A stretch of 63,946 bases of DNA, the filler included, from Dugesia japonica (taxonomy: Eukaryota), in the NCBI GenBank assembly GCA_001938525.1. It is 6 parts of 6 records of this genome, joined end to end, with 100 filler letters (N's around TTAATTAATTAA, not from the genome) between each part and the next. Parts side by side here need not be neighbours in the genome. Positions count along the whole stretch, not along the records: positions 21,680 to 30,115 come from MQRL01570568.1; 5 more parts are not named here. One strand, given 5' to 3'. The notes under the pieces are model-generated. The model saw only the letters and a list, made by a program, of their open reading frames with translations, was not told where the DNA came from and did not search any database. Of the stretch, positions 1 through 63,946 are shown piece after piece. A program made the position numbers and the translations under genes. Each line of letters opens with the position of its first letter. The stretch's first letter is position 1.

Positions 1-65
<65 letters not shown>

Positions 66-256
66 TATAATCATCAATAACAATTCATTTAAAATAAAAG
101 CTTCGATCAAAATTTTTTGTTTTTTTTGGTTTTTGATAATAATAAGAAGACAAAGCCGAAATATCGAATTGCTATCAAAAACCAAAAAAAAATTTTGATC
201 GAAGCTTTTATTTTAAATGAATTCTGAAAAACAATCAATGGTTTTTTTAAATAATC

Positions 257-312
<56 letters not shown>

Positions 313-345
313 TGAAATAATAATAATAAATAATAATAATTATAA
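1..345. repeat. (AAT)n microsatellite tracts (1-80, ~257-345) flanking a foldback element
   Basis: Directly visible trinucleotide runs. Confidence 0.95.
83..223. mobile_element. Foldback element, Penelope-like pLTR derivative with partial hammerhead motif
   Basis: Inverted arms AATTCATTTAAAATAAAAGCTTCGATCAAAATTTTTT / AAAAAATTTTGATCGAAGCTTTTATTTTAAATGAATT; internal GAAGACAAAGCCGAAATATCGAATTG matches the hammerhead copy at 49219-49255 without its CTGA. Confidence 0.7.
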
Positions 346-1574
346 TTGTAGTTTTCAGTATTTTATTTTTTGATAATTTCATCTATTTGAAAATTTATTT
401 TTTAATTTGAAATTTTAAAAGACCATATTACAGCAAATATCTAAATATATTTAAGTAGTTATTCTTCATCTAGTTTTCTCAAAATTATCTATAATTAACT
501 ACCAGTTTAGGTACATATTATTTTAATTTCTGTTTACAGTTGGTTCAGTTCATATTCGGAAGCAATGTGGATAAATAATAACAGGTCAAGCATTGCTTGA
601 CAATTTATCCAAAGGTTGATCTGTTTCTTATTGAAACTATGGAAATCCACAATGAAATCAAGTAAGTAAGTCAGTCAGATCTCTCTATTGGAAAACCTTC
701 TATAATTAGTTATGGAAACGATTAACGAACTTATTTTACTGATATTAATATTTGGCCGGTGGTAAAACGTTAAAATATCACACTTCCAAAATAACACACA
801 TATGTGAATTAGATAAAAAAATTCAATTATATAATCAAACATAATACAAATTAAGGAAGGCACAACAGTGTCTATATAAGTTGGTCACTCAAACGTTATT
901 TAATATTTATTTAATATACTAAAACCAGAAAAAACCCAGCGACAACTATGTTCAATTTGTTTCTTTTATGGCTATTAGTAACGAATAATCATGGTCCATC
1001 AAACTAACATGAATTTAGAAGTAAGACAATGACCGCTAGCATTTATTTCTATGCATAAGAGTACTAATTAGCTCCATGAGTATGGCATATTATTCTAATA
1101 TTAGAACTAGCGGTCCTCGAGTTGTAATACCAGATTCAATAGTCAAATAAAAATCATCGGTATACAAAAGATCACTAAATACTGAAATGGAAAATAATTT
1201 ATAAATTTTATTATCGAATTATATTGGAACAGAAAAATTGAAATTATCAATAGTTGAGAATTCTCGTATCTTAATTACCTTAATATCATTAAAACACTCA
1301 TTGTCAAATCAATAATAGAACACAAAAATATCTTTTATTTTGTCAATTCCAGTTAAAAGTACTAATTATTTACACCCCAAAAATACATTTCAAATTACCA
1401 ATAGTATCTCTTTCGTAACAAGTGCTAACATAACTTGTACTTATGTCTACTTCACCAAGAAGTAGTAATAACCACTACTTTACTATCTCGTCAAGTATTG
1501 GCAGTAATAACAACTACCACTCGTCTAAAAATTTACTTCACCAAAGTAGATAGAAAGGAGGACTCGAGAACAGT

Positions 1575-2030
1575 GGGGGGGGTCCTGCCATTGTAATGGT
1601 AATAATAATCACGAAATAGTATCGTAGGTATTGTGTAGTCATTACGTAATAACAGATAAAAGTTGCGCAGTCGTTATGTAATCATGGCGTAATCGACCCA
1701 AAACGATTTCTCAATTACGTAATCGATAGAAACTTGTTACGCAATTAATACGCAACCACCAAAACTCGACTTCCCGTTACGTAAACGTTACGTAGTCGTA
1801 CGAAAAACTTTTCAATTACGTAACCCATATGAAATCATTATGCAATTTTTATATAATCGCACGCTACAATTTCCCTTAATTACGCAATCATTGTGTAATT
1901 GTTATGTAACCGATAATTATCATTACACAGCCATTACATTATACTTATGTAATAATTACCTAACGATTGCATAATTGTTTCCACCATTACCATAGCAACT
2001 GTTTCCATTACAACCATCACATCCAGTAAG
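1575..2030. repeat. Degenerate TTACGTAA-motif array, probable non-autonomous DNA transposon
   Basis: Many ATTACGTAAT/TTACGCAA/TTATGTAA variants, bounded by a G-run (1575) and CCAGTAAGG (2030). A related motif and G-run occur at 14813-14965. Confidence 0.5.
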
Positions 2031-2284
2031 GATTTTTTTAAAAATAATTTTCTTTTCTCAAGAACTATGTCATGTTACACATCATTCGATGCAGAATTTT
2101 ACGCTGCTCACGAATATTATAGTTTCAAAGTGTTGAATAAATTTTTTAAAAACAAATAATAAAAAAAACAATATAGATATAATTAACAATAAAACAACAA
2201 TAGTAAATATAATAAGTTAAAATTAAACAATTCTTTTTACAAAATTATATTATTTTTCAAAAATATTTACAACAAATATATATT

Positions 2285-2430
2285 TACAACGAGTTATGCC
2301 CATATGCCACACTGCTATTTTGAGAAGTCCAATTCATTTTGTCATCAAAAGATTTCTTTGTTTTTTGAATGGTAAATAATTAATGGTTTACTGTTCCAAT
2401 TCTGCTTTGAACTACTCGTTCTTCTTCATC
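2285..2430 (-). pseudogene. Polinton pPolB C-terminal remnant
   Basis: Minus strand reads RIGTVNH*LFTIQKTKKSFDDKMNWTSQNSSVAYGHNSL*, matching the NH.L.TI...DDKR...YGH tail of Polinton PolB (compare the end of 22177-25707). Confidence 0.75.
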
Positions 2431-2912
2431 ATTATTAAATATATTATGGTTATTTGAATGAACAGTGTAAATATACTTGTTAAATTGTGTATGTATTTAG
2501 TTTATGAATTTAGATATTTAAGTTTCTGTATGTATTATGCATAATCTATGTTGAGTTTAATAGGTTTATCATGTCTAAATACTACAATAACCCTAAATGA
2601 TCTATAAGACTAAAAACTTTAAATTACCCTATAGAACTATATCAGAAACTTTAAACTATTCTGTTTACCGTATAAAAACCATATAAAATCATATAAAATT
2701 ATATAAAAATCGTATAAATATCATATAAAACTTTATATATACAACATACAGATTGATTATAAATTGCTTATAAGTCATTATAAAAGCTTATAAAAATATA
2801 TAAAATCATAAAAACCATTATATAACAAAATCTACATTTGAAATTAATATTTATTAAACGAAAAATTCAAATTATTATACATATTATTTTTATCTCTGAA
2901 ATTAATATCAAA

Positions 2913-3218
2913 TCATTCCTTTATAGTTGAATATTCAGGTTCAAAAATATAAAAATTAATTGTTTCTTTCGGTGTAGGAATAATACCATGCACTGTTTTG
3001 CATTGATTTCCTCTCATCATTTGATGACAATAAGGTTTCTCATTCTCGAATAAAAAAGTATAATCGTCACTGAAGACATGAAACTGTCTTTCTTCTTTTG
3101 GAACTCTAACAGGAATACTTTTATTCATTTTAGTTTTCATTTCTGGTTTCATCATCTTTCTTAATTTGTTCTGAAGTGTTGATTGTACAGAAGTTTTTCT
3201 TTTATTTGTTATCTCCAT
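2913..3218 (-). CDS. Hypothetical protein inside the decayed Polinton segment (5' end borders an N gap)
   Basis: About 100 codons of open, non-repetitive sequence between the PolB remnant and the TIR; no family recognised. Confidence 0.35.
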   Translation of the reverse strand: MEITNKRKTSVQSTLQNKLRKMMKPEMKTKMNKSIPVRVPKEERQFHVFSDDYTFLFENEKPYCHQMMRGNQCKTVHGIIPTPKETINFYIFEPEYSTIKE

Positions 3219-3659
3219 TTNNNNNNNNNNNNNNNNNNNNNNNNNNNNNNNNNNNNNNNNNNNNNNNNNNNNNNNNNNNNNNNNNNNNNNNNNNNNNNNC
3301 AATAGCTGTTTCTTTAATAATTTTATTATACATAATTATTGCAAAATGACAAATTTATTTGGATGTATATAATGGACAAAGAAATGTTAGAAATACACAC
3401 TTAAATTATGTTACGTTGTGATATTTTAAAATATTTTACGTTGTGTTTTTTAAAATTTTTTGATACACACTTACAAAGGGGATAGAAAAAATATGATACA
3501 TACATACAAAGGGAATAGAAAAATTCTTTTGACACTCGACATTATAAAAGTAGTTACTTTTAAAATTTTTCACAATTTTCAAAAAATTTTTTTTAAAAGC
3601 TACAATTTTGATAAGTAAGTTTGATATTTTTTTTATCTCTTTTATATATTTTTTAGATT

Positions 3660-3907
3660 ATGAACAATAATAATAAAAGTATATTGAGAACATTGTTGAG
3701 CGAAGAAAAGGTAAACTATTTTCATTATTATTATTAATTAATTATTTTCAGGTTATGAACCATATAAACAATAATAAAAATATGAATTCGACAAGTTTAA
3801 TGATGGATAATGTAAATTTATTCTTATTATTTAATGACTATTAATTTTATTTTAGAATTATAATAATTCAAATTAAGTATGAAGAGGTATCAAGAGTTTA
3901 TGTTAAG
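3660..3907 (+). pseudogene. Three-exon mini-gene with 41- and 44-nt introns
   Basis: Exons 3660-3710, 3752-3811 and 3856-3907; AAG|GTAAA or AT|GTAAA donors, TTTTCAG/TTTTAG acceptors, phase 0; early stop in exon 3. Confidence 0.5.
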
Positions 3908-4089
3908 GTAAATTTTTTATTAACACTTAATAGTTGTTAAAATTAAAATTTTAAAAGAAATGTTTTTTTAAAAAAAAACATTTAAAAAAATTTTTTAAAA
4001 AAATTAAAAAATAATTAAAAGAAAAATTAATAAAAAAAATAACTTTAATAAAAAAAACAAAATAAAAAAATTAAAACATTAAGACAAAA

Positions 4090-4530
4090 TAATATTAAGT
4101 CTGCACGAGGATTAAGGGTTATGGTAATTATTAAACCTGTCCGAATGATAGTTGACATTGACCTACAAATAGTTGTCACGGAAATGACATTGATCTAATT
4201 TCATTTAAATTGGAACTACTTTCATTCGACCTTGATATATTCCAATAATCAGATGACTAGATACTATCTCATTTTGACCTAGAAATGTTTCAACCAATCA
4301 GATCGCAGGATACTATATCACTTTTTTTGACCTGGAAAATATTTTGACCAATCAGAATAGAGTATAATGTATCAGTCTGACCTTGAAAAATTGACCTTCA
4401 AATTTTCCACCAATCAGAGTTGAGTATATTAGATCATTGACCAATCAGAATAAAGTAAACTGTATCAGTGACCTTGAAAAAAATTCTTCTCGGCGGGAGG
4501 GGTGATACAGTGCGCTAATATCTACCTACT
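4090..4530 (-). mobile_element. Polinton-type terminal inverted repeat arm
   Basis: Ends in CTACT (minus: AGTAGGTAGATATTAGCGCACTGTATCACCCCTCCCGCCG), the AG/AGTAG start typical of Polinton termini. Subterminal TGACCT and CCAATCAG repeats; abuts a truncated Gypsy pol. Confidence 0.65.
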
Positions 4531-7500
4531 CACAAACCTCTTGACAAGCTTATACGGAATGATTATCTTCTGATTATTTTCACTTTCTTTTAATTATAAA
4601 TTATCTTTCAACAGTATCCTATCTAATTTATGAAAATACACAGAATCTTGGATCAACTTTGGTACTATCGAAGAACGGTTCATAATAAAAACTTTAATTG
4701 CTTCCAAAACAGAATTCTCATCTTGAGCGGCACGATACATTTAAATATTAAATTAGTCTGATGAAATTGCATTTCAAAATCTTACTCTCCTCTTTTCTAT
4801 TTTTCTTTCTTTGTGTTCACTTTGACATTGAGAACAATAGATCAATAATATTCTGGATAGCTCGTCTGCATTGTTATGGTTTTCAGCCTTCCGATATTTC
4901 AGATCAAAATCATAGCCAGATAATTCCCTTAACCATGTATGAAATTGTGGACTTATTGGTTTTGTCGTGGACTTCAAAAATTTGAGTGCTTCTGTACGTA
5001 TATAAAATTTCTTACTGTATAAGTAGTGCTTGAAGTATAGCACATACTCATATATAGCTAATAACTCCTTCCGTGTCACACAATAATAGTATTTAAAAGC
5101 CTCGATCCATATGCAATAACCTTTTTACATCCATCTTGTACCTGATTAAGAACAGCAACAATATCGCTATAACATGCATCTGTGTCTAAAATAAAATAAA
5201 AATATTTGTTTGTGAAAGCCAATACTAGAGTATTTGATAAAGAATGTTTAGTTTCTGGAAACTTTCTTGACACTCTTCATCCCCCTGTATGTCTTTAACA
5301 TGTCCGTTAGTAGCCTCATATAATGGTTTGGCAATTTGAGCAAATTTAAAAACAAATTTACGGTAGTAATTTGCCAAGCCAAGAAATGACTGTAATTGCT
5401 TGGTGCACTTTGGAATTTCCGCTTCAGAAATTTTCTTTATTATACCATTATTAGTACTTATTCCCTCTTTTTATATTTTATGAACTAAAAAACTAAGTTC
5501 AGTTTTATACAGATTACACTTCTTTGGATTAAATCTTAATCCAGCTTTTTGTATTCGTTCAAAGCCTTTCTCTAGGTTCCTATCGTGTTCTTCCACTGTT
5601 GTCCCGTAAACCAAGACATCTTCTAAATACGCCGCGACTCCGTTATAAAGGATATCCTCGAATAATACATGCATGAGACTTGGAAAATTCTCTGGGGCTG
5701 TTGACAACCCGAACGGCATTCGGTTATAGCGCAACATGCTTTTTTTTGTCGAAAATGCTGTTTTCAATTGTGACTATTCATCCACGTATACTTGTTAATA
5801 AGCTTGTCCTAAATCTAATGACAAAAAAATGGAAGCTCCTGCCAACGTATCGAATATGGTTTGCGGATCTAACATGGGGAAACTAAATTTCTCTGTAACC
5901 TCATTAATTTTCCTATGGTCCTGGTACATCCTAATCGTTCCGTCCTTCTTTCCCACAACTAGGAGTGGCGAGTTCCATGGACAATGACGCTTCTTAATTA
6001 TACTCATTTTCAACAACTTCGATATCATATCATCCACTTTAGATTTCTTTTGTATCGCCATTCCTCTTGGAATTTGACTTATTAGAGTCCCTACTGTTTT
6101 TATACAATGTGTTACCAGATTTTTACATCCTAAATCGAACTCCGATGTCATAAAAATAGTACCATATTCCAATACTAATTCTGTGAACTTGACAATTTAT
6201 TGGATCCAAATATATTTTAAGCCCTTTGTCTTCTTTCTTCATCCCGATATGTGAAACCTAAGACTTCCGAATCTATTGAATTCATTGCGACTCTCGATAA
6301 AAGCTTCAATCNNNNNNNNNNNNNNNNNNNNNNNNNNNNNNNNNNNNNNNNNNNNNNNNNNNNNNNNNNNNNNNNNNNNNNNNNNNNNNNNNNNNNNNNN
6401 NNNNNNNNNNNNNNNNNNNNNNNNNNNNNNNNNNNNNNNNNNNNNNNNNNNNNNNNNNNNNNNNNNNNNNNNNNNNNNNNNNNNNNNNNNNNNNNNNNNN
6501 NNTCTCCACTTATCTTCTGACATCACCGTTACTGCTGTGCCCGTATCCCATAACATCTCTATCATCTTTCCACAACGTTCAACCAAACTCCACCATCTAC
6601 CATCTACCTTCTTGAACATCATAGCATTTTGATTTCCTGCATTTGCAGCATTTAATTCAACGACTCCACAGACGAAATATATGCCATGGAGCGTATGTCG
6701 TTTAAATTATGATCTTGTCTATTTGTGTTTTGATCATATATATTAGCTTCAATCTCTTTCTCTTCGAAATCTCTGCTTTCATCATGTTTCATATCGTCAT
6801 AGCTATATGCTAGATCGCCTGAATCATTTTCTTCATGAATACACGAACCTTTTTTGTGCTATTTTGCATTAAGCCACAATTATTAAAATAATGATTGTCC
6901 TTATCACAAATCAAACAACACTTATTCAATGGACAGTTGTTTCTGACATGACCGGACTCACCACAACAATGACATTCACCTGGTTGAAGTCGTCGTTATT
7001 CGGGCTCAGGGAACCTTTTCGCTCTGTTATATACTCTTCTTGCTATATACTTCATGGAAACCATAGGTCTTTAGGGCTTATCGTATTCGTTCAACTTCTC
7101 CACAAGTTGTCTTTTCTCTGAAACCTGCAGTCCTATATTTGAGTTGGAATACTGTCTCTCTTGATTATTTACCAATGGTTTGATTACCTGTGGTATATTG
7201 TGTCTAATTGGCCTTTTAATACATGTTACTGCTGCGTATGTCGATCCATGTTCTATTTGGCTATCTTCAATTGCAATAACTTCTGACTTTTCTTCAATAC
7301 TCATTGAATTTTCAAAATTTATGGTCAATTTCTCAATTTCTTCCAAGGACATATCTGGCTTCATTGCGATTGACTCCTTTACTTTCCCGGAACACATTCA
7401 TTTTAAAATTATATCTTTCACGATCATGTTTTTTGTTTGCTTCACCGACAAAACTTCTTTTACCAACTACCTCACTCTAAAAGCAAAATTCTCATACCTT

Positions 7501-8371
7501 TCATTTGATGGTCGATTAACTTGGCTCAAATCGTCGATCTTTTGCAAATGTTTTTCGACTTGATGTACTTTGAACTATACCAATTTCTTGTATCTTCATC
7601 TGACGGAATCTTTTTTTTTCTTTAAAGGCTATCCATAATTCCTTCGCGTTACCGTGCAGCAATAAATAGAATGCTGTAGTTAATTTGAAAGAATTTATGG
7701 TTACAAAATCTCCAATTGATTGTAGCCACTCTTTCGCATCTTCTTACTTGTAGCCAAAAAACATTTCTATTATTGGACAAATTGTTTCTTGAACATTCTT
7801 TGGCAACGATTCTACAATTTTCATCCGCTGCTGACTCTTTGTGAGAACTGTGATTTCATCTTGTTCGCCAGTTACAGTACTATCTTGACACATTAAATAG
7901 TAATACGCTTTTCAAAAATTTATTATAATACAATTACTGAATATTTAAACAACAATATTATCTTATTGTTACTAAATCAAAATACTTATTTTTACGTTTT
8001 TGTTTTAATGAGGAATTTTAATTTTTTTTAGAATTTGTAATTGAGAATTTTCTTGGTGTAAATAAAAAAAATGTTTAAAACTAATAATTCAAATTGTTTA
8101 ATACGTATATAAATATCAGATTAGGGCTAATCATCTAATTTATAGTAGAATTGAAATGATATATTTTCCATCAATGGCAACATTAATGATATAGTACGAT
8201 AAATATTTAAAAATTTTATTTTATTTTATGAATTAGAAACAGTGGTTTATCTAGAGTAAATCTAAGGTAAATAAATCTGATGATTAAATTTACAATAAAT
8301 TTGTTTATAAAATGTATATAATTCAAAATTCAGTTATATTATTCAATAACTAATTCATCTGAGACATAACA
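4531..8371 (-). mobile_element. Decayed Ty3/Gypsy LTR retrotransposon (gag, protease, RT, RNase H, truncated before the integrase core)
   Basis: Protease LWDTGTAVTVMSE (6239-6622); RT PWNSPLLVVGKKDG, LDLGQAY, RMPFGL, YLEDVLVYG (5471-6172); RNase H FILDTDAC..VIAYGSRLL (5076-5273). Many stops and frameshifts; the 5' LTR boundary (TGTTATG at 8371) is tentative. Confidence 0.9.
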
Positions 8372-8494
8372 CTGTAATACATATTGGTCTCAGTGTTTCC
8401 TGTTTATTTAGTTAACAAATAAAATTTGAAACTTTGGATATTAAAAATTTATATTTGATGTTACTGCACGGTTATAATAACACCTTGAAAATTA

Positions 8495-8561
<67 letters not shown>

Positions 8562-8611
8562 NNNNNNNNNNNNNNNNNNNNNNNNNNNNNNNNNNNNNNN
8601 NNNNNNNNNNN

Positions 8612-8671
<60 letters not shown>

Positions 8672-8690
8672 TATTACCATTATTAATATT
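8495..8690. repeat. (TTA)n microsatellite with internal gap
   Basis: Directly visible. Confidence 0.95.
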
Positions 8691-9239
8691 ATTATATAAT
8701 GTTAGGATCTGCCCATTAATTATGTCAACAGTTTTCAGGAAATTTTGAACTCCCTCTGGTCAGCAACTATCAAGCTTTCAGTAACCCCTTTAATAAAATT
8801 GCCAATAAATGATTACCCAAAAATTAACAATATTTTAATTAATATTGCTTATTCATCGTAAAATATTGTGTTGCTGAGTAATTATCATGAACATCATTAT
8901 CCCCCTCAAACTTCTTTAAATCACATCCCCTTGATTTTGTTGATATAATTAATGAACAGCCCTTTATAAATTATATTAAAAATTTTATATTTTCAAATAG
9001 AACAAAAAGTGTAAATTTTATACACCAGTTATTTAATATAAGAATAAAATATTAATTCAAATCTAATTACATTATTTTAAAATTTTACTTTGATGCTTAT
9101 TTAATGGTACTAAGTTCTTTTATTTTCTCTGAATTTTCTAAAAAAATGTTATGGTTTTGTACTAAATTTTAATATTAAGTTAATTATTTTTTAAACTAAT
9201 ATGATTAAAGATTATTAAGCCAGAATTCAAAATGAATTA

Positions 9240-9790
9240 CTCCTTGGTAATCTAAGAAGACACTCTATAATACTTTCTTTGAGTAAAGTCCTGGTTTTCG
9301 TACAGGTACTTGAATTTTGTCTCGAGATTACCACTGGATTTTTCTATATGGATTCTCAAACATTATCCACTTTTTCTCTCCAGTCACAATCCACTTCAAA
9401 AATGATTCTTTTAAATGTCAAATGATTAATGACTAGTCTGTCTGGACTCGAATTGATTTCAGTTTTGGGCTTAAAGTGTGAGGAACCCAAACACCGCACC
9501 TATTGGTTTTCCGATCTGTTTCAAATGTTTCCATACACTGCTGACAATAAATTGTAGGAGAGCCGCCCATTCTTCTAATTTTTGTTTCGGGTCTCTTTCG
9601 ATAATGGTATTAAACGCATCATTATCCACTACAGTGTGTCAATACCCTCTCAGTAATGTTAACCAAACTAAGACTGCCAGTATAAAACCTATCATTTAGC
9701 ATTTAGAAACAGTTTGCGGATATTGAGAAGATTACCATGAACAGCGTTGATAGTTTCGGTGGTAACAGTGGAATCTAATCCACGTTTAAA
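9240..9790 (-). mobile_element. Non-LTR retrotransposon 3' remnant (restriction-like endonuclease)
   Basis: Minus strand KTEINSSPDRLVINHLTFKRIIFEVDCDWREK resembles the PD-(D/E) RLE motif; multiple stops. Confidence 0.4.
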
Positions 9791-10840
9791 CTCATACAGA
9801 ATGCAATGGTGAATATAAATTGTATTTGAAAATTTTCACCCATCTATAAATACAAATTATGAAACTATTATATATTTTAATTGTAATTAATCTACACAGT
9901 TCATATCAGGTGTTGAATTGAAATTAATTAACAAATAAATTAACAAATGAATTAACAAATAACCAAACATGTATAACCTGCCGTATTATCATATGAAATA
10001 TTATTAAGATAAAAAAACCCATGAAGTTTATATAAGAATCCAAATACACTTATACCTAACGAGACGATCGCCCTGTATATGGGTTTTTGCTTAAACGGCC
10101 TACTTTAATTTTAGCACAGCCCAAAAGCTTTTGTCATACGCCAAAAAATCACACACGAAAAAATAAACAATGAACATATTTTACTGCGTTATCGCTTTAG
10201 TCTAGTTACATGTGCTTGTAAGTAGACGCATTTAATGTTATTGAAATCGTATGGGTTTGTATCAAAATAATTGATTCGGTACACAGCTTTTCGCTTTATT
10301 CCTAGCTTTTCCGGGACGTATCTATGCGATAAAGTGATGTTTAAGCATATTGAAATATATTTATTGCAAACTGATAAAAATTATCGCAAACTGGCGGTTG
10401 TTTTAAAAAATTTATTTTACTAATTATTTTACAATAAATTTTGTTATTAACCCGTTTCGTACCATTTTTTATATTTCATATATCACGTTATAGCACATGT
10501 TAACAATTGTCATAGAAAAAATAAATCCTTGTAACTCCACGCCATCAATTTTACCTTAATATATTATTGTAGAAATAAGTAAAAACTACTTTAATTAATA
10601 AATTACTCACATAGAAGTGTTAGAATTACCTTAGTAATCTACTCAGCTGGATCATCATTACTCAAACCCGANACATGCAGAGTACTACAGTTTGGTACCA
10701 CGATGTTTCTTGTTTTTAGCTACGCGACTCTATCACATATGTTTTACATTATGTGTATGGCACCCATTATAGAACCAATGAAATTATGTGAATAGTTAAC
10801 AGTTTCATTACGTTAACATTTTGGTAGCTTAGCAGCTTCT

Positions 10841-10940
10841 NNNNNNNNNNNNNNNNNNNNNNNNNNNNNNNNNNNNNNNNNNNNTTAATTAATTAANNNN
10901 NNNNNNNNNNNNNNNNNNNNNNNNNNNNNNNNNNNNNNNN
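10841..10940. other. Artificial contig spacer N44-TTAATTAATTAA-N44
   Basis: The identical 100-nt spacer with stops in all six frames recurs five times. Confidence 0.97.
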
Positions 10941-11249
10941 TAATTTTACTATTGCTACCATGATATCCAATATGATTAATATTATTTTACGATGATCGTT
11001 ATGATTTAATCATTACAATAGTATTGATCTCTTTCTGACAATACTATTAAAGTCGTAATTTATTTGCTACTTTAGATTATTATTATAATGAGATATTAAG
11101 TTAATAGCAATGTTATTATTCCGTTTGGCTTTCGTCGCAGGTACCGTTGCTACAGCTACTGGTTCCGTCCGTATTATTGTCGTAAATATCAATATCACTA
11201 CTAGGAACCACACGAAAATTTATCGTTATCAAATCATTATATTTCATTA

Positions 11250-11480
11250 TCGAATAATGAAATTCAGATTAAGAGTGAATTAATCTGGTACATTTTGATG
11301 ACAGAGAATAATCCATAACTCCTGCTCAGTCAACAACTCTTTCAGCGCTGACCAAGCCAAACGTTTGTGGCTGAAGTGCAGATTGCGGCCAGCATGGATG
11401 GACAAATTGCAACTGCCACCAATTGGGCTTATTATGAAGTGATATTAAATACGAGCCATATCACCCATGACCCCAACATC
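11250..11480 (+). repeat. Internally deleted copy of the dispersed repeat at 47475-48160
   Basis: Shares AATAATGAAAT.CAGATTAAG, the AEVQIAA..DGQ.AT.TNW coding segment and the end GAGCCATATCACCCATG.CCCCAACAT. Confidence 0.8.
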
Positions 11481-11550
11481 AATATATTTTGTCTGAATAT
11501 ATTTTATCTGAATATATTTTGTTTGAATATATTTTATCATAATATATATT
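11481..11550. repeat. 15-bp tandem repeat (AATATATTTTRTYTG), about 4 copies
   Basis: Directly visible. Confidence 0.85.
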
Positions 11551-11614
11551 TATAATTACAATTATTATGAAAATAATTATTGGACAATTAACCATTGATC
11601 GCATTTTGGATTTC

Positions 11615-11704
11615 ATTAAAATAAAGAAAAAGCTTCGATCAAAATAAAATTTATTTTTAAAGAAATTCATTTTATTTTGATCGAAGCTTTTTCTTTATTT
11701 TAAT
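11615..11704. mobile_element. Short foldback copy of the AAGCTTCGATCAAAAT family
   Basis: Perfect inverted arms ATTAAAATAAAGAAAAAGCTTCGATCAAAATAAAAT. Confidence 0.75.
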
Positions 11705-12015
11705 AATATATTTTGTCATAATCGTTCATGTATTTCGTTTGTTATAATTATAATTAAAAACTTGTTATGATGAAATATAATTTAATGTGTTTGTAAGGGA
11801 AACAACAGGTAACATTTAAAATTTGGCAGAGAAAATTTAGAGCATCTGCATATCTACGATAATAATGTGTGTGATCTGATTTACTGCTGGATTTAATAAT
11901 TTTATTTCATACAACACGTTGTGACCATATTGATCTCCTACTTTTTGTATCTGTTTTGGTTAACAGCCAACGTTAAATAATTTAAATATTAAATATCAAT
12001 GTTTTTTTCTTTTAG

Positions 12016-12162
12016 GCATGCTATAATGTGAATGAAGCTAAAAAATTTTGGGATTTAATGAATATTTTTGAAAAAAAAACTGGAATTCAAATTCCTAATT
12101 GGCTAAGTACTCATCCTCTTAGTGCTCTTCGTGCAAAGCAACTGGAAAGTTTAATGCCAACT
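12016..12162 (+). CDS. OMA1: Exon of mitochondrial metalloendopeptidase OMA1 (peptidase M48, C-terminal part)
   Basis: TTTTAG acceptor, GTAAG donor, 147 nt, phase 0. ACYNVNEAKKFWDLM...IPNWLSTHPLSALRAKQLESLMP matches the AC.D....FW..M...PEWLSTHP...R pattern of OMA1. Confidence 0.85.
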
Positions 12163-13769
12163 GTAAGAGATCCTGAATTAAAAAAATAGCAATTTATGAT
12201 TATTTTAATAACAGGCTTTGAAAATAAGTAAAGATTGTGGTTGTAATATGAATTCATGGATTTACGGAATATATTTGGACAAATTTTTGACATACTTTTA
12301 ATTATGTTTAAGATATTTTTTTTAGAATTTCAATAATAATAAATGATCTTTCTTTTTTTTACTTTTTTCGATTTTTACTGTTGTAAAACAATATTTTATA
12401 TTATAAACACAAATAAGTATTGTCAAAATCATAAATATCGAATATTATATCTAGCCAGGATGACTTTTTAAAGTTATCTGATTTCTCGGGTTGTTTTAGC
12501 GTTATATATATTTCAGTAATAAATGGCACTTAATATAGCATTATTCAGTTTTGTTTAACATTGGTCTTTTTCCTTTTCCAAATTATTCTTTTGTTTAACG
12601 ATTTCAATTTCGTATAATTAAATTACAATGATACTATGTTAAGTTATAAATTATTATTAGTATTGGTTATTGTCAGGAGTTTTAAAAAATTTGGAATTTT
12701 AAGACTTTAACTGAGTTTAGTAATTTATTCATGTATGCTGGGTTCCTAGGCTCTTGGATGTTCCATATTATAAGTGATTCTTATTCTTCACTATTTCTAT
12801 AGCTGTGTGAGTTTTATATCTAAGAACCACAAGCATTTGTGTCACTTCACGTGACCGCATCTCTCATTTCCAAATTTAGCGGGTAATTGTAATAACCACT
12901 TTTTTATTGCGCCTGTGTTATGAAATCAGAGCACAGCTCCTTTTTATGCTTTTATTTTCCAAAAAAATTATCTTTTGTAGTAACGTCTTCTCCCGTCCTT
13001 GACGCCTGTGATGGAAACGTCCACCACAAAGTTATTATGTTAGCTCAAACCGCCGCTTCTCGGTCAGTACAATTCTTGATTATATCCCCAATCATGCGGT
13101 TGTTTTATATTAGGGGCCGGCAACTTTTTTTATTAGTTGGGTATATTTCTGAAATGTAAAATTTCGGCTGTCACAAAACACCCAAAGAAAACTCACTTCG
13201 AACTAAACAGAAAAACAGGCTACGTCGTGTGATCAACTGTCTTTCATTCTCACCATATTCGTATATGAAATGGGGATTTTTGGAAAAGAGCATATTTAGT
13301 TTAATATATGCAAAAATAGATGTCTAGTAGTCAAAAAGTTTGATTGAATTAGTCAAAATTTAATTTAAGGTTATTAACCATTTTAGATACATTTTACTAT
13401 TATTAAAATAGAGAAATTAAAATCATAATGTCCAATTTTTACGACTTTACTAAAATTTTTATTACATATAATAATATTAACTGGTTTTTAGATATTGGAA
13501 TGCGGACACTTTACAATTGTCTTGTGAGAACCACTTTGTCGAATTCTGTTCTGTATCAACGTTAACCAAGTTACTTCCGTTTTCTACACTTATTCGCATA
13601 TTTCTCGTTACTTTATCTCATCCTTGTTAACTAATCTCTTGATGAATGAATTTCTGTTCTCGATTTAGCCATTGTTTTCGTTAACTATTTAAAATATCAC
13701 TGAATGATAAAAGTTGAATGTTATTCATGTTCGTCTAAATAAAAAAAATCATTCATTTTTAATAATTAA

Positions 13770-14700
13770 TAACGTGGACTATTAATCGCTTAATATTATC
13801 AAATTCTTATCACAAAGTAAACACTTTGTTCCTACCGCATCTATTATTAAAAATATTTCTATAATTTCATTACCCGTTGATATTTCTCTTTTATTCCTAG
13901 GAAAAATACTCTTATTCATAATCTTCATTAAACCGAGCTTCTCTCAGGTAAATACAAATCAAACTTTGAAAGCTTCTTCAGTGCAACCTGTTATTTTACT
14001 CTTCGCTATTTGACGTAATTTAGCTGCCTCCACTTAGCATCTATAAACTTCCCAATTTCTTCGACGATATCATGTGCCAGTCTAAAAATAACATTATATT
14101 AAACCGTTGTACTTATATTAACCCATCAATATTCGAATTCATTCTGATAGAAATAATAACTTAAACTTACCTTTTTGATGATATAGACGTCTTTGAATAA
14201 AAGAAAAGATATCTTATCAACATTTTCCATAAGTTTTGCAGCCCATGACCTATTCCAAAGGTGAAATACTTATCACCACCTTGCATTTAAAAATAAAACT
14301 GTGAATTCGGTTCATTCTAATTTTTTATTTGTTTTTCAGCTTTAATTCATGTAACAGCTGAGTTTCTAACCTCCCCAGCTTTTCTCCTTGGTCAAACATT
14401 TTATTGATCTTCATCTTGATTTCATTTAACTTGGACTACATTTGTTTGATTAATGGCAAAATCTGTTTCTTCAAGCGTTTGACTTCAATATTTTTATCTT
14501 TTACGTGCTGACGGATTGAACACAGTGCTTCATTGAGTTCCCAATAATTTTGTCTTGTTCAGCTATTTCGGTCTTGTGCTGGACATCTATTTCGTCCATT
14601 AGCTTTTTGGCGCAGGACTATGATATCTATTAAGCGTCTTCATTATAATTGGAGAGCATCAGTGGGAATTCTTCTAAAAAACACCTGGCAATCTGCACAT
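13770..14700 (-). pseudogene. Degenerate coiled-coil gene with short introns and a DAVGTKCLLCD motif (possibly DUF4795-like)
   Basis: Minus-strand coding-like blocks (WELNEALCSIRQHVKDKNIEVKRLKKQ; MENVDKISFLL; DAVGTKCLLCDKNL) with stops. Confidence 0.3.
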
Positions 14701-14989
14701 TAACAAATCGAAATAAGATATTTTAAAACATTTATCATGCAATAATAATACTTTTAGTTAACGATGAATTTATTTTACGGGAATAAAAAATATTAAAAAA
14801 TACGAGCAAAAGTTACGTAATACACACAAATTTACTCGTTTATTAAAAACCCGATAATTCGGTAAACTTTTTAAAAATACGAGAACCAATTACGTAATAC
14901 ACACTAATGTGTGTCTTCGGGTTATGAAAAAGTTATGCAATCAATTTTTACACACGGGGGGGGGGGTTCTGCTGAATGTGTGCTGGCTA

Positions 14990-15473
14990 CGACTGCCACT
15001 ATCTATCTACTATACGGATAGTTTTTTCCTGGAGGTTAAAAATATAAGTTTGGAAAAACTAACCGGTTTAATGGTGAGAGATCAGTTATTGGATACATCC
15101 AATTATAGTACAAGTCATCCCCTTTACTCAAACGCATTAAACAGTGCTATTGGGAAATTCAAGGATGAGACTAAAGGAAAGAAATATAGCGAGTGGATAT
15201 TTTATAGGCCAAGGTGTTATAGCATACTTAGCGATAATGAATCCATGAAAGCTAAGGACATAACACTAAAAACAGTGGAATCACACATCAGTCATATCTT
15301 GACGGTTTTAATAATACTGCAATGGTCTATGTAGATCAATTTCAAATATCTACTCGAAATCATCAACTGTATAGCATATAAAATAAAAAACTAGCAATAT
15401 CTAATATGGATGATAAGAGAAAGTGGACTGAAAAAAATATAGGCTTACCGTACGGACATTATAAATTAAATTA
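14990..15473 (+). pseudogene. Polinton pPolB C-terminal remnant (distinct subfamily)
   Basis: YYTDSFFL (decayed YTDTDS), LDTSNYSTSHPLYS, IGKFKDE, YRPRCYS, MKAKDI; after a frameshift STRNHQLYSI*NKKLAISNMDDKRKW...LPYGHYKLN*. Confidence 0.88.
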
Positions 15474-17039
15474 AAAAATAACATATGTAGTACTTTTTCC
15501 CATTTGTGATCTCAATAAAACAGAAGCTTGTCTCAAATTGGTAACAATTTCAATTTTGTTGTAAATAATAATTAAGATTATTCTTTAGTATATATTCTTG
15601 ATGTTGATCCTGCTGCATATAATTCATTCTGCTCCTATATAATTCAACTTGATTACAACGTTAATAATTTATTTTTATTCTAAATATTAATAAAATTTAT
15701 CATTATTAGTATATTGCTACTTATCCTTTCTTCGGCTTTAGGCCATACATGAATTCAACATTATTATAGATATCATGTCAATTCTAAATATTTAAAAGAG
15801 TCTTTTTATAACTTTAAACTCGGATCAGCAATTATTAAAAACGTAACCATCAATAACCATATAATTTTTTTACTGTTATTCCATCTAGATAGCTCAATTG
15901 TAATTTGTACCTACGGTAATCCTCAATTAAAATCTCTTAAAAATTTGATCAAGTGTCCCCATTCAAGATTTTTGGAATAGAACCGTTGACTCCTAACCCT
16001 GAGTTCGAGTGAATGCTCGTATTCCTTTCGTTTGGATTTTTATTTCATCGATACTTGCTTTGGTTTTGGTGATAATTTTAACCATTATTGCTATATTGTT
16101 TATTGAATATAGTAACAGTGTCTCTGAAATTCAATCGTGCAATAATATCCAACTTTTATTATTCGAGATCTTAAAATATTGCCCATAGTTTATAACTTTT
16201 TGAGTCGGGTAGTCCGAGTGATTATTATTACATCATAAATTACGTCATAAACCATTATTATTGGTATTAAATTTTGCGGGAGATCTAAAAATCGTTACTG
16301 TCAATAAAATAAGTAATCATTGCAATTAATTAAGAGTTAAAATTATTAATAAGACAATTAAAAGAAATCAGTTAAATGAAAATTATATTATTATTATTAT
16401 TATTACAAAATTAATCGATTGTAAATTGTATAATTTAACTTACGTTACAGAAGCATCCAACGGAAACCGGAGCACAATGTATTATGGTATCGATTATTTC
16501 TATCCAAAGCACAAATGACTGTTTTAAGCCTAGAAAGAAAAACTGAGACACTCTCATTCCAATCCACAATTCGTACACACTGAGTGAGTTTTTCTTCTGC
16601 TTAATCACACATAATCAATATCGATTACATACCCGTTATATGCACTAACTTTTGTCATCTTGTAATGTACTGTCAATTCAATATTCCTTGCAAGATTTAT
16701 TTTCCAATATGTCACTTTTTGCCATATGTTGGGGAAAATAGAAATCAAAATTTACTATACGCGCATGCATTCATACACACAATAATACAAACCATGCTTA
16801 CACACAACCAAAAATAATGACGCGTTTTGATACGCTGAGACAAACACAAGCTGTCTTTCAAGCCAGAAAATCTGCACTAGTTTGCTAAGTCCTAGTGACG
16901 CCAGCAGATTGCTGTAAAAACAAAACAAAGAAAAAAGGAAAGAAAGAAAGAGAAACAAGGAAAAAAGAAACCCTAATGATCAAATTTCATTTCTGACTCG
17001 CTGTATTCATTTATGTGGTTGTCAACTTCAACCATATCA

Positions 17040-17700
17040 ACTAACAACGCTTGTTCGGAATGGAATCGCCAGTTTTTAGAAGACGATTTGATACATTTTT
17101 TTAACACTACCAATAACAAACTTTTCGATAGTGTTAACGTTTAGACCTACGTGAGAACTTGCTCATTTTCTGCACACAGATCGTCTCGAGAAACACGGAG
17201 CAATTCAGTAAGTTCCGTTTAATGTCTTCCCTGAGTGATGAGTATTTGGCAATGTTTCTGTCTTTACCAGCCTTAATGCTGACTTGTGAGTCAAATGGCG
17301 TTTTAATATCAAGCAAAATAATTCTCCTTTTAGTTTTGTCAATTAGTTGAACGTCAACGCAATCAGTTCTGTTCAAACATTCACTAAAACTAGTGTTGAT
17401 TTTGATAAAACTACTGAGAAACCCAAGCACATCATTATATCGCCCAGTGCAGAAGGCCGAGGTTGGACAACAATAGCAAATGACATATGCTTGAGTCTAC
17501 ACTTTCTACAATCAATCATTTTGTTACCAAGATTACAATCCATCGGAATGTAATGTGTAAGTGTGAGTTCTATGAAAAAATCTCTAATTATCACCCGAAA
17601 TGGACCCATTATAGAGGGGTCTATTTGAGATAAGGGAAGCGTCAATTCGTATTGAAAGAAAGCTCAATTTAGTGAGAGAGTTTTATTTCCTAGTGTGTGA
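17040..17700 (-). mobile_element. RLE-type non-LTR retrotransposon (R2/NeSL-like) 3' remnant
   Basis: CRKC...HVICYC...RYNDVL zinc knuckle, then VDVQLIDKTKRRIILLDIKTPFD...NIAKYSSL endonuclease motif. Confidence 0.8.
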
Positions 17701-18749
17701 CCAGCTTACAAGAAAATAAAGAAGCTTAGTCACACATCTATTCTTTTTAAACGGAATAAGATGGCTGCCTCCGACCATCTGTCAACAATGGGGAGATTCA
17801 CTCCAAGCTCAGTGCGCTGAAGGCTAATCTCAATATTAAGGTTATTCGTGAAGTACGCAATCGCTGTTTGAATCTTGGACCCCCTACACTTGTAATAAGA
17901 ATTAAAGATAAATTAAATCAAGATACAGTGTTCGGATCACAAAGTGTAATAATGTCTGATTAATAAATTAGATTGTCTAAGGATAAAAATGTTTGAATCA
18001 CTAAAATGATCAAGTTGAACTAATAAATAAATTGTCTGATAAATTGCATCTCGAAGATCTGATTGGGTTTGTTTGGGCGAGGATCATGATTGTGCATGTT
18101 GTGCTTGTGTATAATACTATGCTTGTGTTCTATATGTCTATGTGATCTCCACATCTATAATGAATGTATTAAGTTTGCATAAGGAAAAACTTATAATTAT
18201 ACTATAAAATCTAACCACCTAACTTGTCGTTGAACTGTTTTTGCAAANAGCATATCAACCAAAAATTGAATTATTCTAAAACACACAAACTCATTCAAAT
18301 GCTAATTTGGTTTTGCGAAATTCCCTAAAGCATTTCAACAACTAATTGAAAAGCTTTCAATTGAATTTATTTTGATTGGTTTTTCAGGAAAATTCAACGG
18401 CAATTTTAACGTTTTTCTGTTATAAAAGCATCATATAAAGCATCATATAAAGCATCTAGTATTTCATAATTCATTATGTTTAATATTAAAATTTACGTTA
18501 TATATTCATTATTAACGGAATTCATTTATGTTAGAACCACAAAATTCTAAAGAAAATTCCATATTACCATTATAGACTACGCTTAAAAATATTAAGTCTA
18601 AAATATTATTAATAAATAACTGAAAGCAATTACATGAAAATGTAAATATAAATTAGCCTAAAATTTCATTAATAAAATTAGTTATTTTACAATTGCAATT
18701 ATTTTGAGAATAATTGTTGGATGTAACCATTATTGTTTATCAGAATTCA

Positions 18750-18922
18750 TTTAAAATAATAGCTTCGATCAAAATTTGTTTTTTTGGTTTTTGATAATAA
18801 TTCTATATTTCGACTTTGCATTCGCCAGGAATTGACTTTTCCTGGCGAAGACAAAGTCGAAATCTAGAATTATTATCAAAAACCAAAAAAAAACAAATTT
18901 TTATCGAAGCTTTTATTTTAAA
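18750..18922. mobile_element. Full foldback with two inverted degenerate minimal hammerhead motifs (Penelope-like inverted pLTR)
   Basis: About 80-bp inverted arms; plus strand TTC-CTGGCGA-AGACAAAGTC-GAAA-TC-TA-GAATT with a mirror copy on minus. Confidence 0.75.
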
Positions 18923-20460
18923 CTAAAATTAATTATATTTATAAAGTGAAAATCTTAACTATTATTCTATAACGCGTTAAAAGAATAGATCTAAAACGGA
19001 TTAAAACTTAATTACTGATTACGTATTATGACAAGTGGAAAACAAGAATAAATTCAGATTATATNNNNNNNNNNNNNNNNNNNNNNNNNNNNNNNNNNNN
19101 NNNNNNAAATTCGTAACTGATTTTATAAGGTTTTCAGTTCAGTTTAATCAATTTCCGCCCCAATTTAATAAATTTCCAATTTAATTTAATATTTATTTAA
19201 AGAAAGATTTATTAGCAATAATAATAATCAAACATTCGTAAAATTTCACTAACTACACTTATAATACTGATAGCAACAATAATGATAATAAATAAAAAAA
19301 ACAATGAATCTATGAACTTATTCAATCCATTCCGTAATATGTGATATAACAACAATAATAAGCTTTAACATGATAGTATTCATTCAAACATTCACATCTT
19401 CAGAATATTACTAAAATACAGAAATAAATCTACTCACTACTGATAATAATTATAAAAAGAACAATAATATTACCTCAACCGTACACATTTTCGACATGAT
19501 AATCAAACACAAACTATTTACTTGAATAGTACAGTTAGATATTTTATTATAAATGTATTTGAATAAAATGAATCGTATTAGAAAAATTAGAGAAAGATGG
19601 AAATGAAAAAGATAATAAATGAAAATAAGATTCCTGAGGTAAATTAAAAAAATATTATTTGTTAATTGGAAAACCAATCCTAATTTGAAATAATTTTAGA
19701 GATGATAAATTGTACAAATGATAAATACTCAAAGTTTTATATTTTGAAAAATTACATGATTTTTTTCACAAAAGGAAAAAAAAATTGTCGAATTTTAGAA
19801 ATCAATTTTTTTATTCAAATAAAATTTGATAAATTTCACTCGCAAAATCAAATCAAAGCTAAAAATGTTAAAATACACACAATTTAAAAAGATATTTTCA
19901 GCAGCGATCTGAAAAATATAACTATAAACTTAGTTGTGTGATACTGAAAGAAAAAAAATTTTGATAATAAAAAATGTTATTATAATTGTTATCGAGACCT
20001 TGAAAAGTTATCAAATATTTTTAATGACAAATTACCAGCACGAAATGTCACAAGTTAACGCAAATTTTGAGGCCAAAATGTAAGATAAGGTAGTACAATA
20101 CTTAAAACTATTAAATAATGTAATAAAAAAGTTGGAATTAGACAATTGCCGAGTTAATAAAATATCAATTACTAAGAATCCACAAACGTTGAAATAATGC
20201 ATAATCATTTAAAAATTACAATTTCTTCAAAATATTCTTAATTTTTTTTCAATCAAATATAAAAACTTTCAGATATATTTATTTAATCGATAATAATGAT
20301 TTTTATTTGCTTGTTTATTTAGCTAAAATTATCTAAAAGTGTAAACGTGGGTAATTTAAATATTAAATTTACTATAAAAGAAGAGAAAATTTTTAGACTT
20401 TTATTATAAATTGTTTCATTGCACGTGATTTATATTTAAGTAGAATAATTGATTTTAAAA

Positions 20461-20917
20461 ATGAATAAAAATCATCCTAAAGCACCACTAAGACAAGATA
20501 CAGAATGTTACATGGGATACAAAAGAGAAAGCAAGCATAGAATATTTGTCAATAAAAGTCTTCAATTAAGAAAAATCAAGTTTTTTGGATTCGATATGGA
20601 TTACACATTAGCAATGTACAAATCACCAGAACTCGAGCATATGACATTTAATCTGCTGAAGAATCGAATGATTGATATAGGTTATCCACGAGAAATCATG
20701 GATTTTACGTACAATCCAACATTCCCAATTCGTGGATTATGGATAGATAAAAAATTTGGGAATTTATTGAAAATGGATAATTATGGAAATGTTTTGATGG
20801 CTTTCCATGGACTTAAGAAAATGTCAAATTCAGAAATATTGGGGAAATATCCAAATAAATTCGTCAAATTCGAACAGCCACGTTTTATGGTTACTAATAC
20901 ATTATATAATTTGCCGG
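20461..20917 (+). CDS. NT5C2: First coding exon of cytosolic purine 5'-nucleotidase (cN-II, HAD family)
   Basis: HRIFVNKSLQL, HAD motif I GFDMDYTLAMYKSP, FPIRGLW, NTLYNLP, then G|GTAATT donor at 20918. Confidence 0.93.
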
Positions 20918-21579
20918 GTAATTATTGATTGAATTAGATAAACGATTACATTATTTCAGACATTTTATATTTGAGTTTGAATTTAAATTTGAAATGATGA
21001 TAATAAATTTCTGTTCGAAATTTACATTATTTAATTCCTATATGAAATCTGATTTGAATTATGAACAAATTTAAAATCGATTTATTAATTTTTTATTCTA
21101 ATTATCCACGATATTCTATTGAAAAAATTAAGTATATAGAAAATTTTTTTTTTTAATTAAGTTTTTATTATTATTTTTCGAGAAAAATAAATTTAATTAA
21201 ATATTATCAAAACATTAAATCAAAGTTTCTTTGCAGCAATTTTCTTTCTCAGTTATAATTCAAATCTATATTACTCATTAATTATTCAGTAGTTATTCAG
21301 TTGACATTTTCATTTTTTTATTAATTCTGAAATATTATTTATTACTCTTTTTATTAAGATTTATGACAAAAAAGATATATTAAATAAAACAACTTTAGAA
21401 AAAATTGAAAAACGATATTTACTTTTATTTCAAATAAAAATCAATAATTACGATAAGCTATTAAATGAAAATGAGAATTGCTTCAAATAGAGAACTGAAA
21501 TGCCGTGGAAGAATTTGAGTTTAATTGATATTGGAAAATTAAAATTTATATTGATTTAGTTAAATCAATTAAATTCGTA

Positions 21580-21679
21580 NNNNNNNNNNNNNNNNNNNNN
21601 NNNNNNNNNNNNNNNNNNNNNNNTTAATTAATTAANNNNNNNNNNNNNNNNNNNNNNNNNNNNNNNNNNNNNNNNNNNN
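21580..21679. other. Artificial contig spacer
   Basis: N44-TTAATTAATTAA-N44. Confidence 0.97.
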
Positions 21680-21680
21680 A

Positions 21681-21773
21681 TTAATATTTTGCTGGGTATC
21701 CTTTCATCTTGATAATAGAGGACACTCTTCGTGGCATGGAATCAACGAGTCTGCAACATAACGAAGTGGATAT
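21681..21773 (-). pseudogene. Tc1-family transposase C-terminus, interrupted by the Polinton
   Basis: ISTSLCCRLVDSMPRRVSSIIKMKGYPAKY* matches the Tc1 LV.SMPRR..AVI...G..TKY* end; homology stops at about 21774. Confidence 0.88.
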
Positions 21774-21774
21774 A

Positions 21775-21861
21775 AGTAATGTGAATATAACTGTGTGCAA
21801 TCAGGGATGGAACTCCGCATCACCCCAATGATGCACAAACTACAGTTATATTCACATTACT
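21775..21861. repeat. 87-nt terminal hairpin with a 20-bp perfect outer stem
   Basis: AGTAATGTGAATATAACTGT (21775-21794) is the exact reverse complement of 21842-21861; the inner region pairs with bulges. Confidence 0.9.
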
Positions 21862-21914
21862 AAATAAAATGTCTTTTTTAAAATATTAAAGTAACTGTAA
21901 AATATTAATTATTA

Positions 21915-22112
21915 AAATATTAAATGTTAAATGATATCTGGTCAAATATTAAATGTTAAATGATATCTGGTCAAATATTAAATGTTAANNNNNNNNNNNN
22001 NNNNNNNNNNNNNNNNNNNNNNNNNNNNNNNNNNNNNNTATTAAATGTTAAATGATATCTGGTCAAATATTAAATGTTAAATGATATCTGGTCAAATATT
22101 AAATGTTAAATG
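21915..22112. repeat. 29-bp subterminal tandem repeat AAATATTAAATGTTAAATGATATCTGGTC
   Basis: At least four copies around an N gap; the unit is built from AAAT(A/G)(T/A)T heptamers. Confidence 0.9.
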
Positions 22113-22176
22113 TTTTTATGTCAGACACTTATGTACATTGTAAATTATTAAATATTAAATATTAAATCTGCGAGTA

Positions 22177-25100
22177 ATGCATTTAACCACTAAAATGTCC
22201 TCTTTAAATTATTTATATATAAAAATGATTCCTTTACCATTATTTTGTAAAATTTGTAATAGAAGATTTTTAAAATTAAGTAGTGCAAAATCTCACTTTA
22301 ATTCTTTAAAACATAAACAGAATGTTATTAAATTTAACTTTAAAGAGTTACCTGGTGAAGAAACAATTGATTTTGAGCCTGATATCAGAGAAATATTAAA
22401 TATTTATAAATATTATGAAATAACTTATTTATTAGATTCTAAAGTTGAAATGAAATTAAATGTCGATGTAATATATGAACGTGTCAGAGAAATTGATGTT
22501 TTTAAAAAAGAAATTAAACAAATCATCAGGAAATATTTTAAATCTATGAAACAAATAAACATAAGAATGAAAGTAAAATGTAAATATTTAAAAAATGATA
22601 TTGAAAGAGATTTATATTCAAGTTCAGGAAATAAAATAATTACTATTAAAACTGAAATATCAAATAATATAAATGAAATATTTAATGAATTAAATAAAAA
22701 TATTGAAGATAAAGAACGTGAAGAATCTGGCTGGACATTTTCACATATTTTAAATTATGTTTTGTATTTAAATAAATATAAATCAAAGGCTGGTGCGACA
22801 AATAAAAAATTACCATTTACTAAACCAGGTGTTATTAATATTGAAAATAAAGATAATAAATGTTTTTTATATTCAATTCTAGCACATAAATATCTATATA
22901 AAAATCCGACACGTGAAAATAATTATAAAAGACATCTCTCAGAATTAAATTCAGATTTTGAATTTCCAATGAAAATAATTGATATTCCTAAATTTGAGAA
23001 ATTAAATAATCTTAAAATTAATGTTTTAAATGTGAATGCTAACAAGAAACTTGAGCCACTTTACATTTCACATTTTTCATTTAAAACTTCAGTAGATGAA
23101 AATAAATGTAACCTTTTAATGTATAAAAATCATTATATTTTATGTCGAGATTTATCAATTTTCTTTTCAAGAAATGGAAATAAAAATTATCCTTGTTTAC
23201 GATGTATGAATTGTTATTCTNNNNNNNNNNNNNNNNNNNNNNNNNNNNNNNNNNNNNNNNNNNNNNNNNNNNNNNNNNNNNNNNNNNNNNNNNNNNNNNN
23301 NNNNNNNNNNNNNNNNNNNNNNATGAAAAATAAAATACCTTTCATATTAATTGGTGATTTTGAAACATTTACAAATAAAAATAACAAACAAAAACCTTTA
23401 TCTTTAGGAATTTATCTTCACAGTGAACACCAAAACCTTTTTAAATCTAAATATTATTGTTTTACAGGTGAAAATATTTATCTTAAATTCTTAAAATTTT
23501 TAGATTATATTAATAATAAATTAAATGATATTAAAGATAATAAATTAATAAAATATTATATCGGAAACCCTAAATTTAATAATGATTTATGTTATTATTG
23601 TAATAATAAAATAATTACTCCAGTTAGAGATCATAACCATTTTACAGGTGAATTCAGAGGTTTTTCATGTAATACTTGTAATATTAATGATTTAAGTGTT
23701 AAAAAATTATTTATCCCATTTTATTTTCATAATGCNNNNNNNNNNNNNNNNNNNNNNNNNNNNNNNNNNNNNNNNNNNNNNNNNNNNNNNNNNNNNNNNN
23801 NNNNNNNNNNNCATTCTTCAGAAAATTATATTTCATTTGAATATGAAAATATTAGATTCCTGGATTCAAGTAGATTATTACCATTTACAACCGTAGAAAC
23901 TATGGGTAATCTACTAACATCTTCAGGAATTTATCCAATCTTAAAATCTTACAACTTAAAACCTAAAAAAATAATATTTCCATATGAATATGTTAAAGGA
24001 AATAATTCAAAAGAAGTAGAAACATTATTAAAATCAACGAAGTTGCTAGAGAAAGAAGATTTCTTTAATACTTTAACTCAAAAAGAAATATCTAAATTTG
24101 AATATCAAGAATTTAAAATTGAATTTAAAAAACATGATAATCTCTGGAATTATCTTCTTTATTATATGAAACTTGATGTATTAATTTTAACAGATTTCCT
24201 TGAAAATTTTAGAGTTTCATGTTTAAATAATATTTTAAAATTAGATCCTTGTTATTCATATTCAGCACCTGGTTTTGCATGGGAAACTGGAACATTTAAT
24301 GCAAATATTAAACTTAAATATTCAAAACCTGAAACTTATGATTTATTTTTAATAATTGAACAAGGAATTCGAGGTGGTTTTTCATGTGTTCTTGGTGAAC
24401 GTCAAGTTTTTTCAAGTAATAATAAATTTTTAAAATATATTGATGAAAATTCATTATATGCAAGTTGCATGACAAAATCACTTCCAACAGGTGAACTTGT
24501 AAATATGTCAGATTTAATTTATGAACCTTCAACTCAAGATATTAATTTTATATATGAAGTTGATCTTGATTATCCTAAAGAATTACATGATAAAACTAAA
24601 TATTTTCCATTTTGTCCTGAAAGAATTAATATAAAATCTGAGATGTTAAGTAATTACCAGTTAAATTTTAATAAGAAAATATCAAAAGATAACATAAAAC
24701 TAACATTAAATCAATTCGATAAGAAAAATTATATAGTTCTTGGAAGTACATTAGATTTATATTTAAAATTTGGAATGAAACTTGTTAAAGTTCATAAGAA
24801 AATTAAAATGATAACATCTCCTTGGTTTAAAGATTATGTTTTAAAATTAATANNNNTAAGAAAAGAATCTAAAAGAAATAAAGATGTCTTTGGAGATTAT
24901 ATTTATAAATTAATGTTAAATAGTTTCTATGGAAAAACACTTGAAAATATTAGAAATAGATGTAATATTGAAATTGTAGATTCTGACATAAAATATCAAA
25001 GATTTGCTTCTAAACCTAATTTTAAATCATCTAAGATATTCTGTTTAAATGACACAAATGAAGCCACAGTTGCCGCAATTAATATGATAAAATCTAATTT

Positions 25101-25707
25101 AAAATATAATAAATTTCCATATATTGGTTTCACAATTCTAGAATATGCTAAAGAAGTTATGTATGATTTTATTTATAATCAATTAGATCCTTTAATTTCT
25201 CAAGATAACTATAAAATTCATTATACAGATACTGATGCAATCTTTTTAGAAATAAAATATAAAGATAATCTTTTAAAATTAGAGAGTTTATTAGGTGACA
25301 ATTTATTTCAAATGAAAGATGAAAAACCTAATTGTGAAATTTTACAAGGTAATTTTATAAAATCTAAATCTTATGCTTATTCTTTTGCCGAACCATGTGA
25401 AAATATTGATTTTGATTCTAGAAATAAAGGTGTTAAGAAAAATAATAAATTATTAATGGATGATTTTGATTTAATATTAAAAGATCCANAGAAAATATTT
25501 TATGGAACAAATTATTCTTTAAAATCTGATAATCATGAAATTGAATTAATATCTCAAAAGAAAATTATATTAATAGGTTATGATGATAAAAGAATAATCG
25601 AAGATAATGGAATTATAACATGGCCACATGGAAATCAATATTTCTGTGTAAAATGTAACACTTGGCATTTAAGATTAGATTTAATAAATAACTTGTTAAC
25701 ATGTTAA
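22177..25707 (+). CDS. polB: Protein-primed family B DNA polymerase with N-terminal C2H2 finger, terminal-protein/OTU-like region and EndoVII/HNH insert
   Basis: Exo I GDFET, Exo II FHN, Exo III YYMKLDV; Pol A YIDENSLYASCM, B KLMLNSFYGK, C YTDTDA; KGVK; YDDKR..PHG; EndoVII CYYC..VRDHNHFTGEFRGFSCNTCN. The true start may be 22195 or 22225; contains N gaps. Confidence 0.96.
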   Translation: MHLTTKMSSLNYLYIKMIPLPLFCKICNRRFLKLSSAKSHFNSLKHKQNVIKFNFKELPGEETIDFEPDIREILNIYKYYEITYLLDSKVEMKLNVDVIYERVREIDVFKKEIKQIIRKYFKSMKQINIRMKVKCKYLKNDIERDLYSSSGNKIITIKTEISNNINEIFNELNKNIEDKEREESGWTFSHILNYVLYLNKYKSKAGATNKKLPFTKPGVINIENKDNKCFLYSILAHKYLYKNPTRENNYKRHLSELNSDFEFPMKIIDIPKFEKLNNLKINVLNVNANKKLEPLYISHFSFKTSVDENKCNLLMYKNHYILCRDLSIFFSRNGNKNYPCLRCMNCYSXXXXXXXXXXXXXXXXXXXXXXXXXXXXXXXXXXMKNKIPFILIGDFETFTNKNNKQKPLSLGIYLHSEHQNLFKSKYYCFTGENIYLKFLKFLDYINNKLNDIKDNKLIKYYIGNPKFNNDLCYYCNNKIITPVRDHNHFTGEFRGFSCNTCNINDLSVKKLFIPFYFHNXXXXXXXXXXXXXXXXXXXXXXXXXXHSSENYISFEYENIRFLDSSRLLPFTTVETMGNLLTSSGIYPILKSYNLKPKKIIFPYEYVKGNNSKEVETLLKSTKLLEKEDFFNTLTQKEISKFEYQEFKIEFKKHDNLWNYLLYYMKLDVLILTDFLENFRVSCLNNILKLDPCYSYSAPGFAWETGTFNANIKLKYSKPETYDLFLIIEQGIRGGFSCVLGERQVFSSNNKFLKYIDENSLYASCMTKSLPTGELVNMSDLIYEPSTQDINFIYEVDLDYPKELHDKTKYFPFCPERINIKSEMLSNYQLNFNKKISKDNIKLTLNQFDKKNYIVLGSTLDLYLKFGMKLVKVHKKIKMITSPWFKDYVLKLIXXRKESKRNKDVFGDYIYKLMLNSFYGKTLENIRNRCNIEIVDSDIKYQRFASKPNFKSSKIFCLNDTNEATVAAINMIKSNLKYNKFPYIGFTILEYAKEVMYDFIYNQLDPLISQDNYKIHYTDTDAIFLEIKYKDNLLKLESLLGDNLFQMKDEKPNCEILQGNFIKSKSYAYSFAEPCENIDFDSRNKGVKKNNKLLMDDFDLILKDPXKIFYGTNYSLKSDNHEIELISQKKIILIGYDDKRIIEDNGIITWPHGNQYFCVKCNTWHLRLDLINNLLTC

Positions 25708-25885
25708 AAAAGCGCCACGCGTGGCGTATTTATTAAGTATAATAATTGATTTTAAGCCAGCCGGCTGGTCGGTTTTAAGATTTTACATGTTAGTATTTGA
25801 TTTTGGGCGGACCGGCGCGCCGGTTTTAAGTATAATATGTTATATTTTAAGATTTTACATGTTAAAATCGGTCGCGCGCGACCGA
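25696..25885. promoter_or_regulatory. Intergenic array of perfect palindromes
   Basis: TTAACATGTTAA 25696-25707, CGCCACGCGTGGCG 25713-25726, CCAGCCGGCTGG 25757-25768, ACCGGCGCGCCGGT 25811-25824, TCGGTCGCGCGCGACCGA 25868-25885. Function is inferred. Confidence 0.7.
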
Positions 25886-25924
25886 ATTATTAAGTTTTCT
25901 TTAAATATTATTATTAATAAATAG

Positions 25925-26451
25925 ATGACAGATAATCCAACAGAAGAAGAATTAGAAAGAATTGTTAATTCTAAAAAATGTAAATCTGTAAAGATCAATA
26001 ATAAAAATTATTATATTTCTAAAAAAGTTAAAGATGAATTAAAAAAACAACCAAAAGATGGTGGATTTGCATTCTTAGCTGCCATTCCATGGGTAATTGG
26101 TGCTTTAGCAAGTTCAGCTGGAGTTGCATCAGGAATTGCAAATACAGTTGCAAATTCTAGAGATGCTATTAAAAAACAAAAAGAAACAGAATTAATTGAA
26201 TTACAGAAACAAGAACTTATTAAAAAAATGCTCCACCAGTAGCAGTAACTCCAGCAGTAACAACTCCAGCAACTGGATCTGGTATTTTTTTAAATCCATA
26301 TCAAGGCAATGCATTACATAAATATTTAAAAAATATAATTTCAGATTCAGATTTAAAACTATTAACTAAAAATTTTAAAGGTGGCATTGAAATCACTAAA
26401 AATGGAAATGGTATCTATTTAAATCCTTATAAAAATAGTGAAACCCCATAA
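25925..26451 (+). CDS. Putative virion core/membrane-active precursor with adenain-type Gly sites (frameshift at A7 26222-26228)
   Basis: KDGG|FAFLAAIPWVIGALASSAGVASGIA hydrophobic segment. The -1 frame after the A7 run continues APPVAVTP..TGSGIFLNPYQG...NGNGIYLNPYK to TAA 26451. Confidence 0.75.
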
Positions 26452-26459
26452 AGGAGATA

Positions 26460-27515
26460 ATGAATTGTAAAGTACATGAAAGAATTAAATTATTAAAATC
26501 ATTAGTTAAATCTCAAAAGAAATATAGTAAATTTTTTTGTCCAGAATCTAGAATAATAGAACCTAGAATTGAAGAACCTATAATAGAACCTGTAAGAGAA
26601 CCAATGATAGATCTAATAAATGAACCAATAATAGAACCAATAATAGAACCTGTAAGAGAACCTGTAAGAGAACCTGTAAGAGAACCTGTAAGAGAACCTA
26701 TAAGAGAACGTAAAAAACCACCTACAGCAATAGAAAAATTAATAGTGACATTAAAAGATAAAAAAGAAAAAAACCAAAAAGAATTTAATGATAATTATAC
26801 AGAACAAGATGTTGATGAAGTCTTAACACAAGAAAATGTAACATCAACACATTTATTATTATTAAATGGAGACATAGATGAAAAATTAACAGAAGCAACA
26901 AAACCTATTATAGAAGATATAAGAGTTCGTTTTAAAAAAATTATTACAATTAAATTTCCATTAAATGCTAATTTGGTTTATATATTTAAATTAAATGGAA
27001 AAGAACATTATTATTATAAAACAAAAGTGTTTCCTTTTTATCTTAGTTGTAAATATGTAATTATGGGAAATAGATATATGATAGATAAAAAAGATCCCAG
27101 AACAATAGAGTTTATTTTATTATATGTAACTGAACTGACAGGAATGGGATTAGATTTTGTAAATGATGAATATTGTAATTTTTTATTAACTAAAAGAAAA
27201 GGTAGACCACCTGGCAGTGGAAAGGAAAAAACATTTATTGAAGAAATAGAAGAAATAGATGATGAAAAAGAAATTGAATTAGAAACAGAATATATAGAAC
27301 CAGAACCAGAAACAGGAGAATATTATGGAAAACATGAAGGTTTTGGTGTTGGTCCAATAGATTTATTTGAAAAGTTAACATTATTAATTTCAGCTGTTAA
27401 ATCTGGACATAATAATCTTAATGAAGATATTAAAAAAGTATGTAAACTATTAAAATATCAAGGTTTAATATCTAACAAGATTTATTTAAGATATAAGCTT
27501 AAATATTTTAAATAA
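26460..27515 (+). CDS. Polinton conserved hypothetical protein with EP(V/I)R repeats, AT-hook and C-terminal helical motif
   Basis: 351-aa ORF; KRKGRPPG AT-hook; acidic tract; GFG...PIDLFEKLTLLISAVKSGHNNLNEDIKKVCKLLKYQGLIS resembles the P.EL..RL.LL.AS..AGN...NEI..I...L...G.I motif of Polinton ORFs. Confidence 0.8.
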   Translation: MNCKVHERIKLLKSLVKSQKKYSKFFCPESRIIEPRIEEPIIEPVREPMIDLINEPIIEPIIEPVREPVREPVREPVREPIRERKKPPTAIEKLIVTLKDKKEKNQKEFNDNYTEQDVDEVLTQENVTSTHLLLLNGDIDEKLTEATKPIIEDIRVRFKKIITIKFPLNANLVYIFKLNGKEHYYYKTKVFPFYLSCKYVIMGNRYMIDKKDPRTIEFILLYVTELTGMGLDFVNDEYCNFLLTKRKGRPPGSGKEKTFIEEIEEIDDEKEIELETEYIEPEPETGEYYGKHEGFGVGPIDLFEKLTLLISAVKSGHNNLNEDIKKVCKLLKYQGLISNKIYLRYKLKYFK

Positions 27516-27542
27516 ATATAATTTATATTTTATAATTAATAA

Positions 27543-28220
27543 ATGTCGCATCAATTCTTAGTTGTTGGAAAAGAAAGTGAATTAATAATGGATTTAAAAT
27601 GTCCCATACATTTAGATTCAGAATATGAAATTGGATTGTTATGTTTTAGTGTTTATAATGTTATTTTTAATATTACAAAATTAAATAATAAATTTACTGT
27701 TGAAAATAAAAATTATACATTAGAACTTGGATCTTATGAAGTTAAAGAAATATCAGTAAAATTAAAAACCTATGGAATTGAAGTTACTGCTGATATTACA
27801 ACTGTTAAATCTAACATGAAAACTAAAAAGATATTAACTTTTGATAATGAATCTTTCTTTCATTTGATCCTAGGTTTTAAACCTGGAACTTATCAACCAG
27901 GAGAGTATATATCAGAAAATAAAATTGATATTACAAATATTAATACAATAAATTTAACATGTAATATTGTTCAAGGTAATTATATAAAATCTGAAAAAGG
28001 AGAAACTGAAAATATAAATTTATTACATGCATTTCCAATTAATACGGTTGGTTTAGGATATAAAATACTAGAACGTCCATCACCACCAATTTATTCTAAA
28101 ATTAATACTAATTACATTTCAAGGATAAAATTTAATGTTGTAGATGAACATTTTAATACTATAGATTTTAGTGGTGAAACAATTACAGTTTTAGTTCATT
28201 TAAGAAAATATCGACATTAA
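27543..28220 (+). CDS. Minor capsid protein (penton, single jelly-roll)
   Basis: PIHL...YEIGLL.F..YN.IFNI...NNKF, LELGSYEV..I, LGF, SENKIDI..INTI.L.CNIV.G.Y, LHAF, GYKI.E.P..PIY..I, DE....IDF.GE.I....HLR: the typical Polinton penton pattern. Confidence 0.85.
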   Translation: MSHQFLVVGKESELIMDLKCPIHLDSEYEIGLLCFSVYNVIFNITKLNNKFTVENKNYTLELGSYEVKEISVKLKTYGIEVTADITTVKSNMKTKKILTFDNESFFHLILGFKPGTYQPGEYISENKIDITNINTINLTCNIVQGNYIKSEKGETENINLLHAFPINTVGLGYKILERPSPPIYSKINTNYISRIKFNVVDEHFNTIDFSGETITVLVHLRKYRH

Positions 28221-28672
28221 AATATCAGATTCATTAGTGTTTTCAAAAATATCAGTAATAGGTTTAATAGTTTTAGGTTCAAGTTTAAATTCTGACCAAT
28301 CAAATTCAACATCAGAAAGTTCTAATATTCTTCTCATATTTTTTCGGTTAATGTTTTTTTATTATTTCTATATAATATATAATCTTGTACTTCTTTAAGT
28401 GGAATAATAGGATTTTTCATTCTAAATATAATATGTTTTTTTGATTCATTTAAAATTTTTGTTTCATCATCACTCAAAGGCTTTTTTCCTTTATAATATT
28501 TTTTTAATGTTTTAATTGTTTTAGAATCAAATGAAAAACCGGGGTTTTTTCTTTTAGTATTTATTATTTCTGGGAAACCACCCATTATTTCATCAGGTAA
28601 ATGTTGATAAATTAAACAAGTTTTATAAATATTTTCAAGAGTTTTTAAATTGTAAGGATTTACTGTTGCCAT
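28200..28672 (-). CDS. Hypothetical viral protein (MATVNPYNLK...), split at an A7 run or as two ATGA-coupled ORFs
   Basis: ATG at 28672 in TTAAAATG context; stop at 28334. The -1 frame from A7 (28354-28360) runs NINRKNMRRILELSDVEFDWSEF...SIFS* to 28200. Confidence 0.65.
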
Positions 28673-28699
28673 TTTAAAATATAATATTTTAATGATAGA

Positions 28700-28733
28700 G
28701 TTAAAAAAAGCGCCACGCGTGGCGTATTTATTA
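28700..28733. promoter_or_regulatory. Second copy of the GTTAAAAAA(A)GCGCCACGCGTGGCGTATTTATTA motif, between divergent genes
   Basis: Identical to 25703-25735 apart from A-run length; lies between ATG 28672(-) and ATG 28744(+). Confidence 0.75.
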
Positions 28734-28743
28734 TCTTCAAGAA

Positions 28744-29145
28744 ATGTATAATTTATTAGATTTTTTAAAAACATTTGGAATTCAAACAACAACAAATTTT
28801 GATTTATATTCAATTGCTAACTTTTTAGATCTAAATCTTGAGATTTATATGAAAAATGAAATACCTAAAGAATTAACCGGAAATATTATATTTAATTATC
28901 AAAACTCATATGAAAATGGAACACATTGGACTGCTTTTAAAAAAGGATATTACTTTGATTCTTTTGGTTTAAAACCTTTAGATGAAATAGTGAAGCATGT
29001 CACGAAATATAATGAAATTAAAGTTCAACATTTTGGAACTAATATATGTGGAATCTTGTGTATTTATTTTTTATATAAAATCAACGATAATTTCTCGGAA
29101 ATAATATCTGAAATGAAAGATTTATATGATAATTTAGATAAATAA
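28744..29145 (+). CDS. Adenain-like cysteine maturation protease
   Basis: GTHW (His), YFDSFG (Asp), Q.....ICG..CIYFL (Gln, Cys). Confidence 0.93.
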   Translation: MYNLLDFLKTFGIQTTTNFDLYSIANFLDLNLEIYMKNEIPKELTGNIIFNYQNSYENGTHWTAFKKGYYFDSFGLKPLDEIVKHVTKYNEIKVQHFGTNICGILCIYFLYKINDNFSEIISEMKDLYDNLDK

Positions 29146-29146
29146 A

Positions 29147-30115
29147 ATGAATGTACTCGGACAAAGTATTTTTAATGTGGATACAACACAAATATTAAAA
29201 AATATTAATGCTAAAATTATAATGTCAGAAGCTCAAAATGAAAATAAATATGTAAATGAAACAGGTGACACAATAACATGTTTAAAAATAACAGATGATC
29301 CCAAGGAATCATTTGATGCAGTTAATTTAAAATATATAAAAACCTTAGAAGAAACTAATTTAAAAAACATAAAACAATCAGAACAAATTAATTTAAAAAA
29401 CATAAAGTCTCTTGAAGATAAATTACAAAACATAAAACAATCAGAAGAAATTAATTTAAAAAACTTAAAAACCTTAGAAGAAGTTAATTTAAAAAACATA
29501 AAGTCTCTTGAAAATAACATAAAAACCTTAGAAGATAAATTAAAAGAAACTAATTTAAAAAACATAAAACAATCAGAAGAAGTTAATTTAAAATATATAA
29601 AAACCTTAGAAGATAAATTACAGAAACATGAAATTATTTTCAGTAGATTATTAAAAGTTGACAGTTTCACAGTTAACAAATTATATTTAGAATCTAAAAT
29701 CACTGAACTTAAAACTTTAAATGTAGATATTTCAGGTTTAAATCTTAAAATTCAAAAATTAACAAAGAACTGTAACCAAGAAACATTTGACAATATCAAT
29801 TCCGACATAAAAAGATTAAAATTAGAACTATTTCCATATAAAAGAAGTGATTTAATTATTTATTTAAATAAATTAGATTCTCTTGATTCATTGAAAATTA
29901 AAAATGAAATTGAAATGTTAAATAAAAGAATTAACAAATTACATGCTGATATAAATGTAAAAACATTTGATACTTATATCATCTCTATTGATAAACTTAA
30001 AATTTATATAGAAAAAATTAAACCATTGATTTTAAAATTCGCAGAAGATATTGAAAAAGTAAATCCAAAACAACATAAAATATATTCTGATAAAATTAAT
30101 AATTTATTTAAAAAA
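29147..30115 (+). CDS. Putative fibre/coiled-coil virion protein (3' truncated)
   Basis: YVNETGDT...DPKESFDAVNLKYI fibre-like motif, then 11-aa repeats (NLKNIKQSEEI / NLKYIKTLEED-like). Confidence 0.7.
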
Positions 30116-30215
30116 NNNNNNNNNNNNNNNNNNNNNNNNNNNNNNNNNNNNNNNNNNNNTTAATTAATTAANNNNNNNNNNNNNNNNNNNNNNNNNNNNN
30201 NNNNNNNNNNNNNNN
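30116..30215. other. Artificial contig spacer
   Basis: N44-TTAATTAATTAA-N44. Confidence 0.97.
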
Positions 30216-31081
30216 AAATAAAGCATGAAAAGCAATTCGGTTGTTAAAATTATTGTAATGCAATATGTTTATAATAATATTATATAAAGTTTCATTTTAA
30301 AAAAATTGAAATTGAATCGCTGTTTCTTTTTTTTTACCAACTAGTTTAGTAGTCACAAATAAAGTTATAGAAATAGAAGAGAATATAGATTAAAGAATAT
30401 AGTTAAAGTTGCAAAACATGCGAATTAAGAATTCCAGCAAATTTTATTCGCCACTAAGTCATCTCACTATAGAGCTCTTTTTCTGAAATTAGCAGAATCA
30501 TTCAATTGTATGTTCAAAATCTGCCTTCTTTATTTCAGCAGATATTAAAACCGTACATACGTGTATTGCACAAAGTCAAAAAATGTAATTGAATGTTGTA
30601 GCTACGTTTCATTGCGGTAAATTTTAATCAATATTTATTATTGTATGAATCTCGATTATATTGATTATATTTATACTATATTACTGACATAAACTTCAGC
30701 AGATGGCAGTCGTTGGTGTTGCAGTTAGTTGCAAATAAGTTCGATGTTGTTTTCCGTAAAGTTGAATATTATTAGCTCAATTGAACGAAGCCAATTATTA
30801 ATTAATTACAATAATATACGTTTGTATGAATGCTAAACTATGATATTATAAAATAAATTATTAAATTCAAAATTCACAAATGTTATTTTTTATTTCCAAA
30901 CTTTTCTTCATTAGACTAGGGTCCCTAGACACGCGTCTAATGCGTTTCTGCGTAAACGCGCCACTGTAAATATTTGACAAGTAATATATAAAAAATTAAT
31001 CAAAAAAAATTGATCTAATCTTAAAATGTAGTTATTATTTAAAATTGTTTTATTTGTAAAGAATTTTTAATTCTAATTTAG

Positions 31082-31270
31082 CTTGTTCTAAATGCTGTGA
31101 ATCTGATCAATAACCATATCGAAAAACTCACACCTTTGTCATTACCATCACAATGTGCCAAGGAAATGAATGATTTTATATTACAATGTGTTCATCCTCA
31201 ACCATTAAACAGGCCAAATTTCCATGATATCTGCACTTTTCTTCAAAATAAAATTAACAGATCTGTATAA
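31082..31270 (+). CDS. Terminal exon of a tyrosine kinase (DDR-like subdomains X-XI)
   Basis: TTTAG acceptor; LSLPSQCAKEMNDFILQCVHPQPLNRPNFHDICTFLQ..* fits L..P..C....Y..M..CW......RP.F..I...L. Confidence 0.75.
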   Translation, partial: LVLNAVNLINNHIEKLTPLSLPSQCAKEMNDFILQCVHPQPLNRPNFHDICTFLQNKINRSV

Positions 31271-34200
31271 ATTTTATTCAAAGCTCTGATGAATTAATTA
31301 TTATTGATATATTGTTATCAGTATCATAATTATTAACGTAATTACTTTAATATAACAAAAGAAATCGAACATTTATTTTGTAATTCTTTAAATATTGATA
31401 TTGTATTGATATTTACGAAAGTTGTCACGATTACATTTATTTGTTTCTTTTTTTTATCTCAATTTAATTCATATATTGAAAAGAAAATAATAAACATCAA
31501 TATTATTTCAAGCTTAAAATAAATAAATACGGGATTCATAAAATATGAATGAATGCTTATTACTGTAATTTATTACATAATATTATTACAGTTATTCTTT
31601 GGAAATAAATAATAGAACAGCATTTTTAAAAATATTTATTCGCTGCAATTAATTTTAGCGGAATAACCATCATTATCAGACAATGAAAGAATAATAAAAC
31701 AAACTATTTGTAAAGTTTAAATGACTAAATAATTTCAATTGTGTAATCTCAATAAATAATCAATAAAATAATTTTAAGAGCGATGTTGAATATTCATTTT
31801 AGTATTTAATGCTCTTATTAACAAAGCTTCACACATCACTCTCTCCCAATAATTATCAAATCCACTGAACAAAATTTTAAAAACAGAAAATGCTATTGAT
31901 TTTTCCAATTATATTATTGATTCTTTATATTAAAATAATCTTTACGTGATGATGACGATTTTTCCGTCGAAATTGATTGCAACTTATAAATATTTTAAAA
32001 AATGATATTCTATTATTTACCATTATTTTTTGAGTCTTGAAATCTTAATACAATGGAAAATGTTTTACTTAAAGACATGTTCAAAAGTTTAGTTTTATTT
32101 TATGTCTAAACTTTTAAGAATCAATTAGCAGAATTGATAAGCGTAAAATAATAAAATAAAATACACTAAATGTTCTTGTTACTCGAGTTTATTCTATGCA
32201 AATTGGATTTACTGTGATTCAAAAACTCATTCCTGTCTTTTTTAGTTTTGATTTAACGCTAATTTGATTTAACATAATGATTTGATTTTTTATTTATTTT
32301 TGTTTGTTATTTTAATCTATTTTGTTAAGAAATATAAAACAATATATAATATTTTCCAAAAGAAAATATGTAGTTACATACATTTACAATTTATTTGTTT
32401 GTTAAATAAATAAAGACATTTAATCAAAACATGTGTTGTAAATAAATATACAAATTAATTATTGTCGTGTCTGGTTAATCAGTTTTCGTTTTAGTTTATT
32501 CTTGGTATTACTAAATAATAATAAATTAATATCAATTACAAATTAAAATATATTACTTGTTTTACATTTTTNGTTGGAGGATTCGTTGGTTTTAACATAT
32601 AATAGTTACGAGTGCAAATTACTACATGTTTTTATCATTAGATCTTGTATGGTATCATTTCAATATGTTTGCTGTATTATTTATTTACATTTATTTGCGA
32701 CTAACAGTGAAGTAAACATAACATCTGACGTATTGAATATTCTACATAAATATGAGAAGAACTTCATTTTCNNNNNNNNNNNNNNNNNNNNNNNNNNNNN
32801 NNNNNNNNNNNNNNNNNNNNNNNNNNNNNNNNNNNNNNNNNNNNNNNNNNNNNNNNNNNNNNNGTTTTGCCTCAAAATTCGATCTTCATTAGATGATAAA
32901 GCTTTAGATAAACTAAGTGTTTTACAAACATTTGTTTAGAAAATGTTCATAAACATATTTATTGTGTTTGTATTAATCATTATATTGCTTTTTTATATTT
33001 TCATTTATATTTTTATAATTTGGTTATAAAATAAGTAAATTAAATTGATTGTTGAATTTTCTTTTTGATATTTAAATGTTTACATTAATGTAAATACAAA
33101 CACAAACTAAAAATTCTTATATGCATATATTAAATATATTTTATATTATTTTTTGTAAAGAAATCCATCAATAAATTAAATAGTCGGTAAATTTTCAAGT
33201 GCTAATTTATGATGATTGTGTTGTAATAGTGTAATTCATATTAATCCATACCATTTTTTATTATTTGTTAAATCAACTTTAAATTGAATACGATAGATGT
33301 GTTATATTTGTATTTTTTTAATGTTATACCCTTTACTTTCAAAGAAACTTTAAAACGTTTATGTTTTAAATCATTTATCAATTAGTATTACCGATTTTAT
33401 TATTTTGTGTTGAATCTTTAAAAAATTATTGAAAAAGAGTTACTTGATGACTTCAATTTGATCGATTGTTTATAATTAATTTGATTTGTTGAATAGATTA
33501 CATAATCAGTATTTTAAAATAAAAAATGACAGATGTTCTCTTGAAAAATGTAGAAAAATATATTTTGAAATATTTTTTAAAAGTATTAATTAAAAAAAAC
33601 TGAAATATTATTTGATTTTTTAAATAAATGTTGATAATTCTTTCTTCCTAAGAATTTTATCTTTTAATTCATTAAAAGGCCGTTTTAAAATTAAAATACC
33701 AGTAAATTAACTAGCTACTTCAAAGTTTGTTTAGGTCGATTTAAACCATTGAGAGAAAGAAAGATAAAATCGTAATTAAAATTGATAGAAAAAATAAAAT
33801 GAAGAAATTCCCGTGTAAAATTAAAACAAACTTTATATTTAATACGTTTGAATATAAAGGATTTATTTTAATAAATTTACATTTAATAAATTATCTGTAT
33901 CAATAAATTTAAACAAAAAAAATCATTTTCGCGATATATATAGTTTTCATGATTTAGTGTGAAATTATTAAAATGAAAATTTAACTAAGATATATTTCTT
34001 ATTTTAATTGAATAAATATAATATCAATTAATAAGTAGTATATTTTGTTTATGATTATAATAGAAAATAAAATTTTAAAAATTGGATAAAGTTCTTAGCA
34101 AAATACATAAATTTAGAGCATTTACATTTGATCAACTGTCTAATAGATGAAAGAAAGATATGAGTAGTTTCATTCTTCTCTAATTAATTGATTGAAGCTT

Positions 34201-34884
34201 TATAAGATTTAGTCGGCATTGAATTTGTAAAAAGATATTGTAAAATAAATATATTTCTTTAATAATAAATATATTTAATATTGCTTTTACTGAAATGTTT
34301 TGCAGTCAGTTTTAACCTAGAGCATTATTTCAAAAAATAATTAATATATTAGATAAACAAAATAAATAAAAAATTTTAAAAATAAACAATGTATTTTTGA
34401 TATAATTTTATCTAGGGTAAAAAACATAAATTTAAAATCAAATTCAAAATCAAGACTCTTTAACCTTTTTTAATGGTGACCCACTTTAATCAGACAAATT
34501 TATTTGCGAAATCCTTGAAAAATTAATGCAAAAACTAAAGTATTTATTAACTTACTGTAATACAACTTTTGTGCTTGCATTTTTTGGCATAAAACATCGA
34601 CGTTTAGCTATATGTTTGTAATGGCAGATATTAATGCTATTTTTATGACTTTGTGACTCGTATGTCTCGTGTTGATAGAAGATAGGGTGAAAAAGGTAAA
34701 CCAAGATGTGTAAAGAAGTGTCAGCCTATGGGTAATGAGTTATCTGGCGTGTTTGTATTTAGGGTAATATGCAAGACTAGAAACCTTTTGATTTATTGGT
34801 GGATAAACGTAATAAAGTATTATTTAAGCTTTAAGTTATTAACTTTGTATTAACTAGTTTTTTAACTAGTATTGAAATCTATTC

Positions 34885-35097
34885 CTATTTTCTTGTTGCG
34901 TATTTAATATAGGATTTGCTATAAAATGGAAATGTCGAGAACACAAAAGTGAAATCCATCAAGGCTACTTCCCTTTGACCATCCATATAAACTGTATTTT
35001 GTAGCTCGACAAGGAAATTACTAGCCTTATTATTCATGTAAATAAGTGGACAACTATTACTCGGTAACAGTGTATAGAAATAATTCGTTTTGCTCAT
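34885..35097 (-). pseudogene. Polinton penton N-terminus (LPSNS type)
   Basis: FYTLLPSNSCPLIYMNNKASNFLVELQNTVYMDGQREVALMDF matches FY.TLPSNS...F..N....F...L...I.L.G.WEVAL.EI. Confidence 0.8.
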
Positions 35098-35329
35098 ATT
35101 TCCTATTCTTTGTTAAATTTACTATTTGAGATGCTGATGCAGTAACTACTCTCTTATCCGCCAAACTCCAATAACCGCCATTTTTAATAAAGAAATTAAA
35201 GAAATAAATTTTTTTATTGGATTTTTTAATAAATTTTATTATTTTTTACTCTAAAAGCCACCATTTTCTAGAAACCGCAACCTTTTTTCACAGTATCGTT
35301 TTTGGCGGTTAAGAGAGTAGATACGGTAT

Positions 35330-36790
35330 CTAACTTTGTTTCTCTTATCCATGCCACTTTACATAAAAAAATTTTATATTTCTCAATTCTCTTTGATATG
35401 ATAATTTTTTTTAATTCTTAATACTGTTGGTTGTAGAATAACTTGTAATTCTTGTTCAAAGGAATTTTTCATCAATGATATTTTCATCATGATCTTTAAT
35501 CACAAACATGATTGGCAGAGGCGTAGTATTCTCAAGGGGCAAGTGTTCTCAAGAGCGCCAGACTAAGAAGGCGCTAAAATGGTGTTTGAAATATTTGTAT
35601 TGTTTATTTTTTGTATCGTTTTAATATGATATCTATCAAGATTGAAGGTTTGTCACTCTCTTGCAGTCAACATTTTGTTATGCACTATCAATCTTATTAT
35701 GTGAATTTAATATTGCTAAACCTAGTCTATAGACTTCAGATTTCGTAACCTATGATCAGAAACATACATCTTATTTAAATATAGTATTTCGTTTGTATTA
35801 CTTCTTGTTTGACTAATCACATGTTTTATCTGCATCAGTTTTTTCGTTAGTCTTTACTTTAGTAGCCATTACATTGGATGACTCATAATTTTTCAGTGGG
35901 GGCGCAAAATATAAATCTTATCCCTGGGCGCCAAACACACTAGGTACGCCTCTGATGATGTGATTCTGTTTGGTATTGATTTTCGATATTTGAAATACTT
36001 CATAACTACAATTACTATCCCAATTCTTGATCAATGATGAAGCTGATATCTTTGAGATTCTAACATGATCACCAATTTTTTACTTTGGTTTCTTGATTGC
36101 TTTTCGTTGTTGTCTCAAAAGACATAATTTTATTGAATTATCAGATGATACATCAAAGAGTCTTGCTCCATGTAATACCCTTGTGACTTGTGTGATTACA
36201 ACAATCAATTATTTATGGTAATGCGTGTATCCAAGTTTTATTAATAGTATATACAAAGTATTTTTTCAATTCATCTCTCAATGTTCGACTAAATCTTTCA
36301 ATATATGCTGCTTTGTATTGTAAAAATACATAATAGTAATTAATCTTGAGTTTATTAATAATATTCTTGACATTTGAATTGTGGAATTCTTTTCCCTAAT
36401 CCGTTTGCAAATTATCTGGATGCCCCTCTTTAAAGATTGATTTGACTACAGATTCCATATCATTAGTGGATTTTGATTTTATAGGCCCATCTCTTGTAAA
36501 AATACTAAATACATAAACAAATGTTAAAAGTACTTCTATCCTTTATTAATTCTCGAATAATATATCACTTCCTTTAAATTCATTTGCCTTAAATCATCAA
36601 TACCAAAGGTTTTATACGGTCTTGTTGGAAATTTTTACTTAAACTATACGCTAACTAGTTCGATAACCCATTTATCGTCTCGCTTTTGAACTTTTTACTG
36701 CTTTCCCCAACTTTTCTACTCTTTTGAACCCTGTTGGACTTTTTGAGTCTATTCATATTGGTTTGATTTTGTCCATTACGACAATTTTAT
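35330..36790 (-). pseudogene. Polinton retroviral-like integrase with C-terminal chromodomain-like remnant
   Basis: KFPTRPYKTFGIDDLRQMNL, LQTD*GKEFHN, KAAYIERFSRTLR, KIGDHVRISK, FEQELQV; interrupted by a MITE. Confidence 0.88.
35516..35954. mobile_element. hAT-like MITE inserted in the Polinton integrase
   Basis: TIR CAGAGGCGTA / TACGCCTCTG; imperfect 8-bp flanks ATGATTGG / ATGATGTG. Confidence 0.8.
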
Positions 36791-37499
36791 ATAAAGTTGA
36801 GATAAATATGCGATAATTATTCAAAGTTACCCATTGTTTATGTAAAGTTTTAAAGTCCTAATACTGCAAATCCTATTGGTAATAATGCATCAAATTATCC
36901 TCCCCTTTTGTTAATATATTATTTTCCCTATCAATTTCCTATTTTTANNNNNNNNNNNNNNNNNNNNNNNNNNNNNNNNNNNNNNNNNNTCTAGTCTTTT
37001 CTTTTTACTTATAATTAAGATCAACAAAAAATATTCATAATAATCTCTAGCAAATTATCTATAACAAATGTTGGAAATAACTGTATCAATTTTCTTTTTG
37101 ACCTATTTGGAGCCTTTAGCAATTCATTAAAAAACAGAACACTTTGTTTAAATTTCATAATGTTTATTTAAATACAAAAAGCAGATGGTTTATATCTTGA
37201 CCCCTTTTCCATGTACATTTGAAAGTTTCTTTCCAAAGCGTTTTGATAGCTCTTTGAACTTGCTCAACTGTTTCTTTACCTGCTTCTTTGTTAGATGCTT
37301 TTTCTTTGTTTGTTCCTCCTTCACTGAATTCATCTTTTATTTTGTTTCTTATTTTTTACAGCTAGCTTTTTACCTTTTATTTTAGAATTATTCTAAATTT
37401 TCGAACCACTATTTACCTGATTAATTAAAATTTTTTCAAATTCAGAAATTTTATAATTAAATAATTACCTTAATTGTTCAATTGTTTTTATGCTGTTAT

Positions 37500-37800
37500 T
37501 CCACTCTGATTATAAATATCAGTTCATATTCTAAATTCATCTAGACATTATTGTGCAAAGTCAAGAAAAAGATACCCATGTGGATTTATTGTTGCATCAT
37601 TTAATGATTCCATAAGAAATTTTCTAGTATTAGAATAAGCTTGGCTTGCTAAAAAATCATACACTGTTTTATCTCTTGGATTTTTAAATAGAACCAAGTA
37701 TTGTGTATTTAAATTACGGGTTCTATGACCTCAACCTATGTGAAATAGATTTTGAGTAATGAAAATCACAGTAAAATTACAATGTCTTGATAAAGTGTAA
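37500..37800 (-). pseudogene. Polinton A32/FtsK-like packaging ATPase, C-terminal half
   Basis: SRHCNFTVIFITQNLFHIG*GHRTRNLNTQYLVLFKNPRD...DATINPHGYLFLDF. Confidence 0.9.
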
Positions 37801-39570
37801 AGATTATAATATTTAGACTCAGGAATTTATATTATCAAAATCAAATTTATAATATAATGTCAGATTTAAACAGTTTAATTGAGAAAATACAATACTAATG
37901 CATGAAAAACAACGAATAATGTATTATTAAATAAATTTTGATAATTGGAATTGTGTTTTTATTTATATCATAAATAAAAATTTAACAAACTAGTATATAA
38001 CAAAATGAAAACAAAAAAATAGGATTTAAAACATTTATTAATAAAATTCTCAAACAGTTGTATCTACCAAATATGGTTAATTGTATTATCATATCTTTTG
38101 AATCCTTTAAAAACTACAGTTACTAAGTACTTTTTATCACTCGAATAGCTATTTTCATCTGATGCTTTATCATTTATAAAAGATGCATCATCTATTTTCA
38201 GCATATCATCAATTCATGATAAACTAATTTTGATAATTGATTTATCTACTGTACTGATATTGCATATTGAATGAACATCTTTTTAGTCTAACTGCTTCCT
38301 AAAATTATAATAATAACAGTAACACTAGTATCAAATTTTACTTGGAATGCATAAACAATCAACTTTAAAATGAAATTCATCTTGAATTGATAATAATCTC
38401 GATACATTATAGAATCAATTGCAATTGTCATCATATTGTCATGGGTAAAGATAACTTGTTCAATGCATAATTCTGCCTTTTCAAATTCTCAAATAAATTT
38501 TGTAATATTACCCATTTTCATGTATTCTTGTATATACATTATGACCATATATTTGTTGATGATTATTTTTTATTTGAATCAATGTATGCGCTACCCTTTA
38601 TTGGCATTGTATTGTCAAATTTTGATAGAATATCATTAATTGCATTTTCATTAAAGAAATATTATAAATTGTTTCGGTTTATAAAGTAAATACTTCATTT
38701 ATGTACATGATTTGTAGTGCTTTACATTGTGTATTATGTATAATTAATTAAAATTTTATATGACATTATGATGACATAAACATTTTTCATCTCTTTGTAT
38801 GTGTGTATAATTAATCGATTTTGATTTTAAATAATATAAACGAAAATTAAATTATTTAACTTATTGACAATGAATATTTATAACATTATAGAACGCATGG
38901 CGGAATATATTGAAATTAATTATTCAGTTTCCAAGGAACCATTACAATTAGTGATACAAGTCAATTTGGTCGATATTCCAACTTGAAAGATTAACGATAC
39001 ATGATAAAATACTTGATCAAAACAATAAAATATATTATTTTATTTCAGTGCTCAATCAAATTAGCCAGTTAAAGTAAATAATTTGATTTATAATTATTAC
39101 AATAGTTTTAATACATTTTATTTTTAGTGTGTCAATTTAAACCATATCAGGTGTAACTAGAAAAATATTTTTACGAAAAAATTTTGTTATTTAAATTTGT
39201 GCGACTATTCTTGTCAATAGTTTTATTTTATAAATAGTATTTCTATTTTTGTAAATTAATAAATTTTAGAAAATTTTTTTAAATTTGAATTTTTACTTGT
39301 TTTTGTTACCAATAGTGTTATTTTAATATTTTTAATTTTTATCAATGCAATTTTATTATTATTTTGACTTTTTTCAGTATAAATAGTTTGTAAAAGTTTT
39401 AACTCTTATTTATTAAAGTAAATCAACATATATCTTATAAAATTCATTAAAATTTGAAATTTACTCGAAAAATAGTGACGTGTAAATTTGAAATTAAATT
39501 AAAAAATAATTAAAATTAACACATGAAATAAAATTAGTAGAAGGAAGCATTTTTAGCTAGAAGTCCTTTA

Positions 39571-39670
39571 NNNNNNNNNNNNNNNNNNNNNNNNNNNNNN
39601 NNNNNNNNNNNNNNTTAATTAATTAANNNNNNNNNNNNNNNNNNNNNNNNNNNNNNNNNNNNNNNNNNNN
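39571..39670. other. Artificial contig spacer
   Basis: N44-TTAATTAATTAA-N44. Confidence 0.97.
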
Positions 39671-41149
39671 AAATGAAGTAAAAAAATTAATAAAAGTAAA
39701 ATTAGAATAAATATTTTAATAAAAAATTTATAATTGCCAGAAATTAATTCCTTGTCAAATTTGTTTGTTTAATCACCTTTTGTTATGAAATATATTTTTT
39801 TTAAAACTCAAGTGTTAATTTTTATGGAACCAAATAACAAAATAGAAGATTCTGAGGAAACTACTTACAATATATTTGAAACTTATTGACTCCTTTTTTA
39901 AGATATTTATTTTAGTATTCAAAATCCGATTAGTAAATTGTTTAGCAGATTTTATGCGTATCATTATCCAATTCAACATTTTGATAGAAATTAAGCAATT
40001 AAAAAAACTTACTAACTCCGATTATTTTATTAAGTTTTGAATTTAGTTTATAGAAACTTTAAAAACTGGTTAATGTTGTTGTTTACTTTACATATTTACA
40101 TAATTTCTTAAAATAATTTCTATACTTTTATAATTTTATATAATATAATATATATAGAAATTATTTAAATTTATTTGCATTATATTTTAAAAATCTGTTT
40201 TTACTTTTGTACAATAATATTTAAATGCTAGAAAAAAATAAACTTTAATTTAATATAATATAATATAATGATATATACCAAATTAAAAAATTTCCCAGGT
40301 ATATTTTAAAATCTTTGAATCGCTCTTACAGAGTTAATAAGTAAACCGTTTCATAAGTAGTCTAAAATATTTTCTCCAAAAACGTTTAAGAGTAAAAATG
40401 TTTTAATTTTTTAATTTTAACCAATTTAAGTAAAAGATCAATTCAATTTAATTTTTTATTACAATTCAAAATAAATAGAATAGATTTTAATCTATCATCA
40501 TTATGATGAATTTCCTTCAAATTAAATTGTCCTAAGGCCAAAATAATGTCTGTAGAACCTTTTAGAGAAACAATGGATAAAAATAAAGATTTCGATATAC
40601 GAACAAATTTACTATTTTTAAAAGAAGTATCATTTAAAAACTCATGCTTTGATTTTCGAGTTTCAATAAATTTAACCATAGATAAATTTAGAGTTTCTTT
40701 ATTTTCAACGAATAATAATTCTTTGAATAGAGGGAATTTATTTAATACTACTACTACTTTTAATCTTTATGTAATTTAAGTTTTAACTTTTACGTTTTTT
40801 TAATTATTTTGGTTTATTTAAATTGATATTGGCGCTACATTTGTCAACATTAACAATACCAATAATTTTTTAAAACAAGTAAAAGTCGATTTATCTGCAA
40901 CTACGGTCACAATCATTTTTGCAATAAGAAATATCCGTTTTTTTTGAAACAATGTAATTGAGGAAATAAATAAAAAAAATTTTCCCTCTTTTGGACGATG
41001 AACTCGAAAGCATTAAATCAATCAGTCAAAATGAAAAATTAAAAACAATTATAATTCATTTTTTGAATGAGAGAAAAGACTTGAGTGTATATTATGTAGC
41101 TAATCTAAACATACTTATTTGTATAGAATCGACACGTGGAGATACTACA

Positions 41150-41330
41150 ACAGCTACTGCATTTCAGTAACATTAAAAGCCATTATTAAACAAAAGAATT
41201 GTCCTGTTAAACTCATTTTCAATGTTGATGAAACCAGTTTATTGTTGCTGTAAATACTTAAATATACATTTTATCTAATGAAAAAAAGATAATACTAGAA
41301 CTTAAAGCTACAAGAAAAATTGTACCATAA
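41150..41330 (+). pseudogene. pogo/Tigger-like DDE transposase fragment
   Basis: LKAIIKQKNCPVKLIFNVDETSLL (IFNVDETGL motif). Confidence 0.6.
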
Positions 41331-41609
41331 CTTGTGGTGTGATAAAAAGTAATTCTAGGTATTATAATGATTATCAATCGGTGGGCTTAATTCTAGGATA
41401 ACTATTGTTAGGCTATTCTGAGACGCTCACAGTAGAATTAAAAAGATTCTTAACATCTATAAATTTATTAATAAAATAAAGAAGAAAGAATACAAATTTG
41501 TTTTTCAAACAAAATCCAGAGACAAATAATTTGAAATTCAACTTTAATTTTCAAAATAAATATTTATAATTATTAAATTTAAAAATTAAGAAATTTTGGT
41601 TTAGCATTA

Positions 41610-42465
41610 ACTTTAAACATCAGAACTCTTTTTGCGCAATTCAGTTGCCTATGTGATTACCGCTAATTTATTATCGACATATCTACAACATGTGACTATA
41701 TTTGTACTTTACATCTGATTAGTTTTAGGCGAATGTCGAGCACAAGAATATTTCTGTGTCACATTTGATGCCTAAAATACACCACTTGACTAGTTATGTA
41801 AGTATATGTAAAATATTTGATTTCTTGATTTTGCTGAATACATATTTATTTATATTCATTTAAATGTATTTCTTTATTTAATTTTAAGTAATTCTTTTTA
41901 AATTTTTAAAAAACCTGAAGTGTCCCTGATAAAACCACATCTCTCTGAACGTGTTGAAATACAATCTTTGCCTATTGATGTAAAGTTAATCTTATCAAGA
42001 TATAAAACGTCTACAGATACAGATGAGAAAAAACCTCAAAAAATTTGAGCCAGTTGCTTTAAATGCGGATGAAGAACGAAGAGTTACTACTGTAACCTGT
42101 AGCAATTCTAAGAAACATGTTTGCAAGGAACATTCTAAAAATGTAATAACATGCAACGACTTTCAATGAGTGAATATACATAATTTACTATCCGTTATTT
42201 TTACAAAATATATAGTTTATGTACTTATTTTCCATTACTTTTGTGTTTATTTTTTAAGTTTAGAATTTATAACCTTGGTTTATTCTATATGTTTAATGAA
42301 CTTTTAAATATATTTATATGTATGTATTTGTTCATTTTAGAAACGATAATATTTTTAATACACACTCTTTTGGTTTTCTTAAGGTTTGGTTGCCTTATAA
42401 TATGGGCGTACAAAAAACATCACGTGACTAGTTATGTAAAAATAATTTTCGCGACTACTTAAAGG
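41610..42465 (+). mobile_element. piggyBac-derived deleted element
   Basis: C-terminal Cys-rich remnant (SCFKCG...TVTCSNSKKHVCKEHSKNVITCND); right end AAAGG-TTAA; TGACTAGTTATGTAA repeated. Left boundary tentative. Confidence 0.6.
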
Positions 42466-43549
42466 TTAATTTTATAAACAATAAATATTTTAAAGAATTC
42501 AAAAAACGTATTACAGGTATTTTAAAATCTAAAATATATTTTGTCATAGATTTTTTTAAAAACAATTAAATTTTATTTATTTTCAAATTCTATTAATTAT
42601 ATTGATTTTTTTAAATTTTAAAAATTGACGATGAAATCTCAAAATATTTATCTTTGTAATTAGTTAACTCTAACAACTATTAAGATAAAATATTAAGTTA
42701 TAAAAAAATATCGTTTTTTTACATATAACCTTAAACTGAACCAACTCAAGTTGAAATAATATTTATTTATAAAAAGGAGTAATAATATTTTAAAAACGCA
42801 TATAAAGTTGTATTTAGGTGATCTTTGTTTTAATATGCATTCATAAACATCCATGTTTATTGAAAAATTCAAAAATTGTAAAAATGCAGATTAATCTGTA
42901 CGATTTCAAAATAGGTCATCGAATTGTAGAATCCACATGTAATACAAATTGGGTACATTTGGGCAGCGATTAGTAAAAATGCGCATTATACAACAATGAT
43001 ATATATTTTAAATAACTTGTGAACCAATGGTTTAAAAGATTTTCAGACGGAAAGGAAATAATGGTTTTGGATATCTATCTGCATGGATCAATAATAAATT
43101 GAACAACTTGGTTAAGAGAACTTGCTAAAAAGTTAAATGTAACATTTGGATAATCTGAAACAACTTAAAAATTTGAAGAAACTTCAGACATAAGTACCAC
43201 ATTATTTGAATGAGAAAGAAAATAATTGTAACATTTTGTAACTTTCTTACTCCAGGATAAACAATTGCAAATGAGAAGTATTGCCACGAAATTGATAAAA
43301 TATACCAATAAAAGCCAACGTGCTGCTGAGAATGCTTTTTGACAGTTTATTGAATTCATGACACAGGAATTTTATACTACCGTGATAAATCAACGTGTAT
43401 ACTGTTAGCAAGCATTTGTCAATTAAAATGAGTATTATTTCATTTAATAAATATTATTTGAATTTTTAAAAAAACATTACTTTCTTAACAACAAAATAGC
43501 AATTAAAATGTCTCGAGCCAATAAGCGAAAGGGAAGTACTCAAAAAAAT

Positions 43550-45600
43550 TTGATAATACTTTTCCTGGTCAAGATAAAATTCATTATAGAGATATTGTTT
43601 TTTTAGATACTGAAGGCAAAGTAATTGCACTGCTCTATAACTGTATCATTGAATCAAAAAATAATCTCAATGTCTGGAAAACTTTCAAAACAATTCTTAT
43701 ACTGAAACCAGGTAAAACAAGAAGTCAATATGAACATATATCATCATGGAAACCAATTTCACTACTTTCTGTCCTTTATAAACTATTCACTGTTTTTTAA
43801 CAAGACTACTAAGCTGCTGGGTAAATTATAACAATCAAAAGGAAGGTTTGGAAATTGAGGGCTGCATTAAACACAATTTAATTCTAACAGCTGCTTTAGA
43901 ACTCTCTAAATCTAGTAAGAATCGTTCAATTGTCATTGCATGGCTTGACATAAAGGATGTTTTTCGTAGCGTTCCACACAGCTACTTATGAGCACTGTTA
44001 CAAAATATTGGGGTTGAAAATTACTTTGTTAACTTCCTTGAACTTTGATATTCTGATACATACTCATTTTATATAGTAGTTCAATAATCACAACAAACGT
44101 TCCGATCAAGAGAGGAGTCAAACAAGGCTGCCCATTATCTATGATACTATTTAATTTAGCAATCAATCCAGTTCACCAAGCCATTTCTGCATCCAACACA
44201 ATATTTTTTATAGTAAAGTTATCAACAATTCAGACACTTGCATAAGTGAATGATTTGGCACTCGTTGCAACTAAAACTGAAAATCTTTTTAAATTAATAG
44301 AAAGCAATAGAAACTGTGGGAGCCATTGGATTTGAATTTCATCCTGATAAATGCGCTTATCTTGAACTATCTCGAAGCAACTTCACCAGCAAAATTTATA
44401 TAAATAATAAAAGAATTAAAAGATTAACTATACAAGAATTTTATCAATATCTAGGCACTCTTTTCGAAAACAGAAACGACCAAAGTTCTCATAAGATGAT
44501 ACAAAAAATCAATGATGACTAAGCCAAAATTGCTGATTCAGATTTACTAGAATGGCAGAAGCTAAATGCATACAAAGTATTTCTACTTTCTATTCTCCCA
44601 TTTGCATTCCAAAAGCGCAAATTTAAAATTAGTGCATTAAGCCTTCCTTGGAATAATCTAAATGTCAGTAACAGCAATACCAGTAAGGTTCGTTTTCAAC
44701 TTAGACGTATATTAAATCTTCTGAAACGATCTGAAACTCTACACTTCTACAATTCAATCAAAAATGGAGGTACTGCTTGCGTTGATCTACTAGATGAATA
44801 TCAAACTCAATGTGTTCTGCAATATTTTAAATTATTTACCTCAAGATCCATGTACACTAACAAAATCAATATAGACGTCTTACTCAAATTCAAAGAAAAC
44901 GTACTTTCAGCTAATAAGAAATTGAATACATTTTTTCAAAAAGATTCATGATACAGATATTTCGTTTAATGTACTTAATAAAGAAATCGTCCTTTATATG
45001 AAAAACAAAACAAGAGGAACGTATGTTTTTACTCATACCTCATCTAAAGAAATTTCAAATATTATTACCAATGTACTTTTCGATTCATACGCTGAAAAAT
45101 AGAAAAAAAGCAAAGTGAGCACCTGATATTTACAGCTATTTAAATGAGCCCAATTATTAATAAAATTATTTTCAAAAGTAATCTCAATGATTTTCAGTGG
45201 AACTCAAAAACTCTATCAATACGTGGAAGATTATTTTATGAAAAACAAAACTGTCGGCGTTGTTTTAGGGAAAAGGAATCATTATCACATGTTCTTCACA
45301 AATGCAAAATGAATCAGGCTATAGCAACTGAAATTCATAATGCTTGAAATTATTGTCAGCAAACTGAAAACCTCTAATCCTATAGTATAGGACAATAGAA
45401 TAAATATATATTTCGGATTCTAGGGAGAGAGTGGATATTACAGTAACTAATATTGAAAAAAGACGATATAGTTAATTGATGTCAATTGCCCAATAGACTC
45501 CAAAAAGAATGTTGAGGAATCAAACAAAATAAATTTAGAAAAATATGATTTACTAAAAAATAAAGTGAAACTAGCAAAGCCAGTCAAAACTGGAATTAGA
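43550..45600 (+). mobile_element. Decayed RLE-type non-LTR retrotransposon (NeSL/Utopia/R2-like)
   Basis: PGQDKI.Y, SSWKPISLL..LYKLF, IAWLDIKDVFRSVPH, RGVKQGCPLS..LFNLAINP, LA*VNDL, F.PDKC, YQYLG, CRRC..KESLSHVLHKC..IHNA, RVDI...LIDV.CP. Confidence 0.9.
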
Positions 45601-45629
45601 AACATTAAAATAACTTTCAATATTGAAGA

Positions 45630-47211
45630 TTAGTGTAAAAAGAAACGCGTGGGAGTTGCATGTAAAACCATAAACCAGACTGTTTGTTATAAGCTAGTAT
45701 TTCAAAAAAATAAATCCGCCATTATAGGAAACATTTCTTACATAATTAAAATGTTGCCTACAGATATATTTGAAATTATACATATTGATTTCTGTGGACC
45801 GTTTAAAACTGCTAGAAATAGTAAAAAGTATATATTAGCTATTATAGATCAATTCAGCAAGTATATTTCATTAACATCAATAATTGATCAAATCGAAAAA
45901 ACTGTAGCAAATACATGAAAACATCAGTGGACTTTGAAATTCGGGGTACCTAAAATTATTACTTGTCATAGAGAAAGATTATTAATTATTAAAGATTATT
46001 AAGATTATAAAGATTATTAAAGATTAGATAATTGAAAGAACACCATGGAATAGAATTAGAATTCTCAAATCCGTATCATCATTTTAGTAATGGACAAATC
46101 AAAAGACAATTTGGAACTGTAAGAGTTACAATTTATACAACATTACAAAATAAAACGAACAAAGATTAGACATATATACTCCCAGAAGTAGAATTTATGA
46201 TAAATTCTACATATCAAAGTACATTAAAATTGAGCCCAGTGGAAATTTTTTTTGGAAAGAAAATATCCCAAGAATGGGATATTCATGAAAATGTAGAAGA
46301 GAAACATGGAAAAAGAATAAAAAATCTCATTGATCAAGATGAAATTAGTCATAGCATGTATGGAATTATGAAAAGACATTTTAAAACTGCAGACAAAGTT
46401 TTGGTAAAAAAATATCGCTGCTAATTAAGAAAATATAGGTACGGAGGCCCAGGAATAATAATTAAAAAGAGACATGATAAGGGTTATCACATTAAATTTG
46501 ATAATTGTAAAATAGTTATCAGAAATGTGGAGTGGTTAAAATCTTTTAAACAGATGGCGGTGTGAGGATATTTTATATTGATTATAAATCATTATTAAAA
46601 ATGCATGTTGCATAATTTATAATTGACCATGAGTTCAAATATTTTGTATGTTATATACTCAAATTTTTTTTTTATATTCAAATCATAATTACATATATAT
46701 TTATTCCTCCTTTTTAGATTGTCATTCAATAAGTATCATGGTAATGAAACAGACTTAAAACAATAATATCAACGAATGAAAAGATTAAGATATTTATGCA
46801 AATGGATATAAAAAGAAGTTTAGCAAAAGAGATATTCGAAACACAAATTTTGTGATAAATGAGTTTAAGTTTTTTACAAGAAAGGGAAAATGATTTTTAA
46901 AAGGTTTGAAGAAAATTTATATAAATCAAATGAAGAAAATTTAAATTTTCGGACCCGGTTATTTTAAATCTTCAATATAGATCTAGTTTATAAATAAAGC
47001 AAAGTATTTTAACATTAGAGATTTATTTAATAATTATAGTTAAAAATTTATAGATAGTATATATTAATTTTAATTTTCTAAATCAAGGAAGATAAATATT
47101 TATATTCCTCATGTTTTGTTTATTTAACCACTAGATTCATACATGTGTAAATAAAGCATTCTTAATTTTTTTAAGAAAATATATTGTAACTTGTTAGGAA
47201 TTATCTTAACA
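45630..47211 (+). mobile_element. Gypsy 3' part: integrase pseudogene, PPT and 3' LTR (46561-47211)
   Basis: IHIDFCGPF, LAIIDQFSKY, PYHHFSNGQ, SPVEIFFG, Y.GP..RNVEWLK; LTR bounded by TGTGAGGATA...TATCTTAACA. Confidence 0.85.
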
Positions 47212-47402
47212 GTTGATAAACATAATATGTGAAGTTAGGAGAATTGTTGTTTTATTCATAGAATTACAAACGATAACAATCTGAAGTAGCTTTTGATTAT
47301 CCTTTGATATTTACCGAATTNNNNNNNNNNNNNNNNNNNNNNNNNNNNNNNNNNNNNNNNNNNNNNNNNNNNNNNNNNNNNNNNNNNNNNNNNNNNNNNN
47401 NN

Positions 47403-47451
<49 letters not shown>

Positions 47452-47474
47452 TAATAATAATAACAATAATAATA

Positions 47475-48160
47475 ATGTTGGGGCCATGGGTGATATGGCT
47501 CAAAAAATATATCACACAAAACCCTCAAACTGGGATTTAAATACTCGTCTTGAGAGTATGTTGATGACAGCCCCGGTGACTCTTGCCCAACGTCAAGAGT
47601 GCATGAGCGCACCATCTGCGTGTAATTTGGATTCATTATGTATCGACGATAGAAGTCGTAAAGAAAGAAAAATCAAATAGTCGCAATTATGCTATTTTGT
47701 ACACAATGTACATGAAATTTAAGTGTGATTAACTGTCATCGGATAGATCCACAAAGATCTTCCGGATCTTTCTTGGAGGAGAAGTTACAGATGACGTTGA
47801 TTGTTGGGAGTGCACTCTTTCGCTTAATTGCTTGTTTTTCAGGTGGAGCCATTCCACCTCGGCCTCCAACTCCTATATCTTCATACCCTGGGCTTCAATA
47901 TTTTGTCGACGGAGTTGGGTTATCTCGAACACCAACATTCCTATCTTTTCCTGAAGAGCTTGACAGGCTCTTGACCAATTGGTTATGGTGGCTAACTGTC
48001 CATCAAAGTTAGCCGCGATTTGCACCTCTGCTCCAAAGGTTCGGCTTGGTCTGAGTTGGAACAGGTGCTGGTTAGCCACGTTCTGNGGGGCATTTTCGTC
48101 CATATCTAAAAGCATCAGATTAAATCGTGCTTAATCTGGATTTCATTATTCGTTAAGGAA
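47475..48160 (-). repeat. Dispersed repeat with coding-like segment, flanked by (AAT)n
   Basis: Homologous to 11250-11480; GC-richer than background; ends GAGCCATATCACCCATGGCCCCAACAT then (TAT)n. Confidence 0.7.
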
Positions 48161-48599
48161 ATAGGACGATCGTAAGTCCTAAGATTCTTGAAAAATTATT
48201 TATTGCTATGGTGGCCTTCTGTTACTGGCAAGTTAAGAAAAGAAATGGCAATAAGTTAAAACCTATAGAACATTATGGTAACAGATGAAGAATACTAATT
48301 TATATATTTCAAAATTTTATGTTAGTAATATAATAACAGTGGTGGTTATAACTGCATGATAATGTATTTAATGTTTCTAACTATACGTTTATAAAGACCA
48401 TGGTGCTAATATTAATTATAGGGAGTTATTGATGACATGAGTGAAAATACGATACTAATCTCGATTGCTAAGCTAGGAGTAAAATTGTAAGCTGACTATT
48501 GTAATAAATCTTATCGCTACATAATAATATCAATGGTGGCGGCCACTACTAACAATATAAATAATTAAAAGATCATAGTAATATTAATTCTTAGTAATG

Positions 48600-49102
48600 G
48601 TAACATGACTGATGATCTCAAGTCGGTAATCTTACAAACTATAGTGAAATTATTCCTAAAAATAGTGATAATAGTAATAATAANNNNNNNNNNNNNNNNN
48701 NNNNNNNNNNNNNNNNNNNNNNNNNNNNNNNNNGATCTCAAGTCGGTAATCTTACAAACTATAGTGAAATTATTCCTAAAAATAGTGATAATAGTAATAA
48801 TAATAACTAATAATAGTAGTAACCATCGTGCTGATGATTAAAATTTATAAGGATATTAACGATGATAATACTAATAATTAATAATAATAATACTAATCAG
48901 AATAGCGATAATCCGAATAATATCAATGTTAAAAATAGTAGTAATAGTAATGATAATACTGGAACTAATAATAATAATAGTAATAATAATAGTAATAATA
49001 ATCATGACAATAATCATAGTAATAATGCCAATAATAATAATAATAATATTAATAATAAGCCGAATGATGATGATAGTAATAACAAGATTAATAATAATAA
49101 TC

Positions 49103-49155
<53 letters not shown>

Positions 49156-49165
49156 CATAATTCAT
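48600..49165. repeat. Degenerate (AAT)n minisatellite-like tract
   Basis: Directly visible; gives spurious poly-N/I ORFs. Confidence 0.9.
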
Positions 49166-49218
49166 TTAATATAAAAGCTTAAATCAAAATTTAGGTTTTA
49201 ATTATTGATATTGGATAA

Positions 49219-49255
49219 CAATTCGATATTTCGACCTTGTCTTCGTCAGGAATTG
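49219..49255 (-). ncRNA. Minimal type I hammerhead ribozyme motif (Penelope-like element type)
   Basis: CAAUUC-CUGACGA-A-GAC(AAG)GUC-GAAA-UA-UC-GAAUUG: 6-bp stem I, intact core, 3-bp stem II, vestigial palindromic stem III. Confidence 0.7.
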
Positions 49256-49413
49256 ATACGAAGGGATTGACAAGATAATTGTTATGTCACGAAATATGAG
49301 ACTATTGAAATTGTTGCGAGGATTTGACCAAATGAAATGTTTCTTGGAAAACTTTAATTTAATCGTTTTCTAATGGTTAATTAACTAGTTTCTAAGGGTT
49401 TTTAGCGATAATT

Positions 49414-49513
49414 NNNNNNNNNNNNNNNNNNNNNNNNNNNNNNNNNNNNNNNNNNNNTTAATTAATTAANNNNNNNNNNNNNNNNNNNNNNNNNNNNNNN
49501 NNNNNNNNNNNNN
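49414..49513. other. Artificial contig spacer
   Basis: N44-TTAATTAATTAA-N44. Confidence 0.97.
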
Positions 49514-51576
49514 TTATAGGCGCATGCCAGGTGTGTCAGAAACACAAAGTCCTGGCTGTAAAGACCAAAGAAGAAACAGCGAAAGTACAAGCACAGAGAT
49601 CTTATTAGATATATGTGATTTTAGTTCGGGGGCGGCTTATTCATGCCTCCACATCATATGGATTCTCTGGAATAAAGCTCAACCGTAATTTTTTAAACTT
49701 ATACTGTGTCCATAGCCACACCGCCATGACACCCATGAAGCCAATTGCTGCTGCCAGCAATGTTATTATCATCTAGATATGTTTTTGCATTTTGTCAGAT
49801 ACTTTGACATTCAAAAGAGTCGTTGTGGAGCAATTACATTGTGCTAAGGCCATTTTTTGAGCTGCCTTTTCTATGCTAGCATTTGTTTGACATGATTTAA
49901 TTCAATTCCATAAATTTGCGATCAATTTCCTTGAAATAGGTTTCTTACTAGATAAAGTTATTGAGCTGCTTGACGTTGATAATTGGATAGCTGATTTCGG
50001 ATCTAATTTTATTTCTTCAGAAAATACTAGATAAGTGGCTGTCGATCCCTCTAATTGTCGATAATACAAAATATTTGTAGCAGAGATTGATTCGTNNNNN
50101 NNNNNNNNNNNNNNNNNNNNNNNNNNNNNNNNNNNNNNNNNNNNNNNNNNNNCGTAATGGAATGTAATCTCTGTTTCTTCTTGATATGAATGTATTTTGG
50201 TAAATATTGTACATGCTTGCTGATAAGATACCTGTACCCTGTTTATTGGTAGGGTCGTAAAATACCATTCTATATTTTGCACTGTTTCCCAGTATTTATA
50301 TGTAAATCGTTGGTACCAGCACTGCACACGATAACTATGATTAGCTTTTAATTTCGTGATACTAACCTCCTTGTTCCACTGTTCAATCGTATAACTTTTA
50401 ATCAATCCTTCTGACATAAATGCTATGTTATATCGGAAAGTTGGTTTGACCGTTGCTTGAATACAGAGCATGTGATACCATCTACGTAGTATTAGTTTTT
50501 CCATATCTACTATCTTAGGTGTGAATTCGAATTGGGCGTTAGCTGTATAACAACAGCTTATTATTGCTAAAACCATTAATGTTTGCGAATACATTTTTGA
50601 TCTGTTTGGGTATCTACTACTACGTTACGTTATTATTATTTTTTTTAATAAGTTTATTAATATTTATTTATTATTTAATTTTCTATTTTAATCTAATATA
50701 TTAAATTATTTATTATGAATAACCTTTATCCATTAAAGCAAAACTAAAATATTTAATTTCTCAACTATTCTAAAATAAACTAGGACTACCCCTAATCATC
50801 ACAGATTGGGCTGAATTACTGCCAGATATAGAATTTGCATTAAATTATTCTTTGGAAAAAATAGCAAGGGGAAACTGGAACAAACAAGTAATAGAGAAGA
50901 CGGNNNNNNNNNNNNNNNCCAAAAGAACTTTCGAAGATAGAGAGGAAGTGTTAGTAAGGACCGAAAACAGGAACAAAGACCAGGAACGTTTTGAGGGGTC
51001 TTACCAGATAATAAAAAAAGTACACGACCGAAGATACTTATTGCAGAGAGATGACGGGAGACGAATAGAAAGAAATGTGGAAAAGTTAAAGAAATTTTTT
51101 CGAAGGGGGATGAGATATTATTGAAATAAATAAATATTAAAATAAATATTAAATTAATGTTTAATATCGTTGTTTTAATATTCAGATTTGGGATTGGTAA
51201 TATTTTGAATTAATAAATTGTTTATGAATTTGACTTATGATTTTAATCAAGCTATTAAACGTGATAAATCGTATTAAAACGATATACCACACTGCATGTA
51301 CGTATTGCGTAATAAACTGTATAAATATTACGGGTGATATTGTCCGCTACTAATCTGTCTACTTTAATAACATAAAATTCTCTTTTAACACGAGTTACAT
51401 TAAATCAAATAAATCTTATTAAGAAACCTAATTCGTATTAAATCAAAATCATTTGAACTAGAATTGAGCGCAATAAAAATTTATCGATAAATACTAATAA
51501 ATATTGTTATTCTTTAATTTTTATTATTTCTTAATAAATTAATTGTCAATTAACTCATTAATTATCGAGTCTAACA
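49514..51576 (+). mobile_element. Deleted Gypsy derivative: integrase zinc-finger end, inserted cargo, integrase C-terminus, PPT, 3' LTR from 51111
   Basis: ACQVCQKHK (49520); TTPNHH, DWAELLPDIEFALN, RFEGSYQIIKKVHDRRYLL..IERNVEKLKKF (50785-51110); PPT GAAGGGGGA then TG. LTR end tentative. Confidence 0.8.
49641..50594 (-). pseudogene. Intronless type I membrane protein (signal peptide, FN3-like domain, TM, short tail) with two in-frame stops
   Basis: MYSQTLMVLAIISCCYTANA signal; VSITKLKANHSYRVQC and FTTLP FN3-like motifs; the same frame continues past stops to MIITLLAAAIGFMGVMAVWLW-TQYKFKK...ENPYDVEA*. Confidence 0.7.
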
Positions 51577-52479
51577 CCACGTACACTATAAGAATTAGTT
51601 CGTGCCTTTAAAAAGCTTTTCAATTAATTACAAAAATAATTTGTTAATTTAAATTATTAAAAATTTATAAATCATTTTAGTTAAATATAATGAAATTAAA
51701 GATAATAAAATTTATGTTAATCTTTAAAAAATATATTATAGCACAATGTATTTTTAATTAAAAGAATCAAAGACATTGTAAAAATTTTTTAAATAGATTT
51801 TTATTTTAAATTTTAATATTAAAATAGATTTTTATTTTAAATTTTTATATTAAAATATTTTGTAGTATGAATAATTTGTGTAAATATAAATATATCTCAA
51901 CTTTACAATTTGTGTGAAATTCAACCAAAACTTGTATTCATAAAATTTTTCTGGAAGATTTTAAAAATATTAATTTAACTAATATACAGAGAATACATTC
52001 AAATTATTGCATAAATTTATCATCAACCATAATTGTCACCGAATAAAGTGAATAAAAATAGAATATGTAAAGAAAAAATTAACGATTTATTGATCAATTT
52101 AATTGGCAATCACAGAAAAACGTTCAGTTATTATTTAACTGGCAAGACTAACATTAAATGTTTTTGCTATATTCATTTATATTTGGTAAATTGGAGAGGT
52201 TTAATTTGTGTTGACAAAAATTGATGAACTTTTGGCCAAATTTCATTAGAATATTTACCCGCAAAATCTGTTACTATGCCTTGTAACCTTAAATTATAAA
52301 CATAAATTGTTGAAAAGAAAATTTCACTAATTAAATAATAAATATATCCAGGCAAATTAAAAATATAAAACAGCATCATTTTGACAAACAAGCTAAAATA
52401 AATTATCTAACGACTATTTAATGTTAAATAAAAATAGTTATTATTATTATTTACTGACTCCGAATTTAACCATGAGCCT

Positions 52480-53005
52480 CATGGTTAGATTAAGGAATTC
52501 AGAAGCTTCGAGTTTACAAAGTTTTTGAACAAAAATGGTATCATGTCAGCGATGACTGCAAGGCATATCCAAATATATTGAAAGATGCTAATAGTTTGCT
52601 AGGATAGCAAGAAACAGAAGTAATTATGCAGAAGTTGAAGAAAGTAAAAGATATTAAAGACTTTTACTTTTTGTAGAGAAACTAGAAAGATAACCTATTA
52701 ATGTAATGAATATTTTCACGGAAGTAAGACGTAGAAAAGTTGCTAAAAACAGAAGAATCATCGAAAGAGTTAGGAAAAGATCTGAACAAGAGTATTGGAC
52801 ATGCCAGAGTTACGGCCACACAAAAAGAGTATCCCGAGAATGCACATGTGGAACGCTAGACATGTCACAGAATAGGGCATACAAGTAAAAATTGTCCAGT
52901 TAAGAAACCACAAAAATGTTTTTGTTATGGAAAGATTAGTCACATCAGTAGGTTATGCACGGCAATTGTATGCGACAGATGTGGGAAACCTGGACACTTA
53001 AAAAG
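52480..53005 (+). mobile_element. Retrotransposon gag fragment with several CCHC zinc knuckles
   Basis: WTCQSYGH, CFCYGKISHISRLC, CDRCGKPGH. Confidence 0.7.
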
Positions 53006-55749
53006 TATATTTATAAAACAATCATATTTTATCAATAATTAATTAATTAACTGCATTTTTACTTAATTACTAGTTTGAACATTCTTTTGTCATTATTCTG
53101 ACTTCGAATAAAGTAACAACGTTGAATAAAGAGCATTTATAAATAGCACGGAAAAATTTCCGCCCATAATCTAAAGATTTCAAAAAATCAACATAAATAT
53201 GGATTATTAAGGTTAAATACATTGCTCAAAGTTAAAGAATACTAATATGAAGTTGTGGATAGATCCGAATCAATTCAATCGATGTCATTTTTATTGTTAT
53301 TGATATTATGGAATACAATCTCCGCTTTAAGGAATTACAAACTTTAGAGAAGATATAAACAGATATAGTAATAAATCCATGGTAATGTTGAATTTGTGAT
53401 TATTTATAGACCAATTAAAAATTTTCAAAAAAGAATTTTTCAATGATTCATTAAAAATTTTGATTAATTAATGGTGTTTCACTACGATATGGGAATTAAT
53501 GTNAAATTTCATTCTTTATATTCATAAAAATAGAAAAAAGCAAATAAATGTAAACGAATTATCAATTTTAAATGGAATAATATTCAAACTATTACAATAT
53601 TTTTAATCAACTAATAAATATTAAGGATATTATTGTAACTATGAAATTATTTCTTTATTAGTAATTATCAATTTATTTTTTAAGCATATAAATAAGGTGT
53701 AGAAATATATTTTCAATAAGGATATATGAAAAAAACATTAAGCAAAAGCGCAAAGCACTTAATATATTCTTAATAAAAACAACTGTATGCAAAATGTGTT
53801 TTTGACTTGACAACAATTACCGCCCTAGGAAATAATTCATAAAAAACAATTAATTCCTTAATATTGAAATAAATGCGTACATAATAAGAAATTAAAAGCG
53901 ATTACTTTAGAAATGCTTTTGTTGTTATAGCATGTGTATTAAAGATGTAGTATATATTTTAAATTCTCAAATATAACAGTTTATTATTAAAATTACTATT
54001 ATTATTATTNNNNNNNNNNNNNNNNNNNNNNNNNNNNNNNNNNNNNNNNNNNNNNNNNNNNNNNNNNNNNNNNNNNNTATGTAGAAAAGATTTGACCTAT
54101 TTATTCAACATACGATATAATATAGTGCATAACAAGGCACATATTTAATATCAGTCATCTCTAATTCTAAAGATAAACAATTAACATTACTTAGCTTGGT
54201 ATTACATTACATTCAGCTCGGTATAATTAAGCTTAAAAATACTTTCTCTTTTTAAGAGAAAAAATCAAAGTATAAAATATCATTTATTTTAGTCGATGTT
54301 TATAATATTTGAATTGACTAGATAATGATAAAGTATAAAAACCAAGAATATCGATACAAATTTATTCATATAAGTGATGATGTAAATTTCAACCCGAAAA
54401 ACAAGTGCACATCTTGAATTTATGATATTTCACTAATCATTTATGCAATTTCACCAATATCAGGTCTAGTAACTTACAATCAATTAGATTTTCACGTTCA
54501 ATAACTATTTCGATCGATTCGAAATAAGAAGTGTTAGGTTCGAAATATATAAAAAATTATTTAATGTTTTTAATAAGAAATGTTAATTATTAATTTAGAA
54601 ATATTAAAGATTGTTGAAAAATAAATCTTGTAATCACCAACGAATTTTGATAAATAAATAAAGAAAATATTAAAAGAAAAAAAATTTTATCATATATTTG
54701 AAAATGTCATTTTAAATAAGTACGACATATAAATCAAACTTCTCATAATTTATTTTCAATTATCCGTGTACTGAAAGTCTTCTACTTAAAGTGCTCGAGA
54801 ATATTCCAATGAATTTCTTCTACATTACATATTTTTTCATTAGTCAATACATTGTCATCATCAAGTAAATATTAATATTAGGTATTTGAATTATGTATTG
54901 AATTTAAATTTTCATCTTGTTATACATTTTTCTTCAATATAATCTATCTTCTTTTTAAGTTACCAAAATAGACAATGCATTATTTCTAGATAGTGTATGA
55001 TCAGACAATTCTCTATACTAAATTTGATGATATCTTAACATTTAATNNNNNNNNNNNNNNNNNNNNNNNNNNNNNNNNNNNNNNNNNNNNNNNNNNNNNN
55101 NNNNNNNNNNNNNNNNNNNNNNNNNNNNNNNNNNNNNNNNNNNNNNNNNNNNNNNNNNNNTTTTGCTATTCAACTAGTAAATATGAATGCTTAATCGCCA
55201 ATTGTTTCATTTCTATTCAACATATTATTTATTCTTCTTTTTCAAAATATCCGATTTCATATTACATAGGAAGCACATGCAATAAATAGTTCAAATTTTA
55301 TTGTTCCAAGATTTCTTGGAGCTAATTATTTCTTTAGAGTTTCTCCTTTATAAATTAAATCTGCTTGATTGTTCATTTGATCATATACAAATACCAAATG
55401 GTAAAAATATATACCTAAACATTATTTCTAGTGAAATACTTAGTGATATAACTTCTCAATAACATCGACGCGAATCTTTACAGATTTTATTAAATTTCAA
55501 AATTCATCACTCGTACTTCTAAAATTTTTATTTAGATAAGTAATTATACAATCATGTTTTGTTTTTTCGCTTTTATTATTATCAAACATTTAAACCAAGG
55601 TATTTTAAATCTTGGCAAAAGTACAGTCTATGAATTTGAGTCTTCTTTGATATCTAACATAGATAATAAGATTCTAAAGTTTATTAAATAAAAAGTTGAA
55701 AATTCAAAAACTGATTTAATTTTTTTTATTCAAACAAATCTTTTAGGCC

Positions 55750-57217
55750 AGTGGTGAGCAATTGATGTGTCACGGCAAGTGTTCTGGTGTGTCGCGAAAA
55801 AATTTTAAAAATTAAAAAACTGTTCACAACACTAAGCTCAAACATGGCATTTATTTTTCAATCTTATTTAAATAATAATAAGGTTTTATTGGTTCAGTTT
55901 CATTAACANGGTTTTTTGAAAATATCGAAATTAACGAAAAAAAATTAAAAATAACGAGGAGATAAACCTAACTAAAATAATTAGACAAAGAAGTATAGTG
56001 GTACAAAACATTTAAATAACAAATAAATTTGAAAATTAAAATATTTTTTTATTTTTGAAAATTTTTACGAATAATTCATTGTTACTAAGATACTTAAAAA
56101 TTCTTCTAAATAAAAATTCCGATAAATATAGCTCCAGTTTATCTCTCCTACTATAGTTTTTGGTTCGAAGCCACCTCTTTAAAATACTCCACAAACTTTC
56201 AATGGTTTGTGTATATACATCAGAATCATGTGGAGATACAAAGTTGGTAGTGTGATTAACGGTTTTGTAATTATAACTTGTCGTTTCACTGAAAAACTTA
56301 ATGTATGCAGCCCATTGATAGCTGTAAACTGTAGCTTTTTCATGAATATGATCTTTAACCAAATCTCCTAAAGTTTTAGCATCACGAATCTTCACGATCT
56401 TCAAAAAACGATGATTACCTTCACGATCGATAGCCTCAAATAGCCATTGAGCATTAACTTAAAGACATTGTTGTACTTCCGTTTCTTGGCGACAAGAGTT
56501 TCGGCAATTTCAGCAATACTTTCTTTGCCCAAGATAGGATAAGTACTTTCTATAAAATTGATAGTGGCTTTTCGAACTAGTGTAAGCACTTTTGTTAGAT
56601 TTCTTTTCACAGATTTCGATTACGTTTGTATTAGTGAATGCAATTATTGTAAATATATCACCAATATCTAGTCTCAATTCTAAAAAAGGCGTAAAATTTC
56701 TTACAGCAAAGCTCTGTAAACAAGTTTTATACCAATATCTGACACCAACTATTTTTGTTATGTTACTACGATTGGTAAAGTGAATTCTACATTGGGGACA
56801 CTCAACATGATCATTAATTATTCCCAGAGCTTTCAAAATCGACACTTTCGATTTTTAATCTAGTTTCATTCTGTCGATAAGTTCATTAAATTGGAATTGA
56901 TTAAACATAATCATTAATTTTTAAATATTTTAAAAATTTTAATGCTAATGTCTATTCTTAATCTTTATACATTAAATATTTTAAAATATTTGGTTATTTT
57001 TGTCCATGTTTTGTTATTTTTTGTTGGGCTAATGAAAAAATGATAGTTAATTTTAAAAAACCCAGTTAATAAAATTGAAGTGTTTCATTTTTATGGTTTC
57101 TGTCATTTCGTATGTTTTTCTATCTTTTTCAAAAAGAATTTAAATAAATGTTTTTGGTACCGCTTTAAATTGCGAAAAAAATTGGTGTCGCGACTTGAAA
57201 AAGTTTGACAACTACTA
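55750..57217. mobile_element. hAT-type MITE hosting the Merlin insertion
   Basis: Ends CAGTGGTGAGCAA ... AAGTTTGACAACTACTA with GTGTCGCG subterminal motifs on both sides. Confidence 0.5.
55891..57081 (-). mobile_element. Merlin (IS1595/ISXO2-like) DNA transposon, full length, frameshifted
   Basis: CPQC zinc ribbon, AEIAET..KRKYN, TVYSYQWAAY, TVNHTTNFVSP..YTQTIESLWS..K, YLSEFLFRR; about 30-bp imperfect TIRs; 8-bp flanks GTTTTATT / GTTTCATT. Confidence 0.9.
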
Positions 57218-58977
57218 TTTTGGACAATATTTAATTCCAAGACATTATATTTATAACCATTTCCAGCTATTTATTTTAGGTATTACATAANNNNNNNNNN
57301 NNNNNNNNNNNNNNNNNNNNNNNNNNNNNNNNNNNNNNNNNNNNNNNNNNNNNNNNNNNNNNNNNNNNNNNNNNNNNNNNNNNNNNNNNNNNNNNNNNNN
57401 NNNATAATAATAATAATAATATGAGGGTTCGTGTGAATCCTGCTCCCAGTTTTGTAATCTTTATTTATTGTACAAGAACAGAGTAATATGACCCTTGAAA
57501 TCTTAGTAGAACTAATATTAAATAATACTAGGATATAATTAAAAATAACTAATTATAATAATAATAAGACTAATCATAAAAAGAATTAAATACTNNNNNN
57601 NNNNNNNNNNNNNNNNNNNNNNNNNNNNNNNNNNNNNNNNNNNNTATTTTGAAAATTAAAATACCAACTGACATTGTGTATCTTTATGGTTATTCATAAA
57701 AACCAAAGGATTTTTAATAAGTTTATATTTATGGAAATTGCTTTTTTTATGTATTTATAATAATAATAATAATATGAGGGTTCGTGTGAATCCTGCTCCC
57801 AGTTTTGTAATCTTTATTTATTGTACAAGAACAGAGTAATATGACCCTTGAAATCTTAGTAGAACTAATATTAAATAATACTAGGATATAATTAAAAATA
57901 ACTAATTATAATAATAATAAGACTAATCATAAAAAGAATTAAATACTGATTTGCTTTCATTAATAATTATATTTACCATTCATTCATTGTTTTTTTTTGA
58001 AGGCGTTGATCCAAAAACGATGAAGGACAACGTTTGTTTATTTTTGGCAATTTGTGTCTTGTATTTATCTTTTCTTCATAAGGTTNNNNNNNNNNNNNNN
58101 NNNNNNNNNNNNNNNNNNNNNNNNNNNNNNNNNNNNNNNNNNNNNNNNNNNATTGTTATAATTGAGAATAAAATCTGGAATTTTATTATGTATATCTTCA
58201 AATTTATTTTTTATTTATATATACTATCTAAAATTATAGAGTTCTTAATTGAACTTTAACGACACAGGTCGAAATAAAATACCGCAACCGGAAATTAACT
58301 GATTTTGGACTCAGATACGAGCACTAATTGTGAGGAATATTAAAATCATTTTACTTATGTTTTGAAGCGCAACCTACATTAATTGAACTTCACAATAATA
58401 ATCATAATTATAATAATATGTATTAATAATCATTTCGAACATAATTGATTACATGTATCTTAGATTTTTGTAATTTCTGTAAATATAAACTAACCCTTTG
58501 GTTTTTTATAAATCATCCTGTATTATGTATATCTTTTTAGTTTGTAAACTGATAAATCATGTTTCTCCTTAGTTGATCATGTTAATTGCCTCACCTTTCA
58601 TAAACATTTTTCTATTCTTTTCTTTTTACACTCAGTTACTCATATTGATGCATTTCTCCTTCTAAAATGGTTTCATCAAAAAGATAAGGTATTTAGTATT
58701 TTCAATCATTTCATATTTTTAAATTTCTAAATATTACTTTTTGTGGCTCTAATTCGTTTTCGATAATTATTTTTTATTTCAATAATTGATAAAATTAAAA
58801 ATCTAATTTAAATTATAGTCGAAAATTTTAAGATATAATAAATTCTTTTTTTATTTAGATTTTAATTGGTTTTAGATTTTTTTTATTTACTTTTAATTTA
58901 GATTCTAAATATTATTCAATAAATTAAAAAAATTAATTAAATATGATAAATTCATAAATATGTTAAGATATATTTAT

Positions 58978-60069
58978 TAGGTATGTGCATAAGTTCGTCC
59001 TGTTTTTATACAAAAATTAAATAATTTTATTTAAAATAAATTACAAATAGCAATTTGGTTGGATGACCTTACTCCAATTTTTCTATGATGTTTCTTGTCG
59101 AGGAACTGATTCAAGTGACTTTTCAAATATCCAAAGAAATAAAAGTTCTTATCACGTAAACTAAATAAATAATATTCGTTGACTGCAAGGTCTGGTGAGT
59201 GCGGTAGATAAACGAAAACTACCTAGTCCAGTTTTAAGAATTTCTGTCGGGTGGTCAAAGACACGTGGTCTAACATTGTCTTGATGAAACACAATACCCA
59301 TTTTGTTTGCTAGTTCAGTCCTCTTCCGGTTGATAGCTTCCTTTAAATTAAAGTTGTTAACAGTATATTTAGTTTTGAGGCATAAGCTCATAATAAATTA
59401 TTCCCTTGAAATCTCATCAGAGTATTGCCTTCCTTGGATGTAGACTAGTTTTAGCTACAGTTAATGAAAAATCTCCTGGCTTACATTATAATCTCTTACG
59501 CTTAAGATCATTATTTTACATCCATTTTCATCCCCTGTTACTATTAACTTTAAAAACGGATTGATTTTCCAATGCTTTAATAGAGAATAGCAAGCAGAAA
59601 TTCTGTCTTGCATTTTTCTACGTTAATTATGAGACATCCATATATTCGGTAGTCATTCCGAGGTGATGTACACTTCTGAACAATGTTGAATGGTTAGTAC
59701 CAAGTTTTTCACCAATCTCTCCAGTTTTTATATGACGACCACTTTCAATAATAATCAATATTTTGTCGTTATCGATTTCAATAGGTCGTCCGGAACGTGA
59801 TGCATCGATAAGATCACATTTTTTGTGGTGAAAATTTCTGAACAACTTACGACCGAAGAATCATCAACACTCTTACCGTACACAGAGCATATTTATTTGT
59901 GAATCTGTAAGCGTTTTTGCCTATCCGGAAATAATATACCATGATGTGATTAAAATTTCATTTTCCTTTGTTGTTTAACTGTTACCAAATTTGAAAAAAT
60001 GCAGTTTATTTGAAATATTTTTGTTATACTTGGTTCACTTAAACAATATTAAAACTTTACATGTGCTAA
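58978..60069 (-). mobile_element. Decayed mariner transposon
   Basis: DASRSGRP, IVTGDE.W, VFHQDNVRP, PHSPDLAVNEYYLF; TA-flanked TIR near 58978; the other end runs into an N gap. Confidence 0.88.
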
Positions 60070-62504
60070 NNNNNNNNNNNNNNNNNNNNNNNNNNNNNNN
60101 NNNNNNNNNNNNNNNNNNNNNNNNNNNNNNNNNNNNNNNNNNNNNNNNNNNNNNNNNNNNNNNNNNNNNNNNNNNNNNNNNNNNNNNNNNNNNNNNNNNN
60201 NNNNNNNNNNNNNNNNNNNNNNNNNNNNNNNNNNNAAAAATTATCCATTGACCTATTTGGTATATTTTGTCTTATAAATAAAATATCACATTAAAAACTC
60301 TAGATGAACAAATGTGTTTGTAATTTAATTTAAATATGAAGAACTTAGTTAAAATATTGACAATTTCATTTATAAACTGACCAAATATGAATAAGCATTG
60401 TGAATACTGGATATTTGATTTAATCATTGGCCCTTTGAATTATTTGATTTATATGATTATTGATGAACTACAAAGACTAATGACCATTTGTCATATACCA
60501 ATAATCGTTAAAATAATAGAAAAAAAATATTTTATTGTAGAGATTTGACAAAGTGAAAACATTTTATAATCTAATAGAAATTTTTTTATATTTTCAATTT
60601 TGAATGTAATTTGAAAATATTTCAATGTATAATTATTATTGTAGAAAACACAGCGGTGATAAATTCTGTTTAAATTGACATAAATCACAGTTTAAAGTTT
60701 GAATATTGAAAAATGATTAGATTGTATTCAAAGTAAAATTTACACAAACTATTTTATATCTAAAAATCTTTATAAATTTTAATATATTCACATTCAATTA
60801 ATTGTAATAATTTAATTTTGTAGGGGTTTATTGAATGAGGATATTCAATCAATAAAAGGTGAATAAACATTACAAACCCAAAGAAATAGGAAAATGTAGT
60901 AACATACTGAATCCTCTATACAAAGTTAATGACGATATATTATATGACTATCATCTGATCTATTTAATGGAGCAGATGATTCTTCATATTGTTGACACCA
61001 GACAGAGAAGTAGGTGATAACGTTANNNNNNNNNNNNNNNNNNNNNNNNNNNNNNNNNNNNNNNNNNNNNNNNNNNNNNNNNNNNNNNNNNNNNNNNNNN
61101 TGTGTGTGTGCGTATGTAGGAACTTTTTATACATTATTATCATACTGTGGTATGCATGATTTTATTATCTCAACAATTTAATTTGAAATAATTCAACATT
61201 GTTTTTTGAAAAAATGTTGTTATTAACTCGAAAAATAAGTTCAGTTTAAGTGGTAAATTTTACTCAATTAGAAATACTGTTATTACCTAATTTAAAAAAT
61301 GTATGAAAAGAAATTTAATTAATTTTCATATAACAAATTTCGTTTAAATATGTTGAAATAAATATTTTTTTAATAACCAATATTGTCAATATAATATTCG
61401 TGTGGCTGTTTAAAGTTCAATACAACTTTAGGCGGAATCAATATCACGGTTATAATGTAAAATGTGAATGTGGCACTAAATGCGGTACTATATTTGCTAT
61501 AAAATCAAATTATTAAAACAATCTCATTACAGACTTCAGAAATTTTTGGTAATTATTGAAATTATGCCGCAAATGCAAATAGAAAATAAACAAACAAATT
61601 AAAATTTAATTTACGTGAGTCAAAGAATGTTTCACAATTTAATAATAAAAGTTTTCTTATTGATTTGCGTATAAATTTATCACATGTAATAGGTCTAAAT
61701 ATACACAAGAAGTAATCTATCATGATGCATTTATAAATAGAAAATTAATTGAAAAATTTACAATTAAAAAACTTCATAGCTAAACAATTCCAGGAAAAAT
61801 CTATTGAGGAAATATTCAATATCTTAAGAAAAAATACTAACGGCGAACACATGCATGAGGAAAACAAAACATAACAACACAATTCATATATGCACCATTT
61901 TTCACAAACTTACTTACTAACCAATAATATTGACCTTTGTCCTCAGCCGCAATAAGTACATTTAAAGTCGATAGCTTAAATAAAATTCCAATATTTACAA
62001 TTCGCTAGAGCTAATTTACCAATATAAAATTTATTTTCTATTAATATTAAATGGAAATAAGCAACAAAATAAAGAAAAGCAAAAATTAATTAACAAGGTA
62101 AGTTATTCGAAATCATCAATTAAAATGAGGTTTTCTTAGCAGACATTTTAAGTCACCGTAAAATGATTAGCATAATATAGAATATATCAAAACAAAGTTA
62201 AATAATAATATAGACAGATTACAAAACGTAATTAAAGCTGTAACTAATGTCAGATTAAATGAACCGTAAGTAAATTAAAGCCAAACTTAGTGTTTGTTCT
62301 TAGTTTACATGTTCCGACTTAATCGATTTAAAATATTAAAAAAATAGTTACTATTAAATTTTATAATTGTTATGCGTAAGTTATTTGAAAATTTCTCGAA
62401 AATTTGCGCTATATTGTAATTAACGAAAAAGCATACAGTTATCATAAGCAATTGTTTGTTCATATAATGGAAATTTTCACGGAACTAAACCAATTCAAAT
62501 TCGA

Positions 62505-63651
62505 CAGTGTTCCCAACCTGTTATCTTCTACAGCACACAAACGTTTTCTCCAAATTTCGCGGCATCAAGAGTAAAAATATGTATTAAAATGTTTATGTTT
62601 TTATATGATATAAACAATAAAAGAACTATATGCATATATTTGCTTTTATTTAGTCTTTTATAGCTGTGTGAATGGAGATACCAGTAGAAGTAAAAACATN
62701 NNNNNNNNNNNNNNNNNCAGAAAAATATGTTCTCAATTAAACAAAATTAAAAATTTATTCTATTGCATTTACTTATTAATCAATAATACACATATATAAT
62801 ACAGAATTAAAACAAAATTAATTAATGAGATACTTAAATTTGTTTTGATGAACATATAAGTTTTATATTTGGCTCAATATTTGAAGAAGAAACCCTAAGT
62901 TCATGATCAAAACCTTTTAAACACGATTGCTTGTCATTTTCTTTTAATAGTGATAGCCATCGTGGAACACAGTGGGCAGAAATGCTAAAAAAGTGGCCAA
63001 AAATCATTTCTTGAATTATCATTTTGGAATGAATTTTTAGTATTTTTAATTTGTTTTAATTAAATGATTCTGTTTAAGAAAAATGATGATTTTTTTAGGG
63101 CTAAAAAATTCAAACAAAAATATTTTTTATCCTAATTCGCATGAAAAAAAAGTACAGTTAATTTTTATTAAAAACANNNNNNNNNNNNNNNNNNNNNNNN
63201 NNNNNNNNNNNNNNNNNNNNNNNNNNNNNNNNNNNNNNNNNNNNNNNNNNNNNNNNNNNNNNNNNNNNNNNNNNNNCATAAATTTGGTAAAGAATTTTAT
63301 ATTTTTTATTTTCAGGATATTTTCTTTAATAAATCCGTGAAAATTCTCGTAAATTCATTTTTATGATAACAAGGATATCTAAAAAATTTACGATTTCATT
63401 ACTTTGAAGGGTTTGTGCTTTTTCTGTGGTAAATAATTTTTATTCTTTTCTTTAAGTTGATGTTGTTTTTAATTATTTAAGCAAAAACAGAATTGTTGTC
63501 GATCAAAAAAAATATAAAACATATGTTATGTTTATCCATAGTTGATATAAAAAAACGAAAAATTCATTAAAAATTAAAATTCAAGTAATGATTTTTGAGC
63601 ACTTTTTTAGTATTTCTGCCAACTGTGAGGCATACCAGTTGTGAACCACTG
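62505..63651. mobile_element. hAT (Charlie-like) deleted element
   Basis: Ends CAGTGTTCCCAAC ... GTTGTGAACCACTG; internal minus-strand HCVPRWLSL resembles the hAT RW motif; TSD not evident. Confidence 0.55.
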
Positions 63652-63946
63652 TTTTAGTTAATGGTTTAATTCATATGAGAGCAAATGAAATTAAATTATT
63701 TAAACATAATTTTTCAATCAAAAGTTCTAATTTCTTTCTATTAGCCTTCAATTTATTTTTCGGTTCAAATAAATCTTGCCTCGTTTGAAGTAAAATTAAT
63801 TTCGGACAAAAATTTATAAATAACAAGTTAATAAATCATTGTAACTAATAATTAGCATTGCTTTAAATCTTAAAATATATACTTGAAACTATGAATTTAA
63901 TAAACATTTTCAAAAAGAAAAGTTTAATTATTACTATTTATTTATT

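Follow-up and report, generated by a model that had tools for sequence, protein, structure and literature searches.

The left 8.3 kb of an adintovirus-like Polinton, probably recently integrated in a likely flatworm host

Polintons (Mavericks) that carry virion genes occur widely in animals and are already catalogued in planarians, so an element of this kind is as such ordinary. One survey counts 20,702 integrase-linked pPolB1 homologs in 960 genomes and gives Polinton terminal inverted repeat (TIR) lengths of 100–1,500 bp (PMC10748475). Four Polintons of Schmidtea mediterranea are listed in Repbase (Polinton-1_SM, Polinton-2_SM, Polinton1_SM, and Polinton2_SM; 11.6–15.9 kb), two of which have capsid, penton, ATPase, and protease genes (PMC4028283, Table S1), and planarian Polintons are targeted by piRNAs (PMC8532177). 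The order terminal protein (TP)–vOTU–Exo–Palm, including the little-finger structure 4IR1, has been described for pPolB (PMC11161782), vertebrate Mavericks have an (AGT)2 end motif (PMC8097293), and terminal palindromes have been published for protist virophages and PLVs, mostly without pPolB (bioRxiv 10.64898/2026.07.28.741278). A literature search for adintoviruses in flatworms found no paper.

The window analyzed here is a stretch of 63,946 nucleotides made of six concatenated contigs with N44-TTAATTAATTAA-N44 spacers between them. The contig of interest lies at 21,680–30,115 (8,436 bp), its right end falling within the last ORF, and we consider with good confidence that its element portion, 21,775–30,115 (8.3 kb), is the left part of an adintovirus-like Polinton/Maverick, probably of recent integration in a Tc1-like transposon of a likely flatworm host and with one gene frame-broken in the assembly. 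The original prediction had described about 8 kb of packed intronless genes, and seven intronless, ATG-started ORFs do occupy 88% of 21,775–30,115; its pPolB, penton, and protease assignments are borne out by profile, homolog, fold, and motif evidence, and the Polinton/adintovirus-like identity is supported. Penton and protease queries match Polinton-type viral contigs that also bear integrase, ATPase, and DJR capsid genes. As had been said at the outset, these three are not visible here: profiles for integrase (from 22 relatives) and for an FtsK/A32-like packaging ATPase (from 11 relatives) match nothing in the contig, which ends in mid-element within an ORF, and a major capsid profile from five PF21738 proteins matches nothing in the window. 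Typical Polintons are 13–25 kb long, and about half of such an element lies outside the contig. For this reason, and because the assembled core gene has a frame break, the descriptions “near-intact” and “possibly reactivatable” are not supported. No second TIR, right junction, or target-site duplication (5–8 bp in Polintons) is visible in the contig. A terminal hairpin, a 29-bp array, a 29-nt motif, a minus-strand ORF, and two decayed Polintons had been overlooked in the first description. Rfam has no match across 21,680–27,400.

The gene at 22,177–25,707 (+ strand) encodes a protein-primed polymerase (pPolB) of 1,176 amino acids, identified by Pfam, homologs, conserved motifs, and a structure model. 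It is laid out as a C2H2 finger, a terminal-protein-like region (about aa 90–203), a vOTU region (about aa 211–328), an exonuclease with an EndoVII/HNH-like insertion, and the polymerase. Pfam finds PF03175 (E 8.8e-19), zf-C2H2, and PF02945 (E 1.3e-4, below the cut-off for PF02945), and there are 51 homologs, the best 38% identical; the matches include PF02945-bearing proteins of C. briggsae and C. brenneri. Residues D394/E396, Y663/D667, D756, K911/N915, and D1018-T1019 are invariant in 26 of 26 aligned pPolBs, and vOTU residues C229 and H319 in 48 of 48. Four N stretches (102, 76, 4, and 1 nt) conceal about 60 codons, Exo II among them; all catalytic motifs in the visible sequence are kept, and the reading frame is maintained over all four stretches. 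The modeled aa 211–328 match OTU domains (Z 7.0, rmsd 3.8–4.1, 99–110 residues aligned) and the modeled aa 90–203 match Y-family little-finger/PAD folds (Z 6.6–6.8, rmsd ∼3, 92–102 aligned; for 4ir1, Z 6.6, rmsd 2.9, 92 aligned), values of 6–7 being middling when taken alone. The polymerase is thus predicted to carry both N-terminal domains, terminal protein and vOTU. In a viral structure search the best match of the model is Drosophila-associated adintovirus 2 (E 1.7e-12), and as a single-protein query the polymerase has no match among viral contigs.

The polymerase phylogeny that had been proposed as a check (FastTree, 76 rows; 13 of 88 candidates were dropped for shortness or no alignment) places the element in a wide clade that includes Caenorhabditis, Parasteatoda, and beetle proteins, on a long branch (1.02) whose sister is protein P0001 (38% identity). 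Related contigs carry PLA2X, and these relatives and the tree neighbors point, indirectly, to the Alpha class of adintoviruses. On a neighboring contig there is an exon of NT5C2; all of its named relatives come from animals, and it groups with nine flatworm-clade rows (SH-aLRT 93). This is one 152-aa exon on a long branch of a quick tree, and its use assumes that the concatenated contigs share one organism; on that footing the host is likely a flatworm, and likely a planarian.

This placement raises the question of whether the element is simply a copy or close sister of one of the four catalogued planarian families named above, a reading that we regard as a distinct possibility without favoring it. 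It draws on the S. mediterranea catalog itself, with two of four entries carrying virion genes (PMC4028283, Table S1), on the standing of planarian Polintons as piRNA targets (PMC8532177), and on the clustering of the host exon with flatworms. On the other hand, the window contains three Polinton types or more, which makes uncatalogued families plausible; an exact-sequence look-up in a collection of 15 billion proteins returned none of four element proteins (none of five from the window), and the closest polymerase relative is the 38% identical protein, although that collection may not contain the Repbase consensus proteins. A new lineage is not shown, planarian Polintons with virion genes being already catalogued, and “divergent” here describes the distance from the proteins compared.

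The left flank (21,680–21,774, − strand) is 95 bp long and reads as the 3′ end of a transposase-like gene, 30 codons plus a stop codon at 21,681–21,683, in a stop-free frame that is interrupted at the first base of the element. We take this gene to be Tc1/mariner-like from a C-terminal motif; the 30-codon C-terminal peptide has no Pfam match and no PDB match for Tc1/mariner. Of the junction first described in a Tc1 gene, the coding end abutting the element stands, with the Tc1 label tentative. The element begins AGTAAT, 402 bp ahead of the polymerase gene, and its first 87 nt (21,775–21,861) fold as an imperfect hairpin, AGT...ACT, with perfect 20-bp outer arms. The DNA fold has an energy of −26.5 kcal/mol (z −6.84), none of 200 shuffles is equally stable, and an arm pair of this kind occurs in none of 30 simulated sequences. 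There is no second copy within the window. When 62 ends of 31 related contigs were folded, one was comparable (L010, z −7.5, vs −8.5 here), most of these ends not being true termini. The 20-nt arm has no match among viral contigs; its two matches in metagenomes, both inside bacterial genes, were set aside as chance. Most likely the hairpin forms the outer end of the left TIR, and a subterminal 29-bp tandem repeat (21,915–22,112; TRF period 29, 100% matches, 2.6 copies on either side of a 50-N gap) likely belongs to the same TIR, as judged from this one end.

It is also possible, though doubtful, that the hairpin does not belong to the Polinton terminus but sits between the flank and the true TIR as an independent small foldback element, a mini-copy shortened by internal deletion, or a chance fold-back. 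Four other foldback hairpins are present in the window (82–223, 11,615–11,704, 18,771–18,901, and 40,111–40,166), a single element end is visible, and accidental annealing has been proposed as an alternative origin for terminal palindromes (bioRxiv 2026.07.28.741278). However, the 87-nt hairpin has no sequence in common with these four host hairpins, its ends are of the Maverick-type AGT/ACT, no flanking duplication of its own was found, and coding sequence resembling the flank does not restart beyond it.

A 29-nt motif, GC-rich and palindromic at its core, is present in two exact copies in the window (none expected in 100 shuffles), both on the + strand. Copy 1 (25,706–25,734) opens an intergenic stretch of 220 bp that precedes the core gene and is rich in CpG (observed/expected 2.8, compared to 0.46 in pPolB), and copy 2 (28,704–28,732) lies between divergent ORFs, 11 nt upstream of the protease start. 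The palindromic core is absent from all 33 related loci searched. The motif is likely cis-regulatory.

The core gene is split. Its first half (25,925–26,242, + strand, 105 aa) contains a GG/F-type motif and matches positions 112–176 of a 211-position profile built on four PLA2X-type relatives (E 8.6e-5 among 494 sequences), and its second half (26,230–26,451, + strand), read by translation in another frame, contains two GxGxxLxPY motifs and by itself matches the profile weakly (E 0.21). The frame changes between the two halves at an A7 run (26,222–26,228); the predicted core-like gene is therefore upheld in its pX-like half but is frame-broken. The run is presumably not a canonical slippery heptamer, which counts against a bypass by ribosomal frameshifting. 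Both halves form a single ORF in 4 of 31 related loci (L004, L012, L023, and L027), and the L023 ORF carries PF08398. A PLA2 domain is absent from the pX-like half here, and no longer homolog of ORF2 was found among 672 candidates. The following ORF3 (26,460–27,515, + strand, 351 aa) has a 12-nt repeat (TRF period 12) encoding EPxx units, an AT-hook core, and a C-terminal motif. Its C-terminus weakly matches a profile from four relatives (E 0.015 among 494 sequences) and in this resembles a conserved Polinton protein, which we take to be PZ-like. ORF3 has no Pfam match, and aa 1–345 have no usable Atlas match; the “AT-hook protein” of the first description comes down to one RGRP core, at residue 247.

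The penton gene (27,543–28,220, + strand) has 780 relatives at E ≤ 0.001, and its query matches 8 of the 31 related loci; the alignment is highly variable. Its model (pLDDT 95.7) is closest in the PDB to the mavirus penton (E 6.6e-9), followed by adenovirus and Sputnik pentons, which confirms a single jelly-roll penton fold. The Adenain/Ulp1-like maturation cysteine protease (28,744–29,145, + strand, 133 aa) is identified by its relatives (matches in 15 of the 31 related loci, the best at E 1.9e-13) and by conserved HW, FDS, Q, and CG columns, retained in 8 of 8 aligned sequences. The protease has no Pfam match, and neither it nor the penton finds a match in PDB sequence searches. Divergent from it is a small ORF called at 28,334–28,774 (− strand, 146 aa, or 112 aa from a second ATG at 28,672), with no Pfam match and no counterpart among the 486 ORFs taken from related loci. 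The last, coiled-coil-type ORF7 (29,147–30,115, + strand) has 11-aa repeats (TRF period 33) and ends at the contig edge. It has no Pfam match and its Atlas leads are all under 0.9 (best 0.83, a lead only), so that the earlier label “fiber-like” finds no database support; its N-terminal GD..P..DAVN motif is shared with 2 of the 486 ORFs. Three of the element's ORFs are without assigned function. The order POL–pX–PZ-like–penton–protease is matched in none of 30 labeled related loci.

No premature stop is found in 2,317 codons (95% upper bound ∼0.64–0.69% neutral change), a count in which the ORF ends are themselves defined by stops; the gene set is thus essentially stop-free, as had been stated, except that the core gene is split by its frame break. 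At the same time stops and frameshifts have eroded two other Polinton remnants in the window, and outside the contig the longest of 54 stop-free frames (≥72 aa) is 159 aa, in agreement with the earlier description of the surrounding elements. This difference between clean frames and decayed neighbors is the reason for considering the insertion recent, and recent integration is likely. The next contig's decayed integrase and ATPase were considered as the missing right half and ruled out, having stops and frameshifts and a penton remnant of their own with no match to the focal penton.

An assembly that collapses many copies into one would give a similar picture, and in that case the clean ORFs would reflect a conserved family and not the youth of one insertion. 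We consider it unlikely, if still a serious contender, that the contig merges several similar Polinton copies, with the frame break perhaps a homopolymer error. The assembly is fragmented, with small N gaps in the polymerase gene and tandem array and repeat-like contig ends; the break sits at the A7 run; and Mavericks have expanded in planarian genomes (bioRxiv 2025.12.11.693146). Seven of the 24 read runs listed (three studies, one species label) contain 26–51% of the sampled words, one of them perhaps being the data behind this sequence, a count that leaves out five runs with shares of 0.05–0.10; even the best runs contain just 51%, and no RNA run is among those listed as containing these words. 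Against a collapse, the terminus is joined to one specific flank at a precise AGT start, and the polymerase frame is unbroken through four N stretches. It is improbable that the element is a complete, functional provirus that forms particles, its core-gene break being an error or bypassed by frameshifting, for although every visible catalytic residue is kept and particle formation has been suggested for insect adintoviruses (PMC8502044), half of the element lies beyond the contig, the assembled core gene has a frame break where 4 of 31 related loci have it in a single frame, and Maverick copies in vertebrate genomes are mostly degraded (PMC8097293). A young, lightly damaged insertion is more likely than a fully functional provirus.

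Members of the family would replicate by protein priming. The predicted terminal-protein domain of the polymerase would prime at the AGT end and the predicted vOTU domain would cut the terminal protein free, while an rve integrase, likely encoded beyond the contig end, would have inserted the element. The penton, pX-like core protein, and protease would be the visible portion of a virion module whose major capsid and ATPase may be encoded past the contig end; the GG/F motif of the core protein may be where the protease cleaves it, and the 29-nt motif is likely a promoter element for the structural genes. The value of the locus is that it represents a family that is divergent (best polymerase identity 38%) and apparently young, with a likely planarian host, and existing planarian RNA and piRNA data could reveal when such elements are expressed. 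Should the hairpin be real and family-wide, it would be relevant to how Polintons are excised and primed, a question still open, given that the terminal palindromes known to date belong mainly to elements lacking a pPolB. A bolder reading, which we hold only tentatively and think rather unlikely, is that of a recently active flatworm Polinton lineage in which 87-nt hairpin termini together with full protein-priming machinery (TP and vOTU) make up a structured replication origin or integrase substrate undescribed for animal Polintons, with a dedicated 29-nt palindromic virion-gene promoter, in a regenerating model host that keeps Polintons under piRNA control.

Among described systems, adintoviruses (Starrett et al. 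2021; PMC8502044) share with this element an OTU-bearing pPolB, an adenain-like protease, a penton, a pX-like core protein, and an animal host, and the Alpha panel of that paper contains Caenorhabditis and Parasteatoda, both in the element's polymerase clade; the core gene of adintoviruses is PLA2X in the Alpha class and GasderminX in the Beta class, and the element differs from them in its frame-broken core gene without a PLA2 domain and in its long-branched polymerase. The S. mediterranea Polintons (PMC4028283), known by names and sizes, have virion genes and a flatworm host, as appears to be the case here. The TP–vOTU–Exo–Palm order of PMC11161782 recurs here with the same 4IR1 match. Nematode pPolB2 Polintons with an HNH insertion (PMC10748475) likewise have an EndoVII/HNH-like Cys/His motif inside the polymerase, but in our alignment this motif is invariant in 26 of 26 proteins, those of beetle, spider, and midge included. 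At the terminus, the (AGT)2 motif of vertebrate Mavericks (PMC8097293) is close to AGTAAT, and the published TIR range (PMC10748475) covers the 402 bp between the end and the polymerase gene. Our search for Polinton hairpins, palindromes, or stem-loops returned one relevant preprint, on endogenous virophages and PLVs of Halocafeteria seosinensis (bioRxiv 10.64898/2026.07.28.741278), and earlier descriptions of such ends may exist outside the literature covered. In H. seosinensis a palindrome likewise lies at the extreme end beside host DNA, and a hairpin is proposed. Those palindromes (52 nt in one subtype) belong to a protist host and mainly to elements without pPolB, whereas the imperfect hairpin described here is 87 nt long, is seen at the one visible end, and belongs to an animal element that keeps a pPolB with predicted TP and vOTU domains.

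On four testable features the Dugesia japonica element is an animal Polinton and works like one. The window consists of six contigs with artificial spacers between them. The element's contig (8,436 bp, 21,680–30,115) has a GC content of 22.5%, compared with 23.9–27.9% in the other five contigs, and the element's right limit is the contig end, which lies inside an ORF. Seven ORFs with ATG starts cover 88% of 21,775–30,115. Elsewhere in the window, with the element's contig excluded, 54 frames of at least 72 aa are free of stops, the largest having 159 aa, and the transposon pieces recognized by Pfam (48 of these 54 frames were searched) are fragments; the contrast drawn in the original prediction between a clean element and broken surroundings is real. 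The claim of clean ORFs itself holds in part: the seven ATG-started ORFs are present, but the core-like gene is split and the polymerase contains four stretches of N (183 nt in total), across which the reading frame is kept.

The 1,176 aa polymerase matches PF03175 (E 8.8e-19) and carries a C2H2 finger (Pfam). Across 26 aligned proteins, the residues of Exo I, Exo III and Pol A, B and C show little or no variation, and Exo II falls inside an N gap; the profile match and these catalytic residues agree with its identification as a pPolB. Residues 546–1170 found 51 proteins (7,997 scored candidates), the best at 38% being an unnamed protein, P0001, and the named matches are mostly from beetles, a spider, a midge and nematodes, with one labeled Enterobacter. 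A FastTree phylogeny (76 rows; 75 of 88 candidates retained) pairs the polymerase, on a long branch, with P0001 as its sister; the broad clade around them includes proteins of Caenorhabditis, Parasteatoda and Pyrocoelia. In a model of residues 1–348 (mean pLDDT 73), two domains have structural matches, the first with the little-finger fold of Y-family polymerases (4ir1; Z 6.6, rmsd 2.9, 92 aligned), the second with OTU proteases (3phu; Z 7.0, rmsd 3.8, 99 aligned); the model's best viral structure match is Drosophila-associated adintovirus 2, and Cys229 and His319 are invariant in 48 of 48 sequences. Although the Z values are middling, the two domains repeat the arrangement that PMC11161782 gives for Polinton polymerases, a terminal protein together with a vOTU. 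The polymerase domains may be enzymatically active. There is also an EndoVII match below the Pfam cut-off. An EndoVII/HNH-like Cys/His motif (bp 23,575–23,685, aa 467–503) is the same in all 26 aligned polymerases, insect and spider proteins included, a wider spread than the nematodes and oomycetes to which PMC10748475, in the part available, assigns the HNH domain of pPolB2.

Of the virion genes in the original prediction, the penton and the protease are confirmed. The 225 aa ORF (27,543–28,220) has 780 relatives and a predicted fold (pLDDT 95.7) matching the pentons of mavirus, adenovirus and Sputnik, as well as PLV and adomavirus pentons. The 133 aa protease (28,744–29,145) matches 15 of 31 related loci, with its His, Asp, Gln and Cys columns kept in all eight aligned sequences. 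The proposed AT-hook protein, ORF3 (26,460–27,515), has one AT-hook core, and also weakly matches (E 0.015) a conserved C-terminal Polinton motif, which we take to be PZ. The core-like gene is upheld, but not as an intact gene. ORF2 resembles PLA2X-type genes over their pX-like part (E 8.6e-5 in a set of 494 sequences), with no match to their PLA2 part in the profile comparison. The gene's pX-like half (25,925–26,242) and the half with two GxGxxLxPY motifs (26,230–26,451) differ in reading frame, with an A7 run (26,222–26,228) at the break. A single ORF holds both parts in four of the 31 related loci (L004, L012, L023 and L027); the break is either a mutation or an assembly error. In L004 (10220–11251) the PLA2X gene and the protease form one ORF, and they are separate in the other three. 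The last ORF (29,147–30,115) has 11 aa repeats, and database searches gave no support for its fibre-like label; a motif pattern presumed to be fibre-like, which it shares with 2 of 486 ORFs from relatives, is a lead only. Profiles built from 5 PF21738 major capsid proteins, 22 integrases and 11 ATPases, searches that the prediction had called for, gave no match in the element's contig, which ends inside an ORF, in agreement with its statement that these genes are not visible; they may lie beyond the contig end.

AGTAAT, which begins the element at bp 21,775, is close to the (AGT)2 motif that vertebrate Mavericks are reported to have (PMC8097293, in part). The predicted left junction in a Tc1 gene is half sustained: a 95 bp flank with 30 stop-free codons and then a stop on the minus strand abuts the element, but its peptide, presumably a Tc1-type C terminus, was not confirmed as such by Pfam and PDB searches. 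The element's outermost 87 nt are predicted to fold into a hairpin that has perfect 20 bp arms and ends in ACT (−26.5 kcal/mol, z −6.84; equaled in 0 of 200 shuffles), and such an arm pair arose in 0 of 30 simulated sequences. A 29 bp tandem array follows, the polymerase starts 402 bp from the element end, and the first 400 bp may be a TIR. A strong hairpin (z −7.5) also lies at the 5′ end, a putative terminus, of the related viral contig L010 (17–75), about 590 bp before its polymerase. Hairpins at four other places in the window share no sequence with that of the element; three mutually related AT-rich foldbacks with 27–37 bp arms (82–223, 11,615–11,704 and 18,771–18,901) are likely a host MITE family, and a short one (40,111–40,166) is unrelated to them. 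A 29 nt motif with a palindromic core, possibly a promoter element, has two exact copies in the element (0 expected, 100 shuffles), one where the polymerase ORF stops, upstream of the core gene, and one a short distance upstream of the protease. The intergenic region behind the polymerase holds three further GC-rich palindromes (25,745–25,890; fold z only −2.5) and a 20 nt direct repeat (25,773–25,792 and 25,845–25,864).

The element has no premature stop in 2,317 codons, where 6.2–6.7% of single changes would create one, giving a 95% upper bound on neutral change of 0.64–0.69% if one real copy is assumed. The frame break is its single visible lesion, and these observations point to a recent insertion. 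A collapsed assembly would imitate youth, giving clean ORFs without a young copy. Part of the contig is present in 12 of 24 listed sequencing runs, seven of which contain 26–51% of its words; these seven belong to three studies that share one species label, and the source data may be among them. Exact direct duplications adjoining N gaps (57,404–57,594 with 57,757–57,947, and 48,614–48,683 with 48,734–48,803) are probably assembly artefacts.

Two Polinton remnants with stops and frameshifts agree with the description of the other elements as decayed. One is a C-terminal pPolB tail (14,860–15,470, plus strand; a frameshift and a stop). The other, of another family (34,920–37,820, minus strand, in contig 30,216–39,570), comprises an ATPase (37,512–37,817; 47% to the related locus L015, 3 stops in 103 aa), an integrase (about 35,960–36,730; frameshifts and, over 156 aligned aa, 3 stops) and a penton (34,921–35,088); it is not the element's missing half, because its penton is its own and different. 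Also present are broken pieces of an LTR-retrotransposon's reverse transcriptase and RNase H (4,777–6,196, minus strand), a broken piece of rve integrase with a weak match to the Polinton integrase profile (45,634–46,280, plus strand) and an ISXO2/Merlin-like transposase piece (56,039–56,458, minus strand; PF12762, E 1.6e-12). In the preceding contig, a fast-evolving NT5C2-like cytosolic 5′-nucleotidase host exon (20,461–20,928, plus strand; PF05761, E 1e-47) has only animal relatives among its named matches, and joins the flatworm rows on a long branch (SH-aLRT 93; quick tree of 54 rows). Taken with the low GC content, this placement suggests a planarian host.

Most likely, then, this is a Polinton of a capsid-encoding family, in which a terminal protein would prime replication at the AGT ends and an rve integrase would carry out integration. 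Among the adintovirus classes (PMC8502044, in part) it is likely Alpha, as its tree neighbors and PLA2X-bearing relatives suggest. The accessible texts describe such elements as common (PMC10748475), list four Polintons in Schmidtea mediterranea, two of which carry the full set of four virion genes (PMC4028283), and report planarian Polintons as piRNA-repressed (PMC8532177) and Mavericks as expanded in Dugesia (bioRxiv 2025.12.11.693146); membership in an already catalogued family is possible, although we lean against it. It is unlikely that a hairpin terminus is family-wide on a protein-primed animal Polinton. Within the texts that our literature survey covered, there was no report of hairpin or palindrome ends on an animal pPolB Polinton, and PMC6431247 and PMC11296320 gave no specific addition. 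Terminal palindromes are described, in the available part of bioRxiv 2026.07.28.741278, in a protist's virophages and PLVs, with a preference for those that lack pPolB, whereas here the hairpin end is on a pPolB-bearing animal element.
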